Source: a virus | Taxonomy: Duplodnaviria; Heunggongvirae; Uroviricota; Caudoviricetes | Length of the DNA: 43,975 bases | IMG/VR virus record: IMGVR_UViG_3300036766_001364 | Span: 128,001 to 171,975 of that record | Direction: 5' to 3' (one strand) | Part shown: one piece after another, positions 1 through 43,975 of the stretch | Numbering within the stretch: position 1 is the stretch's first letter | Layout of the letters: each line of letters opens with the position of its first letter | Notes under the pieces: generated by a model | Databases searched by the model: none | The model's input: the letters and a program-made list of their open reading frames with translations, nothing else | Told to the model about the DNA's origin: nothing | Program-made: the position numbers and the translations under genes

Positions 1-2
1 CC

Positions 3-299
3 GCTGGGAACCTCACTCGCGACATCGCCATCTGTCGCGATCCACTTTTGTACTTGGAGGATGACTTGCTGACCGCGAACATGAAGGCGATGCTGACGCT
101 CGCTACGGGCAATTTCGACAAAGCGAAGGATGTTTACAACGTCCTCGTGCAGAAGGCCGTCATCGACGAGATGGCGCTCACCGGCGGCCACTTGGACCCA
201 GCCTCCGATGACCTGAACAGCGTCCTGACCCGCTGGCGAGTGTTAGAGAATGTTGCCTACACGAACGCCGACGCGGCGGTGGCGGCCCTGTCGTCGTGA
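3..299 (+). CDS. C-terminal part of a hypothetical protein (runs off window start)
   Basis: Frame open from base 3 to TGA 297-299, which overlaps the next GTG. Confidence 0.6.
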   Translation, partial: AGNLTRDIAICRDPLLYLEDDLLTANMKAMLTLATGNFDKAKDVYNVLVQKAVIDEMALTGGHLDPASDDLNSVLTRWRVLENVAYTNADAAVAALSS

Positions 300-544
300 A
301 GGCTCTGGGAGAGTTGGCGTCCACGCTGGTGCGCCCGCTCGTGACGCTGCTCTTGGTGGGCGCGCAGGTGGTGCTGGGCGTCGCGTGGGCGCACGGGTGG
401 GAGAACGCCGCAGCCGCATTCGCGGGTCTCGGCACGTTCACGATGTTCGTGCTCGTCTTTTATTTCAAAGAGAGGTCCGATCAGCGCAACGCCGATCGCC
501 TCGCGCGACCGCTCACCAACAGCACCGCGCCACCAGACGGCTGA
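296..544 (+). CDS. Small 2-TM membrane protein, holin-like
   Basis: Two hydrophobic stretches, charged C-terminus, GTGA overlap with upstream gene. Confidence 0.55.
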   Translation: MKALGELASTLVRPLVTLLLVGAQVVLGVAWAHGWENAAAAFAGLGTFTMFVLVFYFKERSDQRNADRLARPLTNSTAPPDG

Positions 545-659
545 GCAGGACTCCTTCTGGCGTCTCCGAGCGTCGGGAGGCGACGATTCACGCGGCGCGG
601 GTAAGATTGAATAATAGAGGCACTTCGCTGCGGCGACACAAGAAGAGGGGGGACACACC

Positions 660-1034
660 ATGGACCTCGGTACGTCGACCGTACGCAGCCTGAACGACGT
701 CGTCCAGGCGTTCGACCCCACGATGGTGTTCTGGCTCGGCGCCATGCTGGCGCTCGAATTCGTTACGGGCGTCGCCATCGCGTTCAAGGACAACGCGTTC
801 GATTGGGACAAGGTGTTCGACATCGCCAAGAAGAACGTGTGGATGATGGTCGGCTGGGGAGCCGCCTTCGTCTACAGCCGACAGGCCGGCAACGCCGTCT
901 ATTACCTGGCGCTCGCGTGGGCGTCGGCGGGGACGGCGCAGAACGTCATCGCGCTGGTCGGGGTGAACGCCAACGGGATCGTCGGACAGCTGCTCACCAG
1001 GGGTCCGGGAGACGCGAGCGCGCCGAAGGCCTGA
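660..1034 (+). CDS. Putative phage holin (multi-TM)
   Basis: LEFVTGVAIAFK...KK pattern like phage holins; GAGGGGG RBS; upstream GGTAAGAT -10-like site. Confidence 0.6.
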   Translation: MDLGTSTVRSLNDVVQAFDPTMVFWLGAMLALEFVTGVAIAFKDNAFDWDKVFDIAKKNVWMMVGWGAAFVYSRQAGNAVYYLALAWASAGTAQNVIALVGVNANGIVGQLLTRGPGDASAPKA

Positions 1035-1142
1035 TCCGGACCGCGCCGACGACAGAGAGAGGGGTCGCGTCAGCGCCTCCTTCTCTTCTTGCCCGTGAGA
1101 GAGGTAAGATCTCGAGCAGTCGAGTTCTCAAGGGGGTCCGCG

Positions 1143-1949
1143 TTGACGCAGGTCCAGACGACCGTGAAACCGAGCGTGCACATCGTCGGCTACACCGCGA
1201 TCGATCGCGACGGGATGGACGCCTACCTCGAAGAATTGGGGACGTCTTGGCGCCCGCCCATCGGGGCGACCGATCAGGAAGCGCTCGTGGAATTCTACGG
1301 TCGCCTGTGCTATCGGAGCTTTGAAGTTGGCCTCAACCCGAACGTGACGCGCATCAGGGAAGACCACGCGGCCTACATGCGGAACGTCCTGGAGAGCCGA
1401 CACGGGTCGGTGTTCGAGGCCGTGACCGTGAACTTCGTCCTCTCTGACGTGAGCCGAGTGTTCACGCACGAGCTCGTCAGGCACAGGGTCGGGACCCACT
1501 TCTCGCAGGAATCGATGCGGTACGTCAGGTACACAGACGAGATGCCGCACTGGGATCCGTCGTGCGTCTCGGAAGACGAATGGGCGAGCGATTTCTTCGC
1601 CGACAAGTGGGAACAGATGGCGTCCTGGCAGAAGGAGCTCGCGGACCACTACGGGATCGACGACATGAAGGCCTTCCAGAAGAAGAAGGAGCTCACGTCT
1701 GCGTTCAGGCGGCTGATCGGCAACGGAGTCGCGACGACGATCGGGTTCAGCGCCAACTTTCGCGCGTTGCGGCACATCGTGGAACTGCGCACAGCGCCGG
1801 GCGTCGAGGAGGAGTTCGCGCTCGTCGCGGGTATGATCGCAGACGCGTGCCTGAGCCGGTGGCCGGTGACGTTCGGCGACTTTTGCCGCGTGGACGTGGA
1901 CGGACGCGAAGGCTTGCCGGCCTACGTCCCCGCCTGGAGCAAGGTATGA
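1143..1949 (+). CDS. thyX: FAD-dependent thymidylate synthase ThyX
   Basis: HGSVFE, SRVFTHELVRHR and SQESMRYV signature motifs; start codon uncertain (1143 TTG or 1164 GTG). Confidence 0.95.
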   Translation: MTQVQTTVKPSVHIVGYTAIDRDGMDAYLEELGTSWRPPIGATDQEALVEFYGRLCYRSFEVGLNPNVTRIREDHAAYMRNVLESRHGSVFEAVTVNFVLSDVSRVFTHELVRHRVGTHFSQESMRYVRYTDEMPHWDPSCVSEDEWASDFFADKWEQMASWQKELADHYGIDDMKAFQKKKELTSAFRRLIGNGVATTIGFSANFRALRHIVELRTAPGVEEEFALVAGMIADACLSRWPVTFGDFCRVDVDGREGLPAYVPAWSKV

Positions 1950-2395
1950 GCCGAGCGCGACGCCTCGCCGACGAGGCCATCGAGAAATACGCGATCATGA
2001 GCGGCGATTTCGCTCTGTCGAGCGGCGCCAGATCCGACACGTACGTCGACTGTCGGGCGGCGATGCTGAAGGATCAGGCTGCGTTCAGTCTCTACTTATG
2101 GGAAGAGCTCAATCGCTATCGCAACGCGGCCCCCGTCGCGACCGGCACCAGCGGAGCCCTCATGCTCGGGCTGATCGGTTGGGGTTACCTCTGGAACCCA
2201 AAGGGACACGGCGTCGAGTGGAGCCCACGGCCGGCGAAGGGCACGTCGGTCGTGCTATTCGATGACGTCGTCACGACCCACGGGACGCTGGACAGGCTGC
2301 GCGCAGCGTGTGAGGCCGCGGGACTCGTGGTCGCGGGAGAGGTGGTCCTCTACGACCGGAGGGAGAAGGCGAGCGGTGTCGATCGACGTCCCTGA
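1946..2395 (+). CDS. pyrE: Compact orotate phosphoribosyltransferase-like protein
   Basis: GDFALSSG..S..YVDCR N-terminal motif and VVLFDDVVTT PRPP-binding loop; only 149 aa. Confidence 0.75.
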   Translation: MSRARRLADEAIEKYAIMSGDFALSSGARSDTYVDCRAAMLKDQAAFSLYLWEELNRYRNAAPVATGTSGALMLGLIGWGYLWNPKGHGVEWSPRPAKGTSVVLFDDVVTTHGTLDRLRAACEAAGLVVAGEVVLYDRREKASGVDRRP

Positions 2396-2780
2396 CGGGT
2401 ACATCACCCCGCCCGAGATATCGCGCTTCCTTCGCGTTCACTACGAGACCGTCAGGCTCTGGATGACGAACGGATCGCTCGACACGATCAGGCACGGTCG
2501 CTTTCACGTGGTCTCGATAGTCTCGGCCGTGCGCGTCGCGCGCGAGCGCGACGCCCCGCAGTCGGTGATCGACGAGATGCTCGGAGCATCGCGATCGAAC
2601 CGCGCTCCGCACCTCGGAGACGGCAATCGGGCGAGGGCTACGCCGCCGAAGACGACGTACAAGCCGACCGAGTGGATCGCCGCGTCCGCCAAGAACGCTG
2701 GCAAGCGATGCATCAGATGCAGTGGCGCCCTGGTGCGCGGACAGTGCATAGCCTGCGGCTGGGATCCTTCGCCAGACTGA
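2376..2780 (+). CDS. Excisionase/MerR-type HTH protein with C-terminal Zn ribbon
   Basis: ITPPEISRFLRVHYETVRLW..G.L HTH; CIRC...CIACG. Confidence 0.7.
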   Translation: MSIDVPDGYITPPEISRFLRVHYETVRLWMTNGSLDTIRHGRFHVVSIVSAVRVARERDAPQSVIDEMLGASRSNRAPHLGDGNRARATPPKTTYKPTEWIAASAKNAGKRCIRCSGALVRGQCIACGWDPSPD

Positions 2781-2843
2781 CCGTGGGTTTCTCGAGACAG
2801 CGACGCGCGTGTATGGTCTGGCCATCGCAACAGGAGCCAGACG

Positions 2844-3854
2844 ATGCCAGGCAGCGTAGAGTTCAGTCAGATCAACGGCCAGGTGCCGATCGAAGTATTC
2901 GGCGTCGACGATCCCGCCATCGCTCAGGCCTATTTCTACGTGACGCGGGGCGGCTTCAGAGACGGCCTGGCGTTCAATTTCGCTCGTCTCTTCACCCAGC
3001 CCAGCATCGTCTGGGTCGACACCGTCAACGGCGCCGACGGGCGCAACGGAGCGAGCCCCGAGCAGGCCGTGGCAACGATGGCGGCCGCGTTCGCCCTCGC
3101 GTCCACGAACGGATTCATCTACGTCACGGGCGACGTCCGCGAACACGTCACGGCTCCGTTGGGAGTCTACGGGGTGAAGATCGTCGGGATCACGGGCGGG
3201 CGCGCGCGCCACGATCACGGCGTGCGATGGCGCCCGGCCGCGGTGGCGGGCGACGCGCCGCTCCTCACCCTGCGCGAGCAGGGCTGGGAAGTGCACAATG
3301 TCCTGTTCGTGCCGCAGAACACGCACAGCGCGATCCGCTGTTGGAGGGCCGAAGACGCGGTCCATCCCGACAGTTCCCACTTCATCGTCGCGAACTGCAA
3401 GTTCATCGGTCCGAACGACATCGGCGGCGCGCAGGGAATCGGCGTCGAGGACTGGGGCGGCAACCACCATTACCTCATCCAAGACTGCGAATTCAACGAC
3501 CTCGAGTTCGCCATCGTCGCGCCCGCCGGCTCTCCTGGGATCGCGGCCCCGCTGCGCGACACCATCCAGCGGTGTTATTTCGAGAGCAACAAGCACGACA
3601 TCTGTATGGACATGAGCAAGGGTCGCGTCCTCGACAACACCTTCCGGACCGCGTACCACGTGACCGCCCATCCGAACACCATCAACTTGGCGTACACCAG
3701 CGACGTCACCGGCCGTAACCTCGTGAAGGGGAACTCGCTCGCCGACATCGCGACCGACGTGACGATCGCGCACGGATACAAGCCGTCGACGGGCGACACC
3801 TGGCGAAACCAGGTCACGAACACGGCGGCAGACATCGTGGCCGTGCCGATATAG
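2844..3854 (+). CDS. Right-handed parallel beta-helix protein (spike/decoration or depolymerase-like)
   Basis: WVDTVNGADGRNGASPEQA start motif; repeated I.NC.F / I.DC.F / I.RC.F beta-helix rungs. Confidence 0.75.
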   Translation: MPGSVEFSQINGQVPIEVFGVDDPAIAQAYFYVTRGGFRDGLAFNFARLFTQPSIVWVDTVNGADGRNGASPEQAVATMAAAFALASTNGFIYVTGDVREHVTAPLGVYGVKIVGITGGRARHDHGVRWRPAAVAGDAPLLTLREQGWEVHNVLFVPQNTHSAIRCWRAEDAVHPDSSHFIVANCKFIGPNDIGGAQGIGVEDWGGNHHYLIQDCEFNDLEFAIVAPAGSPGIAAPLRDTIQRCYFESNKHDICMDMSKGRVLDNTFRTAYHVTAHPNTINLAYTSDVTGRNLVKGNSLADIATDVTIAHGYKPSTGDTWRNQVTNTAADIVAVPI

Positions 3855-3911
3855 GCGTGAGCCGGGACAGGCGTTCATGTCGCGCCACGAGCACGGCACA
3901 GGAGCAGTCGC

Positions 3912-4409
3912 GTGGCCGAGAACGTGAACCAGGTCATCTACCTGGAGACGGCCAGCTCCGAGAGAGAGACGTCGCGACGACTGCTTGGCGCGAAGTTCGC
4001 CCTGTACGAGACGGCCCCCATGCCGGTCGGGCTCGGGACCAACACGATCGTCAACACGGTCCGCGTCCCCAAGAGCGGGTTTGAACAGTTCCACGTCTAT
4101 CTGCGCGTCGCCGCCGCGGCCAACACCGTGGCAGACACGCTCGATCTGTACGTAGACTGCTCGATAGATGGAGTCTTCTGGTTCAATTTCATCCACTTCA
4201 ACCAGCTGAAGGGCAACATGGCGATCCCGCTCAAGAACCTCGCTATATCGCAGGCCGGATCTGGGAGCTACGCCAACGTCAGCGGCACCCAGGCAGCCGG
4301 GCTGCCGCCGGCGAATTGGTTCGGTGACACGATCAGGCTGCGAGCCACGCTCGTGAACAACAGCGGCCTCGCTAATTTCTCGTTCGGCGTATACGTGAGC
4401 ATCCACTGA
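3912..4409 (+). CDS. Putative virion decoration protein (jelly-roll), paralog A
   Basis: LDLYVDCSIDG..WFN..HF.Q and IRLRATL motifs; aligns along its length with the next gene. Confidence 0.6.
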   Translation: MAENVNQVIYLETASSERETSRRLLGAKFALYETAPMPVGLGTNTIVNTVRVPKSGFEQFHVYLRVAAAANTVADTLDLYVDCSIDGVFWFNFIHFNQLKGNMAIPLKNLAISQAGSGSYANVSGTQAAGLPPANWFGDTIRLRATLVNNSGLANFSFGVYVSIH

Positions 4410-4912
4410 TGAAGACGAACCTCGATCAAGTGATCTATGGAGAAGACGACCAGACCTCCAGAGAATCTCTCCTGGTGCTCATCGGGCGAGAGTTCAGCCT
4501 GTACAAGACTGCTCCCATGCCAGCTGGCCTCGGTACCGACACCATCATCGGCAGTCCCATCAGGCTCCCGTTGGGCGGATGGCAGCAGCTGCACGCATAC
4601 CTGATCGTCACGGCGGCGGCGGCAGCGGCCGGCGATAAGCTCGACCTCTACATAGATTCGTCCATGGATGACGGGGCGTCGTGGTTCAACGTCATCCACT
4701 TCGCCCAGATCATCGGCACCGCTAGCGTCCCGTACCAGGCGCTCGCGGCCACGAACGTGACGGCCGCGACCTACGCCAACGTGACGAATGACATATCGGC
4801 CGGGGCGACTCCCGGCGCGTGGTCAGGAGATCACCTGCGACTGCGGGCCACGCTCGTCAACGCGGGCGGAGCGATGTTCACCTTCGGTGTGTACGGAGAG
4901 GTGCACGGTTGA
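4409..4912 (+). CDS. Putative virion decoration protein (jelly-roll), paralog B
   Basis: LDLYIDSSMDDG..WFN.IHF.Q and LRLRATL; tandem paralog of 3912-4409. Confidence 0.6.
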   Translation: MKTNLDQVIYGEDDQTSRESLLVLIGREFSLYKTAPMPAGLGTDTIIGSPIRLPLGGWQQLHAYLIVTAAAAAAGDKLDLYIDSSMDDGASWFNVIHFAQIIGTASVPYQALAATNVTAATYANVTNDISAGATPGAWSGDHLRLRATLVNAGGAMFTFGVYGEVHG

Positions 4913-5014
4913 GAGGTTTCTCGTCAGGAGACGACCGATTAGTTTTGCTATCACGGGAGTCCCATCGCCCGGCCGCTCCGGCGGCGAAAGATACAATGGC
5001 GTAGGAGTTTTCAA

Positions 5015-5485
5015 TTGACTGTCACGAGAAACAGGATCAGGCTTGAGCTGGGCAAGGGCATCGAAGCCCTCAGGCACGAGGAGTGCCAGATCCTCGACGG
5101 CCTGAACGCCAAGACCCAGGTCGCGATCATCGGGCCGTTTGAGACCGACATCGACGTCAAGGAGGTCGAGGTCACGGCGGGCATCGTCCCGGCGTCGTCC
5201 ACGAACACCATTGACCTGTTCAACGGCACGGTCTCGGCGAACAAGCCGATCATCACTCAGTTCGATCCCGACACGCTCACGGCGCAGGTCCCGCTCGCGG
5301 CGACACTCACCCCGGCGAACGTCCGCGTCAAGGCGGGCACTCCGATCTCGGTGCGCTACGTCAGCGGCGGGGACAACTCAAGCGCGCCCGCTTCGGTGCG
5401 CGTGCGCGTCGGCTACGACATCCCGATCGACGGCTACTCTAACGCCAAGGTCACCACGTACGGAGGCTACACCGACGGTCAGTAG
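5015..5485 (+). CDS. Putative virion structural protein (beta-rich)
   Basis: AGGAG RBS, TACAAT upstream, TTG start, beta-strand-rich sequence. Confidence 0.55.
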   Translation: MTVTRNRIRLELGKGIEALRHEECQILDGLNAKTQVAIIGPFETDIDVKEVEVTAGIVPASSTNTIDLFNGTVSANKPIITQFDPDTLTAQVPLAATLTPANVRVKAGTPISVRYVSGGDNSSAPASVRVRVGYDIPIDGYSNAKVTTYGGYTDGQ

Positions 5486-5605
5486 TCGCTGACCGTCGGG
5501 AAGCGCGAGAACCGCCGATCGACGGTCGCGATGCCCGCCGCGATCGAACCTGAATCGCCGTCAAGGCACGGTGGCGAGTTGCGTCCTCAGCGGAGACGCG
5601 ATGGC

Positions 5606-5833
5606 TCATCGGTCGTCGCTTACCATCGGGAGGATCGCCTGATTCACATACCAGCATCGCGCCTCATAATCGCTTGACGCAACGCGCACAAGGGTACAGG
5701 TGAAGGGAAAGCAATCCGACTCGGTGTAGCAGTGCAGCGGGTTCGTCGGCGAGCCGGGGGAATCAGCATGCGCTACGCTCACGCCGCTGATCGCGACTAC
5801 CGCGAGGACTGTCAGCAGAAGAAAGCGCTTCAC
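5606..5833 (-). CDS. Small secreted Cys-containing protein
   Basis: Signal peptide KRFLLLTVLAVVAISGVSVAHA-D; 4 Cys; GTG overlaps upstream TGA. Confidence 0.6.
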   Translation of the reverse strand: MKRFLLLTVLAVVAISGVSVAHADSPGSPTNPLHCYTESDCFPFTCTLVRVASSDYEARCWYVNQAILPMVSDDR

Positions 5834-7089
5834 GCCGCCGCGTAGTACATGAGGTCGGCGCATGGCATGACCAGCGTCGGCGCGCCGGGCGTCGTCGCCA
5901 TCGTGGGGCAGGTTGCGCCGTTGGCCGCGATCGTCGCGGCGTCGGCGTCGCTCAGCGCCTCCGTGCCCGTCACGATCCAGTTGAAGGCGGAGTCCACCCA
6001 GAAGTTCGCTGCGAGCGACGAACTCAGGTAGCCCATGTCGAATAGCGTTGCGTCGAGATTCGGCAGGTAGTTGTTTGCGGCCACGGCGAAAGCTGCCCCG
6101 TTGATGGAGAACTTCAGCTGCGTCGCCGTCCACGCGTAGATGAGTATCTGGGGGGTGCCCTTCGTGAATGTCCCCGCCACGTCCAGCGCCTTGTCATTCA
6201 GGCCGCCGATCTTCCTGTCCATGTGCCACGTCTGCGTTGGGTGGTAGTAGGTCAGGTGGTTCGAATCGTCGCTCGGTGTCGCGACCATCGACTCGTCGAA
6301 GAACCAGTGGTAGTTCTGCCCGGTGGGCGCGACGTTCGACGACCAACCGGGCGTCCAGCGGAAGGCGATCCAGCCCTGCGTGGCGTTCATGCCGCTGTCT
6401 GCCGTGGACAGCTGCAGCGTCCCCTGTACACGCGATGCCGGCGCTCCGTCTGTCGCGATGAGGGGCGTGGCGATGGCGTTGTACTCTACCTGAAAGCCAC
6501 TGATATCGTAGGTCGCGGCGGTGGCGTCGGCTTTTTTCTGGATGCCGAACAGGGGCGATTCAGCGGTGGCAGATGTGTAGGTCACGGTCACCCGCTGTCG
6601 TGCGGTCGTCTTGGCGAGGTCGACGCGCCCGTAGTACACCGTGTCCGCCGGGTTGCGGATGATGAGTTCGATGTCCGCCACCGCTTCGGCGCGCGTGATG
6701 TACCCGGATAAGGTGACGATTGTGGAAGCGCCCGTCACGGCGGCGGCGATCTTGGTCGCGCCGAAGCTGGCGGCGTTGTTCACGATGCGCGCGCCCCAAC
6801 CACCAAACTCAAGTGGCATCGCCGTCCGCGTCATGGAGAACGCGTTGGACGCCCATCCGGTGGTGTTCGTGCGGAACCCGCTGTTCGGGAGGTAATTCGT
6901 CGCCCCCTGCCACACGCCAATGCCGCCGGGAGCCGCCGCACCGTCACCTTCCAGGTTCAGGTTGCGGGCGACGCTCGGCCCCTGCGACCAGTCGGTCATC
7001 AGTCCGCCAGAAAAGACGGCGCTGTGATACTTGCCGACGGGAAGCCGCGTGGCGGCCATGGCGCGGGTCGCGGCAGCGGTGCGAGCCAT
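5830..7089 (-). CDS. Carbohydrate-binding plus LamG/concanavalin-like virion fibre protein
   Basis: ATNYLPNSGF...W CBM-like start; C-terminal QGWIAFRW.P...FSING LamG-like half. Confidence 0.65.
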   Translation of the reverse strand: MARTAAATRAMAATRLPVGKYHSAVFSGGLMTDWSQGPSVARNLNLEGDGAAAPGGIGVWQGATNYLPNSGFRTNTTGWASNAFSMTRTAMPLEFGGWGARIVNNAASFGATKIAAAVTGASTIVTLSGYITRAEAVADIELIIRNPADTVYYGRVDLAKTTARQRVTVTYTSATAESPLFGIQKKADATAATYDISGFQVEYNAIATPLIATDGAPASRVQGTLQLSTADSGMNATQGWIAFRWTPGWSSNVAPTGQNYHWFFDESMVATPSDDSNHLTYYHPTQTWHMDRKIGGLNDKALDVAGTFTKGTPQILIYAWTATQLKFSINGAAFAVAANNYLPNLDATLFDMGYLSSSLAANFWVDSAFNWIVTGTEALSDADAATIAANGATCPTMATTPGAPTLVMPCADLMYYAAA

Positions 7090-7754
7090 TAGAGCCAGTA
7101 CACCCCGACGCCCATCGTCGCCCCGCCCGTGATGACGGTGATCCCGATGGTCGCGATGGCGTCCACTTCGATGACGATCGGCGCATCATTCTTGAATGTG
7201 GCGGGCAACGTGATCGTCGGGATGAGCTTCGTCCCCGCCCCAGAAGCGTGATCGTAGACGTCCACCACAGCATTCGCTATAGGGGTCGAGATGACAATCC
7301 TGCCGAGGATGCCGGAAGCGTTCTTCACGACCGTCGTGGTCTGCGTCGCGATCTGCGTGGAGTTGTAGGCGGGCATGGTCCGCATCCGCCCGTAGGTCTG
7401 GTCCTCGCCCGCGATCAGCGTCGCCAGGCTGACCGAGAGGAAATGCGACGTGGAATTCCACACGTCCGCAAAGATCTTCACCAGACCTCGCAGCTTCCCA
7501 GAGATCGTGCCGGTGGTGTCCGTGGAGACCGCCGCGTCTGTGGTGGCTCCGAGGACGATGTTGCCGCCGTCGGCGGTGGTCGAACCGGTCTGGAACCAAG
7601 CGGCGCCGTCCCAGAGGAAGAGTTTATTCGTGTTGCTTTCGCGGAATGACGAGCCGACTTTGTTCGGTCCGAGCGAGGGCTTCGCGTCTGTTGACAGCCC
7701 TATGTAGTGATCGGCTCGATATTCGACATTGGGGATGGCGAGAGTAACGGCCAT
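7089..7754 (-). CDS. Putative virion structural protein
   Basis: ATG 7754 with GGAGG RBS and TACGAT; YIGLSTDAKP...GS.F.E.NT.K.F.WDG motif typical of phage fibre N-termini. Confidence 0.6.
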   Translation of the reverse strand: MAVTLAIPNVEYRADHYIGLSTDAKPSLGPNKVGSSFRESNTNKLFLWDGAAWFQTGSTTADGGNIVLGATTDAAVSTDTTGTISGKLRGLVKIFADVWNSTSHFLSVSLATLIAGEDQTYGRMRTMPAYNSTQIATQTTTVVKNASGILGRIVISTPIANAVVDVYDHASGAGTKLIPTITLPATFKNDAPIVIEVDAIATIGITVITGGATMGVGVYWL

Positions 7755-7851
7755 GCGCGCGGCCCTCCGTATGAGATCGTATCTTCGGGCGCCGCGCCGC
7801 TGAAACCTCCGTGGGTTTTTGATCGTCCCCCGGTAGGCGTAGGATCGTGGC

Positions 7852-8955
7852 ATGCGAAGAGCCGACGCGATCATGCTCTGGCATGCCGGAGCGATGTCCG
7901 ACGTGACTGATGCGCTCGGCGATGCAACGAGTCCGATCACGTTCGCGGCCGGCGATGCGCTCTACGTCGCCCATGGAGAGTGGCTCTCTGGCCTCTATGT
8001 CCAGGTCGATCTGGCGCCCGCTGGTATACCGACAGTCGCCGCCGAGATGTGGGACGCCGCGACGGCGACGTGGAAGAGTCTCCCCGTTCAGGAGAAGATC
8101 GACCAGGTGCAGGTCGGACACGTCCTCCACCCGAGGGCGTACGATTTCACCACTCCGGGCGTGATCTACTGGGGCACGTCGCAGTGGCTGTGGGTGCTCA
8201 AGGTCGCGGGTGGAGGTTTTCCAGAGAACGCGGTCACGCCCGTCGACGGGATCCCGTATTACTGGGTCAGGCTGCGCAATGTCGGGACCGTTGACGTGCA
8301 GGTCGCGCGCGTGCTGCCCAACCTGTACAACACGTACGCGACGCACCAGGACGTGGCCCATTTCCTCGGACTGAGGGAAGAATTCACGGACGTCCGCGCT
8401 CCGCTGCAGATGGCCATCAGGAGGCGCATCAGGCAGGCAGAAGACTGGGTCGAGAACTACACGCGCAAGTCCTGGCGACTGCGCGCCGCGTACAACGAGC
8501 GCTACGTCTTCAACCCGTTTGGGGTGAGGCTCAAGAACTATCCGGTGTGGTACGTCACCCACCTCGGCGTCTGGGCGGGCAGCTCGTTCGCCGACATGCG
8601 CGAGGGCCGCAACCAGGATTTCTGGGTGTCGAACGACACCGGCATGGTCTATTTCACGCGCATCCTCTACGGGCGCGGGCTCCCGTGGAGCTCGGTGGCG
8701 ACGCGCTACCTCAGGGCGCCCGACGCGCTCCAGGTGGACTACATCTATGGGTTCGACTTCGACATGGATCGCCGGCGCGACGTCGTGAGCGATATCGTTA
8801 TCAAGCGCGTCGCCGCGCAGATCGTCGACTCGCAGGACTGGGTCGCCGTCCTGACGAACAACCCCGACACGGTCCCCAAGGCTGAGAAGGCGCGCGCTTG
8901 GAAAGAAGAAGCCGAGGCGCAGGCAGCAGAGATCCGCAGCCTGCTGGTGGTCTGA
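7852..8955 (+). CDS. Head-tail adaptor-like protein with extra N-terminal beta domain
   Basis: C-half YATHQDVAHFL...AEDWVENYTRKSWR...YPV...VDYIYG resembles gp6-like connectors; position before tail genes. Confidence 0.65.
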   Translation: MRRADAIMLWHAGAMSDVTDALGDATSPITFAAGDALYVAHGEWLSGLYVQVDLAPAGIPTVAAEMWDAATATWKSLPVQEKIDQVQVGHVLHPRAYDFTTPGVIYWGTSQWLWVLKVAGGGFPENAVTPVDGIPYYWVRLRNVGTVDVQVARVLPNLYNTYATHQDVAHFLGLREEFTDVRAPLQMAIRRRIRQAEDWVENYTRKSWRLRAAYNERYVFNPFGVRLKNYPVWYVTHLGVWAGSSFADMREGRNQDFWVSNDTGMVYFTRILYGRGLPWSSVATRYLRAPDALQVDYIYGFDFDMDRRRDVVSDIVIKRVAAQIVDSQDWVAVLTNNPDTVPKAEKARAWKEEAEAQAAEIRSLLVV

Positions 8956-8956
8956 C

Positions 8957-9529
8957 GTGGCGGACGTAGACGGCAACCCCGACGCCCAGATCAGGGACAG
9001 ATCGTTCCCGATAAAGACCACGTCGCTCGTCCAGGCGGGGAATGAGCCCGTCCCAGACGAGATGTTCAGGGACCTCCTCGACCGCGAATGGATCGAGACA
9101 GAAGCGGCGAAGCGACCAAAGGTGCTCGTCAAGGACGACGCTCTCCAGTGGGACCTGCGCTTGTCAGACCTGGTCATGATCGAGGTGGAGAACTACCAGG
9201 AGCAGCCCATCGGGCACCGGCACGAGTTCGTCGACCTTGAGGTGCCGCTCGCGATCACGATCCGCTCGGCCGTGTCGCGCCAGCGCGTGTGGAACGTCAT
9301 GGCCGAGTGTCGGCGGATCACGTATCGCTGGATGCTCGCGTTCCAGCCCTACCAGGTCCTCTATTTCGACGGCTTCCAGCCGGACTACGTCGGCGCGAAC
9401 CAGTGGCAGGGCGTGATGCGCGTCCGCCTGACGGCCGGGACGATCCCCGCCATCGGTCGCTTCATCACGGGCGAGGAGGACCCGGCGTCGTCGCCCGGCA
9501 TGTTCCCGGACGGCGTCCCGCGGCCGTGA
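8957..9529 (+). CDS. Putative tail terminator/neck protein
   Basis: Size, synteny between adaptor and tail tube, alpha/beta pattern. Confidence 0.5.
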   Translation: MADVDGNPDAQIRDRSFPIKTTSLVQAGNEPVPDEMFRDLLDREWIETEAAKRPKVLVKDDALQWDLRLSDLVMIEVENYQEQPIGHRHEFVDLEVPLAITIRSAVSRQRVWNVMAECRRITYRWMLAFQPYQVLYFDGFQPDYVGANQWQGVMRVRLTAGTIPAIGRFITGEEDPASSPGMFPDGVPRP

Positions 9530-9900
9530 CCTCGGAACAGATCGCTTTCGGCGCGGTCGAGTCAGACGCGCTCGCCGCAGATCTTGACGCGGCGTTCGAC
9601 CTGGCGTCGTTCGAGCGCATCGCGCGGGGATCGTCAGCTTTCGGCGTCGCGGTCCAGTCTTGCCGTCCAGAGGGGCTCAAGCACCGGATATTCACGTTGG
9701 CGCGGGATCGCGGTGAACGCGGGGCCGAGCACCCACACGACGCGGCGATCGCAGTCTACCTGCTCGCGCTCGAGGGCCTGGACCGCGCAGGGTGTCGGGC
9801 CGCGGCGCGCTACGCGCTCGGGCGCGTCGGGCTCGGGTGGTGGGCGCCGCGCGTGGCGGGACGGATCGTCGAGAGCCTCGGAGCCCAGGTTTCTCGGTAG
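9526..9900 (+). CDS. Hypothetical protein
   Basis: GTGA-coupled to upstream gene; protein-like composition. Confidence 0.55.
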   Translation: MTSEQIAFGAVESDALAADLDAAFDLASFERIARGSSAFGVAVQSCRPEGLKHRIFTLARDRGERGAEHPHDAAIAVYLLALEGLDRAGCRAAARYALGRVGLGWWAPRVAGRIVESLGAQVSR

Positions 9901-9954
9901 GCCGTCCTTCGACTAGGATCGACTCGGGATCGAGCGATCGACGCTCGCCCGCGG

Positions 9955-11046
9955 GTGTCTGTAGTGGCTGGACCCCTTATCAGGACCGAGAACTGTCTCG
10001 TCGGCTGGATCGAGGAACCGGTGTTCCGGGGGACCGGGACAGAGATCCCAGACAAGCGGTTTGGCCTCCACGAGACCGTGAGCGCTCCCGACCCGACGAT
10101 GGACTGGTACCCGTTCTACGGCGTGGGATCGAGCCGGAACCGACAGACGATCCTGCGCGGCAAGTGGATGCTCAACGGCTCGATCCCCGACATCCGCCTG
10201 CGGTCGTCAGACCCCATCGGCAAACTCCTGGCGATGGGTTTTGGCCGATTCGACGGGACGAACGTGCTCGAGGGACTGAAGGACAACGGGAACGGCACCT
10301 CCGATGAGCGCATCCCGTCGTTCACGATGCAGATCGCGATGCGCGATACAGACGGCGCTTACCCGCTCATACGCAACTGGGAGGGGGGCAAGATCAACCG
10401 CCTGACGCTCTCTGCCGCCGAGGGCGAGGAGCTCAGGCTGAACCTCGACGAGATGCTGTTCGCGAACATGGCGCACAACATCGAGGGAGTCTCGAAGTCT
10501 GGGTCTCCGCACCTGATGAACGACCCCGGAGCCGGGGCCGGGGGTCGATACGTGTTCGCGGGCGCAGAGATGAAAGTCTTTGGCGTGACGATCCTCAGGA
10601 TCAGGCGCTTCGCGCTGACGCTCGACAACCAGATCGAACCGAGGTACTACCTCGCGAAGGTAGACCCGAACGGCGCGATGACGCAGGTCCCGACGGAGTT
10701 CGTCGAGGGGAAGCGCAAGTACGTGCTCACGATCGACATGGACGTGGCGGACCCGTCGACAGACCTGACGCTCTTCAAGTTCTTCATGAACGAGGGCGCT
10801 CAGGGCGGTGGCATCGGGGGCACGAGCGGCCCGACAATCGGCGGGCAAGTGATCGCAAAGTTCAACCAGACGCCGGGCGAGGGCGGTGGCAGCATCACGA
10901 TCACGTGTGGTGGACTGTCTCCGAGCCCGGTTCAGCCCGCCGGAGTCGTGACGGCCGGTAAGATCAACGTGCCGGCCCCTCCGACTGGGTTCTTTCCGAG
11001 CACCTGGCAGCTGGACGTCGACAGCACCCACATCACGATCATATAG
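9955..11046 (+). CDS. Major tail tube protein
   Basis: PSFTMQ...G.KIN.LTLSA.EGE.L and F.LT.DN.IEPRYY...EG.R.Y.L motifs; precedes chaperone and tape measure. Confidence 0.75.
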   Translation: MSVVAGPLIRTENCLVGWIEEPVFRGTGTEIPDKRFGLHETVSAPDPTMDWYPFYGVGSSRNRQTILRGKWMLNGSIPDIRLRSSDPIGKLLAMGFGRFDGTNVLEGLKDNGNGTSDERIPSFTMQIAMRDTDGAYPLIRNWEGGKINRLTLSAAEGEELRLNLDEMLFANMAHNIEGVSKSGSPHLMNDPGAGAGGRYVFAGAEMKVFGVTILRIRRFALTLDNQIEPRYYLAKVDPNGAMTQVPTEFVEGKRKYVLTIDMDVADPSTDLTLFKFFMNEGAQGGGIGGTSGPTIGGQVIAKFNQTPGEGGGSITITCGGLSPSPVQPAGVVTAGKINVPAPPTGFFPSTWQLDVDSTHITII

Positions 11047-11054
11047 GAGTCCAG

Positions 11055-11522
11055 ATGACGACACCCACCCAGAAGCGTCAGGCGCCGGGCGCCCGCCGGC
11101 CGTCGGTGACGCTGCCCAGGCCGAAGGCGTCGGCGCAGGAGATCGCGGCCCTGCTGCTCACGGAGTCGTCCGCCGAAGACGAGCTGACGATCCGCATCGA
11201 CGACGAGCACGAGTTCACGGTCGTCTACCGCCCCCTCAGCTGGCTCGCGAAGAGCCGCTGCGTCTCGGCGGCGACCAAGTACGAGATGTCGACCGACTCG
11301 AACGCGCAGGAGGTCAACGCGAGCTTCCGGCTCGACGTCTACTACAAGATGGCGCTCAAGGAGATGATCGTCAGATCGCCCGTCCCGCTCACGGACGTGA
11401 TGATCGATCGCCTGCCCTCGCGCGTCGGAGAACAGTTCAACGCGATCATCCCAAACCCGTTCACGGACTCGGCGATGGTGGAGACGCTGGGAAAAGATAC
11501 AGGGAGCTCCTCCACGGAGTGA
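11055..11522 (+). CDS. Tail assembly chaperone (gpG-like)
   Basis: Between tube and tape measure; slippery site near the 3' end. Confidence 0.75.
   Translation: MTTPTQKRQAPGARRPSVTLPRPKASAQEIAALLLTESSAEDELTIRIDDEHEFTVVYRPLSWLAKSRCVSAATKYEMSTDSNAQEVNASFRLDVYYKMALKEMIVRSPVPLTDVMIDRLPSRVGEQFNAIIPNPFTDSAMVETLGKDTGSSSTE
11489..11495 (+). other. Programmed -1 frameshift heptamer G GGA AAA
   Basis: XXXYYYZ in the correct phase (CTG GGA AAA); the -1 frame stays open through to 11719. Confidence 0.8.
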
Positions 11523-11719
11523 GGCAACCCCAGTTGGAGGATGTGGACCTTATGCGCGGAAAGATCGAGACGCGTCTGGTGAGGGCCGGCATCCCGTGGG
11601 AGACCCTTGAGCGAGTTCCCGAAGGTAAGGTCCTGTCTTGGTACGCGATCATCGTCGCGGACGATCAGATGGCCGAAGAGCGGCAGGCCGACGCGGTGAG
11701 GCAGGTGCGGTCGCAGTGA
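11519..11719 (+). CDS. Tail assembly chaperone extension (gpT part of gpGT)
   Basis: Lies in the -1 frame of 11055-11522, continuous from the slippery site. Confidence 0.7.
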   Translation: MRQPQLEDVDLMRGKIETRLVRAGIPWETLERVPEGKVLSWYAIIVADDQMAEERQADAVRQVRSQ

Positions 11720-11720
11720 C

Positions 11721-13010
11721 ATGACGATGGCGCGATCTGCCTCCAACGAGTACGTCTTCACGATGCGGCTCGATGCCTCCGATTTCAGGCGGCTGTTCTC
11801 CGCCAGCGGCGGCGGCGGCGGTCCCTCAGGCCCCGGCGCGGCCAAGGGCGCGGGACCCGGTGGGACGCCGCAGAAGCAGGGCGGCGGCCTGTCTGGTCCC
11901 GGGCTCCTCGCAGTCCTCGGGATCGGCAAGGGCGTCATGGGCCTCGTGCAGAACTCGAACGTCGCGAACGCGTACTTGGGCGCGATGGGCAAGATGTTCG
12001 GTGCGGCGATCGACCTCCTGCTGATCCCGTTCATCCCGCTCTTCAACCTGATCATGGTGGGCCTGAGTATGCTCATCCGGTGGCTCGTCACTTCGGGCGC
12101 GCTCGAGTACATAGGCAAGGTCATGGACCGCGCCGTCGGGTACCTCATCGACATAGCGAAATGGGTGTCCCAGTTCATGGGTGCTCTCCACGACATGGAT
12201 TTCACGAAAGCCGGCGGGATGATCGTCACGGGCATATGGAGCGCGCTCAAGGCGCTCGTGCACGACCCGCTCGGGGTGATCGTCGCGACTCTACTCGCGA
12301 TGAAGGCCGTGCAGATCGCCGCGAGCGTCGTCGGTGGCATCTTGAACTTCGCGACGTTCGGAACGGCCGGCATGGCCGGGACGGCCCTGCTCGCTAAGCT
12401 GGGGATCGGCAGGGCCGCAGCGACCGCAGCCGAAGTAGCCGCGCCGGCGGCCGCCGGGACCGCCGGCGGAGCCGGCCTATTGGCGACGCTTGGCCCCATC
12501 TTGGTGTCTCTCGGCACGGGACTGATAGCGCAGAAGGGCACCCAATGGGCCCTCGACAAGACCGGAGTCGCCAAGCCGGGCAGCATGACCGGCGACGTGC
12601 TCAGCTACGCCGCCGGTGGAGCGGCCGCGGGAGCCACCTTGGGGCTGTTTGGGGGTCCCTTCGCTCCGTTAACGGTCACGGGCGGCGCGATCGCCGGGGG
12701 ACTGATCGGCGGCGGCGTCGGGTTTCTCAAGCACCAGCTTTCTGGAGGCGGCGGCCAACAGCAGGGCGCTCAGGGCGGCGGGAACAACGTCCAGAACTCG
12801 TACAACACGATCTACCTCAGCCAGCAGAACTATTTCAATAACCAGGACGCGCAGCAGGCCTCGCAGCGGATGGCAGACGACCTGGCGAAGCGCCTGGGGT
12901 TCACGCTCAGCCGATCGGCGGGGGCGACGCCCGTCGGCTCCAGCATCCAGGCGCGCCCGTGGCTGCCCGGTTCATCGGGCGGCGGTGGCGGTGGTGGAGG
13001 CAGCTGGTGA
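11721..13010 (+). CDS. Short tape measure protein
   Basis: Ala/Gly-rich helical protein with hydrophobic segments, directly after the chaperones. Confidence 0.7.
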   Translation: MTMARSASNEYVFTMRLDASDFRRLFSASGGGGGPSGPGAAKGAGPGGTPQKQGGGLSGPGLLAVLGIGKGVMGLVQNSNVANAYLGAMGKMFGAAIDLLLIPFIPLFNLIMVGLSMLIRWLVTSGALEYIGKVMDRAVGYLIDIAKWVSQFMGALHDMDFTKAGGMIVTGIWSALKALVHDPLGVIVATLLAMKAVQIAASVVGGILNFATFGTAGMAGTALLAKLGIGRAAATAAEVAAPAAAGTAGGAGLLATLGPILVSLGTGLIAQKGTQWALDKTGVAKPGSMTGDVLSYAAGGAAAGATLGLFGGPFAPLTVTGGAIAGGLIGGGVGFLKHQLSGGGGQQQGAQGGGNNVQNSYNTIYLSQQNYFNNQDAQQASQRMADDLAKRLGFTLSRSAGATPVGSSIQARPWLPGSSGGGGGGGGSW

Positions 13011-13570
13011 GCGATCTCCTGGCAGTCGTGCTTGAGGTGCTCAACTCTGACAATGCCGTGGACGCGCACCACCGGTTCAGGCTGCCCGTCTCTGGGATCA
13101 CCAAGGAGATCACGCGCAATCCCGTCGTCTTCCCGCTGCCCGTGACCAGGATCGATAACGACTTGAGCCTCAACAACCGGCCTGTCGCGTGGGCCCTTGA
13201 CTTCGGCATGATGAGCGAGAATATCATCCTGACGGGCACGCTCCGAGACAACATCTCGGAGATGAACGTGGGCGAGATCACGAACGAAAATCCGCCCGTG
13301 TGCAACCTCTCTGAGCTCAGCGAGATCGTGCGCACCCACTGGGCGAACCTCACGCCCAGCCTGAGCGACATGGTCGACAACATATTCATCAGGTCGAAGG
13401 GCGGGGCCAGGCTCGTCGTCGACGAGGGGCAGGGCCAGGCGCCCACACCGCAGTGCTACCAGGGCGTCATCACGACGTTCCGCGCCACGCGCCAGGGCGG
13501 AAACCTCTATTGGGACTACACGTTCGGGCTCACGGTCACGGTCTGGCCGATCGGGATGCGCAAGCTCTAA
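13007..13570 (+). CDS. Putative distal tail protein
   Basis: Synteny after tape measure; LDFG...I.LTG.L motif; start at GTG 13007. Confidence 0.55.
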   Translation: MSDLLAVVLEVLNSDNAVDAHHRFRLPVSGITKEITRNPVVFPLPVTRIDNDLSLNNRPVAWALDFGMMSENIILTGTLRDNISEMNVGEITNENPPVCNLSELSEIVRTHWANLTPSLSDMVDNIFIRSKGGARLVVDEGQGQAPTPQCYQGVITTFRATRQGGNLYWDYTFGLTVTVWPIGMRKL

Positions 13571-13585
13571 GTCAGAAGGTTGAAG

Positions 13586-16500
13586 ATGGCCCAAGGCGAT
13601 CTGGTCGTCCAAGTGGGCGACGCGCAGACTAACACCGAGTGGCTGACGCTGCACGGGATGATCTCGTGCAAGGTCGTGCGCGGCAGCCACGCTGCCCCGG
13701 GGACGTTCGACTTGAGGGTGACCGTCCAGGACGAAGACTCGGCGGTCGACTTTAGGCCGGCGTCGGTGACCGTCGCTAACCGATACGTCGCGTTCGATCC
13801 CGGAGAGGACGACGCGACCTTCCACGCGATGTCCGAGGACGGGACGAGCGACTACGCCGTCACGCGATCCGATCCCTCTGTAGTCGTCAAGATCGACCCC
13901 CGAGATCCGATGTCGCGCCTCGGTTCGCTCACGCTCGATCCGGGCGAGTCGATGGCCGAAGCGGTCGCGATTGACGGGGTGGGCGTCTATGGATACGTCG
14001 CGGTCCCGCTCGTCGTCCCGGCGATCGGACCCAGGATCGTCAAGTTCCGCTGTTCGGACATGACGCGCGTCGCCGAGGCGTTCATCCCGCAGGGGACGCG
14101 GGTCACGTTCATGGTGGCTTCAGAGGCCGGCGACCACCTCTACGCGGCGAGTGACGCGGGCGTCTTCCATCTTGATTCGTCGGGCGCCGGGCTCTCGTTC
14201 CTCGGTGGCTGGGTGGCCGACATCGGCTCGTTCCCGGTGGCGATGCGCGGCTTCGAGGATTTCTTGGTGGTCGCGTGCGCGCAGCCGACGATCCGGACCG
14301 GGTTCGCCCGTTTTGGAGTCTTCGGACGATTGCGCGTGGTCAAGCTCCAGCTCGGCGGCGGAGCGCTCGCTTCTCCGACCGAGGTGAGCTCGACAGAGAT
14401 GGACGTTTCTGACGATTCGCCGCACTCGATCGACATATCGCCCGCCGGGCACGCGTACGTGCTCTGCCAGCCGCGCGACGGCGCGTCCGCCGCGCGCGTG
14501 GTGGTCGTCGATATCGCCGCGACCGCGCCGACGCGCCTGTCGCATATCGACCTCCCCGTGGGTGGATACGGCGAAGCGTATTCGCTCGACTACGCTCCTG
14601 AGGACGGCTACCTCTACGTTCTCTTCGGCTCGCCGATCACGGTCATGCGGCTCGACGTCTCACAGGACACGCCGCGTCGGATCGGCGACTCGAGGTCCAT
14701 GCTGTGGATCGACGGGCGCGGCCTGCAGGTTCGTGACGGGTCCGCTTACGTGTCGACGGGATCGAGCCCGGCCGCTCTCGTGAAGCTCGACCTGTCTGGG
14801 ATATCAGACGTGATCACCCAGAGCGCGGCGCGAGCCAGGTTCTACCCGTTCCTCAACGTGCGCGTCCTCGAGAACAACGGCGAAGTCGACATCACGGATC
14901 CCAATTGCCGGCAGTATTTCATCGGGCGCATCGACACCGCCAGCATCGTCGAGGACACGCGCTACGGACGCGTATGGCAGATCAGCTGCCGCGACAGGCT
15001 CGCGTGCCTGTCTGACAACTTCATCGGTCTGGGCGCGTGGTTCCACATCCCCCAGGGCCGCGGGTTGCGGTCGGGCATCATAGAGGGCTCGGTCTACGTC
15101 CCCAAGTACACGGGCAACTGGTCGAATGACCCCTCGGGAGTCACCGGCGAGCGCCGCCAATCGATCGTCTCAGACCTGGCCCTAAACATCATCGCGAGCG
15201 ACGATCTTGGGCTCACGTCTGTCGATTTCTCGAACGCTCCAAACAGCAGGCGGATCGAAAAAGACTGGTCTGGGACGAATGACTCCGAGATCTTGGCGGC
15301 GATCCGCGAGATCGCCGCGCACGATCCCTGGTTCGATCCAGAAGCAGATGGGGCGCCATCGCTCTCGCTGCCCGATCCAGGAGATCGCGAAGGCGGAAGC
15401 GTCGACGCGCAGTTCTTGCAGCAGAACGGCTTTCCGCCGGGGAGCGGGTTCGGCGGAGAGTTCCAGATCATTTGCAACACTGCGGACGACGACGGCAAGC
15501 ACGCCGAGTATTTCAGGCGGGGCTTCCTCAAGTCTAACGGAGCCCCCGAGGGTTTGGGTCGCGGCGGGTTCAACTATGTTTTGTCATACGGAGCGCCTCA
15601 GGGGGTCGGCGTCGCAGACCTGAGCGTCGTGCGGTTCATCACCGCGTATCGGTTCGACAAGCAGGGCCTTGACTTGTTCTCGCGGGTCAACGTCCAGGGT
15701 CGCGGCGAGGCGACGAGCGGTGTCCAGGGTTCTGTCGGACAGACGCTCTTGTCGCCGGGAACAGATCAGACGACCGTCCCTCTCCCCGAGATGGAGCAGT
15801 CGTGGTTGCCCGAGAGCGGTTGGTTCAAAGTGAGGCGTACGATCCCCGTCGGGTCGGCCGGGATCGTCGGCGAACCCGAGCAGTCCGGACAGGCAGACGG
15901 CAACGACGCGACGAACGCGCGCGAAGCCACCGACGTGGCGTACGGCAGCTTCGCATCGCTCGGCACGGGGAAAGGCGGCGCACACGTCGGCATGAACCGC
16001 GGCACGATTGCCGTCGCCGGGCTTCCAAACGGAGCGCCAGGACAGGTGCTCAGGCCGGGCACGGCGATCGACGTCTACATCCCCCAGGTCGGGGTCGTCG
16101 ACACAGACAACCCGTTCAGCCAGGGACAGGAGTTCGTCATCGAGAGCTGGACGCTGATATGGCCAGACAACACGACCACGTTCGAGATCGGACGCATCGG
16201 GTTCAGCGACGTGGGAGCGCGGCTCATCGACCTCGTCACAAAGACTCAGACGAACTCCGGCAAGATGAACAGCCGGTACGACACGGGTTGGTTCTTCGCT
16301 CCTTCCGACGGCAAGGTCGAGGTCACTCACGGTCTCGGGGTGAAGCCCAAGATCGTCGGCATAATTGTGGCACTTTGGGACGGGGGGTTCTCGCCAGACG
16401 GGTCTCCGCGCCCCGTGTCGGCCACGGTGGTGCACGTGTCTGGGATGGCGTTTGATTTTCAGAGCGGGCAGTACTCGGGAGCCAATATCAGCAAGTCAGA

Positions 16501-16621
16501 CCGCCAGTCGGTCGCGTTCCAGCTCGCTCCGTGGATCGCCTATTCCGACGGAGCCGGCCAATACCTGAGGCTCGGCGACACCGTGAAGCAGCCGATCATA
16601 CGGGTGATCGCGCAGCCGTAG
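13586..16621 (+). CDS. Tail hub/baseplate protein with inserted beta-propeller
   Basis: Hub-like segments (F.GRID...ISCRD; LRPG..I.V...F.IE) flank repeated propeller-like blades; C-terminal YDTGWF..THGLG. Confidence 0.6.
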   Translation: MAQGDLVVQVGDAQTNTEWLTLHGMISCKVVRGSHAAPGTFDLRVTVQDEDSAVDFRPASVTVANRYVAFDPGEDDATFHAMSEDGTSDYAVTRSDPSVVVKIDPRDPMSRLGSLTLDPGESMAEAVAIDGVGVYGYVAVPLVVPAIGPRIVKFRCSDMTRVAEAFIPQGTRVTFMVASEAGDHLYAASDAGVFHLDSSGAGLSFLGGWVADIGSFPVAMRGFEDFLVVACAQPTIRTGFARFGVFGRLRVVKLQLGGGALASPTEVSSTEMDVSDDSPHSIDISPAGHAYVLCQPRDGASAARVVVVDIAATAPTRLSHIDLPVGGYGEAYSLDYAPEDGYLYVLFGSPITVMRLDVSQDTPRRIGDSRSMLWIDGRGLQVRDGSAYVSTGSSPAALVKLDLSGISDVITQSAARARFYPFLNVRVLENNGEVDITDPNCRQYFIGRIDTASIVEDTRYGRVWQISCRDRLACLSDNFIGLGAWFHIPQGRGLRSGIIEGSVYVPKYTGNWSNDPSGVTGERRQSIVSDLALNIIASDDLGLTSVDFSNAPNSRRIEKDWSGTNDSEILAAIREIAAHDPWFDPEADGAPSLSLPDPGDREGGSVDAQFLQQNGFPPGSGFGGEFQIICNTADDDGKHAEYFRRGFLKSNGAPEGLGRGGFNYVLSYGAPQGVGVADLSVVRFITAYRFDKQGLDLFSRVNVQGRGEATSGVQGSVGQTLLSPGTDQTTVPLPEMEQSWLPESGWFKVRRTIPVGSAGIVGEPEQSGQADGNDATNAREATDVAYGSFASLGTGKGGAHVGMNRGTIAVAGLPNGAPGQVLRPGTAIDVYIPQVGVVDTDNPFSQGQEFVIESWTLIWPDNTTTFEIGRIGFSDVGARLIDLVTKTQTNSGKMNSRYDTGWFFAPSDGKVEVTHGLGVKPKIVGIIVALWDGGFSPDGSPRPVSATVVHVSGMAFDFQSGQYSGANISKSDRQSVAFQLAPWIAYSDGAGQYLRLGDTVKQPIIRVIAQP

Positions 16622-16660
16622 GTTTTAGTCCATGCCGCGGCTCGGGTAGTATATAGACAC

Positions 16661-17029
16661 ATGCCCGCAACGAATACGAACATCATGGTGCCTGCGCAGG
16701 CCGATCAGCTTACAGATTTCGACCTCAGCTATCTGATCCATCATCGGCTCGGCTTAGAAGGCGTCCCATTGCCGTATGCGACGCGTCTCGACCTGTTGCT
16801 CGGGCACGAGATGCGCTCCGAGCTCGAGATACGCGGGGTGTACGAGATCCAAGTTGGCTGGGAAGTGATCGGTTACTTCGCGACGGTCTACGCACACGTG
16901 GGCACGAGAGCCGGCGACATCGCGGGAAGCGCGATCGGTCGCGCGACTCCAGAGAGAGCGGCGGCCGAAGCGATCGCTCAGGCGACGCGTCGGCTCGCGG
17001 AGAGGAGCGGCGATGCCGCATCCAAGTGA
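16661..17029 (+). CDS. Hypothetical protein
   Basis: ATG a few nt after GGTAGTAT -10-like site. Confidence 0.6.
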   Translation: MPATNTNIMVPAQADQLTDFDLSYLIHHRLGLEGVPLPYATRLDLLLGHEMRSELEIRGVYEIQVGWEVIGYFATVYAHVGTRAGDIAGSAIGRATPERAAAEAIAQATRRLAERSGDAASK

Positions 17030-17342
17030 GCATTCGGGCGAGTCTGTCCCGTGTCCAAGCTGCATCGGAGGGACGTTCACGACCGCCGCGCTCGTGCGGC
17101 ACGACGACGGCGTGTGCAGGCTCGAAGAGATCGAGTGTCGAGTCTGCGACAACGGGGTCGTCTCGCGTGAGCGTCTCGATCGCATCCTGACGGGCAAGAA
17201 GCTCAGGCGTGGAAGGCTCGCGGCTCGTCGCTCGCTGAGCGAAGAAGCGACACGACTGGGCGTGACGATACCCCAACTGTCGGCTGCCGAGCGCAGCAAG
17301 TCGACGCTACCGGTGCCAGAGGGCGCTAGAGCCACGGAGTGA
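17013..17342 (+). CDS. Zn-finger plus XRE-type HTH protein
   Basis: CPSC...CRVC..G, then LRRGR...SLSEEATRLGVTIPQLSAAER. Confidence 0.7.
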   Translation: MPHPSEHSGESVPCPSCIGGTFTTAALVRHDDGVCRLEEIECRVCDNGVVSRERLDRILTGKKLRRGRLAARRSLSEEATRLGVTIPQLSAAERSKSTLPVPEGARATE

Positions 17343-17345
17343 CGC

Positions 17346-17702
17346 GTGCAGACGTTCGGTTGGAGGATATCATTACCAGACCAGGAGATGCGTAGGCGAG
17401 CGATCGCCGAGCTCCCCAGGCTCTGCTGCGAACGTCTCAACCTATGTGCGTCAGTGGGCTGTGGGTGCGTCGCGGGCGGAAGGACAAACGTGTGCTTCGC
17501 AGAACAGACGGGCGCGCGACTGGCGACCGTGCACATGGACGGGCCAGAGTGGGTCATACGCGTGAGCGAGTACCCTGAGGCCGTCGCGGTCACGATCGCT
17601 CTCGATCGCCCGGCGGTCGGAAGAGAGGTCGAAGAGCTCTATAGAGCGATCTCGCAGATCTGCCCGGGGCGCGCGATCCACGCGACGTCGGTGACGCTCT
17701 GA
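17346..17702 (+). CDS. Hypothetical Cys-rich protein
   Basis: Fills gap between coupled genes. Confidence 0.5.
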   Translation: MQTFGWRISLPDQEMRRRAIAELPRLCCERLNLCASVGCGCVAGGRTNVCFAEQTGARLATVHMDGPEWVIRVSEYPEAVAVTIALDRPAVGREVEELYRAISQICPGRAIHATSVTL

Positions 17703-18196
17703 TGGCGATCGACCGGCGCAGGCTGTTGATCGAGATGCACGGCGCTGGGATCGCGACTCCCGAGCGCCTGCGCGCGGTCCGCGCGATGGCCGACGCACAG
17801 ATCCCCAGAGAGGTCATGTCGTGGAGCGCTCCTCCGCCCGTCAGGGAAGCCGCCGGCATCCCCGCCATATCGAAGAAGGCCGGGTCTATGAACCAGCGCG
17901 ACGTGCACCGCCTCGCGCAGCAGCACCTCGCGCTCATCGGGAGAGACGCGATGCCGATCGTCAGGTTGCCGTGGTACTCGGGGTGGGGCGCGGCGGCCTC
18001 TTCTGACTGGGAATCGCTTCTGGGCGTGGACGCCGAGTCGTGGGCCGTGACCGTCTACGGGCCGAAGGCGGCCAGGATCATCTACAGGCGCACAGACCCG
18101 GCGTGGGGGTCGCTCTCTGACATCGTCATAGCGACGGGACAGGTCCCGATCGGCCCGATGGGAGACTCGTTCGCCATCGCCGACGCTCGAGAGTAG
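17702..18196 (+). CDS. Hypothetical protein
   Basis: TGATG overlap with upstream gene. Confidence 0.6.
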   Translation: MAIDRRRLLIEMHGAGIATPERLRAVRAMADAQIPREVMSWSAPPPVREAAGIPAISKKAGSMNQRDVHRLAQQHLALIGRDAMPIVRLPWYSGWGAAASSDWESLLGVDAESWAVTVYGPKAARIIYRRTDPAWGSLSDIVIATGQVPIGPMGDSFAIADARE

Positions 18197-18202
18197 GCGG
18201 CC

Positions 18203-21200
18203 GTGTCGATCACCAACCCCGACATCCTGGTGCCGTACGGGATCAGCGGAGGGCTCGGCCAGTTCCCCGCGGCGCAGGTGCCGATCTCGCGGAACGGCGG
18301 ATCGTTCGTCGCCGACGGCGAGGTCCTGATCGCCCAGTTCCAATGGGACAGCGCGGTCGCCAACGCCGACAGCCTCGCGGCCCCTCCCGGCTGGACCAAG
18401 CTGGACTCGAGCATCAGTGGGGTCCACCAGACGGCGGTCTTCACGCACGTCGCTTCGGGCGAGCCGAACCCGGTGTACACGTTCGTCTGGCCCGTGCCCA
18501 TCGCGTGGAACGCGGCCGAGATCTACCGCTTTCGAGGCGCGACGGGGATCGGGGCGGTCGCGGCGATCGACGGCCTCACGGCTCAGAGCGTGAACCTCCC
18601 GACGCCGAACAGCGCCGTCCTCTGTCTCTACACGGCGTCGAGCACCGTCGGCGACCAGGTCATCGTTCTTCCATCTGGACTGACGGCGATCGTCGGCATC
18701 TTCCACACGTCACAGTCCACATACAACATCCGCGCGGCGGGCATCGCGCAGCGTGCCCAGATCGGGCCGACGCCGATGTTCACGGCGCAGGTGGGGTTCG
18801 TTGTGCACCCTCCGCTCGCCGCGTCGCGGGCCGTCACGATCGCGCTGGTCGCGCCCGTCCCGCAGATCGTCTGTCCGTCTGTCGACACGCCCGTCGTCAC
18901 GTACGGGAGCTTCACGCGGACGGGACCGAACAACCCGGCGTGGGCGCTGACGTTCCACTGCGTCGACACGAGCCTGTCCGCCACGCTGGGCGTTCAGCTC
19001 AGAACACAACCGAATCGCAGCGGGACGCTCGTTGCGAGCGGAACGGTGTCGCTGTCGAACGGCGTGGCGACCGGCCTGCTCAGCGTCGCGTACAACGCGC
19101 CCGGCGTGGTGAACGGCTTCAACAACCTGTTCCTCACGGTGAACAACTCTCAGTGCGTCTCGCCCGACCTGCTCCTGGCAGTGCGCAGAGACGACTTCCT
19201 CTTCCCCGTCAACCAAGCGATCCAGGCAGCCGTCGGACCGGCCGGGCCGGCGAAGCACTACGCGCTCTTTGCGACGCTCGCCGACGACCTGTCATTCGAT
19301 CAGCTCGAGCTCTACTGGCGGCTGCGGACGGGGCCGAATGGGAGCGGCGTCCTCGTCCTCGACGGCCACGCGACGTCGGGCGCCCCGTTCTCTACAGACG
19401 TGTACGACCCGGGGCTCGTCCAGGGCGCGAACGCGCGCTACCTGCGGCTGCGCGACGGGGCGAACAACATCGTCGAGCGAGCGATCACTGTCACAGCAGA
19501 CCTGACGACGGCGTCGCCGCCGTCGGTCTCGGGACTGGGGCTCACGCGACAGCCGTGTGGCCCGTACATGTCGTCGTACGCCACTCCGTGGGGGCTCTCG
19601 TTCTTCACGTCGAACCCAAACGGCGGGACGCTTTCGGCGTCGGTCGTCGACCAGTTCGGCGACACGGTCTGGACGGGCGTCGTCGCAGCGAACTCTACGA
19701 CGCTCGCGCAGATCCCGTTCATCCAACGCGACGCGGGCATCGTCACGTCTGTCTCGTATACCATCACCGTCACGAACGCGGCCGGGCTCAGCGGCTCGGC
19801 GGGGTTCTCTATCCCGTTCGACGACGACACCGTGAACCTCAGCGGGCAGGCAGTGGGCTGCGACCAGTTCGGCACGTGGACGGTCGGCGGGCTGTTCGCA
19901 TCTCCCCTGCCAAACGGGCGCGTCGGGGACCTCGCCGCGTGGTCGGCGTGGACGGGATCGAGAGTGGACTCTCACGGCCGCACCGTCGGCGCGGGGACGA
20001 GGCTCGCGCAGGGTTCTGTCGTGGCGGGACAGGTCAGCGCGATCGCAGTCCACGATTCGACCATCCCCGTCGGGACGACGACGCGCTTCCTCGAGATCGA
20101 CAGCGCGGGCTGCGTCCCGATCACGTACGCGCTCGCGATCTCGCGGCCGTCTGTCGAGTTCATCGTGCTCTCGTACAGTCAGACTCCACAGGTCACGTAC
20201 GAGCAGCACGTGCCGTATCCGGCGACGCGCCTCGGGCCCAACTCCGAGACGGCGGACCTCTGGGCGACGGTCAACATGGACCTGGCGCACCGCATCGTCT
20301 GGGAGGTGTGGACGGGCCCGGGGAGGACTGGTTCACAGGTCAACCGCGGGGCATTCGGAGCCGGGACCTACGCCGCGCCCGTGTCCGTGGGGCCGAGCGT
20401 CGTCGGCAACCCGTACCCGGTGAACGACTTCAACGCGGCGACGGGTTTCACGGTTCCCGAAGGGACGAACGTCTTCTACCTCGTCGTGTTCGACTTCGAC
20501 TCCGGCTTCGTCTCGAATTCGTTGCCGTTCGTGGTGTTCGACGACAAGGTCGCGGCCCCGATCGGCTCGAGCGCGAGCGTGCGCCAGAGTCCCGTGTCGG
20601 AGGCGACGCTCGACTATGACATGGACATCGTCCTCACGGACGACCTGTCGACTGTTCTGCTCGAGCTCCACTGGGAGGTGCGCGACGGCGCAGGCGGGAC
20701 GGGACACCGCATCGCCTTCGGAGACACGACATCTGGCCTGCCGTTCGTCCTCAGCGTCTTCGGAGATCGGACGTTCCTCCAGCCGGGCGTGAACACGCGC
20801 TACCTGCGCTGGTACGACGGCGCGCTCAACCCCGCCGAGCTCGTGTTCTACGTCAGCAGGCAGCTGCCCGATCTCGCGCCGACCGTCATCTCGGCCGCTG
20901 TGTCCTACGCGTGCGGCGACCGCTGTGGCCCGCGCTCGACACCGTTCGCGATCGACGTCGCAGCGTCAGATCCCGAAGGGGGACCGGTCGTGGCAGAGGT
21001 GCGCACGAGCATCAACGGCGGGGGGACGCTCGTTGCGAGCGGCGCGCCGGGGAGCCTCAGCGTCCCATGGGACCAGTTTGGGATGCACGACGGCGACAAC
21101 GTGCTCTATGTGACGGCCCTCGATCCCGCCGGCAATCGCTCGACAGATGCGTTCGTGGTCGTGAGCAGAGACCCGACCACGGTGCCGAATTGGTACGACG

Positions 21201-24022
21201 TCAAAGTCTCGGACGTGGTCGCGGGGGCCTACACGGTCACGATGGCCCTCATCGACGATTTCTCTGTCCTCCCATTCGAACTGACGTGGTCGTGGGAGGT
21301 GCCCGACGGCGGCCAGGTGCTCCAATCGGGGACAGAGACCAACGGGAATTTCTTCTCGTTCGGCGTGTCCGACCCGACGCTCGGTTCTGGCTTGAACGAT
21401 CGCTTGCTGCGGATGACTGACGGCGCGTGCAACGAAGCGACTGCGCTGATCTCCGTCCAAGGCGCGCCGCCGGCGCCGATCCAGGTCCCGCCGAGACCGT
21501 GCTCGCTGTCGATCATCCACGATGGAATCGGGGCTGCCGTCGACGACTGGAGCGGGCTCACGCGCGACCAGACGGGCGGGCTCGAGCAGCCGATTATCAC
21601 CCTCTGCGACCGCGTGCCATCGGGGAAATACGCGATCGTCCGCAGGAACCGCTCGCTCGCCGACGTCGCCGCGTCGCTGAAGGGCCGCGGGCTGCGCGGC
21701 GCGTTCTTCAGGCTGTCGCCGCCGGACTTTCCCAATTCGTCCGTCCCGTTCGTCGATCCGCGATCGTCGGTGCCGGGAGACCCCGACTGGGCCGCGTGGC
21801 AGCGCGTCCTCAGGCTCGACCAGCTCGTCGGGGACCCGGGACCGGGCCAACTCGCCGGGCCGCAGACGCTGCGCGCCGAGAGGCTGGTGGTCGGGGGGTT
21901 CTTCGAGCTCGGACAGACGGCCTACGACAACCCCGCCGCGGCCGCGTACGGGATCGCCGGACTGCGCAACGAGCTCAACCTCGACGCGGTGATCGTGGAC
22001 GCCACCGACCCATCGTGGGCGGGACCGCGATCGGGAGAGAAGCTGCTCGCTCTCTGCTCAGTCGCCCAGACGTCGTTCGTCCGCTCTCCGTCAGCTCCAG
22101 ACGCCCCCTACACGCTGTCGACCCACTGTCCGCTGTTCGTCTGCCTGCCCGCAAGCCAGGACGGGTACGGGTCGCTGCTCTCGGCAGACGGCGTGATCGA
22201 AGCGTTCGCCAACGGCTTCACCGGGCCCAAGGTGCTCGGCATGGCGCGCGTCGAGGCGGGCCGCGCGTTCGACGCCGCAGCGTCCAGACAGTGGGCCCGC
22301 CCGTGGTCGCGCGAGGGCAAGGGGATCGGCCAAGTCGAGCTGCTCGTCGACGTCCGATCGCGCGGCGACCCGACGGCTGCGGTGAACGCTTTCGCCGCGC
22401 CGCAGGCCGTCTCGTTCTCAGGTCTGCCCGGAGTGTGGGACATGCGCAGCGGGCTCATCGTGTACGACGACCTGGACGCCGTCGACGCGGACGGCTGCCC
22501 CGGGACGGATCCCACGGGCTATTGGGGATACGACGGGCTCCACCCGCACCACGGGACGCTCGTGCCGGTCGTCCACTCAGACCCCCCGCCGCAGGCCGCG
22601 ATCGGCAGGGACTACGGGGTGGGCGGAACGAGCTCGTGCTCGGATCCCTACTCGGCGACGCTCGACTCGATCAGCATGAATGAGGCGCTCCAGAGGGCCG
22701 CAGCGGCGGGCTTCAGCGGCCAGGATCAAGTCACCACGATCGCCGCCATCGCGATCGCCGAGAGCGGGCTGAGGACCCTCGCCACGAACGCCAACACAGA
22801 CGGATCGGTCGACCGCGGGATCCTGCAGATCAACTCGATCCACGACGGCGAGGGGTGCGGTTCAGACTGCGGTTTCGGCCTCGTGGATATCCTCGATCCC
22901 TGGCGCTTCGGGCTCGCGCTCTTCAAGCGTCGCGGAGACTTCAGCGACTGGGTCACGTACAACAATGGGCTCCACCTCCCGTTCATGGCGCTCGCTCTGG
23001 CGTGTTTCACGGGCCAGTCGATCCAGTCCGCGCCGCTGCCTGGCTCGGCGGGCGGGGCGAACCGGAGCCTCAAGGTCTCGTTCGAGTCCTGGCGAGCGCC
23101 ATTCGACAGGCCGACCGCGTTCCGCGCCGACGACCCAGCGTGCCCCGACACGCGTGAGATCGCGGGATCGTGGATCACGCTCAACGGCGCGCCGATCGCG
23201 GCGACGCCGCACTCGGCCGGGCTGCTGACGGGAGCGCTCTACGTGGGTGGCCGCCCGCAGAGCGGAGACGTCGGCTTCCATCCCCTGTTGATCACAGCGA
23301 CATCGTCGCAGGCTGACGACCACCTGTCTACGTCGGTCAGCCTGGGCGCCACGGTGTTCGATCCGGGCGAGTACGTGAAGACAGTCGCCCAGACCGAGTC
23401 CGCCGTCGCGAGGGCTTCGTGGCTCCACCCCCCACTGCACGACCCGGCCGCGGCCGGGCGTTTGCCTGACTACTGGATCAGCGCGGCCGACTACTGCGCG
23501 TCGACGTCTCCGTTCAAGCACATCAGCGCGCGGCAGGTCGCGGGCGCGCGGTCGTTCGCGCCCAGCGGGACGCTCGTCGGGTGCCCGTGCGCGGCGGGGT
23601 TCCCGCTCACGTCGGACTGCTCGTGGCACGTCGCGCACGAGGGGATCCAGGCCGTGGACATCGGGGTCCCCAGCGGCTCGGCCCTGTTCTCGGCGTGCGA
23701 CGGCCGCATCGCGTTCCGCGGGTTCGACCCCAGGTACGACCCGTCGTGCACTGCCACCCTGTTCGGCCAGACCGTCGGCTGCGGTTACGGCTACACGGTG
23801 GAGGTGGACTGCGGCGGGGGGAAGACCCTGAGGTACGGGCACATGAGCCCCGGTTCTGTGTTCGAGGGTCCGTCGGTCGGCGACCCGGTGGCCGCCGGAC
23901 AGCGCCTCGGGACAAGCGACGACACCGGCTACTCGAGCGGCCCGCACCTGCACTTCGAGGTCAGACAAGATGGGCTGACGCTCTGCCCGCTAGCGTTCCT
24001 GCCAGACGGGTGTCTCGGGTGA
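18203..24022 (+). CDS. Giant multidomain protein: repeated Ig-like modules, lysozyme/transglycosylase-like domain and C-terminal M23 peptidase
   Basis: AIAIAESG...N..GSVDRGILQINS.H (~22740-22845); H...VDIG, YGHM and GPHLHFEVR (~23630-23965); repeated W..RTG..G.G..VA.G units. Confidence 0.85.
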   Translation: MSITNPDILVPYGISGGLGQFPAAQVPISRNGGSFVADGEVLIAQFQWDSAVANADSLAAPPGWTKLDSSISGVHQTAVFTHVASGEPNPVYTFVWPVPIAWNAAEIYRFRGATGIGAVAAIDGLTAQSVNLPTPNSAVLCLYTASSTVGDQVIVLPSGLTAIVGIFHTSQSTYNIRAAGIAQRAQIGPTPMFTAQVGFVVHPPLAASRAVTIALVAPVPQIVCPSVDTPVVTYGSFTRTGPNNPAWALTFHCVDTSLSATLGVQLRTQPNRSGTLVASGTVSLSNGVATGLLSVAYNAPGVVNGFNNLFLTVNNSQCVSPDLLLAVRRDDFLFPVNQAIQAAVGPAGPAKHYALFATLADDLSFDQLELYWRLRTGPNGSGVLVLDGHATSGAPFSTDVYDPGLVQGANARYLRLRDGANNIVERAITVTADLTTASPPSVSGLGLTRQPCGPYMSSYATPWGLSFFTSNPNGGTLSASVVDQFGDTVWTGVVAANSTTLAQIPFIQRDAGIVTSVSYTITVTNAAGLSGSAGFSIPFDDDTVNLSGQAVGCDQFGTWTVGGLFASPLPNGRVGDLAAWSAWTGSRVDSHGRTVGAGTRLAQGSVVAGQVSAIAVHDSTIPVGTTTRFLEIDSAGCVPITYALAISRPSVEFIVLSYSQTPQVTYEQHVPYPATRLGPNSETADLWATVNMDLAHRIVWEVWTGPGRTGSQVNRGAFGAGTYAAPVSVGPSVVGNPYPVNDFNAATGFTVPEGTNVFYLVVFDFDSGFVSNSLPFVVFDDKVAAPIGSSASVRQSPVSEATLDYDMDIVLTDDLSTVLLELHWEVRDGAGGTGHRIAFGDTTSGLPFVLSVFGDRTFLQPGVNTRYLRWYDGALNPAELVFYVSRQLPDLAPTVISAAVSYACGDRCGPRSTPFAIDVAASDPEGGPVVAEVRTSINGGGTLVASGAPGSLSVPWDQFGMHDGDNVLYVTALDPAGNRSTDAFVVVSRDPTTVPNWYDVKVSDVVAGAYTVTMALIDDFSVLPFELTWSWEVPDGGQVLQSGTETNGNFFSFGVSDPTLGSGLNDRLLRMTDGACNEATALISVQGAPPAPIQVPPRPCSLSIIHDGIGAAVDDWSGLTRDQTGGLEQPIITLCDRVPSGKYAIVRRNRSLADVAASLKGRGLRGAFFRLSPPDFPNSSVPFVDPRSSVPGDPDWAAWQRVLRLDQLVGDPGPGQLAGPQTLRAERLVVGGFFELGQTAYDNPAAAAYGIAGLRNELNLDAVIVDATDPSWAGPRSGEKLLALCSVAQTSFVRSPSAPDAPYTLSTHCPLFVCLPASQDGYGSLLSADGVIEAFANGFTGPKVLGMARVEAGRAFDAAASRQWARPWSREGKGIGQVELLVDVRSRGDPTAAVNAFAAPQAVSFSGLPGVWDMRSGLIVYDDLDAVDADGCPGTDPTGYWGYDGLHPHHGTLVPVVHSDPPPQAAIGRDYGVGGTSSCSDPYSATLDSISMNEALQRAAAAGFSGQDQVTTIAAIAIAESGLRTLATNANTDGSVDRGILQINSIHDGEGCGSDCGFGLVDILDPWRFGLALFKRRGDFSDWVTYNNGLHLPFMALALACFTGQSIQSAPLPGSAGGANRSLKVSFESWRAPFDRPTAFRADDPACPDTREIAGSWITLNGAPIAATPHSAGLLTGALYVGGRPQSGDVGFHPLLITATSSQADDHLSTSVSLGATVFDPGEYVKTVAQTESAVARASWLHPPLHDPAAAGRLPDYWISAADYCASTSPFKHISARQVAGARSFAPSGTLVGCPCAAGFPLTSDCSWHVAHEGIQAVDIGVPSGSALFSACDGRIAFRGFDPRYDPSCTATLFGQTVGCGYGYTVEVDCGGGKTLRYGHMSPGSVFEGPSVGDPVAAGQRLGTSDDTGYSSGPHLHFEVRQDGLTLCPLAFLPDGCLG

Positions 24023-24024
24023 GC

Positions 24025-24035
24025 CGCGGTATAAT
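24025..24035 (+). promoter_or_regulatory. Consensus -10 promoter (CGCGGTATAAT) for the accessory block
   Basis: Perfect TATAAT at 24030-24035 in a GC-rich genome, 26 nt upstream of ATG 24062. Confidence 0.7.
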
Positions 24036-24061
24036 ATAAGCAGACCAAAGCGAGGGCGAAC

Positions 24062-24511
24062 ATGGCGACGCGAGAGACCAAGTGGACGGAGGCGATGGAC
24101 GGCAGCCCGGCGTCTGTCGACCTGCACGAGGCCGTCACGTCGAACCCGCGCATCGACGGCCACGACTACGAATGGACGGCCGTCCCCCCGCACGGCCCGA
24201 ACGGGTGGGGGAACATCGTCTGGCAGCACGGGCCGATCTTGGAAGTCGGGCGCAACGGCGTCCTGCTCGAGGAGCTGCTCGAGTTCGTCGTGATCCCGCG
24301 CCTCAAGGGGCTCAACCGCGAGCGCATCCCCGCGCCTCAGGGCCAGATCTCAGACGGTCTAGACGGCCAGATCGCGAACCCATTCCGCTGCGAAGAATCG
24401 ACGCACGCGATCGCGCGCTTCGAGGAAGGCCTCAACTGGCTCAAGCGGCGGACCGAATTGCGTCGGCGACAGGGCGTCGAGGGCACGTTCTGGGCGCACG
24501 CGAGCTCGTGA
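24062..24511 (+). CDS. tad1: Tad1-like (Thoeris anti-defence 1) nucleotide-signal sponge
   Basis: I.WQ.GP..EVG.NGV..E.LL....RL...PF.C.E...A....EE.L.WL.RR...R...GVEGT matches the Tad1 pattern as recalled; ~20 aa insertion. Confidence 0.75.
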   Translation: MATRETKWTEAMDGSPASVDLHEAVTSNPRIDGHDYEWTAVPPHGPNGWGNIVWQHGPILEVGRNGVLLEELLEFVVIPRLKGLNRERIPAPQGQISDGLDGQIANPFRCEESTHAIARFEEGLNWLKRRTELRRRQGVEGTFWAHASS

Positions 24512-24753
24512 AGTTCAGGGCGAAACCCGTCGAGGTCGAAGCGATGCTGTTCGACGGCCCGACTTCGGCGAAGTCTATCGTCGAGTGGGCGAAGCCGAAC
24601 GCCTGGCTCGGGTACAGCGATCGGCTCTACATATCCAGGGACGGGGATCCAGAGCATGTCCTGCTTGGCTTCTGGGTCGTCCGCGACGCGGACGGAGATC
24701 TCCATCTGTGCTCTCCAGACAAGTTTGAGTCAGAATACGAGGCGGCCGGATGA
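24508..24753 (+). CDS. Conserved small phage protein (KPV.VEA...G.WVV....G....C.PD.F...YE family)
   Basis: Recognisable N- and C-terminal motifs; GTGA-coupled to the Tad1-like gene. Confidence 0.7.
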   Translation: MKFRAKPVEVEAMLFDGPTSAKSIVEWAKPNAWLGYSDRLYISRDGDPEHVLLGFWVVRDADGDLHLCSPDKFESEYEAAG

Positions 24754-24974
24754 GCCCGCAAGAACAGAAGTTTCGCGCCTGGCTGCGTGAAGAACTGGCC
24801 GCGGGACGCGTCCCGACGCCGACGAGCTGTCTCGCTTTTCTCGGGCGCAACCCACGCGCGCTACGGGTCGGAGGTCCGAGCCTCAACGGCGCGTTCAGCG
24901 CTGCTCGACGCGACGAATTCGCGGCCGCGGGACTCAAGAAAGACCCCCGCTCGGGCAGGTGGTATCTGCCGTGA
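24750..24974 (+). CDS. Hypothetical protein
   Basis: ATGA/GTGA coupling on both sides. Confidence 0.6.
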   Translation: MSPQEQKFRAWLREELAAGRVPTPTSCLAFLGRNPRALRVGGPSLNGAFSAARRDEFAAAGLKKDPRSGRWYLP

Positions 24975-25516
24975 GCTTCACGACTCCGCTCGAGGAGTTC
25001 GTCGCTCATTCTAACCGCATCGAGCGCGAGCCCGATCGGCCGGGACACCCGCTGTTCGACGACCACCTCGCCGTCGCGCGCAGGGTCCAGGCGTGGGCGC
25101 TCTCCGCCACGCGACCGGTCGCCATGTCTCCCCTAGCGATCCATCGCGCGCTCCTCAAGTCGCAGCCCGCGAAGTTCCCCGGCGAGCTGCGCCAGTGCCG
25201 TGTGGAGGTCAACGGGCTCGAAAAGATGCCGCCCGCAGAAGTGCGCCCCCGCTTCGCGCGGCTGATCGGCGACGCGCAGTTCTACGTGTTCATCCATCGC
25301 ACCAAGAACAAACGGCTGACAGAAGAGCGTATCTGGGCGTTCCATCACGAATTAGAATGGATCCACCCGTTCGTCGACGGGAATGGGAGGACCGGTCGCC
25401 TGTGGATGAACGCCATCCGCCTCTCTGTAGGTTTCCCATGGCTGACGGTCGAGTACGGCGACCGTTTCGCTTACTATCGGGCGATCCAAGACTGGGAGCA
25501 CGAGAAGAGGGTATGA
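24971..25516 (+). CDS. Fic-domain protein
   Basis: Canonical HPFVDGNGRTGR motif; SNRIE N-terminal motif. Confidence 0.9.
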   Translation: MSFTTPLEEFVAHSNRIEREPDRPGHPLFDDHLAVARRVQAWALSATRPVAMSPLAIHRALLKSQPAKFPGELRQCRVEVNGLEKMPPAEVRPRFARLIGDAQFYVFIHRTKNKRLTEERIWAFHHELEWIHPFVDGNGRTGRLWMNAIRLSVGFPWLTVEYGDRFAYYRAIQDWEHEKRV

Positions 25517-26259
25517 ATCGCACTTCGCTGCTCTTCTGGTTCCCACTGATCAGAGATCTGGGCGTCCCCGTGCCGCGCACTGAGTGGGCGCTGATCGACC
25601 CGCCGACGGACGCCGAGTCGCTGATGTACCCTGAGAGCGGCGTCGACGAGAACGCTCCGCCACTGCTCTTCGACTGGGCGGGGCAGATCGAGGCGGCCGT
25701 GGACCGGCTTGGCTCTGGCTACCCCATCTTCATGCGCACGGACCTGATGTCGGGCAAGCACCTGTACTGGGATACGTGCTACGTGGGGTCTGCGAGCGAC
25801 CTGATGGCGCACGCTCTCGCTCTGATGGAAGACCAGGCGGTGCACATCATGTTCCCCAGATCCGATGAGAATGTGAGCGCGGTCGTGGTCAGAGAGTTGC
25901 TGCCCCTCGCCGCCGAGTTCGCGGCGTTCAGGGGGCTCCCGATCGCGCCCGAGCGCCGCTATTTCGTCGGCGACGGTCGAGTGACATGCCACCACCCTTA
26001 CTGAATAGACGCTGACAACATCAAGAACGGGCTCGAATGGGGAACAGCCGTGCCCGATTGGGAGGCGCTCCTGGCGTCCGTGAACGAAGAATCGCCCGAC
26101 GAGATAGCGCTCCTCACCGACTACGCGACCCGCGTCGCGCAGGCTTTGTCGGGCGCGTGGTCCGTGGATTTCGCGAAGACGGTTGACGGCGCTTGGCACC
26201 TGATCGACATGGCCGAAGCGGGCGTATCATGGCACCCGGAGCACGGCGATGTCGTATGA
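25513..26259 (+). pseudogene. ATP-grasp (R2K-like) protein interrupted by in-frame TGA at 26002-26004
   Basis: YPIFMRTD..SGKH, VVRE.L, E.RYFV, then the same frame continues to WSVDFA....W.LIDM; single TGA after HHPY. Confidence 0.65.
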
Positions 26260-27130
26260 CGCGAAGATGCCCACTCAGCGCGGGGCGCACGTCGATCGCG
26301 TCAGGCCCAGAGCGCCTCGGCGCGTCCAGCTCGGCTGCATCAGTTGCGGCGCGGGGCCGTTCCACTCTGAGGACGAGCGGCGGGCGCACGTCGACGAAGT
26401 CCACCTGTCGTGCAAGCCGTGCGGTTTCCTCGCGCCAGACGAGTACGGTCACCGGGCCCACATGACGTCGCGCCGGCACGAGGAGACGATCGCGTACGGT
26501 GCTCCGCGGGCGACGGTGAGCGCGCCGCGACCGGCAGAAAGCTCACGCCGAGTGGAGCCGCCGTTGGCGGGGTCTCTCCTCGACCCGTCGCGCATCGCGC
26601 ACCCACCGCGCTTCGCGTACCCGTGCACTCAGCCGGGATGCGAACACCCGCCGTTCGCGAGCAGGCAAGCCATGAACAAACACCGCGCAAGAGTGCACGG
26701 CGCCGAACTGGTCCAAGAGCGTCCGTTCGCAGGCGCTCAGTCGGCTGAAGAGCCGATCGCCGCGCGCGATGAAGAGAACGCCGCCGACGGCGGTGAGGGA
26801 CTCGAAGGCGCAGCAGCAGCAGACGCGCTCTCGCAGACCATGGCCGATCGGCCGCGGCACACGACGGGCCGCTGCGCCGAGTGCGACGACAGGGAGGAAG
26901 CGATGGCGCTGATCCACGGGATAGCCGACGCGGTCAACGCGCTCGAGGAGCGCGTCGTCAAGCTCGAGATCGTCGCTGCCGACTGGCGCACGACGGAGCA
27001 TCGCGACAGCTATATCCAGGCGCTGATCGACAGGCTCGCGAATAAGCGCGGCGTGGTCATCGACTCAGAAGAGTCGAAGCTCATGGACAGGATCGAACGA
27101 ATCCTGTTCGCGGAGGTTGAACTGACGTGA
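26249..27130 (+). CDS. Multi C2H2 zinc-finger protein with coiled-coil C-terminus
   Basis: CISC..H...H, CKPC..H.....H, CTQPGC..H....H, plus CAEC. Confidence 0.7.
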   Translation: MSYDAKMPTQRGAHVDRVRPRAPRRVQLGCISCGAGPFHSEDERRAHVDEVHLSCKPCGFLAPDEYGHRAHMTSRRHEETIAYGAPRATVSAPRPAESSRRVEPPLAGSLLDPSRIAHPPRFAYPCTQPGCEHPPFASRQAMNKHRARVHGAELVQERPFAGAQSAEEPIAARDEENAADGGEGLEGAAAADALSQTMADRPRHTTGRCAECDDREEAMALIHGIADAVNALEERVVKLEIVAADWRTTEHRDSYIQALIDRLANKRGVVIDSEESKLMDRIERILFAEVELT

Positions 27131-27615
27131 TGAGACCGGCCAAGCTCACGGACGCAGAGAAGGCGATCGCGACCGCGCTGTTGCGCGGGATGAGCCGGCA
27201 GGCGATCGCCGATTCCCGGTACGCGAGCGTGAAGACCGTCGACGCTCAGGTCGCGAACCTCTACAAGAGGATCGGGATCGACATGCGCTTGGGCATCGGG
27301 GCGATCAGGTCCACGCTCATCGACCTGATCGCATACGCCATCGCGTTCGACTCATCGCTCATCGACCCAGAGGGGACGCTCGGCATGGCGCTCCGCTTGC
27401 GCGACGCCGCCGCGCCGTCGGGAAAGACCGTGAAGATCGTCGCGCACGGCGGCGAGATCATCGAGCGACGCGTGGTGGCGGTCGCCGACAACACGGTGGT
27501 CGTGTGCACCGACGACGAGTTCCGCGACGCGGCGACCGAGGGACGCGATCCGATCACGGTGGGCTTTCCCGTATCGGACATAGTGGTCGATCCGCGGAGG
27601 GCCGACGCGAGATGA
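27127..27615 (+). CDS. LuxR-type HTH protein with C-terminal small beta domain
   Basis: LTDAEKAIA..L.RGMS...IA......KTVD.QV.NLYKRIG. Confidence 0.8.
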   Translation: MMRPAKLTDAEKAIATALLRGMSRQAIADSRYASVKTVDAQVANLYKRIGIDMRLGIGAIRSTLIDLIAYAIAFDSSLIDPEGTLGMALRLRDAAAPSGKTVKIVAHGGEIIERRVVAVADNTVVVCTDDEFRDAATEGRDPITVGFPVSDIVVDPRRADAR

Positions 27616-28502
27616 GCGCCGCGGCAGACCCCCTCAACGGCAACCTCGGGCGGGTCATCCTTGGCGACAATATGGAGATCCTCGCCGCGCTCCCCGATGA
27701 GTGCATCGATCTCGTCTACATCGACCCGCCCTTCAACACCGGCAAGCGCCAGGAACTTCGGCGCATCGAAGTCGTCCGCGATGCGGAGGGCGACCGCACC
27801 GGGTTCCAGGGGCAGCGCTACCGGACGCTCCAGACAACCAACCACGGCTACCTCGATGTCTTCGACGACTACCTCGCCTTCCTCGAACCGCGCCTCGTCG
27901 AAATCCGCCGCGTCCTCAAGCCGACGGGCTCGCTCTACTTCCACATCGACTACCGCGAAGTGCACTACTGCAAGGTGCTGCTGGATGCGATCTTCGGGCG
28001 CGAGTGTTTCCTCAACGAACTGATCTGGGCGTACGACTACGGCGCCCGGACGACGAAGAAGTGGCCGCCGAAGCACGACAACATCCTCGTCTACGTGAAA
28101 GACCCCGCCGCCTACTACTTCTCAACGGAGGAGATGGAGCGCATCCCCTACATGGCCCCCGGCCTCGTCGGCCCGGAAAAGGCAGCCCGCGGCAAGCTCC
28201 CGACCGATACCTGGTGGCACACCATCGTCCCTACGAACGGCAAGGAGCGCACTGGCTACCCCAACCAGAAGCCGCTCGGCATCCTCCGGCGCATCGTCCA
28301 GGCGTCCTGTCCTCCCGGTGGCATCGTTGCCGATTTCTTCGCCGGCAGTGGCACGACCGGGGCCTCGGCGCTTGAATCGCAGCGCCGGTTCCTGCTCGTG
28401 GACAGCAACCCAGAGGCGTTCGAGGTGATGCAGCGCCGCTTCTGCGGCGATCAATCTGGCTGGGGTCGCTCGCGCCACGTTTCATTCGAAAGGGATGCAT
28501 GA
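27612..28502 (+). CDS. N4/N6 site-specific DNA methyltransferase (beta class)
   Basis: DLVYIDPPF catalytic motif before DFFAGSGTTG SAM-binding motif; YP.QKP. Confidence 0.95.
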   Translation: MSAAADPLNGNLGRVILGDNMEILAALPDECIDLVYIDPPFNTGKRQELRRIEVVRDAEGDRTGFQGQRYRTLQTTNHGYLDVFDDYLAFLEPRLVEIRRVLKPTGSLYFHIDYREVHYCKVLLDAIFGRECFLNELIWAYDYGARTTKKWPPKHDNILVYVKDPAAYYFSTEEMERIPYMAPGLVGPEKAARGKLPTDTWWHTIVPTNGKERTGYPNQKPLGILRRIVQASCPPGGIVADFFAGSGTTGASALESQRRFLLVDSNPEAFEVMQRRFCGDQSGWGRSRHVSFERDA

Positions 28503-28503
28503 A

Positions 28504-28800
28504 ATGACCAAGCTTACGCCTCGCCAGAGGCAGATCGCTCGCGCTATGATCGAGGGCCTCTCTACCGCGGAGATCGCGGTCGCGCGCGGCGTGGCCGTGG
28601 GGACCGTGGAGTGGCACGTGAAACAGACGCTCCGCGCGATCGGGCTGGAAGAGGCCGCGTCTCGCCAACACGGCTACAGGGCGAACCTCATGGCGCTGTG
28701 CGCGTACGCGATCACCCACGACGCGGAGCTGATCCCGGCCGAGAGCGCGCTGGGGATCGCGCTCAGGCATTATCGGATCCGCTCAAAGACGAGCGTTTAG
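28504..28800 (+). CDS. LuxR-type HTH protein, paralog of 27127-27615
   Basis: LTPRQRQIA.....GLS..EIA...G....TV.WH; shared tail AYAI..D..LI..E..LG.ALR. Confidence 0.8.
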   Translation: MTKLTPRQRQIARAMIEGLSTAEIAVARGVAVGTVEWHVKQTLRAIGLEEAASRQHGYRANLMALCAYAITHDAELIPAESALGIALRHYRIRSKTSV

Positions 28801-28921
28801 CCCCTGCTAGAAGCCCGATTTTCGCGACTTTTTGGGTTTCTACGGGCCGCTTTTCTGGGGTACGATCGGCGTAAGACGCGGCGCCTCTGCGGTCGACACA
28901 GACCCGCGATCGGAGTGAAAG

Positions 28922-29140
28922 ATGGGACACATCGCGCTCTCGTCTGTCGGCTGGACTGTCGCGACGGCGTTCGGCGGAGCGCCGCGCTTCGGTCGCCCGC
29001 CCAGACCCGCGCGCCGGACAGGCGCGCGGCACGCGCTGATCGCGCTCGGCATCATCGCATCGGCGATCGCGATGGGTGGCGCGATCTACGCTCTGAGCGA
29101 CGCCATCGTGCGCGCCGCGCCAGGGATCGTGGGCCCGTGA
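28922..29140 (+). CDS. Small membrane protein
   Basis: GGAG RBS, one TM segment. Confidence 0.5.
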   Translation: MGHIALSSVGWTVATAFGGAPRFGRPPRPARRTGARHALIALGIIASAIAMGGAIYALSDAIVRAAPGIVGP

Positions 29141-29445
29141 TGAGAGTCGTTTGGCCGCCCGACGCCCTGCCCGTTGAGGTAGAAGAACTGCTCGCGCCCG
29201 GCGACTACGCGAAGCAGCCAAAGGGTGGCTTCTGGATGGTGCGCGCGCCTTCGGGGGAACTCGGCACCCTCACGCCTGAGTTGCACACCGTCATCGAGCA
29301 TGAGGACGGGACGATCACGGTCGAACCGTCGTTGGACTACAAACGACACTGGTTTACGGGCGACGCGTTTTCGATGCTGCGGTTCGAGCGGTACGGGGAT
29401 GGCTATCACGGCTGGCTTCGCGGCGGGAACTGGGTGGCGGCATGA
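29140..29445 (+). CDS. DUF6527-like protein, copy 1
   Basis: H...E.EDGTITV.PSL....YHGWLR.G.W. Confidence 0.6.
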   Translation: MRVVWPPDALPVEVEELLAPGDYAKQPKGGFWMVRAPSGELGTLTPELHTVIEHEDGTITVEPSLDYKRHWFTGDAFSMLRFERYGDGYHGWLRGGNWVAA

Positions 29446-29867
29446 AGACCGTCGAACAGCGCGGCGACTCTGATTGCCTGATTGCGTGCCTCGCTTCGAT
29501 CCTCGAGATCGATTACGAAGACGTGTCGCAGGAGATCGCAGACGAGGATCGACAGAACGACGCGACGGTGCGTTTCCTCCAAGAACGCGGCTATCTGTCA
29601 TGGACGCTCACTCTGCACGGCGACGCGCAGCCGATGCTCCAGTTCGGGAACGCGCGGCCCGAATACCACATCCGCCCGACCGGGTACTGGATCGCCGGCG
29701 TCGGCAGCCCACGCATCAAAGACGGCACGCACGCCGTCGTCATGCGCGGAGAAACCGTCGCGTGGGACCCGCACCCGCTACGCGAGATGGGACACCTCGG
29801 GTTCCAGTCGGCCACGATCATCATGCTCGGAGACAGACACGCGGCGGAGATCGTGGGCCCGCGATGA
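29442..29867 (+). CDS. Papain-fold/C39-like cysteine peptidase
   Basis: Q....DC..AC.ASILE, HAVV and WDP (Cys-His-Asp pattern). Confidence 0.7.
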   Translation: MKTVEQRGDSDCLIACLASILEIDYEDVSQEIADEDRQNDATVRFLQERGYLSWTLTLHGDAQPMLQFGNARPEYHIRPTGYWIAGVGSPRIKDGTHAVVMRGETVAWDPHPLREMGHLGFQSATIIMLGDRHAAEIVGPR

Positions 29868-30151
29868 GGGGCGCGCGGCTGTCGGTCGTCGACGGGAAGC
29901 TCGCGATGCCGAGCGCGCCCGGCGAGTACTGCGGCCCGGTGATGGGCTACTCTGGAGACCGGCCGGCGGTGTTCTTCGTGGCGCCGAACGCTGGCGTCGG
30001 AGACGTAGCGCACGTATGCTCTCCGCCCCACGGCTTCGCGGAAGAAGCCGACGGGACGCTGACGATCTACGGGTCGATCCTCAACGCCGACAACGGCGCA
30101 GCGCCCGAGTACCACGGCTACCTCACGCACGGAGAGTGGGTGCCGGCGTGA
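29864..30151 (+). CDS. DUF6527-like protein, copy 2
   Basis: H...EE.DGTLTI.GSI....YHGYLT.GEW. Confidence 0.6.
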   Translation: MRGARLSVVDGKLAMPSAPGEYCGPVMGYSGDRPAVFFVAPNAGVGDVAHVCSPPHGFAEEADGTLTIYGSILNADNGAAPEYHGYLTHGEWVPA

Positions 30152-31116
30152 CCGACGCGGCGTCTCTGCTGGACGGGGCGATGGCGTTGAGCGACGCCCT
30201 GAAGCGCCGCGCTCAGGAGAGAGACGCCGCGCGTCGAGACGTGGAACTAGCGCTGGCGCTCTCTTGCTCGCTGCTCCGCAAGGCCTGGAGGTCGTACGAT
30301 CCCGGCCGGTTCCAGACGCCGAGGGGCGCCAGGACGCGCGTCGGCCCGCGCGGGGGCCGGTACTACTGGGCCGGCCGCGACGAGAGCGTGCGCTCGTTCG
30401 AGGCGGAGTTCCAGCGCGTGGCCGGCACGACATGGAAGGAGGCGACGTCGAAATTGCCGCCGGAGTCCCTGGAACGGGTCAGAGAGGCCGCCAGGACAGT
30501 GATGCGGTACGCGCACATCAACGAGCTCAGCGACGGGGCCGTCGCGGCCTTTGCCAGGAGGCTGTCGACCGCCTTCGACGAGATGGACGCCGGCTCGGGG
30601 TACGCGGCCACCAGGCGCAGCCGGGACGCCAACGAAGCGCTGACCGACGCCACGGAGGCGCTGTCGCAGTCGCTGCGCGGTTCGCGCGCGGACCGGGTGG
30701 TGGCGATCGACCGGGCGATGCACGCGATGCACGACAACGGGTCCCTGGCGGCGATGGTGCTCGGCGTCGGCGGCCGCTTCAACCGCGAGGGCGACGTGGT
30801 GTCGCTGCTCCTGTCGAGGCTGGCCGGCGAGGACCCGGGCGAGCGCGATTCCAGGCAGCGCGAGGCCAAGCGGCGGGGCATGGCGCGCGAGAGCGACTAT
30901 TCGCGGCGGCCCAGCGCGCGCGGCGCCGCGAGAGACCGCGCGCGTTACCGCGAGGTGCTCGCTCACGAGATGATGCCGACCGCCGAGCGCGCCGCCCACA
31001 TGCGCGCGCTGTCGCCCTACCGGCAGCGACAGGAGTCGGACTGGTACGACAGGCGACCGATGACGCTCGAAGAGGCGGAAGAGCGCGTGCGGCGGTACGA
31101 CGCCGAGCGCCGATGA
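30148..31116 (+). CDS. Hypothetical protein with LRKA and GPRGGRYY motifs
   Basis: GTGA-coupled start; helical, Arg-rich C-terminus. Confidence 0.65.
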   Translation: MTDAASLLDGAMALSDALKRRAQERDAARRDVELALALSCSLLRKAWRSYDPGRFQTPRGARTRVGPRGGRYYWAGRDESVRSFEAEFQRVAGTTWKEATSKLPPESLERVREAARTVMRYAHINELSDGAVAAFARRLSTAFDEMDAGSGYAATRRSRDANEALTDATEALSQSLRGSRADRVVAIDRAMHAMHDNGSLAAMVLGVGGRFNREGDVVSLLLSRLAGEDPGERDSRQREAKRRGMARESDYSRRPSARGAARDRARYREVLAHEMMPTAERAAHMRALSPYRQRQESDWYDRRPMTLEEAEERVRRYDAERR

Positions 31117-31356
31117 GAAAGCGATCGAACGCCGGGCGCGGACGTCGACGCGTTCCTGGACACTGCCGCGGCATGACGCCCGGGCCGCTCTTCAGGCGCG
31201 CGCTCGCGCGTAAAGCTTTAAGGCGCTGCCGATCGCCGCGTGCGGGAGACCGCCGCGATCCAAATATCCAACGGGGGCGGAAGACGCCAGCGAACCAGAG
31301 CACCGCGCAGACAGACTCGAAGCGCCACCCGAAGCCACGCTGGCCAACGGCGCCAG

Positions 31357-31553
31357 GAGCACGCGATGAGCGCACGGAGAGCACGCGGAGAGCGCACGAA
31401 TAGCCACGCGAAGAGCGCGTCAAGACCCCGACAAGAGCACGCAAAGCACGCCAGGAGCACGTGAAGAGCGCATGAATAGCACGCCAGGAGCACGCCAGGA
31501 GCGCGTGGAGAGCGCATGGAGAGCGCATGGAGAGCACGTGAATAGCACGTGAA
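31357..31553. repeat. Degenerate 11-bp tandem repeat, ~18 units, consensus (G/T)AGC(A/G)C(G/A)NNNN
   Basis: e.g. gagcacgtgaa gagcgcatgaa tagcacgccag gagcacgccag gagcgcgtgga gagcgcatgga gagcgcatgga gagcacgtgaa tagcacgtgaa. Confidence 0.9.
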
Positions 31554-32089
31554 GTTGCGCAAAGCGCCCCAGTACCTCGCTCGGTGAGCCCCAAGATCTC
31601 CGCTCCCCCGCGCTCTCTGGCATTCGCGCCTGGATCCTCTCGTGCCTTGGGATCCCGGGGACCGGTATTCGCGTGGGTCGCGTGGTCCTCGGCGCTCGAA
31701 CGCGTGGGGGTGGTCGCAGACTCGGGCGGGCTCTCGCCCTCGGACCCGGTGGTCCTGGCGGGGTCCGCCGGTCACGGGCGACGCCCGACGATATAGGATC
31801 CTGCATAGATCGCGGCCGCCGAGTTGAAAATTCCCGGGGTCTTCTCAGAAAGGACGCCGTTTCCATACCGTCTGCGGGATAAAAGCGGTCGGGAGCGCCC
31901 TCTGCGCGCGCTCTGTGGCCCGTCGGACCGCTCGAGAGCCGGCTTTCGCGGCCCGATCGCGATCGCGCGGCCCAGAAGCGCCCGCCCGAGGCCCAAGAGC
32001 GCCCGCCTGGCGCCTCGGCGGACCGCGCTTGGGAGCGCCCCGCGAATCTGGAACAGTTGTCAAGACAGGGGTAGCGGCTCGGGTCGGCG

Positions 32090-32108
32090 GCTCTTCCGCG
32101 GTAAGATG
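32090..32108 (+). promoter_or_regulatory. Isolated copy of the cassette promoter motif (no CAA leader)
   Basis: gctcttccgcggtaagat. Confidence 0.55.
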
Positions 32109-32136
32109 AAGTCACGGGCGATCGACGGAGAGGCGC

Positions 32137-32308
32137 GTGCAGAGGCCAAGGTCTAAAGAAGCGGCTCGTGCTCCGCGGCTTCAGGCCGACCGAGGCCGAC
32201 TGGGCGAGGCTCGGTGAGACGGCGGCGGTCGACAGGAGGTCGAGGTCGTGGGAGCTCGAGGCGGCGGTCCGCCGCTGCCTGGACACGCGAGAGGCCTGTA
32301 CACGGTGA
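32137..32308 (+). pseudogene. Ribbon-helix-helix-like gene, apparently frameshifted near its start
   Basis: KRLVLRGFRPTEADWARLGETAAVDRRSRSWELEAAVRRCL; the RBS-preceded GTG 32137 is in another frame. Confidence 0.4.
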
Positions 32309-32437
32309 CCTGCTACCGCGAGGACGTGGACCTGTTCGAGTCCTCTGGCGCGTTCGCCGCCGCAGCGATCCTGTCTGCCTTCGATCGACTCGCGAAATAA
32401 GCAGACGCCGAGCGTTCGCCTGAGGTATGATGAGGGC

Positions 32438-32623
32438 GTGCCGATCATAGCGACGACCTGCAAGGGCTCCAACGACGACCCGAGCGGGACGGTGTCTTCC
32501 GAAGACGCCGCGAACGCGGTCGGGCTCATCCTCGGAGCGTGCCCCCAGTGCCGTACGCTGCAGCGCGTGTATAAGGACAGAGAGGGGCGGCTCTCGATCA
32601 TGCCGCACGTCGTGCCGCAATGA
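32438..32623 (+). CDS. Small Cys/His metal-binding protein
   Basis: CKGS...CPQC...H; GTG just after GGTATGAT -10 (leaderless-like). Confidence 0.6.
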   Translation: MPIIATTCKGSNDDPSGTVSSEDAANAVGLILGACPQCRTLQRVYKDREGRLSIMPHVVPQ

Positions 32624-32739
32624 GGGCCCGGCTGACCGTCGCCCTGGCGCTCGTCGTCGCTGCGCTGGCGTCGCTCGCGCTGCTCGGGTACCTCACCGAG
32701 AAGGCCTTCGGCTACGGGGTCCGGCCGTGGGAACGGTGA
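32620..32739 (+). CDS. Small single-TM protein
   Basis: MRARLTVALALVVAALASLALLGYL; ATGA/GTGA coupling. Confidence 0.5.
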   Translation: MRARLTVALALVVAALASLALLGYLTEKAFGYGVRPWER

Positions 32740-32927
32740 GGCCGGCGCTGACCGGGGTTCGCTGGTGGCTGGCGAAGAAGATCAGCCCGTACGGCGCGAT
32801 CGCGGTCGGACTGACGATCAGGGACGGGACGCTGACGCTCCCCGTCGGCGCGAAGAAAGCCGTCGTCGAGGACTGCGCGTTCGTGAACACGGGCGTCCAT
32901 CCGCGTGGGAGCGGCGAAAAAGCGTGA
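32736..32927 (+). CDS. Hypothetical protein
   Basis: GTGA-coupled. Confidence 0.45.
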   Translation: MRPALTGVRWWLAKKISPYGAIAVGLTIRDGTLTLPVGAKKAVVEDCAFVNTGVHPRGSGEKA

Positions 32928-33150
32928 AAGACGCGAAGCGACCCGTCGCCCGCGAGAAGATCGAGCGCGGCGCGTCGGGCCAAGCGGCGAGCCGAAAGCC
33001 AGAGAAAGCCCCAAAGAGAAAGAAGAAGACGAGCCGTGGGAAATGAACGCGTGACCCCCCATCGAAGAGCGAGCGCCGTCTCGAGTCGAGGGGCCGGGAG
33101 GTTGGACGCGCCCGTCGCGCGGCGCGGCGCCCGCGGTATGATGTATCGCC

Positions 33151-33357
33151 GTGGCGAATGACAAGAAGGCCCGCGGACGCGGCAGGCGCACGGTGCTCCC
33201 CGGGGCCGTCGTGCTCGAGCGGTACGCGAACGGGCAGCCGTCGCTCTACCGGTTCAGGGGCGACCGGCTGACCAGGCGGCAGTACCACGTCTTGGTGAGG
33301 TCGCTGCAGGAGTCTGGGGACCTGCCCCCGCGCCGAGCCTGGGCCAAGAAGGCCTGA
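33151..33357 (+). CDS. Small basic hypothetical protein
   Basis: Start just after CGCGGTATGAT. Confidence 0.55.
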   Translation: MANDKKARGRGRRTVLPGAVVLERYANGQPSLYRFRGDRLTRRQYHVLVRSLQESGDLPPRRAWAKKA

Positions 33358-33399
33358 GAGAGGGTTTCAGGGAGCGGCGCCGCGCGCTACGATGTGCCC

Positions 33400-33873
33400 A
33401 TGCCGTACGCCGCGCCAGAGTCGATCACCAACGCCGATGGCTCCCTGAGCCCCATCGGCCTCGAACGCCGCTTCGCGACCCTCGAACAGGTCACGGCCGT
33501 CACGTCCGAGGCCACCGTCGCCAACCAGCGCACGATGTCGCAGCTGCTCGACGGGCAGCGCGAGTTCAAGGCAGAACAGAACGAACAGACGCGCGTGATC
33601 GCGCACATCGACAAGCAGGTCTCGGACACGAACGGCTCGGTCCGCGAGCTGAAGGGGTGGAGGGTCACCGTGGACGCGTGGATGGTCGCCGTGGACGCGT
33701 GGAAGAGCGCCGATTCGTCGATGCAGGACTACGCCAGCGGCGTCTTCGCCGGGCGCGAGCAGATCTCGAAGCGCGACAAGGCGGTCATCGGGACCGTGTT
33801 CACGGGCCTGATGGTCGGCGTGAGCGTCCTCACCACGCTGCTCCCGCACGTCGCGCGCGCGATATGGGGGTAG
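33400..33873 (+). CDS. Coiled-coil protein with C-terminal TM (XhlA-like architecture)
   Basis: TNGSVRELKGWR motif, terminal TM; ATG 6-7 nt after TACGAT. Confidence 0.65.
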   Translation: MPYAAPESITNADGSLSPIGLERRFATLEQVTAVTSEATVANQRTMSQLLDGQREFKAEQNEQTRVIAHIDKQVSDTNGSVRELKGWRVTVDAWMVAVDAWKSADSSMQDYASGVFAGREQISKRDKAVIGTVFTGLMVGVSVLTTLLPHVARAIWG

Positions 33874-33887
33874 ACCGCGAGGTCTCC

Positions 33888-34076
33888 CTAGAAGCGGAAC
33901 TCGCGCTTCTCTGACCGCAGCTCTCTCTGCAGAGCGTCGAAGGCGCGCTCGAACACCGCGTCTCTCGGGAGCTTCTCGAACAGCGGCCGCGAGGCGACGT
34001 GCGCCGCGGCGGCCCAAGCGAGCGCCTCGGCCTGCCTCCTGGTCAGCCGCACGACTACGTAGCCGTCGGCCGCCAT
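33888..34076 (-). CDS. Hypothetical protein
   Basis: Last gene of the leftward operon. Confidence 0.5.
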   Translation of the reverse strand: MAADGYVVVRLTRRQAEALAWAAAAHVASRPLFEKLPRDAVFERAFDALQRELRSEKREFRF

Positions 34077-34336
34077 CGGTCCACCCCCGCTTCGCACTCT
34101 TCGCACCAGCCTTCGGCGATCATGGAGCGCACGTAGCGCTCGGTGCCCTGCAGGAGCGCCGCGTGTCGCTCGCAGATCGCGGCGAAGCGGCCCCCGTCGC
34201 GGGGGTCGATCCCCTGGTCTTCCGCCCTGACGACGACGCGGATCCCGACTCCGTCTATGTGGGCGTGGACCCTGTAGCCGGCGTAGCGGCGGACGATCCC
34301 GCAGGCGGGATCGCTCGAAACACGGCAGGCCTTCAT
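34055..34336 (-). CDS. Hypothetical Cys-containing protein
   Basis: ATGA-coupled; C...C, C..H and WCEEC. Confidence 0.55.
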   Translation of the reverse strand: MKACRVSSDPACGIVRRYAGYRVHAHIDGVGIRVVVRAEDQGIDPRDGGRFAAICERHAALLQGTERYVRSMIAEGWCEECEAGVDRWRPTAT

Positions 34337-34497
34337 CGCGGCAGCCTTTCAGCCAGGAATTCGGACTGCTCGCGCAGCCGTTTAGCGTCGCGTGAGTGCG
34401 TGCCGTATCGCTCCCAGATGAGCCTCTCGAACTCTTCGAGGAGCGGGAGGATCTCGGTCGCCCTGGCCTTTATCTCGGCTCGGGTGGGTCCGTTCAT
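34333..34497 (-). CDS. Hypothetical helical protein (54 aa)
   Basis: MNGPTRAEIKARATEIL...; ATGA coupling. Confidence 0.55.
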   Translation of the reverse strand: MNGPTRAEIKARATEILPLLEEFERLIWERYGTHSRDAKRLREQSEFLAERLPR

Positions 34498-34622
34498 CGC
34501 GTCACGACCAATATAGGGATATCGCTTGCGACGAGCGCTTTGGCGAGGCTGGCGAGCAGCGCCACTGCCTCCATTCCGAACCTGCGCGGCTTGCGGCCCT
34601 TGCGGATGGGGATCGGGCTCAT
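34494..34622 (-). CDS. Hypothetical protein (42 aa)
   Basis: MSPIPIRKGRKPRRFGMEAV...; GGAGG RBS supplied by the minus-strand element. Confidence 0.55.
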   Translation of the reverse strand: MSPIPIRKGRKPRRFGMEAVALLASLAKALVASDIPILVVTR

Positions 34623-34670
34623 CGCGACCTCCGTGCTGTGCTGTTGTGTATAAGGATATCACGAGAGAGC
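34623..34670 (-). repeat. Cassette element 1 (minus strand)
   Basis: gctctctcgtgatatccttatacacaacagcacagcacggagg. Confidence 0.85.
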
Positions 34671-34684
34671 CGTGCGCGTCGGCC

Positions 34685-34738
34685 GCTCCGCCGTGATACG
34701 ATAGACGCAGCAACATAAAAGGGTTGGTGTCTTCATCC
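34685..34738 (+). repeat. Cassette element 2
   Basis: gctccgccgtgatacgatagacgcagcaacataaaaggg. Confidence 0.75.
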
Positions 34739-34945
34739 ATGGTCACAGACAGAGTCAAGCTCGCGACGTTCGCGCCCGACGACTACCGCGGGCGATACAA
34801 CTACATGATCGGCTACGTCGGTCAGACGGCCGTGAACGCCGACGCGCCCACGCGCCGATCGCTCGCGCGCGTCCTGGACGCGATGGGCGAAGCCGCCGAG
34901 GTCTCTCGACTGGCGGCGCTCTTTCCGTCCGAGGCTCTCCCGTGA
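34739..34945 (+). CDS. Hypothetical cassette protein
   Basis: Stop TGA lies inside element 3. Confidence 0.6.
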   Translation: MVTDRVKLATFAPDDYRGRYNYMIGYVGQTAVNADAPTRRSLARVLDAMGEAAEVSRLAALFPSEALP

Positions 34946-34991
34946 TACGATGGCCACAACAACAACAACAACAGAACACGGAGAACCCAAG
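34934..34991 (+). repeat. Cassette element 3
   Basis: gctctcccgtgatacgatggccacaacaacaacaacaacagaacacggag. Confidence 0.9.
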
Positions 34992-35156
34992 ATGCCGAAA
35001 GTCTACCACATGACCAAGCAGCGGGCGCTCGAGGGCGCGATCGAATGGCTCCAGGCCGTCCTCGACGAAGGCCACCTCGACGGCGAACAGATGAAGCGAG
35101 ACATCCTGTCTGACCTCGCCGCCTATCGGGCGGCCCGAGACCGGGGGTCGCGGTGA
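34992..35156 (+). CDS. Hypothetical cassette protein (54 aa)
   Basis: ATG after GGAG of element 3. Confidence 0.65.
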   Translation: MPKVYHMTKQRALEGAIEWLQAVLDEGHLDGEQMKRDILSDLAAYRAARDRGSR

Positions 35157-35671
35157 TGGGAGTCGACTGCAACGCCTACCTGTACCAGTCTGCCGACGCC
35201 AGGGACGTCGCCGCGGTCCTCGCCGCCCTGGCGGGGAACACGATCAAGGAAGACGCCCACGGGAACGCCGGGGGCGAAGCCGTCATCGTGCGGCGAGCGC
35301 ACATCGACGACATGCTGAGGATCGAGTTCCCGTCCCCCGCAGATCCGAAGTGTCCGACGCACGCGTGCGCGTTCTTCTTCAACGCGGACGGGCCGCGCCA
35401 CGCGTTCAGGCTCGTCATGATGCGGTCGACGGCGTTCTGGATCGCCGCGGCGCGCGGGCTCGTGGACGTCTTCGGCGGGTTCGCCGACTACTCAGACAGC
35501 GACACGTCCGAGGTCGACTACGCGCGCTTCGAGGCCAAGGTCATGGCCGCCACAGACGGCGACGCGTGGCGCGAGCGCCAGGATCGCATCTTGAGCGTGA
35601 AAGCGATCGCTCCGGCCGACCTCATGCTCTGCGAGCAGTGGGCCGCGTACAAGTCAGGAGATCTCGAATGA
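35153..35671 (+). CDS. Hypothetical protein
   Basis: MGVDC start, GLVD.FGG..DY.D motif; coupled on both sides. Confidence 0.7.
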   Translation: MMGVDCNAYLYQSADARDVAAVLAALAGNTIKEDAHGNAGGEAVIVRRAHIDDMLRIEFPSPADPKCPTHACAFFFNADGPRHAFRLVMMRSTAFWIAAARGLVDVFGGFADYSDSDTSEVDYARFEAKVMAATDGDAWRERQDRILSVKAIAPADLMLCEQWAAYKSGDLE

Positions 35672-36063
35672 CGAGGGAAGACGTGGACGACATCAGCGTG
35701 CTCGAGGACTTCATCACGCCGCCGAGCGTCGGCGGACGGTTCGGCGCGCGCGTCGACAGGAGCCTCATGTTCCGCGCCAAGGGGGGGATCTTCCAGGTGC
35801 GCATCAGGGACGACGGGCCGATCCAGTCTTCGTACGCGCTCCTCGTGCGGTGGAGCCGCGAGCGAGAAGACTGGGTCACGCTGTCGATCCGCAAGCCGTC
35901 GGAGTGGGGCCTCTGCGCGGTCGGCGGCGCCAACGGGTCGGGCAGCGCGAAGCACGACCGCGAGTTCTACAAGCCCGCCGAGGACGACCTCATCGCGCTC
36001 GCGCTCGACTTCGAGGACTCGCTCCAGGACATCGGCCGCGCCAAGCCGGCTCTCGCGCGATAA
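35668..36063 (+). CDS. Hypothetical protein
   Basis: AGGAG RBS; stop TAA lies inside element 4. Confidence 0.7.
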   Translation: MTREDVDDISVLEDFITPPSVGGRFGARVDRSLMFRAKGGIFQVRIRDDGPIQSSYALLVRWSREREDWVTLSIRKPSEWGLCAVGGANGSGSAKHDREFYKPAEDDLIALALDFEDSLQDIGRAKPALAR

Positions 36064-36096
36064 TATGGTCACAACAACAAAATAGGGAGACCAGAC
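36049..36096 (+). repeat. Cassette element 4
   Basis: gctctcgcgcgataatatggtcacaacaacaaaatagggag. Confidence 0.9.
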
Positions 36097-36327
36097 ATGC
36101 AGTTCACCGTCAGGGCCATCGCGATCGACCCGAGCACGGGTGCGATGTACCCGCCGCGCGACGAGACGATCGACACCGAGGCGAACGCGCTCTTCAGCGG
36201 CTGCTTCAGCGAGTGGGACGTCGAAGACGCGTACGAAGCGTTCTGGAACAGGCTCGACGGGTCGTGGGAAGCCGAGTTCCCGCGCGGCAAGGAGAAAGTC
36301 AAGGTCGTCAGCGTGGCGAGGCTGTGA
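36097..36327 (+). CDS. Hypothetical cassette protein
   Basis: ATG after element 4. Confidence 0.7.
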   Translation: MQFTVRAIAIDPSTGAMYPPRDETIDTEANALFSGCFSEWDVEDAYEAFWNRLDGSWEAEFPRGKEKVKVVSVARL

Positions 36328-36479
36328 CAGAGTGTCCCGTCTGCTGCCAGCGCTTCAACGACGCGCCCACGGGTCAGGACTACCGCTACCGCAGTTGGAA
36401 GCACAGCAAGTCAAAGCGTCACAAGCGGGCGCTCTCGCGCGATACAGTGGTCTCAACAACGAAACAGAGAGGTCCCATC
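36324..36479 (+). CDS. Zn-finger ORF lacking its own stop; reads through element 5 in frame into the next gene
   Basis: VTECPVCC...KHSKSKRHKR-ALSRDTVVSTTKQRGPI-MPH. Confidence 0.5.
36431..36479 (+). repeat. Cassette element 5
   Basis: gctctcgcgcgatacagtggtctcaacaacgaaacagagagg. Confidence 0.85.
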
Positions 36480-36812
36480 ATGCCACACGCCGAAGGCCGC
36501 CATTCCATCATCGACATCGAATCAGACAGCGCGTATGAGCGCGTGCTCGCCAGCGAAGCGTTCCCGGGCGGGTTCGAGGACAAGGACCCGAAGGACGTCC
36601 TCGACGCGCTGCTCGACCTGGCCTACGATTATTGCCCAGGCGCCGATTCTGTCACCTTCGACTTCCACGGCGAACTCGTAGCCGAGGGCATGGCAGTTCG
36701 GCCCGGCTACCGATTCAGCGCCGTCTTTGGGGACGGCTGCCGCGTGTCGGCCTGCAACATCCCCAAGCGCGCCATCGCGCCGCGCGACCTGGCCGCCATG
36801 GACTTGGGATAG
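36480..36812 (+). CDS. Hypothetical cassette protein
   Basis: ATG after GAGG of element 5. Confidence 0.65.
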   Translation: MPHAEGRHSIIDIESDSAYERVLASEAFPGGFEDKDPKDVLDALLDLAYDYCPGADSVTFDFHGELVAEGMAVRPGYRFSAVFGDGCRVSACNIPKRAIAPRDLAAMDLG

Positions 36813-36824
36813 GCGCTCTAACCG

Positions 36825-36874
36825 ACTCTCCCGTGATACAATGATCCCAACAACAACAGCAGGGAGCAACCCAC
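36825..36874 (+). repeat. Cassette element 6
   Basis: actctcccgtgatacaatgatcccaacaacaacagcagggag. Confidence 0.9.
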
Positions 36875-37207
36875 ATGACAACGCTTGCAGTCCGCAACGA
36901 AGCGCAGAAGATCCTCCTCGAGCGGGAGATGCTTGGCCAGATCAGCGACGGCCAGTGGGAGAACGCCCGACCGCTCGACCACTGGGAACCGTGGTGCAAC
37001 GCGACGATCATCGTCGATCCCGCGAACGTCGGCCGCGATTTCTACGCGCGCAAGGACAACTACAACCTCACCAGCAAGTACCTGCTCGACATCGTCGGAG
37101 ACCGCATGCTGGAAGCCGTCCAAGCGTCCGTGTCTGGCTACGACCGCAAGCGCATGGTCGCCGACCTGCGCGACCTCAAGGCCATCTTGAAGGCGTGGAG
37201 GGCCTGA
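36875..37207 (+). CDS. Conserved-looking phage protein (GQISDG.WEN.RP..HW..W)
   Basis: ATG after element 6; distinctive Trp motif. Confidence 0.75.
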   Translation: MTTLAVRNEAQKILLEREMLGQISDGQWENARPLDHWEPWCNATIIVDPANVGRDFYARKDNYNLTSKYLLDIVGDRMLEAVQASVSGYDRKRMVADLRDLKAILKAWRA

Positions 37208-37210
37208 CGC

Positions 37211-37477
37211 GTGGCGATCGCGTTCACGGTCCCGCCGTTCAGCGGGCCGCGCTACGGTGAGAACGCGTCCCGCTGTCGGGGCGATCAGTGGCCCTGCGCG
37301 ATCTGCGGGAGGGCGACTGAGAACGCCTCGGCGTGGGCGACCGTCGTTGACGGAGGCGCGGCCTGGGGGGACGAGTCCTCAGACGAGGAAGCGGACGGCT
37401 TCATGGGACAGTACCCGATCGGCGCAGACTGCGCCCGGCGGTACCGCATCAGGGGGATTGAGCGCGCTCTTCCGTGA
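37211..37477 (+). CDS. Zn-binding hypothetical protein
   Basis: CAICGR...PIGADCARR; stop inside element 7. Confidence 0.7.
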   Translation: MAIAFTVPPFSGPRYGENASRCRGDQWPCAICGRATENASAWATVVDGGAAWGDESSDEEADGFMGQYPIGADCARRYRIRGIERALP

Positions 37478-37509
37478 TAAGATAGATCCAACAGCAGGAG
37501 CAAAAAGCG
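37466..37509 (+). repeat. Cassette element 7
   Basis: gctcttccgtgataagatagatccaacagcaggag. Confidence 0.9.
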
Positions 37510-37845
37510 ATGCAGTACGCGATCCGGATCCGCAATAGCCACACGCACAACGTCGACATAGAGGGACCCCACCTCGACCTGCCCGACTTCGCCGTGCTCG
37601 GCTGGTACGCAGGCGACGACGAGCCGCCCTCGGCCCACATGCGGGTCGGCGTGCTGGTGTTCGACGACTTGGCAGAGGCCGAGGCCGACCGCGACGCCGT
37701 GATGGCGACGTGGTTCGCCTGCACGGCCGAGGTCCGTGTCCGTCAGCGAGGACAGATCAAGGGGGTAATCGCGATGGACCACGGACGCGCTCATCGAGAA
37801 GATCAACGAGAGCGTCCGCGGGGATCCGGTCCGGCTCTCTCGTGA
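37510..37845 (+). CDS. Hypothetical cassette protein
   Basis: Stop inside element 8; last ~24 codons look out of frame. Confidence 0.55.
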   Translation: MQYAIRIRNSHTHNVDIEGPHLDLPDFAVLGWYAGDDEPPSAHMRVGVLVFDDLAEAEADRDAVMATWFACTAEVRVRQRGQIKGVIAMDHGRAHREDQRERPRGSGPALS

Positions 37846-37882
37846 CAAAATAGTCCCAACATCAAAAGCAGGAGTGAATCCC
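37833..37882 (+). repeat. Cassette element 8 (-10 degenerate, CAAAAT)
   Basis: gctctctcgtgacaaaatagtcccaacatcaaaagcaggag. Confidence 0.85.
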
Positions 37883-38347
37883 ATGGCGACGGAGTTCGTA
37901 AGGATCGCGGCCGATCGCGTCATCGTGGCGCCGTTCTCGATCGATCAAGCAGTCTGGCACGTCGCGCGCGCCAGGCAGAAGATCGAGACTCCGTGCCCGT
38001 TCTGCGCCGGCGGGGGATACGCTGTCGGCAAAGACGGCTCGAACGCGAGCTGCCCCAAGTGCATGACGAGGGCGGTCATCGTCGCTTACCTCGACGAAGC
38101 GTGGGCGGTCGACGATCGCGCGATGACCGTCGGGCAGATCAGGCTCGCCTACACCGGCGGACACCGAGCTTCCAGCGAGCGGTCGATCAACTACGGCTCA
38201 CAGAAAGAGAGCGTCGAGTGGCGCTTCATGTGCTACGAGACGGGCATCGGATCGGGGTCGCTGTGGGATCCCAAGGACCTGTTCGCTTCGCGTGAGACGG
38301 CGCAGGCGGCGTGCGACACGAGGAATGCCGCGCCGTCTCTCTCGTGA
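37883..38347 (+). CDS. Zn-finger (CxxCxGxG) hypothetical protein
   Basis: CPFCAGGG...CPKC; ETGIGSGS.W...LF motif; stop inside element 9. Confidence 0.75.
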   Translation: MATEFVRIAADRVIVAPFSIDQAVWHVARARQKIETPCPFCAGGGYAVGKDGSNASCPKCMTRAVIVAYLDEAWAVDDRAMTVGQIRLAYTGGHRASSERSINYGSQKESVEWRFMCYETGIGSGSLWDPKDLFASRETAQAACDTRNAAPSLS

Positions 38348-38383
38348 TAAGATAGATCCAACAACGCAGCACGGAGGCCAGCG
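38336..38383 (+). repeat. Cassette element 9
   Basis: tctctctcgtgataagatagatccaacaacgcagcacggagg. Confidence 0.9.
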
Positions 38384-38851
38384 ATGGCACTGACGATCGA
38401 AAAGAACGCCGACGGCAAGTGGGCGCTCACAGACACCGAAGCAAACACGGTCGAGCTGTTCCGCAGCCGGACCGGGGCCGACGCCAAGCGCACCGTCCTC
38501 TTCAATCGGCGCGACGCCGCGGACCTCAAGGCGCGTCAGGACTGGGCGGCCGCGATGCCTCAGGCGAGCAAGGATAGCGTCGACCACGCGATCAAAGACG
38601 CCGAGCGGCGTCTCGTTGACGCTGAAGACCGCGTCAAACGCGGGGCCGTGCGCATCAAGGAGAGGATGGAAAGCGTGCTCGCTGGGATGGAGCGCGGCCG
38701 GTATCCGAACTGTCTCGGAGAGCTGCAGTTTTCGGGCGTTGAGTTCGACCGCCTCTGCGGCGAGTTGGATCGCGCGAAGCACGAGCTGGTCGCCGTCCAG
38801 GACGTGTTCAAGCATGCGTTCGGCCGGGAGGACGAACCCGCCCTTAAGTAG
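38384..38851 (+). CDS. Hypothetical coiled-coil protein
   Basis: ATG after GGAGG. Confidence 0.7.
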   Translation: MALTIEKNADGKWALTDTEANTVELFRSRTGADAKRTVLFNRRDAADLKARQDWAAAMPQASKDSVDHAIKDAERRLVDAEDRVKRGAVRIKERMESVLAGMERGRYPNCLGELQFSGVEFDRLCGELDRAKHELVAVQDVFKHAFGREDEPALK

Positions 38852-38861
38852 GGGGCCCACG

Positions 38862-38910
38862 GCTCTCTTGTGATACGATAGGCACAACAACGAAACAGAG
38901 AGGTACCCCC
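38862..38910 (+). repeat. Cassette element 10
   Basis: gctctcttgtgatacgataggcacaacaacgaaacagagagg (leader nearly identical to element 5). Confidence 0.9.
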
Positions 38911-39342
38911 ATGATATCGATCGTCCGCACGCGCGAGCCGAAGGTCATCCAGCTCTACATCTCGCGCATGGACAGCTTCGGCGATCAGAACGACACGGTC
39001 CTGGACGCGGACACGCGCGAGCAGTTCGCCGACCACGCGATCCTCACGTGGCAGTTCGAGCACAACCGGTACCCGGGCGACGGCGCTGGGTCGATCGTGC
39101 GCGGGACGCTCGTGCTGGTGCAGGACCGCGGCTGCGTCTCCCACGGCGCGCCAGCCGGTTCGCGCTTCATAATCAAGGTCCTGGAGGGCGAGTTCGAGCG
39201 CGTTGGCCAGGCGGACATGCTGTTCGACGGCGACGTGACCGTGGAGTTCGACCAGGCGCGCCTGACCGCTCTCGTCAACGAGGTGAAGGCGGGCAAGCGC
39301 AGTCACGAGCCGCATCGCAGCTCGCAGCTCGCTGAGGCCTGA
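38911..39342 (+). CDS. Hypothetical cassette protein
   Basis: ATG after element 10. Confidence 0.7.
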   Translation: MISIVRTREPKVIQLYISRMDSFGDQNDTVLDADTREQFADHAILTWQFEHNRYPGDGAGSIVRGTLVLVQDRGCVSHGAPAGSRFIIKVLEGEFERVGQADMLFDGDVTVEFDQARLTALVNEVKAGKRSHEPHRSSQLAEA

Positions 39343-39353
39343 TCCCGAGGTCG

Positions 39354-39404
39354 GCTCTCTCGTGATAGAATAGCTTCAACCACAGAACACAGAAGGGGGC
39401 GATC
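39354..39404 (+). repeat. Cassette element 11
   Basis: gctctctcgtgatagaatagcttcaaccacagaacacagaagggg. Confidence 0.9.
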
Positions 39405-39626
39405 ATGCCAGCAGACGACATCGCCGAGATACGGACCGCCATCTTGAGCGAGGTGGCTTCGAACTTGGAGACTCTCGATTTCCTGGACGGCGGCGACGTC
39501 GGGTTCGCGGTCGGCGCGGTGTACGCCGCGGCGATCGAGGCCAACGCCATAACCGCCTGCTTCAGGCTCGAAGACGGGCGCGTGGTGACGGCGCGGTTCG
39601 CGCTCGTCAATCTCGAGGTCAAGTAG
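39405..39626 (+). CDS. Hypothetical acidic protein
   Basis: ATG after element 11. Confidence 0.6.
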   Translation: MPADDIAEIRTAILSEVASNLETLDFLDGGDVGFAVGAVYAAAIEANAITACFRLEDGRVVTARFALVNLEVK

Positions 39627-39660
39627 GAATGCCAGATCAAAAAAGAGCCAAACCGGCCAC

Positions 39661-39810
39661 ATGATCGCCATCACCGACGATCTCTACTGGAAGCTGCAAG
39701 AGGCGCCAGCTACGACCCGGACGACCGCCAACGTCGAATACCAGCGCGTGACGGCTCCCGCCTGGCTCGCAGCGTTCCTCACCTCGCAGGCACAGGAGGC
39801 GCAGGGATGA
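39661..39810 (+). CDS. 49-aa ORF whose 3' half duplicates the 3' end of the next gene
   Basis: Ends ...ANVEYQRVTAPAWLAAFLTSQAQEAQG*. Confidence 0.45.
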   Translation: MIAITDDLYWKLQEAPATTRTTANVEYQRVTAPAWLAAFLTSQAQEAQG

Positions 39811-40265
39811 GCGCAACCACTCCACGGATCACGCTCGCGATGCTGAAAGGCGCTTGTAGCGAGCAGCGCCACACCTTTCTCACTGAATGGCCGCAGGGCG
39901 CTGTGGCAACCCTCGAAAACGTCCAGCGCGCACAGGCTATTGGCCTTAATCTCGATTGGGGTACGTGCTGGTTCACGGCAACCGCCTACGCCGAATACGA
40001 GAGCGTGAGGATTGCCGCCCAAGCCGAATACCGGCTCGTGACGATTGCCGCACTCGCCGAATACCAGCGCGTGAGGATTGCCGCCAACGTCGAATACCAG
40101 CGCGTGAGGATTGCTGCCTGGCTCAAATACGAGAGCGTGACGGCTGCCGCCCAAGCCGAATACGAGAGCGTGAGGATTGCCGCCCAAGCCGAATACGAGA
40201 GCGTGACGGCTGCTGCCTGGCTCGCAGCGTTCCTCACCTCGCAGGCACAGGCGGTGCAGGGATGA
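39807..40265 (+). CDS. Protein with 11-aa (33-bp) helical repeats AEYESVRIAAQ
   Basis: GAC..Q...F...WP.G N-terminal domain followed by ~7 tandem 33-bp repeats. Confidence 0.8.
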   Translation: MSATTPRITLAMLKGACSEQRHTFLTEWPQGAVATLENVQRAQAIGLNLDWGTCWFTATAYAEYESVRIAAQAEYRLVTIAALAEYQRVRIAANVEYQRVRIAAWLKYESVTAAAQAEYESVRIAAQAEYESVTAAAWLAAFLTSQAQAVQG

Positions 40266-40470
40266 GCGATCAGCTAACCCGCGTAAGGTGCATAGAGCAG
40301 GCGGCGGACGACTACCGCCGATGAGGGCGGTTGCGACATCTGCGAGGCGGCAACGCATCAGAGCAGCGAATGCCCCCCCAGGAACCGCTGCCCATGTTCA
40401 TCGAGACGATGGCGGACGACGGCCTAGCTTCGTGAGCGAGTTCATCGACCGCTCTTCCGTGGTAGAATAG
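40262..40470 (+). pseudogene. Frameshifted zinc-knuckle gene remnant
   Basis: MSDQLTRVRC.., CDICEAATHQSSECP and QEPLPMFIETM lie in discontinuous frames; C7 run at ~40373-40379. Confidence 0.4.
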
Positions 40471-40499
40471 TCTCAGCAACAAAAGCACGGAGACCGACG
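40451..40499 (+). repeat. Cassette element 12
   Basis: gctcttccgtggtagaatagtctcagcaacaaaagcacggag. Confidence 0.9.
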
Positions 40500-40715
40500 A
40501 TGACCACCGACCTGCCCACCTGCATCCGCACCGGCTTGCCCATCAGGCCCGAGCTCTGGCCACCGCAGCCCGAGTATCGGGGCGCGCACAGGCCGTTCGT
40601 CGGCCCGATGGTCAGCGCTCGCCTGGCGTGGCTGCTGGACTCAGACCAGTTCACGGCCACTTACGGCTGGGGCTTTGAGTGGAAAGACCAATCGCTGGTG
40701 GTGAAGGCATCGTGA
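40500..40715 (+). CDS. Hypothetical cassette protein
   Basis: ATG after element 12. Confidence 0.6.
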   Translation: MTTDLPTCIRTGLPIRPELWPPQPEYRGAHRPFVGPMVSARLAWLLDSDQFTATYGWGFEWKDQSLVVKAS

Positions 40716-40733
40716 GCCAGGCGGGGGACTAGC

Positions 40734-40791
40734 GCTCTCACGTGATAAAATAGATCCAACAACAACAGAAAGCAGGGGGGGAGTCCTCGCC
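40734..40791 (+). repeat. Cassette element 13
   Basis: gctctcacgtgataaaatagatccaacaacaacagaaagcagggggggag. Confidence 0.9.
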
Positions 40792-41010
40792 ATGGCCACC
40801 GACCAGACCAGACAAGAAGCGCGCGACGATCAGCGCACGATCGAGCGCCTTGACGCCGCCGACGCGTACATCGCGAAGAACCTGCCCGGCGCTCAGCCGC
40901 TCTTCAAGTGCGTGGAGTGCGGCCGTCGCTTCCGCACGGTGAGCGCCGCAGAACGCGCAGTGGATGAGGGCTGCCCCAGATGCGGTGGCTCTGACGTCGA
41001 TCTGGCCTGA
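40792..41010 (+). CDS. Zn-ribbon protein (FmdB-like pattern)
   Basis: FKCVECGRRF...CPRCGGSDV. Confidence 0.75.
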   Translation: MATDQTRQEARDDQRTIERLDAADAYIAKNLPGAQPLFKCVECGRRFRTVSAAERAVDEGCPRCGGSDVDLA

Positions 41011-41052
41011 CTCTCTCGTGGTAAAATAACCACAGCAACAAAACACGGAGAC
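41010..41052 (+). repeat. Cassette element 14
   Basis: actctctcgtggtaaaataaccacagcaacaaaacacggag. Confidence 0.9.
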
Positions 41053-41265
41053 ATGACCATGGACTACCAGATCAAGCACAGGACGCTGCCGCGCGGCCTC
41101 TACCGCGCCAAAGCGACCCTCTATACGGCCATCGTCACCGACGAGCGCGGCGAGGTGGACCGCAAGGAGTTCGTCGTGGCGTGTGGATCAGGGAGTCCGC
41201 GGGCGCTCCTGCAGTGGCTCGATTCGTTCGGCTTCAGCGTCATCAAGACGCAGGTCGCCGCGTGA
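41053..41265 (+). CDS. Hypothetical cassette protein
   Basis: ATG after element 14. Confidence 0.65.
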   Translation: MTMDYQIKHRTLPRGLYRAKATLYTAIVTDERGEVDRKEFVVACGSGSPRALLQWLDSFGFSVIKTQVAA

Positions 41266-41480
41266 GCGCCCGCGTAGGGATCGTCTGTGACCAGTGCACC
41301 AACGTCGGCAAGATGGCCATCGGCCCGACTGTCTACGGCACCATCGACGACCTCCGCAGGTCATTGCGCTTGGGCGGCTGGAAGACCTACCGCGCCCCGG
41401 TCAGCCGGGTGCTGGACGTCTGCCCCAACTGCCTGGTGGAGCCACTCATCCCAGACGACTGGCGCGAGGTCGCTCCGTGA
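41262..41480 (+). CDS. Zn-binding protein
   Basis: CDQC...GW...D.CPNC; GTGA coupling. Confidence 0.7.
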   Translation: MSARVGIVCDQCTNVGKMAIGPTVYGTIDDLRRSLRLGGWKTYRAPVSRVLDVCPNCLVEPLIPDDWREVAP

Positions 41481-41660
41481 CTCAGGCCACATGCGGCGCG
41501 ACCCCTGATGCTGAAGACCGGCGAGACGCTGGCCTGCATCAAGATCGCCGGGCACGAGGCGCTGGACGAGACCAAGCTGTCGCAGTGCCACGCTGGCTTC
41601 CTCGATGGCGCGCGCAGACAGAAGATGCGCTTCTGGCGGGACGGCAAGGAGGTCCTGTAA
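41477..41660 (+). pseudogene. Cys/His protein with an apparent 1-nt frameshift in a C4 run
   Basis: VTQATCGAT then LMLKTGETLACIKIAGH...H in the next frame. Confidence 0.5.
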
Positions 41661-41664
41661 GGCC

Positions 41665-41713
41665 GCTCTCCCGTGATAAGATGGTCCCAACAACACAGCA
41701 CGGAGACACAGAG
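41665..41713 (+). repeat. Cassette element 15
   Basis: gctctcccgtgataagatggtcccaacaacacagcacggag. Confidence 0.9.
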
Positions 41714-41938
41714 ATGCAGACAGTACGACAGGCCGCCGAAGCGCGAGGGATCACCGAGTACGACACCGCGCTCCCGCAGCCGTGGGTCGACCTGGTGGTC
41801 GAGCGCTTCGGCAAGGATAACTACCCGTGCGGACACGTGGTGTGGTCATACGCGGGCGGCACGAACACGGGCTATCCGATGGCCGTGGACGCCTTCGGCG
41901 ACCGGCTGCTCGGGCGCATCGCGGCCAACCTGCGATGA
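41714..41938 (+). CDS. Hypothetical cassette protein
   Basis: MQTVRQAAEARGITEYDTALPQ.W...VWSY. Confidence 0.7.
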   Translation: MQTVRQAAEARGITEYDTALPQPWVDLVVERFGKDNYPCGHVVWSYAGGTNTGYPMAVDAFGDRLLGRIAANLR

Positions 41939-42087
41939 CGCTCATCGACCCGAAGGACTACCACATGGCCGACCAGGCCTGCAGCCAGTGCGGCAAGAAG
42001 ACCAAGGGCCTGTGGATGCCGCGCCGGCTGTGCAACGGATGTGACCGGAAGCGGCAGAATGCGCCGCGCTCTTCCGTGATAAAATAG
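41935..42087 (+). CDS. Small Zn-binding protein
   Basis: CSQCG...LCNGC; stop TAG inside element 16. Confidence 0.65.
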   Translation: MTLIDPKDYHMADQACSQCGKKTKGLWMPRRLCNGCDRKRQNAPRSSVIK

Positions 42088-42116
42088 ATCCAGCAACGCA
42101 ACATGGGAATACTCAA
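42068..42116 (+). repeat. Cassette element 16
   Basis: gctcttccgtgataaaatagatccagcaacgcaacatggga. Confidence 0.9.
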
Positions 42117-42338
42117 ATGTTCGTAGTCTTCCATCGCGAGTCGCCCGAAGATTTCACCACGCACCGTGGCAAGCGCTCGGTCCTCGACGAGATCCAGCCC
42201 ACTGGGTCGATGGCCGACGAATACTTCGTCATCGAGATCCGCGCCGGGAAAACGATCGGAGTCAGCTTCTCAGACGCATGAGTCCAGGACAATGGGTTCG
42301 ACGACGAATGGCTGGAAAAGAACGGGTACGCGGGGTAA
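42117..42338 (+). CDS. Hypothetical cassette protein with an internal in-frame TGA (42279-42281)
   Basis: MFVVFHRE...SFSDA*VQDNGFDDEWLEKNGYAG-TAA. Confidence 0.5.
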
Positions 42339-42350
42339 GGCCGGTTCACT

Positions 42351-42440
42351 CCGCTCTCGTGGTATGATATGGATCGCGCGGGGGGGCGTCCGACCACCAG
42401 TTTCCCGCCCCGCTTCCTAGTGGTCTAGGCGCCCACGCGT
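42351..42440 (+). ncRNA. Element 17 promoter followed by a stem-loop (candidate sRNA or structured leader)
   Basis: ccgctctcgtggtatgat, then gggcgtcc-gaccac...gtggtc-ta-ggcgccc pairing in place of the CAA leader. Confidence 0.4.
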
Positions 42441-42450
42441 GGAGTACCTG

Positions 42451-42639
42451 ATGAGCACGAAGGACAGACGGTTCGCCACGGTCGAGTGCGAATGCTGCCA
42501 CCGCGAGTTCGAGTCGGCCGTCACGGTCGACGGCTCGCCCCACGTGGCACACAAGGCGACGCGCGCAAGATGCTTCCGATGCCGCATGTCGTGCACGAAC
42601 CAGGTCGGCGACTGTCGCCTCTCTCCCGCGGTAGAATAG
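42451..42639 (+). CDS. Small Cys-rich Zn-binding protein
   Basis: CECC...CFRC; stop TAG inside element 18. Confidence 0.6.
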   Translation: MSTKDRRFATVECECCHREFESAVTVDGSPHVAHKATRARCFRCRMSCTNQVGDCRLSPAVE

Positions 42640-42673
42640 TCCCAACAGCAAAAGGGAGGACTCAAAAAAAAAG
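42620..42673 (+). repeat. Cassette element 18
   Basis: tctctcccgcggtagaatagtcccaacagcaaaagggagg. Confidence 0.9.
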
Positions 42674-42784
42674 ATGGACCAGAAGTGCTACGCGTGTCCG
42701 AACCGCGCGATCGCTTACATCGTGTTCGCCGGCAAACCGGCCAAACTGGCCTGCTACGACCACCTCGACGGGAAGGACTCCTGA
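42674..42784 (+). CDS. 36-aa Zn-binding microprotein
   Basis: MDQKCYACPNRA...LACYDH. Confidence 0.6.
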   Translation: MDQKCYACPNRAIAYIVFAGKPAKLACYDHLDGKDS

Positions 42785-42785
42785 G

Positions 42786-43031
42786 GTGGAACAGCTGTCC
42801 GTCGGAGCGGCGCTCCTGATCGCCGGGTTCGCCTGTCTCGGGTGGACGGCGTACGCACAGGCGCGCCGGCCAGCGCCCAGACCAGCGCCACCAGAACGGG
42901 TCCCAGTCGCGCCTAAGGCGCCCCGCGCCAAGCGACGGCCGCGCCCGATCGTAGACCTGGGCAGCGGCAGCACCGCGGCCGAGCGTGAGTCGCTCATGCG
43001 GGCCATCGAGGCTGCCGACCGCCGTGGTTGA
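42786..43031 (+). CDS. Single-TM protein with Pro/Arg-rich tail
   Basis: N-terminal TM segment. Confidence 0.55.
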   Translation: MEQLSVGAALLIAGFACLGWTAYAQARRPAPRPAPPERVPVAPKAPRAKRRPRPIVDLGSGSTAAERESLMRAIEAADRRG

Positions 43032-43368
43032 CAGCGTGGGCGTGTTCCTCTCTGGGCGGCCGAGGCAGCCCAGCGGGAAGGACCTGCTGCGCGCCGTCGC
43101 CGCCCGCGACTACAGCCTCGTCTTCGTGGACGACGCCGACGAGACGGTGTGGAACGGCGGGCCCATCGAGCCAGACTTCGTGACTGACGACCGCGTCCAA
43201 TGGCGCTTCTCGGTGGACATCAAGCGCGACTGCTACGTGGCCGGACTGGTCATCGAGTTCGGATCGTTCGACGAGCCGTATCGGCATCCGGTCAAGGACT
43301 CGGTGGCCGGGCGCATGAATGCCGGCGACACCCTGAACGTCGGCTTCGAGCTCACGTTCAGGCCGTAG
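43024..43368 (+). CDS. Hypothetical beta-rich protein
   Basis: Overlaps upstream stop; protein-like composition. Confidence 0.6.
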   Translation: MVDSVGVFLSGRPRQPSGKDLLRAVAARDYSLVFVDDADETVWNGGPIEPDFVTDDRVQWRFSVDIKRDCYVAGLVIEFGSFDEPYRHPVKDSVAGRMNAGDTLNVGFELTFRP

Positions 43369-43381
43369 AGGCCTCTCGCTC

Positions 43382-43429
43382 TCTCTCTCGTGATAAAATG
43401 ACGCCAGCAACAGCGCGAGGAGCAGCCAG
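43382..43429 (+). repeat. Cassette element 19
   Basis: tctctctcgtgataaaatgacgccagcaacagcgcgaggag. Confidence 0.9.
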
Positions 43430-43588
43430 ATGGCGGCGAAGAAGAGGGTCACATTCAGGAACATGGAGGCCGGCCGGGCGAACTGGGCGGTCTTCCTGGA
43501 CGGCGCGGCTGTCATCGTCGGCCTCGAAGAGAGCGACGTCAAGGACTACGCGCGGGACGTCAGCGAGTTCGTGGGCATCGAGAAGTAA
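43430..43588 (+). CDS. Hypothetical cassette protein (52 aa)
   Basis: MAAKKRVTFRNMEAG...; AGGAG RBS. Confidence 0.65.
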   Translation: MAAKKRVTFRNMEAGRANWAVFLDGAAVIVGLEESDVKDYARDVSEFVGIEK

Positions 43589-43611
43589 CCGTCCTGTAAC
43601 CGCTCTCGCTC

Positions 43612-43663
43612 GCTCTCACGCGCTACAATCAACACAACACAACAGGGAAAGGAACCCATCCCA
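43612..43663 (+). repeat. Cassette element 20
   Basis: gctctcacgcgctacaatcaacacaacacaacagggaaagga. Confidence 0.85.
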
Positions 43664-43975
43664 ATGAAGAAGCTTTACCTCCGCGACTACGAAGTCGCAC
43701 CCGAGGGCGCCGTCGTCGTGACGGGCCGGCTCGGCGGGCGGTACTTCGAGTACACCGACCGCGGTGATCGCCATCGCGACGCCGAGTTCACCGAATGGTT
43801 CTTGGCTCGCCCCAAGCTCCACACCGTCCACCTCAAGGCCCAGGCCGAAGCGCCCGCCGTCGAGGACCTCCACGTCGCCGGCGACGTGCCCGAAGAGCCC
43901 AAAGCGCAGATCGATGAAGTCGCCGCGCGCCGCGAGCACAAGAACCGGCTCGAACGCGATCGCCGCGCTCGCAAG
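43664..43975 (+). CDS. Hypothetical protein, 3' truncated by window end
   Basis: MKKLYLRDYEVAPEGAVVVTGRLGGRYFEY...; frame open to the end. Confidence 0.7.
   Translation, partial: MKKLYLRDYEVAPEGAVVVTGRLGGRYFEYTDRGDRHRDAEFTEWFLARPKLHTVHLKAQAEAPAVEDLHVAGDVPEEPKAQIDEVAARREHKNRLERDRRARK

Follow-up and report, generated by a model that had tools for sequence, protein, structure and literature searches.

The closest described counterparts of the array reported here are the PeSL cassettes of T4-type phages, in which repeated sigma70-type early promoters precede ORFans. Indels between close relatives leave chimeric PeSL elements without any integrase being involved, homologous crossover has been proposed as the mechanism, and the authors themselves likened PeSLs to integrons (PMC2839356, PMC4122927). 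A second counterpart is SPO1's host-takeover module, where small genes that are unrelated to one another and have strong host promoters and ribosome sites occupy a terminal region of about 12-15 kb (PMC6873191). Among archaeal viruses, SIRV2 and others carry a conserved early regulatory sequence ahead of anti-defence genes at their termini, a motif that was used to predict such genes (PMC11065993).

The window (the whole stretch of 43,975 nt analysed) comes from a phage genome of 172 kb, 98% complete by CheckV, whose record is classed as linear without end repeats. Attempts at host assignment yielded one 29% fragment for a capsid query in GTDB and no homologue of the M23 protein. Across the window and L052, which represents a 99%-identical strain, the array holds about 25 copies of one short signal, each ahead of a few small genes (Table 1). 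Within the window we counted 18 strong plus-strand copies, one minus-strand copy and one weak, atypical copy (42351), at spacings of 230-1115 nt. An earlier note, made from the letters alone, had listed 20 positions, and the motif is present at every one with an offset of at most 1-2 nt. That note also held that the array was still running at the window end; accordingly, L052 has 5 further elements in the 4.1 kb after 43975, so that at least five more copies lie beyond it.

A 34-nt position weight matrix (PWM) was built on the 19 plus-strand copies and scored leave-one-out. Eighteen of them reached 23.5-50 bits, whereas no site in 20 Markov-simulated genomes scored above 14.9. The remaining copy, at 42351, scored -21.7, or 12.5 bits for the core alone, which is near chance (7.6 core matches above 11 bits per simulated genome); it has no CAACAAC leader, and its ORF begins 88 nt 3' of it. 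The minus-strand copy at 34670 has 16.5 core bits. The motif also occurs outside the array, with seven core copies above 17 bits elsewhere in the genome versus 0.1 expected, and at three positions outside it (C1:95110, 127067 and 25293) a start codon falls exactly on the predicted +1. Scanning IMG/VR for the motif revealed no second array of it (long pattern, 0 stretches; short pattern, two single matches), and with two mismatches allowed the motif stayed at background level in G001-G005.

Table 1. Features of the array and its surroundings, in window coordinates.
Feature	Coordinates	Strand	Evidence
Non-coding short-repeat tract where X2 depth doubles; putative left end of long direct terminal repeat	31340..31560	.	
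Core promoter copy without A/C leader; first inside the putative terminal repeat	32090..32115	+	23.1 bits
Leftward operon behind the minus-strand element; four small ORFs (42, 54, 93, 62 aa)	33888..34622	-	
Element divergent from array	34623..34670	-	PWM/core scores
Element 1; weak RBS, heads 68-aa ORF	34685..34738	+	PWM, gene calls
Element 2; heads ORFs of 54, 171 (gene B) and 131 aa (gene C)	34934..34991	+	PWM, gene calls
Genes B and C, coupled in this phage	35156..36063	+	comparison with G001
Element 3	36049..36096	+	PWM
Element 4	36431..36479	+	PWM
Element 5	36825..36874	+	PWM
Gene D; 110 aa, invariant GQxSDGxWEN motif	36875..37207	+	
Element 6	37466..37509	+	PWM
Element 7; 5' half retained in hybrid element of 99% strain	37834..37882	+	
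502-bp cassette (element 7 and 154-aa ORF), absent in 99% strain	37835..38336	+	
154-aa CxxC zinc-finger ORF of the 502-bp cassette	37883-38347	+	
Element 8; 3' half retained in hybrid element; own TGA is stop of preceding ORF	38336..38383	+	
Element 9	38862..38910	+	PWM
Element 10	39354..39404	+	PWM
33-nt tandem-repeat ORF region flanked by 89-nt coding repeats	39725..40268	+	
455 nt absent in L056, inside the tandem-repeat ORF region, not at an element	39725..40268	+	
156 extra nt in L056 that include a small ORF's start; outside element 11, about 25 nt upstream	40425..40426	+	
Element 11	40451..40499	+	PWM
Element 12	40734..40791	+	PWM
Element 13	41010..41058	+	PWM
Element 14	41665..41713	+	PWM
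Element 15	42068..42116	+	PWM
Weak copy of atypical form, limited to the extended -10; leader G/C-rich, CAACAAC missing	42351..42450	+	
Element 17	42620..42673	+	PWM
Element 18	43382..43429	+	PWM
Element 19; heads ORF truncated by contig end (110 aa in L052)	43612..43663	+	PWM, L052

The layout of the element (CTCTC, an extended -10 of the form TG-n-TAnnAT, invariant bases C(-1) and A(+1), a leader rich in A and C, and GGAG as ribosome site) suggests that the repeat is likely a promoter, with activity and timing as predicted from its letters. Both TAnnAT and the CTCTC box are near-invariant, TG stands at -15/-14 in 14 of 18 copies, and C and A follow the hexamer start by 11 and 12 nt in all 18 (22/23 and 23/23, respectively, in G001). 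No -35 conservation was found, the best TTGACA match being 1-3/6 with no information content upstream of -25. This anatomy corresponds to the type of host-sigma promoter that lacks a -35 box. The geometry of extended -10, +1 spacing, leader and RBS fits the promoter-leader-RBS element that had been proposed. The accompanying statement that the motif matches none known went too far: its core is an ordinary extended -10, although a CTCTC box replacing the -35 is indeed unusual. As had been noted, terminators are missing between units: a plus-strand scan found 0 inside the array. The 50 nt upstream of elements fold like shuffled sequences (mean z 0.04; 2/22 below -2; control 2/40), the G/C leader at 42375-42453 is no more stably folded than its shuffles (z -0.27), and Rfam gave 0 matches in 31000-43975. 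A candidate pairing of the 6 nt before +1 with the ribosome site, proposed as silencing read-through, found no support (native versus permuted, P = 0.09 in G000/L052 and 0.17 in G001).

Units described earlier as heading 1-4 mutually unrelated ORFs contain 1-3 by gene calling, which misses a few short ones, and a paralogy search among the array ORFs returned a single pair, 39661/39807. Eight of 17 upstream ORFs terminate inside the following element. None of the 32 window ORFs scored above the curated Pfam cut-off or matched a named PHROGs family; three had weak PHROGs matches, all to families of unknown function, and no homology to SPO1 gp37-60 emerged from that comparison. PADLOC matched 0 of 40 array ORFs. 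Gene B has one homologue besides itself. Gene D belongs to a widespread phage family of unknown function and shares its fold with Bacillus phage G gp666, while Foldseek finds no PDB match for its confident model (pLDDT 97). The 154-aa cassette ORF has no viral-contig relative, and its Atlas matches are all unnamed phage clusters. We take DUF932 to be a possible anti-defence lead. It is absent from the main text of 10.1101/2023.02.15.528439, and a literature search on its function found nothing.

A single strain comparison serves this array, as sequencing run X2 and metagenome contig L056 share variants and were counted as one. What the 99% strain lacks is precisely a single 502-bp cassette, and a hybrid promoter stands at the join. 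X2 joins 37822 to 38333 at a full depth of 45, with 255 nt on the short side, and L056 has the same join, to which element 7 contributes its 5' half and element 8 its 3' half, with the crossover within 11 shared bases. The event may be a loss in one strain or a gain in the other, its direction being ambiguous. A cassette absent so precisely, with a hybrid signal in its place, makes it likely that the signals also serve as sites of recombination. The "shuffling junction" of the earlier note, with breakpoints exactly at the element, thus holds for this whole cassette, one of three large indels relative to the 99% strain, and not for the other two, which lie outside the element.

Array content and order, which the earlier note had suggested checking for fixity among relatives, differ in the more distant relative G001: its array is syntenic, with a different motif upstream, an altered order and few genes in common. 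Six genes are shared from array to array (3 of the 32 window ORFs and 3 from L052), in the order DGBCEF in G001 versus BCDEFG here; core genes are colinear. In G001 about 4 kb, with several promoters, separate B from C. Because B/C and E/F switch cassette partners there, element crossover alone cannot explain G001; together with the one-in-three share of indels at the element, this makes the element one route of change among several. The G001 promoter shares the downstream geometry described here and also has a -35-like CCGACG, at a spacer of 16-18 (13/23 copies at 5/6 or better), and an IMG/VR scan with its motif gave multi-copy matches in G001 alone. The capsid relatives G002-G008 had no such array in the stretches examined, including G003, which has terminal repeats. 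Around gene D homologues, 7 of 80 viral loci had at least five copies of a promoter of their own, versus 0 of 80 control loci.

Read depth in X2 rises from 22 to 45/40 at about 31,500, and in run X1 the contig means, 129.5 and 81.5, fit a doubled stretch of about 15 kb. As depth doubles from about 31,500, the array probably lies within a long terminal repeat, a placement taken wholly from depth. Contig depth is not copy number, and co-occurring strains could mimic a terminal repeat.

Set beside PeSL, the array has by its geometry what appears to be a repeated sigma70-type promoter before ORFans, and a chimeric element at one of the three large indels. It differs in lacking a stem-loop, a terminator, a -35 and an AT-rich upstream part, and in forming one dense array, likely in a terminal repeat, whereas PeSLs are scattered over hyperplastic regions; excised mini-circles are a PeSL trait. 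PeSLs belong to T4-type phages, while this phage has a DNA_pol_A gene (family A polymerase) and weak T7-like terminase and Podo-type capsid HMM matches, and on its gene complement is not T4-type. As in SPO1, small genes stand behind predicted host promoters with RBS, and the sigma-like gene here is a candidate for later stages; the differences are the roughly 25 promoters, the lack of a sequence link to SPO1 genes and a terminal repeat deduced from depth. The SPO1 products shut down host processes; the host-takeover or anti-defence role that the earlier note proposed for the products of this array is putative. The likeness to SIRV2 is a single promoter, highly similar from copy to copy, ahead of many small terminal genes that are unrelated to one another; there, the promoter is of the archaeal TATA/BRE type, and crossover at the element is not described in the part of PMC11065993 consulted. 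No anti-defence gene was recognised here (PADLOC 0/40).

The earlier note had called the array integron-like, and the resemblance is visible: unrelated small ORFs, a repeat between them and stops within the repeat. An integron likewise consists of small ORFs unrelated to each other, with a repeat between them in which stops often fall. Integron cassettes are, in contrast, promoterless and served by one Pc, whereas each unit here has its own predicted promoter. The SAS/ESAS motifs of mycobacteriophages recur immediately upstream of small non-essential genes; they overlap the ribosome site, and an upstream inverted repeat may or may not be present. Under that definition they differ from the present element, in which the conserved part is a -10 promoter lying 30-45 nt upstream and the RBS is variable.

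We consider it probable that this is the early-gene region of a large tailed phage, likely in a terminal repeat, with about 25 predicted host-sigma promoters that each stand ahead of one to a few small accessory genes, and whose units are gained and lost, likely by homologous crossover between promoters. Host primary-sigma holoenzyme would read the extended -10 and start at the invariant A, and the genes would therefore be expressed directly after injection. The A/C leader would hold the ribosome site open and, because there are no terminators, transcripts would overlap and read through. Since element copies are on average 73% alike, a RecA-like phage protein, host general recombination or replication slippage could act across 7-21 identical bases, deleting or inserting a unit and rebuilding a working hybrid promoter. 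A dedicated recombinase would be unnecessary, and further indel routes would operate alongside. A RecA-family gene is present (PF00154, E 3e-41); eleven identical bases are short for RecA, and none of the annealases ERF, Rad52 and RecT was found.

The array might instead be an ordinary multi-promoter early region in which the precise deletion was an incidental one-way loss with no role in gain or reordering. We think this unlikely, even though two of three large indels fall elsewhere than at the element, genes genome-wide share this core, cassette partners differ in G001, and frameshifts that break two neighbouring ORFs in L056 resemble decay. An unrelated phage pair, L079/L087 (95% identical), supports promoter-to-promoter crossover as the more general route, in that all three of its array indels above 200 nt end in hybrid promoters as clean promoter-to-promoter losses; all three, however, are absences from the same strain, as one-way loss would have it. 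Loss alone, however, cannot yield two syntenic arrays of at least 20 units with mostly different genes in changed order, and the ORFs that end inside the next element are expected if units join there. An integron-like system, with its own site-specific or structure-specific recombinase working on the element, would account for a precise whole-unit indel over only 11 identical bases where no annealase was found, and for ORF stops inside the element, which attC often contains too. We regard it as most improbable: the tyrosine and serine recombinase families PF00589 and PF00239 had no match in any of five records (PF00589 control, 14/14; the region past the contig end was partly covered, by L052), a simple pattern search, not a covariance model, found 0 attC core pairs (RYYYAAC...GTTRRRY) on either strand, there is no hairpin, and crossovers in L079/L087 fall at two or more different positions. 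With integrase, attC and terminator hairpin looked for and not found, the array probably works like PeSL, by homologous crossover, and not as an integron.

It is also very unlikely that the element, instead of being a host early promoter, serves as a regulon site at which a phage factor, sigma-like or LuxR-type HTH, recognises a CTCTC-N-CGTG box. Such a factor would suit the near-invariant box and the absence of a conserved -35, and candidates exist in a weakly matching sigma-like ORF (C1:48048-48800) and LuxR-type HTH proteins at window positions 27127 and 28546; the two HTH ORFs of G000 have no tblastn match in G001, which lacks the box. Yet the -10, TG and +1 spacing match primary sigma factors, the sigma-like ORF is common to G001 despite the different upstream motif of its array, and by eye the motif is not ahead of most replication and structural operons. 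On the low-GC contig L053, moreover, CTCTC-N-CGTG is the spacer between canonical TTGACA and TATAAT, a case biased by the choice of contig by that pattern. Going beyond promoter-to-promoter crossover, an unrecognised phage protein could excise and insert the -35-less promoter, as a 24-bp module for both expression and recombination, across about 11 shared bases, with integron-like stocks of early anti-defence genes kept in terminal repeats and large phages of several host groups trading units like gene D; we hold this extended picture to be quite unlikely.

Overall, the observation in the earlier note is confirmed and its interpretation is partly supported. The layout is already known from T4-type phages and recurs in other phages; a narrow literature search found no description of the terminator-less form, which may still be published. 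Promoter-mediated gene shuffling would thereby extend beyond T4-type phages, and the PeSL hairpin would be dispensable, a bare 30-bp promoter with 11 shared bases marking the crossover. The two related phages, with different upstream determinants on the same -10/leader scaffold, offer a natural test of -35 loss. About 40 small, likely early genes here and some 50 more in G001 may provide a list for host-takeover and anti-defence screening in the manner of SIRV2.

The window forms the final 44 kb of a 171,975-nt linear-class virus record (G+C 65%; 98% complete by CheckV). Gene calls with Pfam and NCBIfam scans identified a family A polymerase, DnaB, primase, RecA, ribonucleotide reductase, tail tube, terminase and capsid, and by this predicted gene content the record is a large tailed phage. 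A sigma-like ORF (weak match) adjoins the primase.

The repeated element described in the earlier note was recovered where it had been reported. Leave-one-out scores were 23.5-50 bits for 18 of the 19 plus-strand copies, whereas no score above 14.9 arose in 20 simulated genomes; the copy at 42351, a weak, leaderless-type variant, failed this test, and the minus-strand copy at 34670 precedes a leftward operon of four genes. With copies aligned on the hexamer, conservation began ~12 nt upstream of it, comprising CTCTC (-23 to -19), CG, TG at -15/-14 and TAnnAT, followed by six looser bases, C and A (18/18 copies), a 19-34-nt leader rich in A and C, and GGAG/AGGG; no -35 box was found in the element. 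Such spacing characterizes extended -10 promoters with a pyrimidine-purine start. The element is thus a predicted extended -10 promoter, presumably active early in infection. Outside the array, strong core copies numbered 7 against 0.1 expected, and at record positions 95110, 127067 and 25293 the start codon coincides with the predicted +1, an arrangement known from leaderless mRNAs; together these mark the core as a predicted genome-wide promoter class that functions without a ribosome site. Because every determinant fits in 24 bp, upstream ORFs can run into the next element, and 8 of 17 stop within it.

A metagenome scan yielded two contigs of one 99%-identical strain, L056, spanning window positions 34084-43179, and L052, extending 4.1 kb beyond the window end. 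Since L052 adds five elements, and in sequencing run X1 one more copy, at a loose end (41706), runs into the first bases of the contig (compared by eye), the total is at least 25. The array therefore does continue past the window, as had been proposed, and a terminator scan of its plus strand agreed that no terminator-like sites separate the units; a folding test found no hairpin upstream of the elements. None of the window ORFs fell into a named family (Pfam/NCBIfam, PHROGs) and PADLOC matched 0 of 40 array ORFs; a DUF932/TIGR03299 gene behind one L052 element was the sole array gene above a curated cut-off.

The proposal that the element also serves as a shuffling junction was borne out by one of three large indels separating the 99% strain within 9.1 kb, but not by the others. 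The first, 502 bp missing from that strain, is exactly element 7 plus its 154-aa ORF, and at the join element 7 supplies the 5' half and element 8 the 3' half of a hybrid copy, the two crossing over within 11 shared bases. An assembly slip was ruled out as its source, since a second run, X2, contains this join too, covered at full depth and flanked by long stretches of sequence. The second indel (455 nt between 89-nt coding repeats, not at an element) is possibly a collapsed assembly. The third, 156 extra nt, lies ~25 nt upstream of element 11. Two neighbouring ORFs are frameshifted in this strain.

Relatives of the capsid protein are encoded in nine viral records (59-80% identity). The 165-kb G001 (capsid identity 80%, colinear core) has a syntenic array of at least 23 promoters, likewise beginning with a divergent pair. 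Its element retains the -10, C/A start, A/C leader and RBS, with CCCTCCC and a -35-like CCGACG in place of CTCTC-N-CGTG. Fixed gene content and order, which would have favoured an ordinary early region, were not seen: only 3 of 32 window ORFs, plus three from L052, have homologues in the G001 array, their order is DGBCEF there versus BCDEFG in the source phage, and the pairs B/C and E/F, coupled in the latter, are separated. No comparable array was found within the stretches fetched of G002-G008, which are mostly fragments (G003 has terminal repeats).

Gene D, a 110-aa ORF of the array, led to further examples. Among the best 80 of 106 viral stretches with this family, the promoter before gene D recurs 5-20 times in seven loci (coding-sequence control, 0/80). 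These loci comprise G001, both members of the L079/L087 pair and a further four; clean promoter arrays were seen in each of the six besides G001. The confident model of gene D had no PDB match, and the sole fold matches were phage G gp666 and, less strongly, a protein of a haloarchaeal virus. L079 and L087 (95.5% identity across 4.7 kb) differ by four indels of at least 15 nt; three (618, 222 and 291 nt) delete whole units and leave hybrid promoters, with at least two different crossover positions, and the fourth, of 21 nt, lies away from any element. Such variable crossovers point to homology rather than a fixed cut; coming from a different phage lineage, they support the mechanism here by analogy only.

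Features observed alongside the array, with their coordinates
Sequence	Coordinates	Feature	Remark
Window	27127-27615, 28546-28800	Two LuxR/sigma-region-4-type HTH ORFs	Adjacent to the putative terminal repeat but not within it; no G001 match
Window	36875-37207	Gene D	Family widely distributed in phages; invariant GQxSDGxWEN; often in large-phage promoter arrays
Window	39725-40268	152-aa ORF of 11-aa (33-nt) tandem repeats between 89-nt direct repeats	Apparent copy-number variation, both from run to run and inside single runs
Window	42375-42450	G/C-rich leader 3' of the atypical 42351 copy	G run 7 bases longer in X1 contig than in record
L005 (source record 86300-95000)	~10300-19000	Few genes; tRNA-like GGTTCGA motifs; close to TROVE (Ro60) gene	May hold tRNAs or Y-like RNAs, given RtcB and NADAR elsewhere
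L006	1182-4284	Intein (Hint), head-region gene	Appears split over two overlapping ORFs
L005	3422-7027	Intein (Hint), ribonucleotide reductase	
L003	17297-19312	Intein (Hint), C5 methylase	
G003 (L028, L032, L033)	~500-760, 97000-107300	Different repeated motif before small genes: GTAAC or GTTAC, C run, CGTC-ATAAT/TATAT	Candidate for the phage-sigma promoter of the clade
L087; L079	1890-11560; 4040-7400	22-copy promoter array, AT-rich phage pair	Three clean promoter-to-promoter unit losses
L125	3500-12100	21-copy promoter array, 292-kb phage	-10 flanks are covarying inverted repeats in several copies, which suggests a hairpin or palindromic operator
L053	60-2230	Low-GC contig; small ORFs headed by six canonical TTGACA-17-TATAAT promoters	Some with inverted repeats around -35

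Read depth suggests where the array lies in the genome. The X2 contig has depth 22 as far as 31474 and 45, then 40, from 31544 onward, a step coinciding with a non-coding tract of short repeats, and in X1 the contig means, 129.5 and 81.5, are consistent with depth 76 for single-copy sequence and a doubled stretch from ~31,500 to ~47,000. This would correspond to a direct terminal repeat of ~15 kb, although contig depth is a weak measure that mixed strains could mimic. The putative repeat resembles the 12.4-kb terminal region of SPO1 (PMC6873191), whose host-takeover module has a similar layout to the array, as do the terminal early genes of SIRV2 (PMC11065993). The array operates as PeSL cassettes do in T4-type phages (PMC2839356, PMC4122927) but differs in stem-loop, -35 and T4 affiliation, and is therefore not a PeSL.

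Nor is the array an integron: no tyrosine or serine recombinase was found in any of five records, nor were attC cores. The observation is real, and its earlier interpretation holds in part. ERF, Rad52 and RecT were likewise not found in the search; a RecA-family gene is present in the record. Element-to-element identity averages 73%; stretches of exact match reach at most 21 bases (median 7). Occasional homologous crossover between promoter copies, or slippage from one copy to another, best accounts for these findings; the precise indel is observed directly, whereas the enzyme, the direction and any circular intermediate are inferred. Each such event would lose or add a unit and rebuild the promoter.
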